Below are positions 1-64,000 of a DNA stretch of 64,000 bases, in pieces. Position numbers and translations under genes: made by a program. The number at the start of each line of letters is the position of its first letter. Position 1 is the stretch's first letter. The DNA is from Octopus vulgaris (lineage: Eukaryota): positions 107,260,001 to 107,324,000 of the forward strand of contig OX597814.1 of assembly GCA_951406725.2 (NCBI GenBank), read 5' to 3'. The notes below the pieces were generated by a model, which was not told the DNA's origin, made no database searches, and was given only the letters and a program-made list of their open reading frames with translations.

Positions 1-2050
<2,050 letters not shown>

Positions 2051-2616
2051 GGAAAAGAAAATGTTTGTCACCACCACTTGGCAACCGGTGCTGGTGTGTT
2101 TATGTCCTTATAACTTTGCAGAGACCAATAAAATAAACACTTCACAAAAAAATAAATACTGGGGTCAACTCTTTTGATTAAAATCCCTTAAGGTGGTGCT
2201 CCAACATGGCCAAAGTCTAATGACTGAAACAAGAAAAAGATAAGATCTACATTTAGTATGATACACAGATTGTAATTTTGGATTAGATTTATTGGTAATT
2301 CCAGACTCCTTTAGCTCTGATCTTCAGCCTTGTCTTCTATGTTGTCATTATTTAGTCTGCAGATTCTTTAATGCCTCTTTGCAATGTTGTTTGAGCATCT
2401 TTACCAATGAGGCACTGTTCCTGTTGAAATGGTAATGATTCCAGTAATGAAGGTGAACCAATAATTGGTTAGCATGAAAAAATAATATAATTGGCAAATT
2501 TCCAATATTTTTGTGGGCATTTCTAGAGAAAAACTGAAGGAAACTAAACAGGTTCAGAGATTTGGAATTATTCTGCAAGGATATCATGTATGAAATATAA
2601 TATTCCAATATCCTGT

Positions 2617-3488
2617 TGTGGGTGTGTGTGTGCTTATGTATAGTTATGTGTCTGTCTGTGTGTATATGTTGTTTCTGTGTTTGTTTTTGGATATGAGTGT
2701 ACATGTGTGTGTGTACATGTGTGCATGTATATGTATGTGTGTGTGTACATGTGTGCATGTATATGTGTGTGTGTGTGTGCATGTATATGTGTGTGTGTGT
2801 ACATGTGTGCGTGTATGTGTGTGTGTGTACATGTGTATGTGTGTGTGTACATGTGTGCGTGTATGTGTGTGTGTGTACATGTGTGCATGTATGTGTGTGT
2901 GTGTGTGTGCATGTATGTGTGTGTACATGTGTGCATGTATGTGTGTGTGTGCATGTATGTGTGTGTGTGTACATGTATGTGTGTGTGTGTACATGTATGT
3001 GTGTGTGTGTACATGTGTGCATGTATGTGTGTGTGTACATGTGTGCATGTATGTGTGTGTGTGCATGTATGTGTGTGTGTGTGTACATGTGTGCATGTAT
3101 GTGTGTGTGTGCATGTATGTGTGTGTGTACATGTGTGCATGTATGTGTGTGTACATGTGTGCATGTATGTGTGTGTGTACATGTGTGTGTACATGTGTGA
3201 ATGTGTGTGCATGTGTGTACATGTGTGAATATGTGTGTGCATATGTATGTGTACGTGTGTGTGCATGTATACGTGTGCATGCATATGTATACATGTGTGT
3301 GTGCACATGTGTGTGTACATGTGTGCATGCATATGTATACGTGTGCATGCATATGTATATGTGTGTGTGCACATGTACATGTGTGCATGTATACGTATGT
3401 GTATGCATGCACATATCTATACATGTCTGTTCACACGTGTGTGCATGTATATATATATATATATGTGTGTGTATGAATGTGTCTATAT
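2617..3488. repeat. Complex (GT)n microsatellite with ACAT/GCAT interruptions
   Basis: Directly visible. Confidence 0.97.
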
Positions 3489-3807
3489 AATAGACTTCAC
3501 CATTGAATCCACTTCTCTTTAGCTCCTCTAACTAAAATAATTTGACAGTTTCTGTTTTTTTCTGGAGATTAGCGATAATGCTGCAGTGCGTTGTGTTATG
3601 CAATTACCAATATTCTTATTGTGCGATGCTTTGTGCACAATTTTACCATTTCTCCCAGTTGTATTCTATGGAATGAATAAATAATTCCCAAAAGCCATAA
3701 TCTTGCCTTTTATGGAATATTATGATATTTCAATATTCCACAACATTTGAGACGGAGTAATGTAAAGATTTCAAAATGTTTCAATGGCTAGAATTTGTCT
3801 ACACTCA

Positions 3808-3848
<41 letters not shown>

Positions 3849-3884
3849 TATAGAAGACATAAATCTGGAGAAGCTCACTCTAAG

Positions 3885-3916
<32 letters not shown>

Positions 3917-4092
3917 TATAGAAGACATAAATCTGGAGAAGCTCACTCTAAGATATATATATATATATATATATATATACTCTCTTTCATTTTCCTGAGC
4001 ATTAAACTAATACACCTGCTTGTTGTTCATACACCTGTCTTCGTCTTTTGTTTTCCTATAAATTTCAACTGTGTGTGTGTGTATATATATAT

Positions 4093-4380
4093 CACCGTGA
4101 CCGACCAGGCTATCAGATGTTGCTAGTGATCGCTGGTCACAATGCGCTTTGCATTGTTTTAGCCTTCAAATGATGCCACGCCGCTGGCTAAGCGAGCAGG
4201 CCTACAGAAGAAAGAGTGAGAGAAAGTTGTGGCAAAAGAGTACAGCAGGGATCATCACCACCCCCTGCTGGAGCCTTGTGGAGCTCTTGGTGTTTTCGCT
4301 CAATAAACACTCACAACAACCGGTATGGGAATCAAAACTGCGAGTCCACTGCTCTAACCACTGGGCCATTGCACCTCCAT
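4093..4380 (-). mobile_element. tRNA-derived SINE
   Basis: Minus strand starts ggaggtgcaatggcccagtggttagagcagtggactcg (A-box); related heads at 54845, 9535 and 30130; flanked by (TA)n. Confidence 0.8.
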
Positions 4381-5095
4381 ACATATATATATATATATGG
4401 AGAATGGGAGAGAGAAAGAAGAAAAGGATACTAACCAATTAATTACTTTGCAATGGAAAATTTAGAATTTCTCTTTGAATCTATAGACACAGGCATGGTT
4501 ATGTGAATAAGGAGTTTGCTTTGCAACCCTATGGTGTTGAGTTCAGTTCCACTGTTTGGTACTTTCTACTATTGGTCCAGGCTGACCAAAGCTTTGTAAG
4601 TGGATTTGGTGAACAGAAACTGAAAGAATCATGTGTTTATATATATATTATATTGCCAAATCAGATTGGAACCTGGTGTAGCCTTCTGGCTCGCCAGTCC
4701 TCAGACAATCCGTCCAACCCATGCCAGCATGGAAAGCAGATATTAACGATGATGATATATATATACATAGAAGCAATACTTATAACAATATAGAACATGG
4801 AGACTTGTTCATCCTCAAAATATATTTCTTCTTTTACAATTTTATACACCATACTATTATGGTTTTTATGACCTACACATTTCCACTGCACAGGATTACA
4901 TGCAGTAGCAGATGCAACTTGGCATGATTTTCAGTGCAGCTAATAGTACTTATAGACCCCAAATATGTGGTTAGCCATAACCTGGAACATAACTGATAGC
5001 CACCGTAGTATTCACCTAGACAATATAATCCATCCAAACTCATATATATATATATATATATAATCAAAATAAGTAACAAGGATATCCAAAGGTAA

Positions 5096-5183
5096 TGCAG
5101 TACGGTCGTTTCATGTGACTCCATTTAATTAAACAATGCAAGTATTACATCAGTTTTAAAATGTAGAGCAATCTTCAGCTGTA
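5096..5183 (-). ncRNA. Degenerate type I hammerhead-like motif
   Basis: cag-CTGAAGA...GAAAC-gacc-GTA-ctg on minus strand, inside a (TA)n-flanked segment. Confidence 0.5.
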
Positions 5184-6469
5184 TATAAATATAGGATTTA
5201 GTTAAATTGAAAAGATTCATTTTTATAGTTATTCCATTTACCAACATCACAAAGAGGGTAAGTAGGTAGACAGAGAAACAAGTTTCATCCACGAAAACAT
5301 GGTAGTAATTATATATATATATATATTATGAGTGTGTGTCTGTACCCTTGTGTTGACATCATGTAATAGTTTTAAACAAGCATCACCATCATACAAGTGG
5401 TGTTGTTCATTTCTAGTCTTTCATGAAAACATGTCTGCCCATGGGAAAATTACCTTCTTTGGAAACAAGTGAAGATTGGAGACAGGAAGGGCATCTGGCC
5501 AGTGGAAATATGCCTCAATAGAGTCTGTTGGATCCATGCTGCCTTGGTTTGAACAGTTTAACAGGAGCTGACCAACTGGAGATCTGTACTAGGCTCCATT
5601 TGTCTGTTTTTGGCATGGTCCTATGACTGGGTATCTTTCCTAATGCCAACCATTTTAGTGTGTACTGGGTGCTTTTTATGTGGCACCAGCATGTAAAAGT
5701 GAGCCTTAAAATGTTGATCTTTACATATAAAACCCCCAAGGCAATTGGTGAAGAATTATCAGGTTGGAATGGATCACAGTTCATATATAACATCTGGGAT
5801 AATGGCATAAACAAAGGTGTTTTTATCTTCCAAAACCCAATTACAGTCAATAGAAAATCCTCTGAGAATTTACAGTTGTTATATCTACATTGAATTCAAA
5901 CTTATGGTCTTTTACATAACGCTGCTAATAACATTATTATCATAATTTTTAACATCCACTTTTCCATATTTACCTGAGTTAGATGCAACTTGTTGAAACA
6001 GCATTTCCACAGTTGGATGCTCTTCCTGTCACTAACTCTTATGCTTCCAAGCAAGGTAATATTTTCCATGACCAGACATGTTTTTCATGGAAGACAGGAA
6101 ACCAACCTCACTTGTATGACAGTGATGCTCACTTACAACCATCACAGAAGACATAGGTGCACACATACATACATACATGCATGCATGCATGTCTATACAT
6201 GTGTGTAAGATGAAGAATAGGCAAGGAGTATCTTTACTGATAAATTGGTGAATATGAAAAATCCTTCCACCCTAACTCAACCCCAAACTGAAGAAAGAAA
6301 TGAAAAGGTCATCTGGTTTAACTGACCCCCCCCCCCATTCAATCTAGATGTATTTCAAAAATAGCTGGGAACTTCCTGGTGTTAATTAAATGGCAATTCT
6401 CAAGGATCCACAGATATCATAGATTCTTTCATTTCTATAACGTAAAGTTAACTCATGCTTAAGGAATAT

Positions 6470-7015
6470 CATGTCAGATGTTGAGCCTCACAGAGGCTAT
6501 GACGAAAGACCGAGTCCTCTGGAGATATGCTGTGACTTCGAAGACTGACAAATGAAGTGAGTTCATGGCTCGCAGGATGGCCTGCTGTGCTAACCTTGGA
6601 TCATAGAGTGACCCGTTGTTCTTGAGAAGACCTTTTGAGTTAAGTACGTTAACACCAACATCAAATGAAAATTGAATAGAAATAGTAAAGACACCCGTGC
6701 CAGTGACACGTTAAAAGAAAAGCACCGTCCGAACGTGGCAGATGCCAGCACTGCCTGACAGGCGTCCGTGTCAGTGACACATAAAAGCACCAACCGATCG
6801 TGGCCATTTGCCAGTCTCCTCTGTCCCCTGTGCCAGTGGCACATAAAAAGCACCCATTACACTCATGGAGTGGTTGGCGTCAGGAAGGGCATCCAGCTGT
6901 AGAAACACTACCAGATCAGACTGGTGCCTGGTGCAGCCTCCTGGCTTCCCAGACCTCGGTCGAACCATCCAACCCATGCTAGCATGGAAAACGGACGTTA
7001 AATGATGATGATGAC
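6470..7015 (+). mobile_element. 5'-truncated RTE-clade LINE (ORF end + 3' UTR + (GAT)n tail)
   Basis: Encodes LSLTEAMTKDRVLWRYAV, similar to the 40583-40987 ORF; ends gttaaatgatgatgatg. Confidence 0.8.
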
Positions 7016-9246
7016 AATGCTTGCAACAGGCACAAACACCCACGCACAGTTTCCAGACCACACTCCGACCTGTACTGTCCAAAATCCTACCAACTGCCCA
7101 TTGGGAGGATCTTTCTTCAGAGGCTATGCTCTATAGAACTACCCTCACACCTTTCGATTATTACATGAGATATCACACGAGTATGACAGCCATAGATTTT
7201 AAGGGTAGATACATGCAACACGTACACTCTTTCTGATGTAGGGACAGGGAAAAACTCCATTTTACTATCTTGCTTTATCTGGAGACTCCAGGACCATTGA
7301 AATAACTTCTACATCACATGAAGCATCCTTGGCTGGTTCTCTTAATCATCAGGAGCTCATAATTGCCAACTCTGTCTCTGCGAGAAACTGACATACTCCA
7401 CAGACCACAGTAATATCTTCTATATTGGTGATTCTCAATCATTTTTTTTACTTAAAGACTCCTCTGATACCCATTTTATTCAGGTGGACCCTCAAAAACA
7501 TTCAATGTTTGTAAAAATGTCATATTTTTATAATGGGAATTGTGTATTGTAGACATCTAACCACTTCATTGCACCTAAACTTCAGTAAAATCTTATTTGG
7601 ACCTCCAAGGATTATGTGAACCCCCAGTTGAGGACCACTGTTTTATGTGATATCTATAGTGTGATATTTTCTATAACAATAGTTATCTCTGCATCGCCGT
7701 CATCTCTGCATCGCCATCATCTCTACATCGCTGTTTCTGCCAGTGGTACGTAAAAAGCACTATCCAAACATGATTGATGCCAGGCCCGCCTAACTGGCCT
7801 CTGTGCCGGTAGCATGTAAAATGCACCCACTACGCTCTTGAAGTGGTTGGCATTAGAACGGGCATCCAGCTGTAGAAACATTGCCAGATCAGGCTGAATC
7901 CTGGTGCAGCCTCCTGGCTCTCCAGACCTCAATCAAATCGTCCAACTCATGCCAGCATGGAAAACAGGCATTAAGCAATGATAATCTATATCACTGTTGT
8001 ATCTTCTCAACATAGCTATATCACTAGGATATCATCTCTGCAGTAGGTATGTCTGTACTGCTGTAATATCCATATACAATATCTCACAGCTAAGAATCTC
8101 ACTTCCTCCTCCTCCTCACTTTTTCAATATATTGATGTTTACACAACCAATTCTGGAGAAGTGTTTGTTCTTCTTCTGGCCATCAAAATTATTGATATTC
8201 CACAGTGTTCAAGAGAGAATAAACCAGCATGGAGTTATTTGTCTGGCGAGGGGCAGTGGGGGGAAGTGGTGGGGTTAATGGGTGGAGTGAAGATGAAGGA
8301 GCACAGAGAGAATGGAGAAAGGTCAGATTCTGGAAGCAGAAACAATAAAATGAACCCAAAGCATTTTCGCTTCTCACCCTTTCGGTCTCCAGAAACTCTT
8401 TTGGGCTGTTACCATCATAGACCCTCACCAATTGTCTCGGATTCCAGACTAAACTGGTTCTGCTAGCCCCCCAGCTCCTGTTGCTGATATTGTAACAGTG
8501 ATAATATACCTCACCCCCTCGTCCCCCTCCCCCCATATACAATCAATTTCATATGAAAAGGAAGAAAAAATCTTTCAAGATCGGAGTCTGGTGCAGCCAT
8601 CTGGCTCGCCAGTCCTCAGTCAAATGATGATATATATATACATACACAACAGACTTCTTTCAGTTTCCGTCTACCAAATCCACTGACAAGGCTTTGGTTG
8701 GCCCAAGCCTATAGTAGGAGACACTTGCCCAAGCTGCCATGCAGTGGGACTGAACCTGGAACCATGTGGTTGGGAAGCAAGCTTCTTACCACACAGCCAC
8801 TCCTGCGATTGTTTGTTTTTAGAAAGAAATTATAGGGTAGGTGTGAGAAGCTGGACCATGGTCAGTTTGGACATCAAACAGAATATTTTGGCTGGATATG
8901 ACTGGTTTAAATGCGAATGGTTTAAACTTGTTTCACAACAATTTGGAAGTGTCTGAAATGTATTAGATTAATCCCCTACTTAAAGCAGCAAGCTGGAAGA
9001 ATTGTTAGCACTCTGGGTGAAATGCTTACCAGTATTTCATCTGCCCCTACATTCTGAGTTCAAATTCTGTCAAGGTCGACTTTGCCTTTCATCCTTTCAG
9101 GGTCAATTAAATCGGTACCAGTTATACACTGGGGTCAATATAATCGACTTAATCCCCTCCCCCCATGCTGCCCTTGTAGCAAAAATTGAAATCCTTATTC
9201 CCTTCCTTTATGGCATGTTTTAAATGTTTCTTATTTGTAATTACAG

Positions 9247-9462
9247 GTTGGTGACAATGTGATTGCTCTGAGTGAAGGCCAGTGTTGGGCTGAATTTGCC
9301 AGTGTTCCTGTAAAATATGTCTACAAAATGCCAGAAGGAATGAGCTTCCACGATGCTGCTGCTATTGCCATGAACTATCTGACTGCTTACATCCTTCTCT
9401 TCGATATCGGTAACTTGCGTGCTGGACAATCTGTCCTTGCACACGGCATAGCCGGGGGAGTG
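9247..9462 (+). CDS. VAT1L: VAT-1-like protein, first exon visible in window (VGDNVIAL...HGIAGGV)
   Basis: ttacag acceptor, gtgagt donor, 216 nt, phase 0/0. Translation has MDR motifs WAE, MSFHDAAAIAMNYLTAY and the start of the AGGVG nucleotide-binding loop, closely resembling VAT1L. Confidence 0.95.
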
Positions 9463-11409
9463 GTGAGTATAGTTCTCTGATATTTCTTAGATCCCTGCCA
9501 ATTAGGAATCCTTGATAATGGATTTACCAAAAAGTGAGTAGCTTAGTGGTTAGGGTATATGGCTCATGGTCATAAGGTCAGGAGTTCAATCCCCAGTGAT
9601 GCATTGTATCCTTGAGCGAGACACTTCATTTCACTTTGGTCCTGTCCATTCAGCTGGCATCAATGAGTTGTACCTGTATTTCAAAGGGCCAGGCAAGTCA
9701 CATTCTGAATCTCCCTAAGAACTATGTTAAAGGTCCATATGTCTGTGGAGTTCTCAGCCAATTGCATGTTAATTTTATCAACAAGCTGTTCCATTGATCG
9801 GATCAACTGAAACCCTCATCATTGTAACCAACGTAGTGCCAGAACTGAAAATCGGGGAAGTCGGCAAAAAGTGATTCTAATTGATTCAAAAAGTCTAAAA
9901 ATATATTTCGTTTTGGGATTTGGTTTGCAAGATTCCTTATATGAGTTCGTGGGTTGAAGCATATTCTGTTGTCTGGGGAGAATCATTTTCTTTTTGTGCC
10001 TTATGATGTAACACACTCACCGGTAAAATTTCCACTTTTTTCTTATTTTTATTTTCCTAAAATTTTCTTGCAACCTTTTCAATAGTTTTGACTCTCTAAA
10101 ATTATAGCTTTAAAATATTTTATTTCCACAAATATTTACAACAAGAGGGACTTACTCAAACGTTAATTAGGGAAAACAAACGGTTAAAAGGGCCTGGAAT
10201 AGAGAGCATGTCATTGGTGAGGTTGCAAACGATGACAAAAGGACTCTAACAAACAATTAATTAGTTAATTGGCTAAATTAGTTAACGAAATGACTAATAA
10301 GCAAAGAAGTCCTTGGGTAAGTGTCTTCTACCTTAGCCTCTTGCCAACCAAAGCCTTGTGAGTGGTTTTGGCTGACAGAAACTGACAACTGGTGTTGGTG
10401 TGTTTACATCCCCTTAAGTTAGCAGCTTGGCAAGAGAGAACAAAAGAATAAGTGTCCCAGCATGGCCACAGTCTAATGACTAAGTAAAATATAACCTGTG
10501 CATGTGTTTGTTGGCATTATGACCTTCCCAAGATACAACAAAATCTGTTTCAGCATACAGGTTCACATCAAGAACCTTGCAGACCAAATCCAAAACTAAA
10601 ATAACTTTTAAAATGAATTTCCCCCCAACATCGCTTGACAAACGATGCTGGTGTGTTTACGTCCCCGTAACTTAGCGGTTTGGCAAAAGAGACTGATAGA
10701 ATAAGTACTAGGCTTACAAAGAATAAGTCTTGGGGTCGATTTGCTCGACTAAAGGCGGTGCTCCAGCATGGCCACAGTCAAATGACTGAAACAAGGAAAA
10801 GAGAGAGAGTAAGAGTACTCTTGCTGAGTGAGAATTGTGTTGTTTAGGTCAGCCTTAATGAAATCAAACTTTGATCAAAGAAGTTCCAGCCATGACCATC
10901 CCATCATATACCAAGAACAAAATGCTGAGCAGCACTTCTTGCAGCTTATTAGATTCTGAGTTCAAACTGCATCAAGGTTAACCTTGCCTTTCATCATTTC
11001 AGGGTCATTAAAATAAGGTACAGTCAAGTAATGGGGTCAATGTAACTGACACGCCCCCTTCTCTTGGAAATTGTTGGCCATGTGCCAAAATTTGGAACAA
11101 TTATTAAGGCTCCAAGCTGACTGAATCCTTAAAATGTTGGAAACCATGCTTAGCAGCCTTTCTTTTGACCCTTTATGTTCTGAGTTCAAACCCTACCGAG
11201 GTCGACATTGTCTGTTGTCCTCTTGGGGGTGGGAGTGATCAGATAAAATACCTGTAGCATACTGGGGGGGAGGTCAATGTAATCAAGCAACCCCGTTCCT
11301 TCAAAATTGCTGGCCTTGTGCCAGAATTTAAAGCAATTGTTTCTTGTACCCAATTTCAGGAAGATGTTTTGAGTTGAGCTAATATTCCATGTTGGTCGTT
11401 TGTTTTTAG

Positions 11410-11552
11410 GGTCAAGCTATAATCCAGTTATCGAAAACTGTTGAAAATGTCACTTTATATGGAACTGCTTCTGCCCATAAACATGAATCGCTGAAGGATA
11501 AAGTTACTCACGTCTATGACCACAGTTTGGACTATACACAAGAAATAAGGAA
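11410..11552 (+). CDS. VAT1L: VAT-1-like exon (GQAIIQLSKTVENVTLYGTASAHKHESLKDKVTHVYDHSLDYTQEIRK)
   Basis: ttttag acceptor, gtaagt donor, 143 nt; completes AGGV-G in frame; GTAS..KHE motif. Confidence 0.95.
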
Positions 11553-13338
11553 GTAAGTCGTTTCTTCAGCTCTTTTGCTTCTTATCCTGACATTACCATT
11601 TCTAAAGAAACATTCAAAGATTTGCTGGGATTACTCTTAATGTTTGAAGCTCATTGATTGAATCAGAGAAAATATTGTTTGCGAATGATGATCATCATCA
11701 TCGTCATTGTATTTAACATCTGCTTTCCATGCTGGCATGGGTTGGACGGTTTGACTGAGGACTGGAGAACCAGGAGGCCTTGCCATGATCCAGTCTGATC
11801 TGGCAATGTTCCTACAGCTGGATGCCCTTCCTAATGCCAACCACTTCGAGAGTGTAGTGGGTGCTTTTTACATGTCACCAGCATGAGGGCCAGTCAGCAA
11901 GAATTAGATTTGGTCTGATTTATAAGAAATATGCTTCCCAAGCTTCCCAACCACATGGTTCTGGGTTCAGTCTCATTGCATGGTACCTTGGGCGAGTGTT
12001 TTCTACTACAGCCTTGGGCCAAAACCTTATCAGTGGATTTGGTTGACTGAAACTAAAAGAAACTCATCATACACATGTGTTTGTGTATCATCATCCTGTT
12101 TTAATGTGTTTTCATACTGGTATGGTAGTTGTAAATGAGTGTCACTATTGTACAAGCAGTGTTGTTCATTTCCAATATTCTGCAAAAAAAAAAACAAGCC
12201 TGACCATGTGAAAACAGGTGAGGGTTAACAGCAGGAAGGGCATTTGATGTAGAAAATCTCTCCAATCTATACAAACATCATCGTCATTATCATTTAACAT
12301 CCATTTTCCATGCTGGCATGAGTTGGACAGTTTGACAGGAGGTAGCAAGCTGGAGATCTGCACCAGGATCCAAGTGTCTGTTTTGGCAAGGTTTCTACAG
12401 CTGGATGCCCTTCTTAATGCCAACTATTTTGCAGAGTGTACTGAGTGCTTTTTATGGGGCACCAGCATGGCACATTAAAACGATGATGATGATGATATTA
12501 ACTGCAAAAGGTGGTTTATTGGCAGAATTGTTAGAACATCAGTTCAACTGCTTCATGGAATTTATTCTGGCCCCTGCACATTGAGTTCCAATTCCACTGA
12601 GGTCAACTATACCTGTCATCCTTTTGGGGTCAATAAAAAAATGTTAGGCCAGGGCAAATACCTTTGGCGATATACTGTGCTTGTGTTGACCTGTCAAGCC
12701 AAGTAAGACCATAGTTGTGGCCAATGCTAGTGTCAGGTCAATGGCACCTGTGCCAGTGGCACATAAAAAGCACCTACTATACTCTCAGAGTGGTTGGTGT
12801 TAGGAAGGGCATCCAGCTGTAGAAACCTTGCCAAATCAGGTCAGAATCTGGTGCAGCCCCCTGGGTTACCAATTTTCAGTCAAACTGTCCAACCCATGCC
12901 AGCAGGGAAAGCAGACATTAAATGATGATGATGATGAGAATGGCAGACTGGATATTTCATGGTATTAATTCTGGCTCTCTGTATTCTGAGTCAAATTCCA
13001 CCTCGATGTTCAAAAAAGCCCCCTCAGGCCTAACATGGTGGACAAGGCAAATCCTTGAAAGAAATTCCAGCACCGAATAGAAGAGGGTTGGCTAGAATCA
13101 AAAGATTTCTCCATTTGAAGAGTCATGTGACTTAGTAAACGAATAAATTAAAAGCAGGATTTAATTTTAAAATCCCATGAAAATTTATAAAATCTTTTTA
13201 ATCTTTTTGTTTCCATATTTTCATTGAAATATGCTGTCTTTGCTTTAATTAAATTCGAAAATAATAGTAAAATAAATTTGTCATCATTAAGTTGGTGTTT
13301 GGAACAGTAATTCACATGAAATTTTGATTTAGATCACT

Positions 13339-13540
13339 TTAACCCTTTTGTTACCATATTTTTTTTAAATAATGAAGAATTTAGTAAAATAGCTTTGCCA
13401 TTATGAAGCTGGTGTTTGGAACTTGAATTAACATGAAAGCTTGACAGAAGTTTTTAATTTAAATCATTTTAAAACAAGAAGTTTGTATGAGAGGACCAAG
13501 GATGGATGACTCAGGCTGGTTTGGTACCAAAACGGTTGAA
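13339..13540. mobile_element. piggyBac-like MITE (TTAACCCTTT...AAAGGGTTAA family)
   Basis: Ends ttaacccttttgttacc / ggtaccaaaacggtt; related copies near 15570, 37615, 49250. Confidence 0.65.
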
Positions 13541-13772
13541 GTGTTCCCTTACAGCTGTTTCAATTAATACTCAGTAACTGTTAAGTAAATATTAAATTTG
13601 AAACCAAAAATATTTGCAAAAATTGTCCATTTTCAGTTTATAAGGGTGTCTGTAACAGACACCTGAGATTTTATCTTGGGTTTTTGGCCCTAAGAAAGTC
13701 TATATTCAGGATTTTGAGGGTTTTTTTTCTTTCTTTTTCATTGTAACTCTTTTTAAATCCTATCTTTTAAAG

Positions 13773-13876
13773 GATTTCTCCTGAGGGTGTTGACATTGTC
13801 ATGGACTGTCTATGTGGGGACGATACTAACAAAGGGATCAGTTTGTTGAAACCCATGGGACGGTACATACTGTTTG
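13773..13876 (+). CDS. VAT1L: VAT-1-like exon (ISPEGVDIVMDCLCGDDTNKGISLLKPMGRYILFG)
   Basis: taaag acceptor, gtgagt donor, 104 nt, phase 2 to 1 consistent with neighbours; GVDIV.DCLCG motif. Confidence 0.95.
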
Positions 13877-14790
13877 GTGAGTATTTGAAGGGTTTTCTAT
13901 TATTAATTCAAATGTAAATTTACAGAAAAAAGGGAACAGAAATTTTGTTTAGTTACTTTTTAAGTAGGTTGCTGCCATTTAGCTTAAGAATTTCAAATGA
14001 GTTGCTGCTTGTAATGGCCATTTCTGTTTGCTACCAATGGGAATTTAAACCTGAAGACTTCAGTGTGAGAGCTTTCTTATTCTCATTTCAAGGATGCTTT
14101 ATAGGCATACTAAATGGACCCTGGTATATGACTGGTATTTTATTTGGTCAGCTAAAAGACGAATTGGGTTAATGAAATGTCAAAATAGTAATTTGCAACT
14201 GAAAACTGGTGGCACCATAGATATGGAAATTGCTAAAATTATATTTATCTGCAACATAAAGATAAATTCCACTAACGATTATAGGCTAATTAACATTCTG
14301 ACAATTGGATTTGTTTGAACGTTTTTTGTTTGATAGAAAATTACTATTTTTAAATCTCACAACAAGAGATATCCAGCAACAGTACTTTGGAGTAAAGATT
14401 GTTTGCCAACATATCATGGCAGTCCTGGCTTAGGACGAATGTTACTGTAATTCAGCCCCAGGAGACATTGTCTCCAGCTGGCTATACAACATAATCTGTG
14501 TCCTTATATTTTCAAACAAGGGAATCTAGCACCCCCCCTCCACATCTGTTCTTGAGTGTACAACCCACTACTCCCTCCCCCACCCCCATCACCTGCTGCT
14601 TAACCTCCCCCCTTCTTTTTCTTTGTCTCCTTGGTGAGGCAGTTCTGGGTTAATTTGATCTTTTATACTGTTAATGTTTTTTTTTCCTTCTTCCTTCAAA
14701 AATATGTAACATAAACAAAAAAATTAAGAAACTTTAATGAAAATCAAGAAACCATTTCTTGTAGGGTTTATTGAAAATGATTCCTGTATT

Positions 14791-15393
14791 CATTATTAAA
14801 TCTCAGAATGAGATTGAAACAGTAATCGCTCGATAATGTAAAGTATAGAAGCCATCTTAACATGGCTAACCACATAGGGGAGGGGGTGTTACTGTAGCTT
14901 TATAGTCCCAGGAGATCGTCGTCTCCAGCTGGCTTTAGACACCATTTCAGTGCCCTTGAAGTATTTGCAAAGGGAGGCCATCCCTTCCTCGCAAGCCTGA
15001 GTGATACGCTCGGACTAGTTTCAGGATTTTTGTCCCTTGTCAACAGGCGGTAACCACCAGGTCGCGATGAAAGAAAAGGCCGCCTTGCAAACATATAAGA
15101 GTTTTTCTAGTGACGTCTGCCACTGATTTTGAAAAACTGACAGTAAGCATTATTAAATCTCAGAATGAGATTGAAACAGTAATCGCCCGATAATGTAAAG
15201 TATAGAAGCCATCTTAACATGACTAACCACATAGGGGAGGGGGTGTTACTGTAGCTTTATAGCCCCAGGAGATCATCGTCTCCAGCTGGCTTTAGACACC
15301 ATTTCAGTGCTCTTGAAGTATTTGCAAAGGGAGGCCATCCCTTCCTCGTAAGCCTGAGTGATACGCTCAGACTAGTTTCGGGATTTTTGTCCT
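14791..15393. repeat. Direct duplication, ~245 bp units ~357 bp apart, Penelope pLTR-like
   Basis: cattattaaatctcagaatgag...ggatttttgtcc occurs twice, nearly identical; decayed hammerhead on minus strand at 15008-15048. Confidence 0.85.
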
Positions 15394-15730
15394 GTATTTA
15401 TTTAGTATTTATTTATTTAGTAGAAACCTTTATTCATTGTAGTGTGTCTATAGTTATTGCTGTTGGTTCCATATTGCCTATAATTGGTACCAATTTATAT
15501 ATAGGTTGTAATGAAATGGTAAAAACTGGCCCCATATTCCATTTAATTTATAACAATGTTATAAAATTTAATCCTTTTGTTACCATATTTCTCTCAAGAT
15601 CCACTGATTTCAGTTAATTTTGTAAAATAAGGAAGAATTTGAAAAAATAAATTTGCCATTATTAAGTTCATGTTTGGAACATAAATTAAAATAAAATTTT
15701 GCTGGCAGATTTTAATTTTGGCCATTTTAA

Positions 15731-16801
15731 CTCATAAAGTACTGGGATTTGCACTTACATAGCATGGACTGCTGAGCTCATTTTATGAAAATGAAACTAC
15801 CATGCACACATAAAAAACAAAAAATAGTTAAAATATCTTCTTAGTATATGTAGTGGATCTTGCAGGCATGAAATGGATTCGATCCACCATAGCCAAATTT
15901 CAAGTAACAGTTCAACAGAACTTTTCTCACGGTGGAACAATGTTTTTTTTCAGTGACAGCAGTTTTACATTTTCCAGATGCCTTAGCTAGGCTGGAATAA
16001 TGTCTTCACCACTTGACCTTTCTAACCTCTTCTATTTCACCAAAAGCTAGAATTAAGATAACAAGACCACCAACTAAATCTATTGTTCTCAACGATACGT
16101 CTATCCTTCTGGATAGACAAGAACAATAGATAAAAACAAGAACTCACAAGCAAAAATTAGTTAGTCACTTCAGTGACAACTCAATGAGAACAAAGTCTGG
16201 CTGACAGGCTAAACAGAACGCCATCTCTAAAGAAAAGGGCACAAAGAGAACAATTATGGCAACTTACCAACGGAGCAGTTGTTTTGTCCCACACTTTCTC
16301 ACTAACTCGCTTTCTCTTCTCTGCACATTACCATATCTCTCTATGGTTTACTACTACAATAAGAACACACAGGCCAAAATTAACTTTTTTACTTCACGCA
16401 CTCTAAGATTTTATCTCCAGCCCATCGAGGCAAGGTTTATTCAATGTAATGGTAAATAAATATTTTCTTCACAACTTCAATCACTGTTCTTTCATCTTTA
16501 CATAATGGCTATCAACAAAGAACCAGTCCTTACAAACAGATTACATCTATCATATTGTTTAAAAATTAATTTCAACACTTATAAATCAGAAATCATCTGT
16601 TACATATACAATAGTGGCAAGTTTTGCATCATCTGAAAAGTCATTAGTTGAACTATTAATCCTCTTGCATTCTGGGGGTATCGGAGCATTTGAGTAACCC
16701 CCAACAAATGCCCATAAATTAAATGCATCTATCTGGGCCTCGATCGTGGCCTGTTGACCTGTGCCTGATGGCCACGATCGTGGCCCGTCATGCTTTATGT
16801 G
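15731..16801. mobile_element. Non-autonomous piggyBac-like element nested in a MITE
   Basis: TTAA on both sides, imperfect TIR ctcataaagt / gctttatgtg; host MITE resumes after 16805. Confidence 0.7.
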
Positions 16802-17067
16802 TTAAAACAGCAAGTTCTTATCATAGAATCAGGGGACAGTTTCGGGTGGGTTGGTATCAAAAGGGTGGACTTTTTTTGGCACCACCTTAAACAAAAGTTG
16901 TATGAATTCTGATGTTTATTCACCCTTGTTCTTCTTTTCCATGAATTGTTTCTCTTGTTTCATTGGTTAATTTAAAAACATTAACTATTTTAGATGCACA
17001 ATTATTATTGTTTGATTTTGCTGTAATGAATGGTTTTGAATCTAAAACCAATTTCTGTCTTTTGCAG

Positions 17068-17123
17068 GAACTTCCAGTGTGGTTACTGGAGAAACTAAAA
17101 GTTTCTTCAGTTTCGCAAAATCA
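17068..17123 (+). CDS. VAT1L: VAT-1-like exon (TSSVVTGETKSFFSFAKS)
   Basis: tttgcag acceptor, gtgagt donor, 56 nt, phase 1 to 0; VTGETKSFFSFAKS is characteristic of VAT1L. Confidence 0.95.
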
Positions 17124-17296
17124 GTGAGTTTCTAAACTTGATACCTCCATACAGTCTTCTTCTACAGTAAAATAAATAAATATATATATATAAAGACGAT
17201 AAGAAAATGGAGAAATAAATAACAATGAGAAGTGGGTCTTTGGTGTTGTTATAAAGCCATTAATTACTTAAGTAAGATGGGAATATGTTAGAGTAA

Positions 17297-17376
17297 GTTT
17301 ACAGCTGTTTCTTTATATCAGGCTGGGGTAAATATGTATTATTTACCTCGTTGCAGTTGATAGTCATCATCAGAAC
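17297..17376 (-). ncRNA. Type I hammerhead-like motif
   Basis: gtt-CTGATGA-t-[extended stem II]-GAAAC-agct-GTA-aac; base of stem II mismatched. Confidence 0.6.
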
Positions 17377-17587
17377 GAAGAAAGGAAAGATAAACAAAAG
17401 GAAATAGAGAGAAAGTGTAAGGAAAAAACAGGAAGAAGAAAAAGTTCAATAATTCGATAGTCTTAGGTTTTAGTTAGGTTCAAAGTTCAATAAATCCGTT
17501 GTATGATAGATGAGAAGAGGGTTAGTTGAATGTAAGGTCTTGTAATTAGTTATTAACATAGCTTACACATGTCTGTATGTATGTATG

Positions 17588-17629
<42 letters not shown>

Positions 17630-18140
17630 AATATTTAATTATTATAAATATATAGGTGGCATGTAAGAAGCACCCACTATACTCCTGGAGTGGTTGGCAT
17701 TAGGAAGGGTATCCAGCTGTAGAAACATTGCCAGATCAGATTGGAGCTCTCCAGGCCTCACTCAAACCGTCCAACTCATGCTAGCATGAAAAACAGATGT
17801 TAAATGATGATTAATACTACATTCATATACATTTTAATCAACATATTCGTCATATAAACATTCATACAATGAGAATCGATTCTAAACTATATATGGACGT
17901 AACAAGTCTGAGCAGAGGGGCCATTTTTACAAGGTCCTTCTGGAGACTACCCCAACACCAAATGACAGACACTTGTAGTAAAGTTTGTTTGCCAACATAA
18001 CATGGCAGTCCTAGTTTAGGACGAATATTGCTGTAATTTAGCCCCAGGAGACATCGTCTCCAGCTGGCTATACGACACGATCTGTCTCCTTACATTTTCG
18101 AACAGGAATTTGGCAGTGCCACCTCTAGCCAAGCAATCAT

Positions 18141-18185
18141 TCTGTGCTGATGAAGGGAAATAACCTGGAAATTGCGATACACAGA
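18141..18185 (+). ncRNA. Minimal type I hammerhead ribozyme motif
   Basis: tctgtg-CTGATGA-agg gaaataa cct g-GAAA-ttgcga-TA-cacaga: 6 bp stem I, near-palindromic stem III. Confidence 0.7.
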
Positions 18186-18411
18186 TATTGTTTTGAGCTG
18201 AGTGGGGATGCTAGATTCCCTTGTTCGAAAATATAAGGACACAGATCATGTCGTATAGCCAGCTGGAGACACTGTCTCCTAGGGCTAAATTACAGCAACA
18301 TTCATCCTAAACTAGGACTGCCATGTTACGTTAGCAAGTAATCTTTACTCCAAAGTACTGTTGCTGAATATCTCATGCTGTGAGATTTAAAAATAGTAAT
18401 TTTCTAAATAG

Positions 18412-18498
18412 GTTATTGTGGCTGATGACTTCAATGGCCATGTTGGGCAGAACCTCCATGGATTACATGAGGTGCATGGTGGTTATGGCTTTGGTGCC
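18412..18498 (+). mobile_element. RTE LINE APE-endonuclease fragment
   Basis: Translates VIVADDFNGHVGQNLHGLHEVHGGYGFG, matching the GDFNGHVG...HGG.G.G motif. Confidence 0.75.
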
Positions 18499-18830
18499 TT
18501 TGATGAAGTATTTGGTGACCCTGTTGGTGCCTCTGATGAAGTGCCTCTCTAATGTCTAAAACTGCTAACATTCAAACATTATGTAAAATTTTTACTCTGA
18601 ATTTTTGCATAAATTGGTGTTGCAAGCAGAGTCGGTACACATACAACTGTAACTGATCGTTAAAGATGTGTTAAACGATTTCTTTATCTTATTACTCTTT
18701 GGATTGTATGTGTGAGGGTTTGTAATATATTCTTTCTATATAGTATATTCTTGCTAAACCAGAAATGTTGAAAAAATACAGAATGTACCCCAGTAGCTTT
18801 TTTTTATGTTGTATAATTTCTAATTTAGTA

Positions 18831-19026
18831 TACCGTATATATTTGACTATTTTGACTATAAAACGCCCTCACCTATAAGATGCACCCCTGACATACAAGG
18901 TTCAAATTGGGAATTTTAACATTGACCTGACTAGAAGTTATAGGATGTGCTTATAAGATGCACCCCCAACTTTAGGTGAAAATTTCAGGGGGAAAAATTG
19001 TGACTTATAGCCAAGTATATATGGTA
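18831..19026. mobile_element. Tc2/pogo-like MITE
   Basis: Inverted ends taccgtatatatttgactat / atagccaagtatatatggta with TA flanks. Confidence 0.65.
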
Positions 19027-20566
19027 ACCCTTTTGGGTAATCTAACTAAATTTGTACATTTCCAAAACATTTTTAACATCCTGTACAGAGCGAAAACAGC
19101 ATAATATTAAATTTGACCCAAGGGACAATAAATGAATGCCGTTACCATTAAATAACGACAGCAGGTCTCGGTCCAAACCGTTGATGTTTAGTCATCTGTT
19201 GGTGTTGTCATATTAACATTTATGTAATGTTAGTTGTTTTGGTTCTATAAGAATCTGTATCTACAGCAGGACCCTACATCTGTCCCCTCTATACCTTTAA
19301 TCTTTCAAATGCCACAAAGCCAACTCCCAGTACTACTTCCCACCCCTAATTAAGGGATCTTTGCTTTTTTTTTTTTGTCTTTTGCAAAGTATTTGGTGAC
19401 CCTGTTGATGCCACATAAAAAGCACCCAGTGCATTCTGTAAAGTGGTTGGCGTCAGAAAGGGCATTCAGTCGTAGAAATCGTACCAAAACAGACAATGGT
19501 ACCTGGTGTGGTACCTGGCATTACCAGCTCCAATCGAGCCGGCCAACCCATGCCGGCATGGAAAACGGACGTTAAATGATGATGATGAAATATCTCATAA
19601 ATTGTGAGGTTGTCTATTAAGAATCTCTACCTGTCCCCGAAGATATGACCGTTTTGGGATGGTTGTAAATAAAACAGAAGGTGATATAATAATGATATAG
19701 TTAGGAATGAATCAAAGCTAGAGCTGACAAGATATTTGAATGTCAAGTCATAAAATAATCACTTTTAGTTGGCCATCTTTGGTTTCTGGCGGATATTTCT
19801 GCAGGATTGTGCTTTGGTTTGAAAACGTACGGCCTCGGCCAAACGATCCCGTTTCTTTTGTTTATTATAATAACCATTTTATCATAACGGTTAAGTTTAA
19901 GCTCCATACAGTTTGTGTTGGCAGTAATAAATCTAAGAAAAGAAAAAAAAACAACTTGTAGAATGTTCAAGTTGAAAGGCAACAGCCAGGCCAACGATTA
20001 CACCTTACTCTTGTTGAGTATCTCTCACAGAAATCCAAATAGTAAACATAATAAAGACTCATCTCGCAGACATAAAAAAGGAAATTACGCAGTTCTCTCC
20101 CTTGTATCCAAACTTGTTCAATGTCCATAGAAGACATCAGAATTTGTAGGATATTGAAAAGGCATAAAATAATGATGATGCAGGACCAGGCAGTGGCTCT
20201 CGTGGCTTCTGATCTTAACTGATTGGAAGTATTATCATGTGCAGTGTTTTGTCTTGGTATAAAAGATGGGCTACAGCAAATATTCTGCTCAATACCACAA
20301 ATTTGCTTGTCAGTTGCTTAACCTTAACCAGTTGAGCAAGTCCCTTAGTGGCTGACGATATGTACATCTCTGATCCTGAACAGAAATAGTGGGGGAGCAT
20401 CATAACCATGTGTTGAGAGGGATTCTTTGGGATTTGGATAATTCACCTCTGCAAACATGGGTGTTTCGTTCAACATCCTTAAACGAACCTTATTCAGGAA
20501 CCTTTTAAGCAGGATGGTCAACCTGAAGAAAATTCTGAGCCTTGCCTGCAAGGTCATGTGCAGTTT

Positions 20567-22372
20567 GGGGTCCGGACAAAAGCTCCACGATTATATTTTG
20601 CAGTAATTTTTTTTGTTTTTAGAATTTTTAGTGGAATGTATCGACCCCAGAATTTTTTTTTTTTTCTTGTTACAGTTATTAGACTGCATCCAGTCATGCG
20701 GGGTCACCGCCTTGAATTCTGGAACTTTTAGCCAATTGTATCAACCACAGAATTTTTTTAGATGAATTTCAACCAGTGCATGAAATTAAGCCTATAAGGT
20801 CTTTCGATATGCTAGAAATAACAGCTAAATCTCTTGAAATTTTTTATAACCCCCCTCCCCTCAGTTATATTTTTTGGTTATTCTTCGTTTTTTTATTATT
20901 TTCTAAAAAAATCTTTACTTGTTTCAGTCACTGGACTGTGGCCATGCTGGGGCACCGCCTTGAAGAATTTTTAGTTGAATGTATCGACCCCAGAATCTTT
21001 TTAGGTGATTTTCAACCAGCACATAAAGTTAAGCTTAGAAGGTCTCTCCACATGCTAGAAATAACAGCTAAATCTTACAAATTTTTTTTTATAATTTCAT
21101 GTAAACACAAACAGAAATCGCGGTTGTAAAAAAACAAATATTATTTTCCAAAATTCCAGTTTTTAAGTAAACAATATATATTCAATCGAAAAACGGTATC
21201 AAAACATCTATGTCCCTCACAATGTTAGGTTCCGTGTGTTTCCTCGTTTTTAGAATAATTTAAAAGTTTGAAAATAAATCAGCCTTAACATCAATAATAG
21301 AATAACAGAACACAAGACTCTTAACTACTCAATGTACAATATTGTCCGAATTCTAACAAAAGAGAAAGCATTTACTTCAAGAAATGTGTAGGAACATAAA
21401 AACAATAAATACGTTTGACTGACCACACATACACACATAAAATGAAAGTCAATATTACACGTGTCTCTGGCATGAGTTTTCTTCACAAAAAAACAGAATT
21501 TGTCATTTTTATGGAGAAACACCCATCTCCCTGTTTAGGCAAACGATAAGAAGTATGTTGTATTAAGGCGGCAAGCTGGCAGAAATGTTAGCACGCCGGA
21601 CGAAATGCTTAGCCGTATTTCATCTGCCGTTACATTCTGAGTTCAAATACCGCCAAGGTCGACTTTGCCTTTCATCCTTTCGGGGTCGATAAATTAAGTA
21701 CCAGTTGCACACTGGGGTCGATCTAAACGACTTAATCCCTTTGTCTGTCCTTGTTTGTCCCCTCTATGTTTAGCCCCTTGTGGACAATAAAGAAATAAGA
21801 AATATGTTTGAATGACTAGCCTTCTGTTAGACCTTCAACAGCTGGAGAAAGTTCAAAAGGTCAATTTATTCTCATTAATCTGTAAACACTGAGAGAAGAA
21901 AACAAGACTTTAAATATATTTTTTAAAGTGCTTATTTTTGCTGCAACCAAAAAATTCTTCAAGTTAGTGCCCCAGAATGACCACAGTCCAATGACTGAAA
22001 CAAATAAAAAGATTTTTAGAGAATAAAAAAAAACCTAGGGGTTATAAAAAAATTTCAAGAGATTTGGCCGTTGTTTCTAGCATGTGGAGATATCCTCTAG
22101 GCTTAACTTGATGTGCTTGTTGAAAATCATTAAAACAAATTCTGGGGTCATTACATTTGACTAAAAATTCTTCAAGGTGGTTCCCTAGTATGGCTGCAGT
22201 CAAACAGCTGCAAGTAAAAAGGAAAAAAAAATTCTGGGGTCGATACGTTCAACTAAAAACTTTAAAGTGGTGCCCCAGCATGGCCACAGTCTAATAACTG
22301 AACAAGTAAAAGGTGAAAAAAAAACAAAAAAATAATCAGAAAATATAACAGTGGGGCTTTTGTCCTACACTC
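20567..22372. mobile_element. Foldback / Mutator-like non-autonomous element with long inverted arms
   Basis: gcagttt duplicated at 20560-20566 and 22373-22379; ggacaaaagc(t/c)ccac near both ends; arms of ~400 bp are reverse complements. Confidence 0.75.
21563..21800 (+). mobile_element. tRNA-derived SINE (ggcggcaagctggcagaa family)
   Basis: A-box tggcagaaatgtta, B-box gagttcaaatacc, central gcctttcatcctttcggggtcgataaattaagtacc; further copies near 8985, 33397, 38110, 40095, 47475, 47715, 58610. Confidence 0.85.
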
Positions 22373-24381
22373 GCAGTTTATCTTGATATGAGGCCACTAT
22401 GCCCTGCACATATGGTTGTGTTGCACGTACCTGGTGTACCCTTATCAGTTAGGTAAACATGATGGGTGTATTGGGCTTCGTATATTTGTAATCCAGTGTC
22501 ACTTGGATGGCGTATGCTGCTGTCTCACTTCGTCAACATCATCATCATTTAACGTCTGCTTTCCATGACATGTAAGCGTCATGGGTTGGACGGTTTGACT
22601 GAGGGCTGGCGAACCAGATGACTGCACCAGGCTCCAGTATTGATCTTGCAGAGTTTCTACAGCTGGATGCCCTTCTTAATGCCAACCACTCCGAGAGTGT
22701 AGTAAGTGCTTTTATGTGCCACAATAATAATAATAATAATAATGAGATTGTTGTATATTTTGATTTCTGTTTGTAATTTTCTGTGTTGTGATACCATGAG
22801 TGGCGTTGGTGGGGCTTTAAGAAAGAATCAATGCTGAAAAGAAATCTGAAGATGTATTTTGTCTGTCATCATTCAACATCCATTTTCCCTGTTGGCATCG
22901 GTTCAACAGTTTGATGGAATCCAAAGAACCAAATGATGCATTGTGCTCCAAAGTCTGTTTTGCCATGGTTTCTACAGCTGGACGCCCTTCCTACCACCAA
23001 TCAATTTACCAAGTATAACGAATGCTTTCTACTTGGTACTGGCATGAGTGAGATCACCAAGTGGATCTCTAAGGTAAAGGTTCTTTTCAAGTGGTTGGCT
23101 ACAATAAAGGAGGAGATAGTTCTATGTCCAGGGATGAGGGGTTAACATGTAAGAACAGATTTTTTTTTTTTTTGCTGTAGAGGGGCTTCATGGCTATTCA
23201 CATTATAGAAGTGAGGGTGGAAGTGTCTAGGATGGAGCTGAGAAGAGAGATGAAAATTGTAGTGATGAGGAGTCAGAGTGGAGACAAGAGAACAAGGAGT
23301 GCAGGTGGGTAGGGGTTACAAGAGCATATGGGAGAATGGAAGATGGTTAGAGACAGAGAATAAGTGACAGGGTGAATATAAGGAACAAATCTTGAAGACT
23401 ATTGGAGCGGGGGTGATGAGTGTCCAATATGACAGGAGTTGTTTGGCATAGAGAAGAGAAGGTGACTGACACTGCAAAAAGTTGGTGGGAAAGAACAGCA
23501 GAATAGTAATAATGATAGAGTAGACAGGAGAATGATGAGAGAAAAAGAAAGAGTTATGTGTGGTTGGATAGAGTGTATGAATGTGGGGCAAGCATATTGA
23601 ATAAGAAGAGAGAGACGTAAGGAGAAGGAGAAATACTTCTGTAATATCTATTATAGACTTGGTTGTCACTGTTGTGCCTCTATTTCCTTTGGACATCTAA
23701 AAGCTATGTCAGTTCCAAATTATGAGAATCTTCTTGAAAGCATAGCATAAAAGTGAAAATAGAATGATCATACAATGATCGTATAAATTTCTGGCTTCTG
23801 TGGCGGTGGCATGTAAAAAGCACCAACAGATCATGGTCATTGCCAGCCTCCTCTGACCTCTGTGCTGGTGGCACGTAAAAAGCACCCACTACACTCTCAG
23901 AGTGGTTGGCATTAGGAAGGGCATCCAGCTGTAGAGATACTGCCAGATCAGACTGGAGCCTGGTGCAGCCTCCTGGCTTCCCAGACACCCGTCGAACCGT
24001 CCAACACATGCCAGCATCGAAAGCAGACGTTAAACGATGATGATGAATGATCATATAAATTTAATAATTACTTAACATTTACTGAGTATTAACTGAAACA
24101 GCTGTAAGGGATGATGATTAATTTGCTGTTAATAATAAACAATTATTAACATCCCAATCTCCATTTTCCTTTATATATATATATATATATATACAAATAA
24201 GAAAATGGAGAAACAAATTTAGTTTGTTCTTCAACTTTCGAATATTATAATGTTGGATTATTTATTCATTTAACAAAATGAGAACCCCAATAGCATACAT
24301 ATATCTTATAATTCAATACATATAAGATAAGAATACAAATTATAAAAGTCATAATATAAATTATTGAAATCATTAAAATCA

Positions 24382-24517
24382 CTTCTTACAGCTGTTTCAG
24401 CCTATGGCTAAAAGTAGTTAATTTTATTTTCATTGCCTATAGGTGTCAACATACTGAGGTTGTAGGCATTTAAAAATAGGGTACATATATATATAACCAT
24501 AGGCCTCGTCAGAGGTT
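24382..24517 (-). ncRNA. Type I hammerhead motif with intact core and long stem II
   Basis: CTGACGA-ggcctatggtt...agccataggct-GAAAC-agct-GTA; 11 bp stem II, weak stem I. Confidence 0.7.
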
Positions 24518-24576
24518 ATAAGGAACTTTAAAAATATTAGTATTAATACATTAAACATGATACACGTATTATTTAA

Positions 24577-25307
<731 letters not shown>

Positions 25308-25517
25308 AATAATAGATCTCAAAAAGTATAAAATGAATGATAAATATGATATAAGTAAATGATATAATAAGTAATATATATATGAGAGTGAGTGTGGCGG
25401 GGGGCAGAAAGCTGATAATGATAATACATAAAAATATATGTTGATAGCTTCTTACAATTTTAACAAGTTTTGATCTGTTTTTGTCTCCTATTTTTTCTAT
25501 TTCTTCTCTTATTTCAG

Positions 25518-25712
25518 TGGTGGCAAGTTGATAAAATTAGTCCCCTGAAGTTGTACGACGACAACAAGTTCCTTGCAGGGTTCCAGCTGCGCCAGCTATT
25601 GTTTCGTGACAACCAACATGCTTATATTCAAAGCCAAATGGAAAAACTGTTCAAGTTGTACACAGATGGAGTCATTAAACCAGTCATTGACCAAGTTGCT
25701 TGTTTTGAAGAT
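25518..25712 (+). CDS. VAT1L: VAT-1-like exon ([17 protein letters not shown]...[13 protein letters not shown])
   Basis: tttcag acceptor, gtaagt donor, 195 nt, phase 0/0. Confidence 0.95.
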
Positions 25713-26299
25713 GTAAGTTCCTGTCACTCTTTGAACCCTTTTCCCACCATATTCCTGCTGAAACATCCTGCCTTTCTTTTAATTAATATTTCAAATAAAA
25801 AAAAAGAAATTATCTTTTGCTTCTTTCAGTTGTGAGGCTGTGGGCATGCTGGAGCACTGCCTTGAAGGATTTTTAATCAAATGCATTCACACCCAAACCC
25901 CACCCCAAACTTCTTTTCTTTTTCTTTTTTTTTCTTAATTTGGTGCTTGTTCTATTGGTTTCTTTCACGAAACTACCAAGTCATGGGGACGTAAATAAAC
26001 CAACACCAGGTGTCAAGGGGTGGAGGAGGACATACACACATATATACAACAGATTTCTTTGGCTGGTCTGAAGCTGTAGAAGACACTTTCCCAACGCACT
26101 GTAGAAGAATAATAACTGACCTGTCTTTCTGACATTTTCTCTTGTGTGTAGCTAAGGAATGTTTGCTATCTTAAGGGACAGTGTGGGAGGTTGGTTGGAG
26201 GGGGAAGGCAGAGCAATGCAAAATTAAAGGGATTTTTTTGTTTCTGGGCTAGTCTGTCATGGTTCAGTGGTTTTTGGGACTGGTCTGAGAGGTCAGAAT

Positions 26300-26750
26300 G
26301 GTATGAGTGTGTGTGTGTACATGTGCTTGTGTTTTATATGTGGTAGGATGTTGTGAGTATATGTGTGCACGTTTGTGCGTGTGTGTGTGTATGTGTGATT
26401 AGTATTTGTCAGGGTGTTGTGTGTGTGTGTGCATGTTTTTGTATGTTTGTTCGTGTGTATGTGTGCATCTGTGTGTGCATGTGTATGTGTTTTGCGTTGG
26501 TGGGGATGTTGTGTGTGTACATGAGTGTGTGTGCATGCGTGCATTTCTATCTGAGTATGTATGTGTTGTTATAATTGTCCTGGTGGTGTATGTGTGTGAT
26601 TAGTATTTGTCAGGGTGTTGTGTGTGCACAAGTATTTGTTCCTGTGTGTGTGTGTTGGGTTTATCCAAGTGGTGCGTCTGTGTGTGCATGTATGTTCTGT
26701 GCATGTTGGTACTGGGTATGCATTTGTGTGTATGTGTGTAAATATGTGGG
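26300..26750. repeat. Degenerate (GT)n tract with internal duplication
   Basis: gtgattagtatttgtcagggtgttgtgtgtg occurs twice. Confidence 0.85.
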
Positions 26751-26920
26751 TATGATTTTTATTGAACTCTACATTTTGGAGTCCCATTCTGATTAATTTC
26801 TTAAATAATTTCTTGTAAATTCATTTTAACATTTTATTATTATTATTAAAGAATATATATATATATGTATTCTAATATTTTGTGACAATCAGTACTTAAC
26901 ACAACAAAGCTTTACATTTT

Positions 26921-26962
26921 ACTTTTGACAATCTCTTTCTAAAAAAGTGAAACCGGTCAAGT
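26921..26962 (+). ncRNA. Decayed minimal hammerhead motif
   Basis: actt-TTGACAA...GAAAC-cg-GTC-aagt; two core substitutions; (TA)n flanks. Confidence 0.5.
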
Positions 26963-27052
26963 CAATAAACATCTCTAAAAGACCTTTGCATTTTCAAGCC
27001 GTCTTTCATATATATTTTCACTTATGCAGTACCTTACAACTTTACTTTGTTT

Positions 27053-27097
<45 letters not shown>

Positions 27098-27373
27098 TTG
27101 TGCCACAAAAAAGACCAACAGAATAAGTACCAGGCTTAGCGAAATGAAATAAGTTCTGAGGTCAATTAATTTGGATAAAAATTCAAGATGATGCTCCAGC
27201 GTGGTCTCACGAAACAAGTAAAAGATAAAGATGAAATTATAGAATAGAATCTAAACAAATTCTTGATTTCCAATGTATGTTTTACTTGTTTATTTTTCCA
27301 CTCCTTTGTTTTCTTGGATTTTTCTCATTCAGTTTTTACCAAAGTGTTTTTTTTCTTTTTTATTCCCAAACAG

Positions 27374-27451
27374 ATTGCAGAAGCAATGCAACGACTTCAT
27401 GACCGCAAAAATATTGGTAAAATTATTTTAGACCCGACTGTTGAGCCAAAG
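27374..27451 (+). CDS. VAT1L: VAT-1-like exon (IAEAMQRLHDRKNIGKIILDPTVEPK)
   Basis: aacag acceptor after T-rich tract, gtaaga donor, 78 nt; GKIIL marks the MDR domain C-terminus. Confidence 0.95.
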
Positions 27452-28943
27452 GTAAGAATTCCGTAAGAACAAAATAAAGAGGGGTTTAAAAAAAAGCCCC
27501 TGTCCATATTCCATGGCATTTCAAAAGCTAGTCTTTTGGTTCCATGTGTTCAAAGCTTTTTTTGAATAGTCATAGCTGATGCCAGTGCTGTCTGACTGGC
27601 ACCTGTGCCAGTGGCACGTAAAAAGCACTGTTTGAGCATTGGGCCTCATGGAGGCACTGACAGGTGACCGAAACCTTTGGTAATATACCATGCTTGTGTA
27701 GACCTGACAAGCCAAGTGAGACCGTAATCAGGGCTGATGCTGGCGTTAGGTCATTGGCACCTGTGCTGGTGGCATGTAAAACACACCCACTACATTCTGG
27801 GAGTGGTTGGCATTAGGAAGAGCATCCAGCCGTAGAAAACCATGCCAAATCGGATTGGAATCTGGTGCAGCCTCACTGGCTTACCAGTTTTCAGTCAAAC
27901 TGCCCAACCCATGCCAGAATGGAAAGCAGACATTAAATGATGAGGATGAGAATAATGAAAATAGAATCAGATTTCTTGATATAAAGAAATTGGTAAACAG
28001 AACAGATATGGCATAGAATCTCCAAGACAGTAATGTCTAAATTTGTAAAAGAGTTTTTAAAAATCTGTTGGAATATTTTTATTTAAATTGTTAGGATTCA
28101 CTTACAGTTTTTTTTATTTTGGTTCTGTTTTGTTTTGTTTTAGTTATTTTAAAATTGTTTAATTAATTATAACCTCATTATCTTACGAAATATAATTTTT
28201 TCTTTATACTGTTATTTAAGTCTTTTTTGTTGATAGTTCTGCAAAATAGCAAAATACGTATAATTACTGAAGATTCAAAGAAAAACTTTCTAAGATCTTT
28301 TCGAAAATAGTCTCTAACCCATGTTTTAAAAGCAGGTGTAGCTAAGAAGTTTGCTTCCCAACCACATGGTTTTAAGTTCATTCCCACAATGCAACAACTT
28401 GGTCATGAGTCTTCTACTTTGACCCTAACCTGACCAAAGCCTTGTGAAAGGATTTCGTAAGTGGAAACTGAAAAGCTCATTGCATACATTTCTGTTTCAC
28501 TTCCTTTTATATATTTATGTAAAAAGCAGCCAATACATTCTGTAAAATGGTTGGCATTGGAGCCTGGTGGCGCCCTCTAGCCTGTCTGCTCTTATCAAAC
28601 CATTCGACAGTCTAGGATTCGAACTCACTAACTCATGATTGTGAGCCCAATGCTCCTACTGAGCCATTTTTTGAATGACATTACAGGATAGGTATGATAG
28701 GTCAGATCTGGTTGGCTTGAACCTAAGACAGGGAGAATATTTTGGCCAGGAACGGTCAGTTTCAATGCTAAAGGGTTAAAGGAATATACTCTTCAAAATA
28801 ACGTAATTAGCAAAGTTCTTTAATTACTTTATTGGTTCGGATATTTTTAAATTTTAAGTTGCTCAAAAAATAAATTCCAACATAAACTTTTTTGTTTGTT
28901 TGCTTTATTTGTGCCTTTGTTGCTTATTTTTCTTTTTTAATAG

Positions 28944-28973
28944 GGAAAATCCCAGGCTGCTGAGGAAGTGAAA
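28944..28973 (+). CDS. VAT1L: Microexon 1, 30 nt (GKSQAAEEVK)
   Basis: Long pyrimidine tract + aatag, gtaagt donor, phase 0/0, no stop, purine-rich. Confidence 0.8.
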
Positions 28974-29128
28974 GTAAGTTTTTCTTGCTGCAATACATAG
29001 CGGGACACACCCACCCTTGCACACCCACCTACACACACACACACACACTTATATATGCATTGCATACATCAGTCATACATAAATACATTTATACATAGAT
29101 ATATGCATATACATGTGCATACAGATGT

Positions 29129-29342
29129 GAGGGGCTGCTGAAAAGTTCCTGGTTTTAAGGGCATTGCAAAAGACCTGGTCGGAGGTGCAATCTTCTGAGT
29201 TCTTTTACAGGGCTTGGAAAAGCTGAATGATCGCTGCAATAAGTGTTTGAATCTGAGAGGGGAATATGTTGAATAAAATCATAATTAACAGATCCTCCTG
29301 TAATTTCTTTTACCCAAAGTTTGGAACTTTACAGCACCCCTC
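29129..29342 (+). mobile_element. Internally deleted mariner element
   Basis: TIRs gaggggctgctgaaaagttcc / ggaactttacagcacccctc; retains transposase C-terminus LQGLEKLNDRCNKCLNLRGEYVE*. Confidence 0.85.
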
Positions 29343-29496
29343 AAATATATATATGCATGCATTTATATATATATATTATAAAAAAAATGGTTGAATGTGG
29401 GTTCGTCCTTTAATTGGAGTAGTTTCCAGATGATTTCTAATGTTGATTCTTCATACTTTGATTTTACTGGTGTAAAATGGCTGAGATATGAAAGGT

Positions 29497-30120
29497 TATA
29501 TAAGTATGTTAAGTATATGATTTAAGTTACAACACAAAATTCAACAAATCCAATCATATTTTTCATAAATGGAGGAGATTAGATGTTAATATGGATTGAA
29601 TTATTTTTTATTCAATTCACTAGACGATTGTTTCATACAGAAAGACAATAAATTCATTTTAAGAATCTGAGTTGTCAAAGAGTACAATAAGACTAAATAA
29701 GAACTTTATAAAGAAAAAGGTAGACTTAAGAATTACATGGGTCTGGTGTTCTTGCTAATTTTTCATGTGCAATTGTTCTAGGAGTCATGTCTGTTTAAAA
29801 CACGACTAAACAGACATGACTCCTAGAACAATTACACATGAAAAATTAGCAAGAACACCAGACCCATGTAATTCTTAAGTCTACCTTTTTCTTTATTAAG
29901 TTCTTATTTTTTCTTATTCTGCTACAGAGGGGTATTCTTTGACAACTCAGATTCTTAAAATGAACTTATTGTCTTTCTATACAAAACGATCGTCTAGCGA
30001 ATTGAATAAAAAATAATTCAATCCATTTTAACATCAAATCTCCTCCAGTTACGAAAAATATGATTGAATTTGTTGAACTTTGTGTTATAAGTGAAATCAT
30101 ATACTTAACATACTTATATA
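29497..30120. repeat. Long inverted repeat (~300 bp arms, 9 nt loop)
   Basis: 29497-29797 is the reverse complement of 29807-30120. Confidence 0.95.
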
Positions 30121-30390
30121 TATACATAGTGGAGGCACGTGGCTTAGTGGTTAGGGTGTCATCATCATGATCGTAAGATTGTGGTTTCGATTCCTGGACC
30201 TGGCGATGCATTGTGTTCTTGAACAAAACACTTCATTTCAAGTTGCTCCAGTCCACTCAGCTGGCAAAAATGAGTAACACTGCGATGGACTGGGATCCCA
30301 TCCAGCTTGGTAACACTTACACCATGGAAACTGGGAAACCAGGGCCATGAGCCTTGCTAGGCTTTAAAAGGGCACATTTATTTATTTATT

Positions 30391-30425
<35 letters not shown>

Positions 30426-31642
30426 CCTGCATATGTATTTACACTTACATACCCACATACATATACATGCAGACATACAGTTGCACATGCACATAAATGC
30501 AGATATACCATACATGCATACACACATGCACATGAGCATATGTGCATCTGCACTTGTGCATACATCTACTCATATGTAGACACATACACACACGCATGTA
30601 ATCAGCGGCTGCCCAAAGATGTCACAATGATACTATCATTCCAATGTGACCTGATGTTGCTAAAACAGTGTACAATGTCTTCTGCCCAATTTTTGCAGTT
30701 GTCACCTACTCTTCCCCAACCATCCTTAAACCCCTATTCATTATATTCACCTCTCACTCGCTCCTTTTTTCTAACCATCTCCTTTACACACTTCCAACCT
30801 CTACTCACCCACATTCCTCGTTCTCCCCCGTCCCTAATCACTTTTACTCGCTTTCAGTGTCCACCCTAGCACCTCATCACTACAATTTTTATCTCCCTTT
30901 CTGGCCCTCATCATTGTTACTTCCTCCTTCTCTTCTATATTGAGAGGAGCCATGGAGCTCCTCCACAGCAACAAACCTGTTCAGTTCTGACCCCTTCTCT
31001 CATACTTTAACTCTCATTCCACAGCATAAAGCTACCTCTCTCCCTACTGTAGCCTTACTCAAAAGGGGTCTTAGTCTTGTGGGTTACTTGGCAACCTCAG
31101 TAATGTTAATGCCATGTAAAAAAAGAAAAAGCATTCGGCCCTTACTCTAAAGTGGTTGGTATTAGGAAGAGCATCCAGTCATAAAAAAAAAACATGCCAA
31201 AGCAGACTTGAGAGAACAATGTAGTCCTTGAATCTGTCGGATTCTGTCAAACTGTTTCACTCATTCCAGCATGGAATATTATCATCATAATCGTCATTTT
31301 AACTTCCATTTTTCTATGCTTGCATGGGTCGGACAGAATTTGTTGAAGCAGTTTTTCTGCTGCAGCTGCTGGATGCCTTTCCTGTCACCAACCCTCGCCT
31401 GTTTCCAAGTCATACTCTCCATGACCTGACATTGACACCAGACATTCCATGACGATTCCTGGCTTTCGGTTTACAATTCCTCAAGTGTTCTTTTATTCTT
31501 TTACTTGTTTCAGTCATTTGACTTTGGCCATGCTGGAGCACTGTCTTTAGTTGAACAAATCGACCCCAAGACTTATTCTTTGTAAGCCTATTACTTATTC
31601 TATCAGTCCCTTTTGCTGAACCACTAAGTTATGGGGATGTAA

Positions 31643-31677
<35 letters not shown>

Positions 31678-31747
31678 TGTGTATATATGTATATATATGT
31701 GTATGTATATATGTATATATATGTGTGTGTATATATGTATATATATA

Positions 31748-31792
<45 letters not shown>

Positions 31793-33164
31793 CAAGCTTC
31801 TTTCAGTTTCCATCTACCAAATCCACTCACAAAGCTTTGATTGGCCCAATAGAAGACAATTGCCCAACATGCCACACAGTGGGACTGAACCTGGGACCAT
31901 GTGGTTGGGAACGGCCAAAATAAAATTTGATAAAACTATTCAATCTATCTTACAATGTTCTTGAATTCCCTTTTTGTTTCAGTCATTGGACTGTGGCCAC
32001 GCTGGGGCAGCACCTTGAAGAGTTTGGGCAGCCAAGTCTACTCATTTTAAGTCTGGAATTTGTTTTATCAGACCCTTTGCTAAACTGCTCAGTTATAGGG
32101 GCTGTAAACAAACCAACACCAGTTATCAAGTAGTGGTAGGACAGATTCATGTACATAGATACACGCACAAGAGGCTTCCACACAGTTTCCATCTACCTGA
32201 TTTACTCCAGAAGGAGTCTGGCCATAACCATGGTATAATGAGTTGGAGGTATGCTTGTCTACGAAGTAAAAAATCTGTCGAGGGTCGACTATCTTTTATT
32301 TGTTTCAATCACTAAACTGTGGCCATGCTGGGGCATCACCTTGAAGAATTCTTAGTCAAATGATTCAACACCAGTACATATTCTATCAGTGTCTTTTGCT
32401 GAACCACTAAGCAGTGGTAGGGAACACACGTCACACAATGGGCTTCTTCCAGTTTCCATCTACCAAATCCACTCACAAAGCTTTGGTTGGCCCATGGTTA
32501 TAGTAGAATACCCTTGCCCAAGGTGCCACACAATGGGACTGAACCTGGGACCATGTGGTTGGAAAGCAAGCTTCTTACCACACAGCCACACTTGTGCCTA
32601 GAGAATATTTGACTGAGATTTTAAATTCTATGACCATGGACTTACTTTTCTTTCTCCCTAAATCAATACGTAAACAATCAATATCACTCAAACCAATCAA
32701 CTTCATATTTGTTGCTCTCCTTTAACAAAAGACTTCTCTCTCTCTCTCTCTCCCTCCCTCTCTCTCTCTCCCTCCCTCTCTCTCTTTATCGTTTTAATCC
32801 TTTACAAATATAAGTTGGTTTTTCTTTTGTCTCAAGATGGTTTTCTTCAATCCCAAGTGACCTTATATCAACATGGACTCCATCAGCACCTGCTCTAACA
32901 CACAACCATTAGATCTTCTCATCACCAACTTTCCCTAACGCTTCTTTTCTCTCTAAACCTAATCTCTCTCTCCACAGCCAATCCTTAAGAAATAAATTCC
33001 TAACAGATGGCATTTCTCTGTTTATTCCTCTATTAGTATTCATTTATTAGTATTCTTTTATGCATTTCAACCCAAAGGCTGTGGCCATGCTGGGACATCA
33101 CCAGTGTTATCACCTCCTTTTCATGGCAATTCTTATGTGGGTTGTCTTTTGTTGAAAGAAGGAG

Positions 33165-33380
33165 TTCAACATTGCTGCCCTCTTTTGAGTTTCTTTATTG
33201 GGGACATTGGACAGCAAGGGGTGACCCCAATTCCATGTAGATCTTTCAGATGTTTTGGCAAGGTATTAAATAGCCATGGTCCCTTGAATCCCAAGCTATT
33301 GCAGTACATGGTCTTCACTCTAGATAGGATAACTGGGACCTTCAGAACAGGAACATCCAGTTTAGGGGTTGGTATAACTC
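33165..33380 (-). mobile_element. CR1/L2-group LINE ORF2 C-terminal fragment
   Basis: CNSLGFKGPWLFNTLPKHLKDLHG resembles the GPxLFNxLP C-terminal motif. Confidence 0.6.
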
Positions 33381-33719
33381 TAAAAAAAACAAAAAAAGGC
33401 GGCAAGCTGGCAGAAATGTTAGCATGCCAGGTGAAATGCTTGGCAGTATTTCGTTTGTCTTTACGTTCCGAGTTCAAATTCAGCTGAGGTCAACTTTGCC
33501 TTTCATTCTTTTGGGGTTCATAAATTATCAGTTGCATACTGGGGTCGATCTAATCGACTGTCCCTTTCCTAAAGGTTTTGGGCCTTGTGCCTAGTGTAGA
33601 AAAGAATATTTTTTAATCAATGAGCTAACAGCACAGCCAGGGCCGGCCCTAGAGTTGCTGGTGCCTAGGGCAAACTGGACTTCGGTGCTCTAACAAGAAT
33701 AATTTTTGTTAAATTTGTA

Positions 33720-34110
33720 GGAGTGGCTGTGTGGTAAGTAGCTTGCTTATGAACCACATAGTTCCAGGTTCAGTCCCACTATGTGGCACCTTGGGCAAGT
33801 GTCTTCTATTATAGCCTCGGGCTGACCAAAGCCTTGTGAGTGGATTTGGTAGACAGAAACTGAAAGAAGCCCGTTGTATATCTGTATATGTATGTATGTG
33901 TGTGCATATGTTTGTGTGTCTGTGTTTGTCCTCCCAACATCGCTTGACAACCGATGTTGGAGTGTTTACGTCCCTGTAACTTAGTGGTTTGGCAAAAGAG
34001 ACCGATAGAATAAGTACTAGGCATACAAAGAATAAGTTCTTGGGTCGACTTGCTTGACGAAAGGCAGTGCTCCAGCATAGCCACATTCAAATGACCGAAA
34101 CAAGTAAGAG
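33720..34110 (+). mobile_element. Near full-length SINE (ggagtggctgtgtggtaag family, internal CA/GT microsatellite)
   Basis: tRNA-like head ggttcagtccc, body gggcaagtgtcttct...gaaactgaaagaagccc, tail gaaacaagtaag; copies near 8640, 10310, 31495, 34370, 45460, 54545, 57000, 62055. Confidence 0.85.
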
Positions 34111-34442
34111 TAAGGAGAAAAACTGAAAATATAGACTATAAAGCAGGTGGTGCCAGATACATGGTACCCAAGTTGCCGGTACCTTGAGCTGGCCTTGATC
34201 ACAGCAACATCCCAGTTCAGAGAGAATAAATATATTGGAAATTGGTTTTAAAACTACTAAGAATTACTAAGATGAATGGTTTTGTTTTATGTCTTTACAA
34301 AAGTAAGGAGGAGTAATTTCTAAATTTACGTATTTCCTCCTACGTCACATCATCTCCTTGTTTCTTATCCTTCAGTCAGTAGACTGTGGCCATGCTAGAG
34401 CACTGCCTTGAAGAATTTTAGTCAAATGGATGGACTCTAGTG

Positions 34443-34478
<36 letters not shown>

Positions 34479-36886
34479 TTAAAGCCTGGTTCTTATTCTA
34501 TCAGTCACTTTTGCTGAACTGTAAGTTACAGGGACTTAAATACACACACACACACACACACACAATGAGCCTTTTTCAGTTTCTGTCTACCAAATCCACT
34601 CAAAAGGTTTTGGTAAGCTTGAGGATATAATAAAAGACACTTCCCCAAGGTGCCATACAGTGGGACTGAACCCAAAACCATGTGGTTGGGAAGCAAACTT
34701 CTTACCACACAGCCATGTCTATGCCTATGGCTGCTCTCCACCCCCACCACCTCTAACCTTCTCTCAAACACTCCACTGACCATCTCTCCACCAATGTCCA
34801 CCATTCACTTTCTGCCCCTATAATCTAACAGGCCATCACTCTCCTTTCACACTCCTGCAAACCCACCCACCCAGCCATCCTCATTTCTTTGTCCTTCTTT
34901 TTCTCCAGCTTGTTGTGCCTCTTGGTGGACCCTGACACTTTATCTCTAACATTCTTTTTTCTCATTCTTGAACGGTTCCTCTTCCCCTGTCAGATTTTAA
35001 TCCCTTACCATTCAGATTAGTTTATCAAATGTAATACTCATTCCTATTGTCTTGAATTAATCCTGCGTTATCTTGTAGCTTTGAGATTTTGATGATGAGG
35101 ATTATCATCATCATCATCGTTTAACGTTCTCCTTCCATGCTGGCATAGGTGGGACGGTTTGACAAGAACTGGCCAGGCAGAAGCCTGCACCAGACTTCTG
35201 TGACTGCTTTGGTAGGATTTTTACAGCTGGGTGCTCTTTCTAACAGCAGCCACTCAGCAGAGTGGACTTAGTGCTTTTTATGCGACACTAGCACAAGTGA
35301 GGTCAGTTTTGGCAAGGTTTTTATAGCTGGATGCCCTTCCTAACACCAACCACTCAGCAGAGTGGACTTAGTGCTTTTTATGTGGCACAAGAACATGCGA
35401 GGTCAGTTTTGGCAAGGTTTTTACAGCTAGGAGCCCTTCCTAACACCAACCACTTCATAGTGTGGACTGGGTGCTTTTAAGTGGCACCTGCACTACAGGG
35501 TCACCAAGTATATTGCAAGACCAAAAAACTCTTTTGAGAGGGGAAGGGGCATTGGAGGAAGTGGTCTTGTGTCGAATGATGAAAGGTTTTAGTGAGACAG
35601 AGAGACAGAAACATGTGTTTTGCTGTAGAGGAGGTACAAGGTTACCTAGCCAGAGAGAGAGAGAGATCGGGAATGAAGACAGAAACAAATGTGCTGCTGC
35701 AAAGGAAATACATGGTTATCCAACCTGAGGGAAGTGCAGGAGAAGGAGAGTGGGAGACGGTAGGATAAAGATGATGGCAAAGTACCAGGCATATGCAGTG
35801 ATACAGTGAGACAGGGTGTGAGTGGAAGACATAGGTTGGAAGCTAGTGGATAGCAATGATACAGTGGCACAGGGCCAAGAGGACAGGATTGGGGAGTGGG
35901 AGGTAAGCATAGTGCATGAAGTGGAAATGTGGGCAAGAGATGTGAGACATTTTCTTAATTCTGGGTGGGACACACAGCGGTTCTAGAACTCAGTTTCACT
36001 GACATGGGTGGGTAATAGTATATTTTTAGAATGACATTGTAGGGTAGGTAGGAGAGGCCAGATCTGGCCACATTGAACATAAAACAGGTAGGATATTTGG
36101 CTCATCATTTGGCTCAAAGCCACATCTTTCAAAGCTACTCTCAGCTGAGGGAGGTCTTGCCTTGCAAGTGACTTGGTGACCCCACCAGTGCTGGTGCCAC
36201 ATAAAAAGCACCCAGTCCACACTCTGTAAAGTGGTCAGTGTTAGGAAGGGAATCCAGCTATAGAAACTAAGCCAAAGGAGGTACTGGAGCTCAACACAGT
36301 TCTCTGGTTTGTTTGATTCTGTCCAACCCATGCCAGTATGGAGAACAAGAACATTGAATAAGGATAATTAAACTTCCTGCAATGAACTCCAAGAGCGATT
36401 AAAATATATTTGAAAGAATGATTTCTGTGTCATTTCAAAAAGAAAAATTTAATGGTGGTTTGTTAATGGAGTTGATTACGGTCATGCTGATATGAATGCC
36501 GTGGACTCCCGGCCAGTTTGAGTCATCAGGATTAATTAGTGGAGGACAGTGTCGTTAGAGAACACTGAACAAAATACCTTGTGATATTTGGTTAAGTACC
36601 TTTAAGTTCTTGGTTCAAATCCAGCCCCAGTCCCACTTTGCCTTTCTGCCAGTCAATAAGTTCTGAGGTGGATACAATGAATATAGTACCCTTGGACATA
36701 GTACCTTAGAACATAGTACCCTCAGAATGTAGTACCCCATCCTGACCACAGTGTTCTCTATACCATGCATGCACTTTTGGTTATCCTTACTGTCTTCCTT
36801 TCACCCACCTTACTGCTGCTTTCTGTCCCCTTCTTTTACCCTTTTCTGGCTAGTTGTAGTGTACCCAAGTACTATAAAGAATAAAC

Positions 36887-37170
36887 TTGTTGTTGTTGTT
36901 ATTATGTGGTGAAATCTCACAGCTTATACTGCTGGGCACGATGGAAAGTGTTAGCTGTCCACAGCCAGCAGACGAGGGTGACACTTGTTTACTGGTCATG
37001 CTTCAAGAACTCTGCGAAGAATTCTTCTAGTTCCAAGTAATGCTGATTTTTGTAGGTGTTCTCTCTTCACGCTTGCACCAATCTTTTTCAGCCATGTTGG
37101 TAGTTGATTGCTGATACTTCAAAGTGCACCAATTACTATTGGTATCATGTCTACTCTCCTCATTGACATA
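36887..37170 (-). mobile_element. 5'-truncated R4/Dong-type non-LTR retrotransposon
   Basis: MIPIVIGAL*SISNQLPTWLKKIGASVKREHLQKSALLGTRRILRRVLEA*; flanked by (TAA)n and (CAA)n on its own strand. Confidence 0.8.
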
Positions 37171-37172
37171 TA

Positions 37173-37213
<41 letters not shown>

Positions 37214-37515
37214 GGTGTTAAGCTGGCAAAATCGTTACCATTCCAGATAAAATACTTCGCCGCTTTTTGTCTTTCTTCATGTTCTAAGTTCACATTCTGC
37301 CATGGTGGACTTTACCATTTCTCCTTTTATAAGAATATTGATAATTTAATATTTTATTAGGTGTAAAGTTTGTAAACTTTGTCTATTGTAATTCTTGATG
37401 TTTTTCTAGAATTAAATTCCATCAAATTGTCTTTAAGGTGTGTTATAGTATCAAATTCCATTTGTATTTTTGGGTATGTTGCTTCTCATAACAATGAGTT
37501 TTATTTTTGTTCCAG

Positions 37516-37545
37516 GCCCCATCTGAGACCAGTGCCACAACAGTG
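37516..37545 (+). CDS. VAT1L: Microexon 2, 30 nt (APSETSATTV)
   Basis: tttttgttccag acceptor, gtaagt donor, phase 0/0. Confidence 0.78.
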
Positions 37546-38578
37546 GTAAGTTCGGAAGAAAAATACAAAACAGTGGTTTTTAATAATGGAATCAATAATG
37601 AAGAGATATACAAATGAACCCTTTTGTTACCATATTTCTATTGGAATACACTGTCTTTTTTTTTTCCATTTAATTTTGAAAATAACTAAGAATTTAGTAA
37701 AATAACTTTGTTGTTATTAAGCTGGCGCTTAGAATGTAAACAGGAAATTTTGATGGGTTTTAATTTAAATCATTTTAAAATAAGGAATTTATATCACAGA
37801 ACTAAGGGTAGTTTCAGGCTGGTTCTTTGTAGCATCAGACGTTCTGCTTGGGAGTTCTATCTCTCAGCTTTTATAACATTTATTTAAAACTTCTAGAACC
37901 TTTTGCAGGAAAATTCACAAAACTTACATTCAAGTCTGTTGTTATTTGGTTACACTATAGCTGCTCTAATTGATAGAACCATGTTCTCATAGGGATTAAT
38001 TCCTTTTCTGGTGACCACAGTTAAAATTTTATAGCTGCCCTTTTCATTTTGTTGCAATATAGAATGGGCTGCAATCCTAAACTGAGGAGTCTAAATGAGA
38101 TAATTTAAAACTCGGCAGAATCGTTAGCAGGTTGGGCAAAATGTTTACCAGCATTTCATCCATATTTACATTCTGAGATCAAATTCTGCCAAGGTGGACT
38201 TTGTATCCTTTTGGTGTTGATAAAATAAGTACCAGTCATGTACTGGGGGTTGATGTAATCAACTTACTGCCTCCTTTGAAATTGCTGGCCTTGTGCCAAA
38301 ATTTGAAACCTATATTTTAACATAGTTGTCTCACATATATTAATTAATATTTTACAATGATTGTCTTACACTTACTAATTAGATGTTTATAATTAAAATC
38401 CCATAACTAACCAAAGAAGATTCTTTATATAACAACTTTATTCAGATTCTAAATAACTAAATTCAGTTCCAACAGAAATTTTCTAATTTTCAATTAAAAA
38501 CATTTTCATTTTTCACCAATTTTCAAATTAAAATTTTAAAATGTTTCATCTTTTTTTTATATATTTAATTATTTGCAG

Positions 38579-38608
38579 GCCAAGAGTGAAGAAGACACTG
38601 GTGCTGAG
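38579..38608 (+). CDS. VAT1L: Microexon 3, 30 nt (AKSEEDTGAE)
   Basis: tttgcag acceptor, GAG|gtaaga donor, phase 0/0, acidic peptide. Confidence 0.82.
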
Positions 38609-38875
38609 GTAAGAAAACTTTTCTCCAAACTTCAAAAACATAAGATCTAATCTATCATTACTTTAGCATTGTTGATGCTGGAATGTGATAATCCATGTGA
38701 AAACTGTAGCATAATGCTCCATGGAGCAGCTGCAGCATAAGGCTTCCATGTGAAGACTGCAATATAACACTCCATGTGAATTGTTTCTCTGTTCCTTTTT
38801 GTAACAACCCACTTTTTCTAGATCTCCTTATATTCTTCGGTTTTCCTTCACTTACTGCAAGTACCATTAACTAAC

Positions 38876-39591
38876 CAAAGGTGGGCACCGTTAATCAAAG
38901 TTAATTTCGTTAACTGTTAATAATGATATATAATAATAATGAAATTATTGTATACAGTGCTCAGGTGCACCACAACTTGTCAAAAAGTGCATATAAAGCA
39001 TATTGCAGTAATGTACAAATGTCTGGGAAGTGAACAGTGTATGAGTCGGATATATGCTTGCGTGTGTATGGAGGGGAGAAAATCAGGTGTAGTGTTGGCG
39101 AATTTCAGGAAACATGGAAGTTTTGAAGGATGCAGTGCTCCGACAACTAACAACTGATGCCGGCAGTTTGTTCCATGCTTCAGCAACTCTAAGCGTGAAA
39201 AAATGTTTCCGAAAGTCATGGGAGCTGTGCTGTTTTCTGACTTTGTAAACATGTCCACGGGTGTTAAACAGATGGAGTTTGAAAAGGTGCGCAGAGTTAT
39301 TGTTGATCCATTAACCAAGAAATTAACTTTAATAACTGTTACTCAGTTAATTCTTTAAAAGTGTAATAGAAGTTATCGATAAACCATTAGCATTAATTTT
39401 TATTATAGAAAAATGCAATCTGTTTTTGCTCTAAAACTACCTTTAAAAAGTGCCAAAACTATAAAATCTGTTATGGAAGTTGACTTAACGGCAGTTAATT
39501 AGTCCAATAATGATTTTCATAGTTAACTTAAAAGTTAAATTGTTAACAAAAATGTTAATTTTGTTGATTAATGGTTTGGTGCCCAGGTTTG
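38876..39591. mobile_element. hAT-type MITE
   Basis: Ends caaaggtgggcacc / ggtgcccaggtttg; 8 bp flanks taactaac / tcactaac. Confidence 0.7.
38925..39310 (-). mobile_element. CR1-clade LINE 3' fragment nested in the hAT MITE
   Basis: NTRGHVYKVRKQHSSHDFRKHFFTLRVAEAWNKLPASVV...* followed by a 3' UTR and (ATT)n tail. Confidence 0.85.
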
Positions 39592-40319
39592 TCACTAACA
39601 ATTTCCATTATATACAACATAAAATCATTTGACCATAACAAAGAAGGCATCTCTCCTGGACCCAGTGTCATTAATGTTCAGCCCCAATGTCATTGGCATC
39701 CCACCCAATGTCCATTAATGCTCATCCACTCATTAGAAAATTCTGTTTAGACAATTTTTCAATAAATGTTCTTCTCTAGGTTTCATTAAAATTAGAAACC
39801 AACAGGGGCAGCTGTACTTTAAGGGTTAAGCGGTTAGAATATAAGAAAAGGGGCCCAGAGCAGACCATGTTCCTTGCTGTTAAGGAGCTACCTACATGGT
39901 TACCTACATTTTACAAGAGGATGGAGGTGACCAGGACAGAGTTGGGAAGAGATGAAAATAGTGGGGAAGAGGTATCAGGGTGGACTCGTAAGTTATGAGG
40001 GGAGTAGAGGAAAAGAGAATAAAGTGTGGGATGATAGAGGCTGGGGGAGTCAGGTATAGTTAGGGATCAAGAATGGGTGAGGAGTGTGATGCGGTTTCAA
40101 GTTTTGACACAAGGCTAGCAATTTCAAGGGAAGGATTGAGGCAATGACATCAACCCCAGTACGTAACCAGTACTTATTTTATCAACCTCGAAAGGATGAT
40201 AGGTAAAGTCGACCTCGGTGGAATTTGAACTCAGAACCTAAAGACTGGCTGAACTGAAAAATGCTGCTAAGCATTTTGCCTCATGTGCTAACAATTCTGC
40301 CAGCTTGCCACCTTAGGAA

Positions 40320-41030
40320 TCATCATCATCATCGTTTAACGTCCGCTTGCCATGCTGGCATGGGTTGGATGGTTTGACTGAGGACTAGTGAGCCAGAAGG
40401 CTGCAACAGGCTCCAATCTGATCTGGCAGAGTTTCTACAGCTGGATGCCCTTCCTAACACCAACCACTCCGAGAGTGTAGTGAATGTTTTTTACATGCCA
40501 CCGGCACGGGAGCCAGTCTGGCAGCACTGGCAATGACCACGCTCAAATAGCGCGTTTAACATTCCACTGGCACAGGTGCCAATCAGGCGGTACTCTCATC
40601 GGCCACGACAGTGATTTCACTTGCCTCAACAGGTTTCCACAAGCATAGTTTATTGTCCAATGCTTGAAGGGTACTCTTAAATGGGGTGGTTATACAGCAC
40701 TGGCATAGGCCATGGTTATGGTCTCCTTTGGCTTGCTGGGTTTTCTCAAGCACAGCATATTTCCAAAGGTCTCCATCACTTGTCATTACCTTGGTGAGGC
40801 CCAATGTTTGAAGGTTGTGCTTCACCACCTCATCCCAGGTCTTCCTGGGTCCACCTCTTTCACAGGTTCCCTCAACTGCTAGAGTGTGACACCTTTTCAC
40901 ACAGCTGTCCTCATCCATACACAACACATGACCATACCACCGCAGTCGTCTCTCTTGCACACCACATCTGATGCTTCTTATCCCCAACTTTTCTCTCAGG
41001 GTGCTTTCACTCTGTCATGTCTCCACACTG
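40320..41030 (-). mobile_element. 5'-truncated RTE-clade LINE
   Basis: RRLRWYGHVLCM...GGPRKTWDEVV C-terminal RTE motifs, then 3' UTR ending gttaaacgatgatgatg. Confidence 0.9.
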
Positions 41031-41434
41031 ACAGAATGACAAATAAATTCTTTTCTACTCTAGGCACAAGGTCCAAAAGTTTTGGAGAGAGGGCCAGTTG
41101 ATTAGATCAGCCCCAGTACGCAACTGGTACTTAATTTATCAACTCCAAAACGATGAAAGGCAAAGTCAACCTCGGTGGAATTTGAAAGAATGATAAATAT
41201 ATGTTGAAGGGGAAGTTGGAAAGAGTAGGTGATGACTGTAGAGACTGGGGTAGAAAGGGAGTGAGGGGGTGATCAATGTTACATAGGGGTTGCAGAGGAG
41301 AGTAGGGGATGGCTGACTGTAAAGAAAGATGTGAAGGAAGGTGGAATAGTGATAATGAGATACGGGAGGTGGGGAACAGACATCTCTCTCTCTCTATGTA
41401 TATTGATAGGTGCCACTTGTCTCTGTATTTCTAG

Positions 41435-41458
41435 CCACCCGATACTGGTTCCGATGAA
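41435..41458 (+). CDS. VAT1L: Microexon 4, 24 nt (PPDTGSDE)
   Basis: tttctag acceptor, gtaagt donor, phase 0/0; DTG motif shared with microexon 3. Confidence 0.72.
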
Positions 41459-41589
41459 GTAAGTTCTTTTTCCTTTTCACTTTTGATTTTTTTCTTTTGT
41501 TTTGCTTCTCTTTTTCACATCATTCATCTCTTCCCTTCCTCCTCACAACTTATCTCCGCCCTCTCTCTCCTCTTTCCATCCTTCATCCT

Positions 41590-41950
41590 TTACCTCCTCT
41601 CTCTTCTCCCCTCTCTCTTTTCACTCTCTCCCTCTACCCCCCTCTCCACACACCTCTCTTCCTTTTCTCTCTCCCCTCTCCTTTCCCTTCTCCCTCTCTC
41701 CTCTCCTTTCCCTTCTCCCTCTCTCCTCTCCTTTCCCTTCTCCCTCTCTCCTCTCCTTTCCCTTCTCTCTCTCTCCTCCCCATTCCCTTCTCCCTCTCCC
41801 CTCTCCTTTCCTTTCTGTCTCTCCCCTCTCCTTTCCTTTCTGTCTCTCCCCTCTCCTTTCCTTTCTGTCTCTCCCCTCTCTTTTCCCTTCCCTCTTTCCT
41901 CTCCCCTTCCCATTCCCTTTCTCCTCCTTTTCACCCTTCACCTCCTCCCC
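41590..41950. repeat. Polypyrimidine minisatellite (ctctcctttcccttctcc-like units)
   Basis: Directly visible. Confidence 0.92.
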
Positions 41951-42269
41951 TCCATAATCTATTCCTCTAATCCGGCATTCTGGTTCACTAATACGTTTCA
42001 GCATGTTGTGGGTTATCTCCCTTACCTTTATTTGGTCCGCCATTTTCTTCACCATTTACTTCCCCTTTTACAAGCACAGTCTTAATTAATCGATCCAATT
42101 AATCTCCCTCCACTAATTAAACCTTTCTCTATTTTTTTATATTTTCACTTTGGGTTGAATATTTCTCAAACTCTCAATATTTTTTCAATAACGTTTCACT
42201 TTACGATGGAACAACTAAACTAACCGATCCTGCATAAAACAATCCGGTTAATATTAAGTTTAACACCAT

Positions 42270-42961
42270 GCACACACACACACACCAAACACACATACAC
42301 AGTCATGCACACACATACACACACACGATCATGCGCGCATACATACATACACACACACACACACATACACAATCACAACACACACACACACACACAATCA
42401 CAACACACACAATCACAACACAACACACACACACACACAATCACAATCACAACACACACGCACACAATCACAACACACGCACGCACACACAACACAACAC
42501 GCACACACATCACAACACAATACACAACAATCACAACACGCTCACAATCACAACACGCACACAATCACAACACACGCACACAATCACAACACACGCACAC
42601 AATCACAACACACGCACACAATCACAACACACGCACACAATCACAACACACACACACACAAATCACAACACACGCACGCACACAATCACAACACACGCAC
42701 GCACACAATCACAACACACACGCACACAATCACAACACACACACGCACACAATCACAACACACACACGCACACAATCACAATACACACACACAATCACAA
42801 TACACACACACACACAATCACAATACACACACACACACACAATCACACACACACACACAACACACACACACACACACAAAATCACAACACAAACACACAC
42901 ACAAAACACACACACACACACACACAAAATCACAACACAAACACACACACGCACACACACA
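42270..42961. repeat. (CA)n-derived minisatellite (aatcacaacacacgcacac)
   Basis: Directly visible. Confidence 0.95.
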
Positions 42962-43490
42962 GGGCTCCTTTCAGTTTCTGCTTCCCAAATCCATTCACGA
43001 AACTTTGTCACAGAACTAAAACAGAAGTCACCTTCCCATGGTGCCATGCAGTGGGACTGAACCCACAACCACAAGGCTGGAACGCAAAATCCTTGACCAC
43101 GCAGCCATAGCTGCACCTATCACAGTTAATGTTTGTGCCAATGTTTTTGCTAATGAAATCTCATTGATGAAAGTGACTCTAACTACAAAAGCTGACCAAC
43201 ATGTTTAAACTAACCAGAAACAATATAATCCCAACAGCCAGGGGGACCATTATGATTCCAGTGAGGAACCAACAGTTCTAAACTATGGCTACACTGCTGT
43301 GTCTTCCTCGAGAACATCAAGAACCATCAGATTTTAGTATAAAGATTCTAGGCCACTGATTCCTGTGTGTATCTTTAAGACAAAGGGATAAAAATAAGGA
43401 AACGTACGATTTAATTTTACAGTTCTATATTTAAAAGATGAGGGATTATGTACATTATTTACATTATTTACATTTGATGGATTGCTGTCC

Positions 43491-43856
43491 TAAGTAGTGA
43501 TCGTGATACACACCACGAAGAAATAATCAAGCTCAATAATGATCTATTAAGCAACAACTACCCCAAAAGCATGCTCTCCACTCCAATTATGAGGAAAAGA
43601 TGGGATGAAACCAATAAACTGTCCAGTCTGTCTACCCTATGTGAAAGGCCTCTCTGAAAAGATATAAAAGTTATGCAGCCCATATGACATTAGGACAGTA
43701 TTCAAGAGTAATACAACACTTCGCAAATATCTCCTTTGGGTAAAACCACCGATAGAAGAGAATATGACCAAAGACTGCGTGTACTCCATCCCATGCAGCT
43801 GTGGTAGGTTATACAAAGGCGAAACATGCCGCCCCCTCAAAATAAGGGTACAGGAA
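43491..43856 (+). mobile_element. Penelope-like element fragment (RT C-terminal linker + GIY-YIG endonuclease)
   Basis: LPYVKGLSEKI*KLCSPYDIRTVFKSNTTLRKYL...DCVYSIPCSCGRLYKGETCRPLKIRV; contains a stop and frameshift. Confidence 0.85.
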
Positions 43857-44257
43857 GAATTTAAGGAGGTTGTATCTATCTATCTATCTTTTCACCTTCC
43901 TTCTTGTCTATTCATGGGTTGTTATTACTTCCGCCTTAGCGAAGGCAGAGGTATTGTTTTCAGTTACATCTGTTTGTTTGTTTGTCCATGGACAAGATAT
44001 CTCAAGAACCACTGGATGGATTTGGATGAAACTTTCAGGAATGTTTGGCCTCATGACTAGCATGAATTGATTAGATTTTGGGATCAATCCAGTACCAAAC
44101 AAGGATTCTGAATTATTTTTCCAGTTTTTTTTACTTAATTTTTAAGAGCAGTTGAGTTTATTTCAGATATTCTCATTTTAAAAATCATCTGTGGCTAATC
44201 ATTGAGAGGACATTGGTGTTGCCTTGGCAGAGGTTTACACTCTCTGAGTGCTCTTAT

Positions 44258-44625
44258 TGTTGTTGTTATTATTATTATTATTATTAACATCATCATTATT
44301 ATTATTATTATTAACATTATTATTATTATTATTAACATCATTATTATTATTATTAACATCATTATTATTATTATTATTATTATTATTAACATCATTATTA
44401 TTATCACTATTATTATTATTATTAACATCATTATTATTATCATTATTATTATCATTATTATTATTATTAACATTATTATTATTATTAACATGATTATTAT
44501 TATTAACATGATTATTATTAACATTATTATTATTATTAACATCATTATTATTATCATTATTATTATTATTATCATCATTATTCTTATTATCATTATTATT
44601 ATTATTATTATCATTGCTATTATTT
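44258..44625. repeat. (ATT)n microsatellite with periodic AAC/ATC
   Basis: Directly visible. Confidence 0.95.
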
Positions 44626-44670
44626 ATGGTCTGTGTATAATTAAATTTTCTAATATATTTGAAATTTTAG

Positions 44671-44736
44671 TCAAAAGAAGCCAAACCTGAAGAACCGGCT
44701 GAGAAAACTGAAGAAGCTGCAGAAAATGCAGAATGA
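44671..44736 (+). CDS. VAT1L: Stop-containing exon (SKEAKPEEPAEKTEEAAENAE*)
   Basis: ttttag acceptor, phase 0, Glu/Ala/Lys-rich peptide ending TGA; gtaaga donor at 44759. Confidence 0.82.
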   Translation, partial: SKEAKPEEPAEKTEEAAENAE

Positions 44737-47700
44737 ATAAAAGATTTGAAAATTAATGGTAAGAACGTTGCTGTTGTCTTCGTCTGTGTCCAATTTGGAG
44801 GGAGGTGTAATGTAGGTGTGATGAACATGTGGGAAGAGTGAAACATGCCTACATGGACACACACGCACACACACACCAATTGTCTTTCATGTCCACGAGC
44901 AAGTTGAAGAGTGAAACACACACTCGCACACATACAAATGCATGTCTTCTGTTTTCACGAACCGCTTATGTTTTTTTTTTTTTTGTGTATGTATGCACAT
45001 ATGCGTTTATGTGCATGTATATGTGAGATTAAAGAAATAATTTTTTACAGAAATTTTCATTTCAGTTTTGTGATACCATCTCCGAAGGAATGCCTGTGTG
45101 TGGCATATCTGTTGTCAGGTGTGGTGTGTGTATATGGTGTGGTGTGGTGTGTATAGTTTGGTGTGTATGTGTGTAACTATTACACACACACATACTCATA
45201 CACACTAATACACTTGTCTATAAAGTATTGTGATATCATTTTTAATTCTTCATCAAATTGGCTTTGCTGGATTTTCTATTTAATAATTTGGAACTTTCTA
45301 TTCTCTGACACTCCAGATAAAAATTGAAGATTTCAGATTTACCTGCTGAATAACTCATTTAAATCACACACATATTTGTGAAGTTGGTGGGGGAGGGGCC
45401 AGATAGAATGTTACCAAAAAAAAATGCAAAACGATCAATCCTCAACATTAAGGATATCTCTTTTATTTGTTTCAATCATTTGACTGTGGCCATACTGGAG
45501 CACCGCCTTTAGTCGAGCAAATCGACCCCAGGACTTATTCTTTGTAAGCCTAATACTTATTCTATCGGCCTCTTTTGCCAAACCACTAATTTACAGGGAC
45601 GCAAACACACCAGCATCGGTTGTCAAGCGATGTTGGGGGGACAAACACAGATACACAAACACACACACACACACACACACACATACATATATACGACGGG
45701 CTTCTTTCAGTTTCCCTCTACCAAATCCACTCACAAAGATTTGGTTGGCCTGAGGCTATAGTAGAAGACACTTGCCCAAGGTGCCACACAGTGGGACTGA
45801 ACCCAGAACCATGTGGTTCATAAGCAAGCTACTTACCACACAGCCACATATTTATTTATTCAATACATTGTTGTTGTACTTTTTGTTAGGTTTTGTTGTT
45901 GTGTTTTCATCTTTTGTAGTAATTTATGGAAGTTTTGTGAATGTCTTTTATTCAAGCTTCACCTCAATGACCAGTGTAGCATGAACCTTTTTTATGTCAT
46001 AAATGTTTGCTATTTTCGCAGTGAAAAACACTTTCTGACATTTAGCATTTGTTTGAATCCCTATTGTTTTCATATTTCAAAGTTTGTCATTTTAGCAATT
46101 TCAAATATAGACTTTGATATTTCCTGTCAAAAGCATTTTATCTAAACTGAAGATGACGCTTACATGAAAACTTTTTAATTTGAGCAAATAAGGAATATTC
46201 ATCTAAACAGTAATCCCAATTTAAATGTTTTGACACAAAATATTATGTGTCTTGTGTCAAAATAAATGATTTAATTTCAGTTGTAATATCTGAGTCTACC
46301 AATGGCGTTACTCTACTACTTCTATGAGCTACAACCAAGTAGGTTAGTAGAACAAAAATGGGTGATTATTGAATAAAAGCTCTCAACTACATTAATACTT
46401 AAATTTCAGTCAGCCTTGCTCTGGCAGTGTTTAACTTTATAGCAACACCTGGTTGAAGTTATTATCGCCAGCTTAAGCAGGGAGTTGTTGTTGGCTGAAT
46501 TCAGGTGTTGGTGACTTATCTCGTATTTCTTAGAGGAATTTTTCCAGGTACTGTCCGAAGGTTATGGAATCTTTATCCTTCTTTGATTTATTGATGGATC
46601 ATGCTGAAAAGAACCTAACTTGTTGAGGGTAAAAAAGAAAAGTAAAGGTCATCACAATGGGGACAAGTAGGAAAACAAACTGGACAAATATAAATTGGTC
46701 ATTTGGGTGTTGAATTTTTACTTCAGCACTTTTTTGTTGAACCATTGTGTTTCTGTATGGCATGGTTGTTTCCTTTTATTGCACTCACACTTATGCTCTG
46801 CAATTCATTCACATATGCTACACTATGTCTCTCCTGTATGGATTGTGGTTCCATTTCTACATTCTCTCCATACATTTCATATGACTCTTTCCAAATATAA
46901 TAACTAAACAGAACTTATCATAGAATGTCTTGTTACTAAACAGAACATGTTAAATAACATTTTGTCTTTTTTTGCAGGCCAAAGACACAAGAACCATCAT
47001 GCAGAGACAAAAGTGTTTTCCAGTTTACCATTTTAAGCCACCTTATTTCCAGCTTGTTTTCCAAACACCTAAATACTGTTGCTACTGCTGTTCCATAATA
47101 AAACAGAAGAATGCCATGACCACCACCACCACTCCCACAGCCACCACTCCCCACACACTTCCTTTTGGTATTACTGGGCTGTTGTTTTTGTTATTGTTGT
47201 TGTCTCGATGCTGGTCCAAGTTGTCTTTTGATGTATTTGTAACAACTTTTCTGGTTTAGTTTAGTCAAATATTCACTTGAATTATTTCTATCGACTTGAA
47301 CAGCTAATAGAAGAAAAAAGAAAGTTCTAGATTGAAACTAATTTCTTTGTTTTTTGGGGATTTTTTGTTTGTGTTTTTTTCTTTTAATTAACTCTTGAAA
47401 AAATTATTTGGGTATTTTCATTAATTGTTCATTTCATTTACTGCTATTTCTTCTTCTTCTTATTATTATTATTAAAGGCAGTGAGCTGGCAGAATCGTTA
47501 GCACGCTGGACGAAATGCTTAGCAGTATTTCGCCCATTGCTACTTTTTAGGTTCAAATTCCACCAAGGTCGACTTTGCCTTTCATCCTTTCAGGGTCGAT
47601 AAATTAAGTACCAGTAAAACACTGGGGTCGATGTAATCGACTAGTCCCCTCCCCTCAAATTTCAGGCCTTGTGCCTAGAATAGAAATAATAATAATTATT

Positions 47701-50700
47701 ATTATTATTGTTAATGTGGTGAACTTGCAGAATCTTTAGTGTTGGTAAAAATGCTTAGTGGCATTTCTTCCAGCTCTGAGTTCCGAGTTCAAATTCCACC
47801 AAAGTCAACTTAGCCTTTCATCCTTTCAGAGTTGATAAAATCAAGTACCAGTCAAATACTGGGGTCGATGTAATCGACTTTCCCACATTACTTCCCTCAA
47901 AATTGCTGGCCTTTTGCCAAAATTTGAAACCATTATTATTATTATTATTATTATTTGTTTTTGTCCAATGGTATCATATTGTTTCATTATTTTTATCTGG
48001 TTATTGTATTTTTTTCCCTCTTTAAAAATCTTGGAATCAGTCCTACCAAGATTCTTGTAATAATGTGAACGCTGTCTGAAAGAACCACAAGTTGTTAGTT
48101 CAATAGATTGCATTTCGGTAGATTGAATTTAGCCGTAGATTTTGCCATCAGTTCTTTTGGATTCATAAAATATTCTCAAATATTTTCATTCTTTTGTCTC
48201 CCAATATTTTTCCCAAATTTAAAACTAATTTTCAATAAAGTTTCAAAGAACTTTGAATAGATTTAATATATCTTATTAAGATATATCGGTATTTAGAATA
48301 TTACTGGGTTTTACAAATAGGTTTTGATTTAGTTTCAAATTAGTTTTTGTTTATAAAATTGTATATTTTTGAAATGATAGAAAGTATCCAAGAATTGGTC
48401 ATTCTTTTACTTTTTTTTTTTTCTTGATTGAAAATGTAATCAAAAAACTGCAACTGGAATTTTAACTGATTTTGAATTAGTCAATATGAAACATATATCC
48501 TTCCCTACAGCAGTTGACGGCACAACTTTGGGTTAAAATCACTTAGCCTACTCTTTGTTAACTAGTTTATTCCTTATTTTAGTTAATTAGTTAGTATTAA
48601 CAAAGAAATATACTGGTATATTTTCTTTTATATTCAAAGACAATCTGTTACCATTCCAGAGTGAAAAGCAGGGCAAGCTGATAAACCAAGCACAAAAATC
48701 ATTTATTTAAAAAAACCCTAGAATTGTTTCTATCACTTAATATTAACTTTTTTTGTTGAAAATATTCCTAATGAAATACACTGCTTTTATTTTTAATGAA
48801 TTTCGAAAGTAATCAAGAATTTTGTTTGTAATTAAGCTGGGTTTTTTAAAACTAAACTTCACAAAAGTTCTTACGTAAGATTGAATGATACTGCCCAGGT
48901 GTCAAAAACATAGTGATATCTGTTAGGCAGCTGAGGATGGGAATGCACATATGTTACGCTTGATTGTGAATTTCTTATCTCAATTTCGTTATCCTGAGTT
49001 GTCCTTCCTTCTTGTAAAATGGAAAATGTTTGTAGATTCATAGTTTATGATTGCTTATTTTGGTATTGTTGGGTTTTCTTCATATGTAACCTAATTAGGC
49101 TTAGACAATACTTAAATATTGGTGTCTAGGTTTGGGAGGTTCTGTGGCATAAGATTAAGGTTTGTAATTTATGGACACTTCAAAATGGAAGATTTTAAAT
49201 GATAGAAGCCAAGGTGGACTCAGACAGATACGTATTTAATGGCTTAATGCTTTTAATACCAACCTGCCTGAGATCACCTTTGGAACTGTGATACACTTCC
49301 TATTTTGAAATGATCTGAATTAAAACCTTCCATCAAAATTTCATGTTAATTTGTTCCAAACACCAGCTTAATAATGACGGTTATTATTTAACTAAATTCT
49401 TCATTATTTTCGAAATTGATTGAAACAAAGACAGTGTATTTCAACAAGAATATGGTAAAGACAGAAATAAAGAACTGATAAAGCTGTTCTGATAGTATTT
49501 AAGTTTTCAAAATAGTAAGTAGATTCTTCATAGACAACAACTTGTTGGTTTCAGTGTGTCTCATCTTGTTAAGGATTTTTGGCTGAGTAATGTTCAGTTC
49601 ATTGCCAAATTGAATATTTCTACAATGGACTGTTTGGAAATCTGATAAATGAAAGGAATATAGTGACAATTATATTTAACTGAGTTATTACACACACATG
49701 CGCCTACTGAAAAAGTAAAATTAAGTATTTATGCAAGAAAATGCAATACTGAGCCATGGAATATATTTATAGATTTTAGACAGTTATATTCTGAAATACA
49801 GATTGGCAAAGAAATACTGGTAATTCAGAAGTAGATAATTAATTAATCTAGAAACTGAAACAAAATTAAATAATTTTTTAATTAAGTCTGTCTTCTCCTA
49901 TGTAAAACGTGTTAAATTAAATTTGTTTTTATTTCTTTAAAATCTTCTATTTGTAATTTTTTTTCTTTCCATTAAAGAATGGCCTGGTATTTGTGTTTAA
50001 CTGAATGGTGTTTCTAGTTGCCTTTTTTTTTTTTTTAAATGAAATAGTGCAAGGCAGAAGATTAAATTTCTGAAAAAAAAAATTCTCTTCAATAAAATGA
50101 AAATTGTTGCCAAAAATGAAATATATTCAAATTGGAATTGATATAATTTTTATAAATTGATATTTTTGAATTAAAACACTTTGAATTAAGAAACTCTAAT
50201 TATTTAATTTTGTTTTATTTAAAAATGGGAATATTTTGTGAAAGAACAAAAAGAAAAAAAAGCAAGGTTTTCTTTAAGGATTTTTCTATAAATTCTTCAG
50301 AAGTTTTTAGAATCTTTGCATCTATTATTTTTACCAAAATATTTTAGTTTTACAAACATTATTTTTTACAATTATTTTTTTATTACCTAAAATTCTTTTT
50401 TTTTTCTTTTCTCAAATTTAGAAATATGAAGCAAATAATTTTAATAAAAAATTGAGAATCTAAGAAAAAATATTTGGTATTTTTCATAGACAAAAAATTT
50501 CTTTTTATTATTATTTTTGTCTTTATTGGTGAATTAAAAGAATTTTCGAACTTTTATCAGTTCTTGATAAATTTCTTATTGTTTGACTTTTTGAAGATTG
50601 ATTGAAAGTGTTATTGATCTCATGTTCAATGATCTCATAAAACTAATGTTATTTTTCACATATATTGACGAATTGAATTTCAGAACTACAATAGTGAATA

Positions 50701-51233
50701 CAGCCAGGGAGGATAAAAGCAGGAATTATTTACATTTAATTATTTTTTATAAATATTTAAATATGCTGTAATATTTAAGTAATTGTGAATATATATTTAA
50801 ATATTCAAATAATATTTAAATAGTTATTTAAATAATTAATGTTTAAATATTTAATAACATTTATTTAGGTAATCAATATTTATTTTATTTTATTTATGAC
50901 TTCGTGTCAAAATTTGAAACCAACATTTTCCTTTATTTATATATTCAAATTATATTTCATCAATATTTAAATATTGAATTTATTGCTTTCTGTATGATTA
51001 GCCAGATTTTTAGATTTAGAAATTTGAAATATAAATGAATTTGAAATTTGTTAAAATTTGTCTGAAATGTGTTAAGCCTGGGCTTATGACTTGCTTCATA
51101 TTGTTTACAAAATAAAAACTTCTTGTCTTGGCAGTATTTTTGTGATGTAGTTTACAAGATTTGACATAAGCTGGCACAGTTTTGCTCATAAATATATTCC
51201 AGAAACGTGTAACCATTTAAAAAAAAAAATCAT

Positions 51234-51403
51234 TTAACCCTTTAGCATTCAGGTTATTCTGTCAAGTGTAATGCTTATTTATTGACATTATTTTGAAGTA
51301 ATTGTGCATTAGATTTTAACGATGTGGTTGTTTATTTTTAGAATAGCATTGTAAGATAGGTGTGAAAAGCTGGATCTGACGAGTTTAAACGCAAAAGGGT
51401 TAA
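51234..51403. mobile_element. TTAA-bounded MITE (ttaaccctttagcatt...aaagggttaa)
   Basis: Terminal inverted repeats; partial copies near 8810, 28680, 35000. Confidence 0.7.
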
Positions 51404-51600
51404 ATCATTAAAAACATCAAAAAAGTCTGTTTTTGAAGTGTTCAACTGATTGCTGTTTCTGTCCATGTCTGTTTATATTTATTTATTTTTGGTAACTTTA
51501 CTTGTAATATTGTATTCTAAATATTGTGTGAAATATTAAAGTGTAACTTGGGATCAAAATTCATGTTCTGGTATTCCTTCCTCAATTGGTTCCTTTAGAT

Positions 51601-51881
51601 CAGTGGTTCTCAACCATTCTTTTTACCTATGGACCTATTTTATTTTGTTGGACCCCCACAGCCATTCCATGTTTAAAAACTAGTTTTATCGATACTTCTT
51701 TCCAAATTCCTATTTTGCTTATCTACACATTCACTTGTGTTAGTTAAACAATGTAAAAGATCAGGGAAAGAAATCTGTTCCTTGCAATAGATACATCGGA
51801 AATAAAATTTTCTTCATGAATTCATGAAATACTCATATGGACCCCAAAAAATCTTTTACAGGCCTTGGTTGAGAACCCCTG
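51601..51881. mobile_element. hAT-Charlie-like MITE
   Basis: TIRs cagtggttctcaacc / ggttgagaacccctg; flanks ctttagat / ctttaatt; decayed relative near 7425-7640. Confidence 0.8.
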
Positions 51882-54844
51882 CTTTAATTATTCTTTAAAT
51901 TGGAATAGTTTAACTTTAAATCATTTCAGTATCCAAAATATTGATGCTCTACTTCTGGTAAAAATACCAAAGTATTTTGTTAGCCATTAAAATAAGCTAA
52001 AAAAAAAAACATTTCATAAGAATCTTCAATTTCATTTTCCAAAGAGTAGACATGTAGCTGCCTCTCGTATATTGTAGTTGCTTCTTAGAAAAACTATTTT
52101 GTTTCTGTTACCGACATCCTCCTAAATGTATTCTTTAAAATTTGAATTACTAGTTAATTTAATGAAAATTAGAATTAACTACTGCGTAAAATATGAAGAC
52201 TTAATGTAATTGCCGTGGAATTGTTGTTTCAATGTCTTGTAGATTCCTCTTTGAAATTCTTGTTGGTTTTGTTAGGCTCAGCTGTTATTGAATGGTTCAA
52301 CTTTATGACTATATATTTAATATTTTTCATGTGTGTGGTATATGTGTGTCTGTGTGTGATATTGATGTTTGTTTCTTGTGTCAAGTTGTGTATAAAAACA
52401 ATTTAATTCTAAACTAAAAAATTACTTGATTCCTTTTAGTAGAGTACATATTTAACTTTCATAAGAAAAAAGGTTGACAGTAACTTCAAATTTTCAACTT
52501 GTTTGCCTTTGACAAACTGATGAAGGCAAACAAGATAAAGCTTCAAAGTCACTGTGATTCTTTTTCCTTGTAAAAGTTTTATCAAAATGTTTGTGTGAGA
52601 GAATTTAAATCTAATTTTCAATATATTTCTAATTTAGAATTATATAATCCATGACATTTGATCTTAGATTAATGAAAATGCCTCAGATTTTATTTTTGCA
52701 AACTTAGAAACTTTGGCTAATCATAATTATAATTTATCGTTCTCTTGAATATTTTTTTCCTTCTTTTTCTTTTTTTGTTATTTGGAAAAGACCAAATTAA
52801 CTTTTAAATTTCTTTATTTTCACATTCCAGAAACTTTAAAAAGGTTTTTATTACTCTTATCCTTTTTTTAAAATGGTAAAAGGTTAATTCATTTTTTCTC
52901 TCTCCCCACTTCAGTATTTATACCATAACAAACTGAAATTTTGAAAGGAAACTAGAGGACAAAGTGGTCACATGTTCTCTCATTATCCTCCTTCTCTAGT
53001 GCAAAAAAAGTAATCTTTTATATCTCTTGTTGTACACAAATGGAGCAGTATAAAATAGCCATCTACGTATCATACTCAACTTATATACACAGTTGGTAGG
53101 CAAGGTGCTGCAGTTTTCATCTGAGATAGTTCTGTGTTAGAAGCACAGTATATACTGGAGGGTGATGAAAAATTGTCCTGGCAGCAGCTAGAGAACGAAA
53201 GATGCATTTCAGCATTCTTGAGGCTCATCAACAATATGTACGTGTAGCCATATCCCTAGACAAGATTTGTTACCTCTGATATAGAAAGCAAGGAAAAATG
53301 CAGTCACAGATTCGTGAAGAGCTACTGGGTCGTATAAAAACAAAGCACAATTCCCTCTGGGTGCATGACCATAATACCATTGACAAGGCCCCAAATGCTA
53401 AAATGTATCTGGTGTTAACATTAACCACTGCTGGAGCATTTTTTTTTGTTTCCCTTCAATATATAATGTTTTTAACATGCCACATCCTTAAGAGATTTTA
53501 TCTTAGATGAAAGCCACAGCATCTTTCCTGTCAATATTGCGTATACATTAAAAGCATGATATGGAAATAGCTATTTTAATACTTTTATATATTTTTGTTG
53601 TTTTCAGTTTTATCTCTTCTAGGTCTGGCCCCAAGTCACACATGGCTCTGACTGCATATAAGGGCTTACAATTTTTGATAAACCTCCCAGCTATGTCAGT
53701 AAAAAAAAGTCAATCAATTTTAAAAGAAAAATTGGATTTCTTAAATTTTGAATTGTTAATGGAAAAGAAATTGAATCTCAATAGTGAATCTTTTTTATTT
53801 GTTTTTTATTATAAACATAGTAGCTATATTTTCAACTGTTTATTGTTATCATGATTTTCTGTTTCTGTTACAAAGATAGTAGCTATATTTTCAACTGTAT
53901 ATTGTTATCATTCTTATGAAATAAATACAAGTGGCATCTTAAAGCTATTGTTTTCATTTCTCTATAATGTTATCTATCTATCTATATATATATATATATA
54001 TATATTAGCAGCTAAGCCCGGTTCCACCCGGTCGGTTTGGATGATGTGGCTGTAAAACCTGCTCTGTGTAAGCATTTGGTTTGTTTGGGCACGCTTACGT
54101 TAAAAACAATTTTAGAATGACTTTTCTGTAAAAACACTAAAAATAATATCAATAAAAAAACACCAACCAAATAAAAAAAAACCAAATACCGAGCAAACAA
54201 GAGGAACCATCCCACTTCTATTGCATGTGAGCACAGACACACACATTCACATACCTACCCTTTTACATACATAAATACAAGAGTATTATTATAGTAGATT
54301 ATCTTGGTAACCATGGGAGCTATGAAAAAATACAAAGCCCAGCATCACCATTGGATCATTCTACACATCTGTGTAATTTTTCAGGCAATTCCATCCAGCC
54401 ATTTGACCGTGAATTGCGGGACAAGAAAGACACCTGATGAAGGCTGGAGGGTATATCAGCCAAAACATGTTAACAACAAACAAGATGGGGACAAATATCC
54501 ATCAAATGTAAATAATTCCTCATCTCTTAGTTATAGAACTATATTGGGCAAGTGTCTTCTACTATAGCATCGGGCTGACCAAAGCCTTGTGAGTGGATCT
54601 GGTAGACAGAAATTGAAAGAAGCCTGTCGTATATATGTGTGTGTGTGTGTCCCCCTAACATCGATTGACAAAAGATGCTGGTGTGTTTACTGCCCCTGTA
54701 ACTTAGCAGTTCAGCAAAAGAGACAGAATAAGTACTAGGCTTACAAACAATAAATCCTGGGGTCGATTTGCCTGACTAAAGGCTGTGCTCCAGCATGACT
54801 GAAGTCAAATGACTGAAACAAGTAAAAGAATATAATGTCTTTTG

Positions 54845-55215
54845 TGGAGGTACAATGGCTCAGTGGTTAGGGCAGTGGACTCACGGTTGTAGGATTGCAG
54901 TTTCGATTCCCAGATCGGGTGTTGTGAGTGTTTATTGAGCGAAAACACCTAAAGCTTCACAAGGATCCGACAGGGAGTGGTGGCGAACCCTGCTGTACTC
55001 TTTCACCACAACTTTCTCTCCCTCTTTCTTCCTGTTTCTGTTGTACCTGTATTTCAAAGGGGCCAGCCTTGTCACGCTGAATCTCCCCTAAGAACTACAT
55101 TAAGAGTACACGTGTCTGTGGAGTGCTCAGCCACTTGCACGTTAATTTCATGAGCAGGCTGTTCCGTTGATTGGATCAACTGGAACCCTCATTGTTGTAA
55201 GCAATGGAGTGCCGT
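54845..55215 (+). mobile_element. tRNA-derived SINE
   Basis: A-box tggctcagtgg, B-box gtttcgattcc; 3' part shared with 9535-9840. Confidence 0.8.
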
Positions 55216-55263
55216 GAATATGTCCATTACATGTACACCTGCTTGTTATTACAAATACCTTAG

Positions 55264-55531
55264 TATATGGTGTAGTGGTTAAGAGCGCAGAGTACTAACC
55301 CCGAGATTCCAAGTTCGATGCCAGGCATTGACCTGAATAATAATAAGAAGAAAAAGAACAACAACAACATTAAAAAATACTTTAGGAATGAGAACCCAGG
55401 TTTGCAATTTCCCCAGGACTCCTGAAGAAGGCTGGAGGGTATATCAGGCAAAACGTTGTGTTATCAAGAAACAAGATGAGGACAGATATCCGTCAAATGT
55501 ACATAAGTCCTCATCTCTTAAATATAGAACC
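55264..55531 (+). mobile_element. tRNA-headed SINE with Penelope-linked tail containing a hammerhead-like motif
   Basis: A-box tggtgtagtgg, B-box gttcgatgcc; CTGAAGA-a-ggctg...caggc-AAAAC-GTT-gtgtt; second copy on minus strand 57425-57953. Confidence 0.75.
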
Positions 55532-57424
55532 TTAGTATCTATAAAACAAATAAATATCTCAAAAAAAAAACAAAACAATGTAACCTCAAAAAGTACAGAA
55601 CAAAACTGAACCAGTGAACTAAAATGTCTTGGGCAAAATTTACTGAACCACAGATACGTAACATGAGAAATAACAACCCCCAAAATAACTGACCTAGAAC
55701 TTCAAACAGATAAATTAACAAACACAGCACAATAGAAATGTGGCTTCAAACTCTATAACACACTTCAGGAATGAATTGAATGTAAATTAGCAGAACAATA
55801 CACCTAACTAATGTTCCCAAACCATGTGACGCGGGAATAAACTAGCACAGATAAAACTCATAAGTGATATAAAATGTTATAATAAAAACTTGCAAACCAT
55901 AACAAGCAACAAATTACTAACATAAGCAAAACAACCAAACTGCATAACTTACCAATCATAAGGTATTAAGTGTCCATGACTTGGAAACAATACAAAATAT
56001 ACCTGTGACTATTGAATAAACATAATTACAGGAGGTTCTTACACCGACATTTTCACCTAAAACCCATATATATTTTAAAGAATTAACTATAACAAATTGT
56101 AATGAAAATATTCTACTACTACTACTACACACACACACACACACAAGTAGGTGAACAAAGACAGTAATACTTGGTGCATTTGATTGGAATTGTTAGTACT
56201 TTATAATAGTTTGACTCAGAACAATTTAAAGTTTCACAGATGCTGACTATGCCCACATCCTCAGATGTGCGGAGTTTAGAGTGAAGAGAGTTTAAAACAA
56301 ATTTTAAAATGGTTTCAAAATGAGAATATTTGGGATTCCATTAGTCAGTTCAGGTCATGTGGATACTTTGGCTAACTGGTGATGCTAGTTGATTCCATTA
56401 GATACTTCATGTGGTAGAGCAGGCAGTATATTGGCTTCAAGTTGTTGGAAGTTTGTAGGATTTAACAAAGAACATGTTGGTATTATAAAGTTTTTAATAC
56501 CAATAATGTCAAAGTTAGCTATTCATGCTTAGATAACATCACTTCCAACAGTGTTTACTACAGCAGAAAGAATCCCCACATTTTTCAGTTTCTATCCCAT
56601 ATCCAGCACTTCAACAAAACTAAAGTCTCTGTTCAACCCCACACATAATAGAGTGAACTGGGAGCATTTTATGATGGCCCCATCACTAGAGAGGATTGTT
56701 ATGTTCTTGACAATACTAAAGGGTCTTCTTGACTCCTTGCTGTGTCATCAGCTACTTTACAAAGAGGAATTATACTGACATTAGGGAACTAGGGAAATGT
56801 GTGTGTGTGTGTGTGTAGTAAGGGAATGCTGAACAACCAACTGAAACTGGATGGAGGTCTTTGAACTGTTTTTTCTAATGACAATTACTTCACTTTTTTG
56901 TCTCTTTTGCTGAACCACTAAGTTACAGGGATGTAAACAGACCAACACTGGTTGTCAAACAATGAAGGGACAAAAACACCCACACTCATCTTCTATCATT
57001 TACTTATTTCGATCATCAAACTGTGACCATGCTGGGACACAGCCTTAAAGAATTTCAGTCAAATGAATCAACACCAGGACTTAGTTTTCTTGTAAAGCCT
57101 GATACATATTCCAACAGTCTCTTTTGCCAAATCACTAAGTTACAGGGATGTAAACAAACCAACACCAGTTATAAAACAGTATTGGTGGAGAACACACACA
57201 CATATATACGACAGGCTTCTTTCAGTTTCCATCTACCAAATCCACTCACAAGGCTTTGGTCTGCCCGAGTCTACAGTAGAAGACACTTACCCAAGGTGCC
57301 ACACAGTGGGACTGAACCTACAACCATGTGGTTGGGAAGTGAGCTTCTTACTCACACCCATGGGCTTTCACACAGTTTCTATCAACCAAATTCACTCACA
57401 AAGTGAATTATAATGGAAGACTCT

Positions 57425-57953
57425 TACATTATTTACATTTGACAGATATTTATACTAATCTTGTTTGTTGTTAACACGCTTCAGCTGATATACCCTCCAG
57501 CCTTCATCAGGTGTTTGGGGAAATTTCAAAACTGGGTTCTCATTCCTAAGCTATTTTTCAATGTTGTTGTTATTCATCATCATCATCACCATCGTTTAAC
57601 GTCTGCTTTCCATGCTGCCATGGGTTGGACAGTTTGACTGAAGGCTGGCAAGCCAGGAGGTGGCACCAGTCTCCAATCTGATCTGGCAAAGTTTCTACAG
57701 CTGGATGCCCTTCATAACACCAACCACTCCAAGAGTGTAGTCAGTGCTTTTTACATGACACTGGCACGAGGGTCAGTCAGGCAGCACTTGCAACGACCAC
57801 GCTCAAATGTTGCTTTTCACGTGCCACTGGCACACGTACCGGTAAGGTGATGCTGGCAACTATTTATTATTATTATTATTATTCAGGTCACTGCCTGGAA
57901 TCGAACTTGGAATCTTGGGGTTTGTAGCCCGTGCTCTTAACCACCATGCTATA
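57425..57953 (-). mobile_element. Second copy of the hammerhead-bearing tRNA-SINE, interrupted by an RTE 3' fragment (~57575-57860)
   Basis: Head at 57880-57953, tail with CTGATGA-a-ggctg...cagct-GAAGC at 57472-57516. Confidence 0.75.
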
Positions 57954-59089
57954 CATGTCATGTAGTGAGGATTGAACTCGAAATCTCAGTTCCAAAGCAA
58001 GCCACATCTGCACTTAATCAGAAAAAGTCTTAGAAATATATTAAAACACAATAAGATTTGACAGATTTAATATAAAAACAAAAATGCTTTAATTTCATGT
58101 GTGTATAATAATATTTATGTGTAATCTCTAGCTTTTGTATGTTTTTAAAAAAATAATTAGAAAAGATTCAGACGATGATTAAAAAACAGGGAGAAAAAGA
58201 ATTGGTTCATCTCCTCTTTTATGGTAATTCTCACATGATTTATACAAGTTTTAACAAAATATAATATAAAAGGCTGTTATATTTACATTTTAAGTTTTGA
58301 ATTTTAAAAAATTATAGAAAAGAAAAATAAAATGATAGAAATTCTTGTTTAATCTTTACAGAAATAAATCACCATTTCATATTTTATGAAAAATAAAAAG
58401 ATGGTCTGTAAAATTATGAAGAAAAATCATTGAGAGACATGAATATAGTTCTCAGCAACAGTTTTATAATTTTTACATGAAATTTATCGATGTTATAAGG
58501 GACTTATATCAGATTAGTTTTATATTTAGAATATTTATGCAAATACAATAGTAGCAGAAGCAAAACAAATTAAAAAAGGGAAATGTTCAAAATGATCTTC
58601 AGAAAATATTGGTTTCACATTTTGGTAGATGGGCACAGTGTTTGAGGGGAGGGGCAGGCCAATTACATCATCCCCAACATTCAGCTCGTATTTATTTTAT
58701 CAACCCCAAAAGAATGAATGGCAAGGTCTCAACAACCCTGGTGGAATTTGAACTCAGATTGTAAAGATGGATGAAATACCACTAAGCATTTTGTCCGGTG
58801 TGCTAACAATTCCGCCAGCATAATGTTGATTATGAAAGAAGAAAATTAAAACAAACAAAAACATGAATATCCAGTTATCCAATTAAACATGGTTTGATTT
58901 AGTGAAAAATATTTTCAAAATATTCATCAACCGCCTGGAACCATGTGGTTGGGAAGCAAACTTTTTACCACAAAGCCATGCCTGTGACTATATATATCTA
59001 TCAACTGTGAAAACTATTGTGTGTGTGTGTAAGCAGACCACAAAAATTACTTTTGTCTACAACAGAATCAGTTTAAATCTTTTGTTTCA

Positions 59090-59593
59090 CGTGAGTTCAT
59101 GGCTGTTTCCTGCACCAGCTTCACATAGAAGCCCCAGCCCATCCAAAGTGCCTTGGATCGCAGGACGGCCTGCTGTGCTTACTTTGGATCATAGGGTGAC
59201 CTGCTATGCTTCAGGAGCCCTATTGAGTCAAGTACATCAACATCAAAATAAATATCAAATGGAAATTGTAGTTGTGATAACTGTGCCGGTGGCATGTAAA
59301 AAGCACCATCCAAAGTGCCCAATGCCAGCACTGCTTTGACTGGCTTCCGTGCCGGTGGCAAGTAAAAAGCACCAACTGATCGTGGCCGTTGCCAGCCTCC
59401 CCTGGCACCTGTGCCGTAAGCATGTAAAAAGCACCCACTACACTCGCAGAGTGGTTGGCGTTAGGAAGAGCATCCAGCTGTAGAAACTCTGCCAGATCAG
59501 ACTGGAGCCTGGTGCAGCCTCCTGGCTTCCCAGACCCCGGTCGACTGTCCAACCCATGCTAGCATGGAAAACGGACGTTAAACGATGATGATG
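59090..59593 (+). mobile_element. RTE LINE 3' UTR fragment
   Basis: Collinear with 6555-7015; (GAT)n tail. Confidence 0.8.
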
Positions 59594-59809
59594 TTTCAGT
59601 TGAAATGCAGGGCCTTTCTTTCTATAATTTTGGAAATAGCGAATTCGGTAAAATAATTTTGTTATTATTAGTATGACATTTGGTACATAAATTGATTTGA
59701 AGTTTCGATGGAAAGTTTAAATTTGGATAAATTAAAAAACCTTTGTATTTCTATAATTCAGGTAAAATACACTGTGGTTGTTTTGATTAAGTTTGTAAAT
59801 ATTTATGTC

Positions 59810-60410
59810 TTTATTGCCCACAAGGGGCTAAACACAGAGGGGACATACAAGGACAGACAAAGGGATTAAGTCGATTCCATCGACACCAGTGCATAATTGG
59901 TACTTATTTAGTTGACCCCAAAAGGATAAAAGGCAAAGTCGACCTCAACGGAATTTGAACTCAGAACATAACAGCAGACGAAATACCTATTTCTATTTCT
60001 TTACTACCCACAATGGGCTAAACACAGAGAGGACAAACAAGGACAGACAAATGGATTAAGTTGATTCCATCGACCCCAGTGTGTAACTGGTACTTAATCT
60101 ATCGACCCCGAAAGGATGAAAAGCAAAGTCGACCTCGGCGGAATTTGAACTCAGAACATAACAGCAGACGAAATACCTATTTCTTTACTAACCACAAGGG
60201 GCTAAAAACAGAGGGGACAAACAAGGACAGAAAAATGGATTAAGTTGATTGTATCAACCCCAGTGCGTAACTGGTACTTAAATTATCGACCCTGAAAGGA
60301 TGAAAGGCAAAGTCAACCTCGGCGGAATTTGAACTCAGAACGTAGTGGCAGGCGAAATATGGCTATGCATTTCGCCTCGCATGCTAACGTTTCTGCCAGC
60401 TCGCCGCTTT
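59810..60410 (-). repeat. Tandem trimer of a SINE body (~180 bp unit)
   Basis: ggggctaaacacagag...gacgaaatacctatttc repeated three times; full head only at the right end. Confidence 0.9.
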
Positions 60411-60641
60411 AAGTTTGGAAATATTGAGGACTATAGTGGCATATTTTGGTTGTTATGAAGCTGGGCCCCACCTGCAAGATCACATGCTGTTTATCTTGAT
60501 ATGAGATCACCATGTCGCGCACATATGTTTGTGATGCATGTGCCTAGTGTACCCTTATCAGATGGGTAGTCATGATGGGTATACTGAGCTTCATATATTT
60601 TACCCCAGTGTCACTTTGATGGCATGCACTGCTCTCTCACT

Positions 60642-60690
60642 CAATAATAATAATAACAATAATAATAGTAATAACAATAATAATAATAAC

Positions 60691-60730
<40 letters not shown>

Positions 60731-60995
60731 GCTTCAAATTTTGGAACAGGGCCAGGAATTTTAAGGAGAGGAGGTCAATTGATTGCATCAACCCCAATAT
60801 TGGATTAGTACCATATTTTATGAACCCCCAAAAGATGAAAGGCAAAAATCAGCCTTAGTAAGAATTCAAACCCGGAATGTAGTATCAGAAGAAATGCCAT
60901 TAAGCAATTTGTCCAGCATGCTAACGATTATGCCAGCTCGATGCATTATGATGCAATAATAATAATAATAATAATAATGATAATCATCGTTTAAC

Positions 60996-61042
<47 letters not shown>

Positions 61043-61150
61043 TGATAATAATCATCGTTTAACAATAATAATAATAATAATAATAATAACGATAATGATA
61101 ATAATCATCGTTTAACAATAATAATAATTATAATAATAATAATAATAATA

Positions 61151-61185
<35 letters not shown>

Positions 61186-61201
61186 AATGATAATAATAAT
61201 G

Positions 61202-61247
<46 letters not shown>

Positions 61248-61268
61248 TAATAATAATCATCGTTTAAC

Positions 61269-61306
<38 letters not shown>

Positions 61307-61385
61307 TAATAATAATAATCATCGTTTAACAATAATAATAATAATAATAATAATACTGATGATGGTGATGATGATGATGATGATA
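60642..61385. repeat. (AAT)n/(GAT)n microsatellite with embedded SINE and repeated aatcatcgtttaac
   Basis: Directly visible. Confidence 0.92.
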
Positions 61386-61702
61386 CGTTGACAGCTGAAA
61401 TGTCAAACTATTGAGTTTATCTTCTGAACAACATAAGAATGAAAGCCACTTAGTAAAGATCACAGTTCAGATGGTTTTGGCAAAAAGTGTTGTTGTCTGT
61501 TTCTTAGGAGACACAGCACTACGGGGGTTCAATCTCCTTTTTTCTGTTCACTTATAATAAAAACAATTTTACCTTAATCTGGTGGGTGACTATATAACTT
61601 CTGTGGAGTACAAATATATTATTGACAGTGACTTCGAAGTTTCAGCCAGTTAACCCATCACCACTGCTAATGATATTCTTGTTTAATGAATAATAATAAT
61701 AA

Positions 61703-61755
<53 letters not shown>

Positions 61756-61780
61756 TATACATACATAATACATTCTTACG

Positions 61781-61823
<43 letters not shown>

Positions 61824-62435
61824 TTGTGTTTGTATATATACATATATATATGTGTATATGATTTGGCGTTAGGAAGGGCATCCAGCTGTAGAAACTCTGC
61901 CAGATCAAGATTGAAGCCTGGTGCAGCCATCTGGTTCACCAGCCCTCAGTCAAAATCGTCCAACCCATGCTAGCGTGGAAAGCGGACGTTAAATGATGAT
62001 GATGATGATGTATATACACAGAGAGGTTTTGAAGTGATTTTTATTCTTTTAATTTTTTACTTGTTTCATTCATTTGACTGTGGCTATGCTGGAGCACCGC
62101 CTTTAGTCGAGCAAATTGACAATAGGACTTATTCTTTGTAAGTCTAGTACTGATTCTATTGCTCTCTTTTGCCAAACCACTAATTTACAGGGACGTAAAC
62201 ACACTAGTGTCGGTTGTCAAACGATAGTGGGGGGAAACACACACACATATATATACAACGGGCTTCTTTCAGTTTTCATCTACCAAATCCACTTTACAAG
62301 GCTTTGGTCAGCCCAAGGCTAGAGTAGAAGACATTCGCCCAAGGTGCCACGCAGTAGGACTGAACCTGGAGCCATGTGGCTGGTTATCAAGCTACTTACT
62401 ACACAGCCACTCCTGCGCCTATGATGTGCAGATAT

Positions 62436-62669
62436 TGTATATTGAGAATAATAAGACTAGTCAGAATGTTGCATTGTTATATATATTTTTTATTTACATT
62501 TTTAGCGTTTTCTTCCATTATCAGTTTTATCAAAACATTGGTTTATAGTAACTTACGATAAACCACTTTTTTTGATAAATCCAATAACAGAAGAAAGCAC
62601 TAAAAATGTAAATAAATATATACATAAAATCATTCAACATTCTGACTACCTTGTTATTCTCAGTATACA
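62436..62669. repeat. Imperfect palindrome (~235 bp)
   Basis: tgtatattgagaataa...agtcagaatgttg pairs with caacattctgact...ttattctcagtataca; centre near 62550. Confidence 0.8.
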
Positions 62670-62951
62670 TACATACATAGTTATATATATACATTTTCAT
62701 TATTTTTTTGCAATTTACTTAATCATTGATTTTTTATTGTTATTTTAATTTTAATATTTCTATTATATGTAATTTTCTAGATGGTGTAATTTAATTGTTC
62801 ATTTTGAATTGATAAAGGGTGTTTTTTTTTCTAATTTTTTATATATATATATATATATCATATTGTGTGAAATTTGATTTAGTATTTCTAAATTGAATTT
62901 TTTTCCCTGTAAGTTTGGATTTATATTCCCTTAAATAATAATAGTAACTAT

Positions 62952-62996
<45 letters not shown>

Positions 62997-63010
62997 TATA
63001 AATATATATA

Positions 63011-63401
63011 TAATTATGAACAAATCACACTTAAAGCTAAGAGGGTTAAAAAACCTTCATATGCTAAAATTAGCAGCCAAAACCGCTATAAAGCCATTAT
63101 ATCACTTATATTATTTCTCATGATAAAAACCATCCTTGTTTTTATTTCTGTCTATAGGAATATTTCCCCTGACAAAGCGAATGGGTCTCTTAAGTGGTCC
63201 CTAATGCCGAAATTGCAATAGGGAATTAACCAATTATTTTCAAGTTGTGGATTCTATTTGCCATGTCGCCTGAAGACAGTTTTTATCGTTAGGAGAAATA
63301 ATATGAGTGATATTATGGCTTTATAGCGGTTTTGGCTGCTATTCTTAACATGTAAGGGATTTTTAACCTTCTTAGTTATAATTGTGACTTGTTCATAATT
63401 A
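63011..63401. repeat. Inverted repeat (~125 bp arms) with a hammerhead-like motif in the spacer (63164-63225)
   Basis: Arms share agcagccaaaaccgctataaagccat; spacer ttccc-CTGACAA...gcc-GAAA-ttgcaa-TA-gggaa. Confidence 0.85.
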
Positions 63402-63668
63402 TAAACGTTTTCTTCTTTATATTTTATGATAACGGGTTTGGAGATTGATATATTCATAAATAATCTTATTTATAATTTATCCTTCATAATGTTTTTACAT
63501 TACTCTCTACTTAATATATATATATATATACACACACACGTGCACACAAGATGTGGTGAATGAATTGTCGTCTACATTATGCAATAATGAAAATGACACT
63601 GACATCTCTTTTAACAGATATATTTACCAAAATTACATAAAAACATCTTGAAATACAAAAGAGTAAAT

Positions 63669-64000
63669 TTATTCAATGAAATCGCCATTGGCTTCAACTA
63701 TGGCCTCCAGACGACTTTCGAATCTCCTGCAACTCTTCTGAACGGTCTCCTTGTTTAAGTTGGTGAAGGCTGCCATAATCCTTGCCTTCAGTTCATCTTT
63801 GGTGTTATAACATGTTTTGTTGGTTTCTCGTTCAACTGTGTCCCACATGTGGTAATCAAGGGGGGCTGCAGTCTGGCGAGTTAGGTGGCCAGATGTTAGG
63901 GGTGATGTGGTCGCAGAAATTGTCTGACAGCCATGACTGGGTTCTCCTGCTTGTGTAGCATGGTGCAGAGTCCTGTTGCCAGACATAGTCTTCAAGCAAC
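63669..64000 (-). mobile_element. DD37D (maT/mori-type) Tc1/mariner transposase pseudogene, truncated by window edge
   Basis: VWQQDSAPCYTSRRTQSWLSDNFCDHITPNIWPPNSPDCSP/LDYHMW...EANGDFIE*; 37 residues between the catalytic Asp residues; +1 frameshift in a C run near 63862. Confidence 0.9.

Follow-up and report, generated by a model that had tools for sequence, protein, structure and literature searches.

A gene for a VAT-1-like protein runs through the window, by which is meant the whole stretch of 64,000 nucleotides of Octopus vulgaris DNA that was analysed (contig OX597814.1, positions 107,260,001 to 107,324,000). Its exons, as joined in the 437-aa model P0016, encode a core with the MDR fold followed by a tail to which four short exons contribute. 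Positions below are those of the window unless the contig is named.

Contig 107186586-107186797 and 107246135-107246264, upstream of the window: coding exons 1 and 2 of the VAT1L gene
9247..9462, + strand: coding exon 3, MDR core, in the joined model
11410..11552, + strand: coding exon 4, MDR core, in the joined model
13773..13876, + strand: coding exon 5, MDR core, in the joined model
17068..17123, + strand: coding exon 6, aligning with the Switch segment of human VAT-1 (PMC7822847)
25518..25712, + strand: coding exon 7, with a weak ADH_zinc_N_2 match (E 0.0025, under the Pfam cut-off)
27374..27451, + strand: coding exon 8, the end of the folded core, whose last strand is residues 367-371
28944..28973, + strand: short tail exon 1, a 30-nt exon in phase 0/0 that encodes GKSQAAEEVK (net charge 0) and is optional in gene models
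37516..37545, + strand: short tail exon 2, a 30-nt exon in phase 0/0 that encodes APSETSATTV (net charge -1, five Ser/Thr) and is near-constant in gene models
38579..38608, + strand: short tail exon 3, a 30-nt exon in phase 0/0 that encodes AKSEEDTGAE (net charge -3)
41435..41458, + strand: short tail exon 4, a 24-nt exon in phase 0/0 that encodes PPDTGSDE (net charge -3) and is optional in gene models
44671..44758, + strand: stop-codon exon, 21 codons, TGA at 44734-44736, then 22 nt of 3' UTR
44759..46977, + strand: GT..AG intron in the 3' UTR, 2,219 nt
46978..47009, + strand: start of the next untranslated exon, matched by loose contig ends from three runs, its end unmapped

The four short exons lie where the original prediction had placed them and encode the peptides it had given, with AG before and GTAAG after each, and all are phase 0/0 once the true upstream exons are joined. 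Together they encode 38 residues in the middle of an acidic tail. The spread of 17 kb that had been claimed is correct for the distance between the flanking exons (17,219 bp), but the four exons themselves occupy 12,515 bp; likewise, the exon taken to be the stop exon carries the TGA but is not terminal, as an intron begins 22 nt past that codon.

Searches of Pfam with single exons gave a match, below threshold, for one exon of four. The full octopus protein matches human VAT1L (PDB 4A27) with 475 bits over residues 34-375 and VAT1 with 340 bits; the alignment to 4A27 is ungapped over 342 residues, in keeping with a two-domain MDR fold, and the core is modelled confidently. In a tree with midpoint rooting only, the octopus gene falls together with three rows of vertebrate VAT1L (support 100/99), and on these sequence comparisons it groups with vertebrate VAT1L and not with VAT1. 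The glycine-rich nucleotide-binding motif reads IAGGVG at the aligned place, its first residue differing from the AAGGVG of human VAT-1 (PMC7822847), the only protein for which the available part of that source reports NADPH binding, quinone reduction and a dimer. VAT1 was first isolated from cholinergic vesicles of Torpedo (PMC7822847), and the link to synaptic vesicles that had been drawn for this gene holds for VAT1; for the octopus gene it is borrowed from a paralogue and weak, because the gene groups with VAT1L.

The AlphaFold model has a mean pLDDT of 78.3 overall, and residues 381-437 score under 50 with zero secondary structure, so that this part is predicted to be disordered. The match to the human VAT1L structure stops at residue 375, before the tail. 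Acidic tails are general across the 16 proteins measured, with a D/E fraction of 0.19-0.38 (0.35 in mammal-type VAT1L). No published function was found for any VAT1L tail, and no molecular function is known for VAT1L itself.

Evidence for the short exons and their optional use

Splice signals by themselves are only moderate evidence for the four exons. In a scan of 17.2 kb for frame-preserving candidates of 3-51 nt, made with a generic splice-site matrix of approximate frequencies, the four exons are the top four candidates, and the minus strand of the same stretch yields none at that threshold. However, the threshold was fixed post hoc at the weakest of the four, the minus strand of the whole window yields six candidates, and four or more candidates arise in 3 of 40 shuffled sequences (mean 1.2); a stricter splice filter misses exons 2 and 3. 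No further tail exon scores above the four in the scan, the next being a 15-nt candidate at 36653 that is in no model. The best score in the window belongs to a fifth candidate, 23181-23210, which was rejected as a pseudo-exon: it lies within a dispersed repeat (39 other matches among the 40 scored) and is in no octopus model. A DNA search of the genome gave no second copy of exons 1, 3 and 4.

Decisive for the exons are exact matches to named proteins, conservation in O. bimaculoides and Argonauta, and spliced contigs. With 1 for inclusion and 0 for omission of exons 1 to 4 in order, the joined exons are identical to P0016 (1111), P0017 (1110), P0018 (0111) and P0015 (0110). Contigs from three of four runs show exon 4 spliced to the stop-codon exon at 44671, and in contigs of three runs the last 6 nt of exon 3 are joined to exon 4. 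The fourth run, X4, yielded no contig here, which counts neither for nor against the joins. These runs are assembled contigs from three studies rather than raw reads, none recorded as RNA, and contigs drop rarer forms; their evidence covers the end of exon 3, exon 4 and the stop-codon exon and concerns inclusion only, whereas the joins of exons 1 and 2 come from gene models.

The four short exons, two of them optional, are already in public gene models. The Octopus proteins named 'synaptic vesicle membrane protein VAT-1 homolog-like' X1-X4 of O. sinensis (XP_029644056.1/065.1/074.1/082.1) are identical to those of O. vulgaris, whose automatic models (CAI9715714.1-720.1) hold the exons and both optional cassettes, and the models of O. 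bimaculoides (XP_014779831.1-834.1) have the same four exon patterns. No published description of these octopus exons was found among the matches listed from the microexon, cephalopod and VAT1L/VAT-1 literature.

The alternative use that had been predicted is seen for exons 1 and 4, which are optional in a two-by-two pattern in the models of O. sinensis/vulgaris and O. bimaculoides. Their skipping is seen in gene models only, with zero skip junctions in the contigs; the models are presumably RNA-guided, as is the habit in such model building. Any subset of the four exons does keep the frame, all 16 subsets being open (399-437 aa), but the suggested 16 tails shrink to four that match a record. 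Exon 1 is present in 6 of 11 cluster members, and exon 2 in 10 of 11, missing only from the intron read-through model P0022. Exon 3 is in all eight X1-X4 proteins and is left out of three models found in O. vulgaris only (P0019, P0022 and P0024). Those losses occur by other routes, and 'constant' is not a strict label for exons 2 and 3; in P0024, an alternative acceptor at 41410 before exon 4 shifts the frame.

The tail in other lineages

Argonauta keeps all four segments in the same order and with the same lengths. Identity is 26 of 38 residues here and 323 of 345 in the core, while the net charge of -12 equals that of octopus. The expected lineage restriction stands, in that matching exons are absent from the other mollusc tails seen and a constant 34-aa tail is present in 16 of 16 full-tail mammal-type VAT1L sequences (5 named mammals and 11 others). 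Nautilus is absent from the results of every protein search.

Proteins sister to those of octopods show 6 tail patterns among 7 proteins in one lineage and 4 among 5 in another. Squid/cuttlefish-like proteins use six 10-residue modules in varying subsets; any two of these agree at 2-6 of 10 residues, and the modules look duplicated. Comparison of the octopus exons with these modules gave p < 0.05, uncorrected, in 2 of 32 cases, which does not establish exon-by-exon homology. When shorter fragments of cephalopod tails were searched for, seven proteins came back, with the cephalopod tail in none. Lineus and Liolophura have single inserts at the same tail junction, and the Branchiostoma VAT1 cluster has 72 members with isoform numbering to at least X50.

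Interpretation of the optional exons

The reading that we favour, with a probability of roughly 0.55, is that exons 1 and 4 are independent optional cassettes flanking the near-constant exons 2 and 3, and that the four resulting tails (41-59 residues, net charge -9 or -12) likely act as a disordered acidic spacer in which length and charge matter more than exact sequence and are modestly adjusted. Here, exon 1 would lengthen the stem beside the folded core with net charge unchanged, and exon 4 would bring three negative charges; if the octopus protein is a dimer, as human VAT-1 is (PMC7822847), its two tails might bias how it approaches acidic membranes or partners. Since the tail has no fold and its junction is in phase 0, exons may be gained there easily, which would explain why octopods, squid/cuttlefish-like lineages and amphioxus VAT1 expanded it separately. 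The stronger tuning of charge and Ser/Thr sites that had been proposed is not supported, as exon 1 has a net charge of 0 and the exon rich in Ser/Thr, exon 2, varies least.

The adjustment may also have no function, because the isoforms differ by only 10-18 residues and 0-3 charges; in zebrafish, deletions of single microexons had mostly mild or no effect in the available part of PMC12626424. The optional exons could then reflect splicing variation that a disordered tail tolerates, with alternative forms that serve no selected function, a view to which we give a smaller though real chance. It fits the low sequence constraint and small physical change, the odd additional O. vulgaris models, and the abundance in the genome of short symmetric exon candidates (73 candidates of 30 nt within another 60 kb of the contig), but two species have the same pair of exons as optional ones, and Argonauta retains the four segments together with length and charge.

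Exons 1 and 4 might instead be neural cassettes of the eMIC (Srrm234) programme, with the long tail in neurons and the short one elsewhere; this is put forward tentatively, as somewhat unlikely, and is compatible with the disordered spacer rather than exclusive of it. Both exons are short, frame-preserving and optional, and across bilaterians the same gene families repeatedly have neural exons (bioRxiv 10.64898/2026.09.05.749416). The cis-code of eMIC targets comprises a weak 3' site, a long AG-free zone, UGC near the 3' site, a UCUC tract and a strong branch point (PMC8797185). Upstream of exon 1 there is an 83-nt AG-free zone with three TGC motifs (-43, -32 and -23), and upstream of exon 4 there are 12 UCUC/CUCU matches in 60 nt, a motif resembling a branch point at -32 and a TGC at -24. 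Across the four exons, however, the picture is mixed: the UCUC count stems from a CT microsatellite, the constant exon 3 has a longer AG-free zone (101 nt) than the other three (n = 4), and the short exons have splice sites that score level with constitutive exons, whereas the 3' sites of fly eMIC targets are very weak. The 3-27 nt microexon class takes in exon 4 only, exons 1-3 falling in the 28-51 nt class; in zebrafish, loss of srrm3/4 affected 60.3% of neural 28-51 nt exons (PMC12626424).

It is improbable that the short exons are phosphorylation cassettes with acidophilic kinase sites, added through tandem exon duplication. The acidophilic kinase consensus is S/T-x-x-D/E, and such motifs arise easily in acidic sequence, the sites here being putative. 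The duplication that had been suspected from exons 3 and 4 is favoured by their likeness as protein (shuffle p 0.009; p 0.027 in Argonauta), with uncorrected values and the best of six pairs tested being borderline, and by the duplicated look of the squid/cuttlefish-like modules. Against it are the DNA of the two exons (p 0.083), their unlike flanking introns (p 0.92 and 0.36), and the DTG that they share in octopus, which is DAG and VTG in Argonauta.

Least probable is free combination, with all four exons independent and most of the 16 tails made: open subsets, P0019 and P0024 without exon 3 and the greater number of combinations in related lineages agree with it, but 12 of the 16 subsets are without a record among the proteins retrieved and none of the 11 cluster members cleanly skips just exon 2 or just exon 3 in frame.

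Wider meaning and comparison with known systems

A broader proposal, which we consider doubtful, is that the acidic tail of VAT1/VAT1L is a recurrent hotspot for short-exon arrays, arising independently in octopods (four exons), squids/cuttlefish (at least six 30-nt exons derived by duplication) and, with dozens of isoforms, amphioxus VAT1. The arrays would be switched on in neurons and would tune the length and charge of a disordered tail that governs the contact between enzyme and membrane. If the two paralogues did acquire their arrays separately and the arrays are neural, this would be a clear recurrent gain of short exons in one protein region; if not, the locus simply has two optional exons of an ordinary kind in a floppy tail. 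The stronger lead is given by the squid/cuttlefish-like modules and the amphioxus VAT1 isoforms, outside the window. With the VAT1L tail missing from the solved structure, the isoforms that occur in nature, four of them in octopus and more in squid/cuttlefish-like proteins and amphioxus, offer a ladder for probing the role of an acidic tail in a VAT-1-family enzyme.

Among known systems, human and mammalian VAT1L share with the octopus protein the clade, the best structural-sequence match and an acidic tail after the core, and in vertebrate VAT1L an intron is apparently at the same core/tail junction (the frog model P0182 runs off there); the mammalian tail differs in being a single constant 34-aa stretch. 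VAT1 (human 6LHR/6LII) has the same MDR/quinone-oxidoreductase fold, NADPH-binding motif region and Switch segment, but it is a paralogue on the other side of the tree, and human VAT-1 (393 aa) ends at the core and is tail-less in the available part of PMC7822847. Neural microexons of the eMIC/SRRM3/4 type are likewise short, frame-preserving and optional, with some of the same upstream motifs (PMC8797185, PMC12626424); the octopus exons differ in that three of the four are 30 nt, in their strong splice sites and in their disordered-tail position, and their neural inclusion is putative. The Branchiostoma VAT-1 homolog, known here from proteins alone, also builds an acidic tail from optional blocks on an MDR core that does not vary within a species (15 of the 72 members aligned), and differs as a VAT1-side paralogue with a tail of 139-290 aa and much greater variation.

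Position, frame and splicing of the short tail exons

The VAT1L gene of Octopus vulgaris carries four short exons of 30, 30, 30 and 24 nt in the 17,219-bp gap between its last core exon (27374-27451) and the exon that bears the stop codon (44671-44758, TGA at 44734-44736); two coding exons of the gene sit in the octopus genome upstream of the window. Translation of the window bears out the coordinates, peptides and GTAAG donors of the original prediction. Its spread of about 17 kb fits the gap between the flanking exons, but the four exons themselves span 12,515 bp.

Short tail exons and 3′ UTR intron of the octopus VAT1L gene
28944-28973, + strand: short tail exon 1, between AG and GTAAG, peptide as predicted
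37516-37545, + strand: short tail exon 2, between AG and GTAAG, peptide as predicted
38579-38608, + strand: short tail exon 3, between AG and GTAAG, peptide as predicted
41435-41458, + strand: short tail exon 4, between AG and GTAAG, peptide as predicted
44759-46977, + strand: 3′ UTR intron, GT..AG, beginning 22 nt past the stop codon, spliced in the contigs of three runs

These exons are the top four frame-preserving candidates of 3-51 nt in the gap when it is scanned with an approximate splice matrix. At the same threshold the gap's opposite strand held 0 candidates and that of the whole window 6, and at least four were reached in 3 of 40 shuffles. By themselves the splice signals are pointers, suggestive rather than decisive. 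When two upstream exons, six core exons, a subset of the short exons and the stop exon were joined, the frame stayed open in all 16 subsets; the exons are therefore all phase 0/0, and any subset keeps frame as had been proposed.

Transcript evidence consists of assembled contigs from four of the 24 runs listed, none of which is on record as RNA, aligned to 44630-44850. In three of the four, from three studies, one contig spans the stop exon with 0 mismatches, and its 30 overhanging upstream letters consist of the final 6 nt of exon 3 followed by the whole of exon 4. Exons 3 and 4 are included in spliced form, the contigs covering the end of exon 3, exon 4 and the stop exon and bearing on inclusion only. 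The same contigs exit the stop exon at 44758 and resume at 46978; since this intron is spliced, a further exon follows the "stop exon". At 22 nt past the stop codon the intron is too near to set off nonsense-mediated decay under the usual 50-55 nt rule.

Recorded isoforms and related exons

The top matches to exon 25518-25712 in a protein search were Octopus 'VAT-1 homolog-like' proteins, which form a cluster of 11. Four joined subsets are exactly identical to stored proteins, namely those with all four short exons (P0016), without exon 4 (P0017), without exon 1 (P0018) and without exons 1 and 4 (P0015). The matching records carry the names of O. vulgaris and O. sinensis (X1-X4), and O. bimaculoides X1-X4 show the same four patterns. 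The remaining three members are O. vulgaris-only models: P0022 reads through the intron after 27451, P0019 extends exon 2 by 27 nt before the stop exon, and P0024 joins exon 2 to an acceptor at 41410, skipping exon 3 and shifting the frame. This alternative acceptor lies 25 nt upstream of exon 4 (41410-41458), and the P0024 C-terminus has 15 residues, basic and hydrophobic. Across the cluster exon 1 is present in 6/11, exon 2 in 10/11, exon 3 in 8/11 and exon 4, in frame, in 4/11; in no member is exon 2 or exon 3 by itself cleanly left out in frame. The skipping patterns come from automatic gene models, which are as a rule guided by RNA evidence. The short exons are real and already in such models. 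Of the 16 tails once envisaged only four match stored proteins, and use of all sixteen is quite improbable.

Exon duplication had also been suggested. Exons 3 and 4 are the most similar of six exon pairs at the protein level (uncorrected p 0.009; Argonauta 0.027), a borderline value over six pairs, with p 0.083 for their DNA and 0.92 and 0.36 for their flanking introns. Values of 0.03-0.05 arose in 3 of 12 flank comparisons, each between upstream T-rich flanks of exons 1-3. A DNA search of the octopus genome (G000) found no second copy of exons 1, 3 or 4. Elsewhere in it, 60 kb (G000:C1:158968500-159028499, pieces L003-L008) hold 73 exon candidates on the minus strand, all 30 nt and in repeating order, plus a single 40-nt candidate on the opposite strand. 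Frame 0 is closed in many of the 73, which are thus not phase 0. Short symmetric exons are therefore not rare in this genome, and the VAT1L tail array is a small one for it. Distant MDR-family matches were seen at G000:C22:23093848-23094546 (26% identity, open frame 389 aa, possibly an intron-poor gene) and G000:C1:93245028-93245450 (29%, 206 aa).

A proposed adjustable acidic spacer

Residues 34-375 align ungapped to human VAT1L (PDB 4A27) at 475 bits, VAT-1 being weaker at 340. In a midpoint-rooted tree of 25 core sequences, three rows of which are labelled 'bacterial' by guess, octopus groups with three vertebrate VAT1L sequences (support 100/99), and fish VAT1 and amphioxus sit apart. The proposed synaptic-vesicle link hence concerns a paralogue, because it was VAT-1, not VAT1L, that was first isolated from cholinergic vesicles (PMC7822847).

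Residues 381-437 are predicted to be disordered (AlphaFold with a 50-sequence alignment: pLDDT <50, no secondary structure). The four recorded tails have 59, 51, 49 and 41 residues and net charges of -12, -9, -12 and -9, respectively; exon 1 is neutral, exon 4 contributes -3, and exon 2, rich in Ser/Thr, is the most constant. Argonauta has all four segments, with 26/38 residues identical vs 323/345 in the core; between the two, tail length and charge are better kept than tail sequence. We favour, at a probability of about 0.55, two optional cassettes flanking a near-constant pair that adjust a disordered acidic spacer. Inclusion of exon 1 would give more reach close to the core and that of exon 4 more charge, and tails on a dimer would bias contact with membranes or partners.

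Neural control of exon use by the eMIC programme, compatible with a spacer, is a tentative alternative: judged by the upstream-motif code in PMC8797185, the motifs are mixed across the exons, and the 3-27 nt length definition of microexons in PMC12626424 applies to exon 4 only. Tolerated splicing variation without function is ranked level with it, and equally tentative. No publication on these exons stood among the literature matches listed; supplements of bioRxiv 10.64898/2026.09.05.749416 may list them, and the available portion of its main text does not mention VAT1.

Variable tails in relatives

Isoform tail differences occur in 3 of 12 invertebrate groups compared: Lineus (+6 residues) and Liolophura (+13) differ at this tail junction and Tachypleus at the end. 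In four gastropods it is the core, not the tail, that varies. Littorina, Babylonia, Physella and Biomphalaria models (P0146, P0148, P0037, P0160, P0084) have an optional 8-residue insert, and Biomphalaria an additional one of 5. The 8-residue insert, its sequence kept across snails and absent from octopus models, lies just ahead of a WW pair, in the region matching human VAT-1's NADP-coupled Switch segment, and is possibly functionally weightier than the tail exons. Its position corresponds to window intron 17124-25517, where the window's top-scoring 30-nt exon-like stretch (23181-23210) also falls; the latter is a pseudo-exon, lying within a dispersed repeat and used in no model.

The tail has 34 residues in all 16 full-tail vertebrate-type VAT1L sequences (five from mammals named in the records), two further rows without a tail being outside this count. 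The Logan proteins sister to octopods, most likely squid or cuttlefish, have longer tails than octopus, up to 118 aa with net charge -26, built of acidic, mutually similar modules. One lineage has six 10-residue modules in 6 patterns among 7 proteins, three modules being lost singly (an eighth protein, P0034, differs in sequence and is outside the count), and the other 4 patterns among 5 proteins; the proteins with such tails are P0008, P0028, P0030, P0031, P0033, P0035, P0007 and P0003-P0005, P0026, P0027. The 10-residue modules have 2-6 of 10 residues in common and look duplicated; at the DNA level they may correspond to exons, to alleles of a repeat or to assembly variants. The amphioxus (Branchiostoma) VAT-1 homolog has a cluster of 72 isoform models, numbered up to at least X50. 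In the 15 members listed (P0177, P0354-P0367; 527-678 aa) the core is constant within each species, and the acidic tail, 139-290 aa long, differs by optional blocks. This tail is likely of separate origin, since the gene falls on the VAT1 side of the tree. Acidic tails that vary recur across the VAT1/VAT1L family, and this recurrence is the part worth pursuing.
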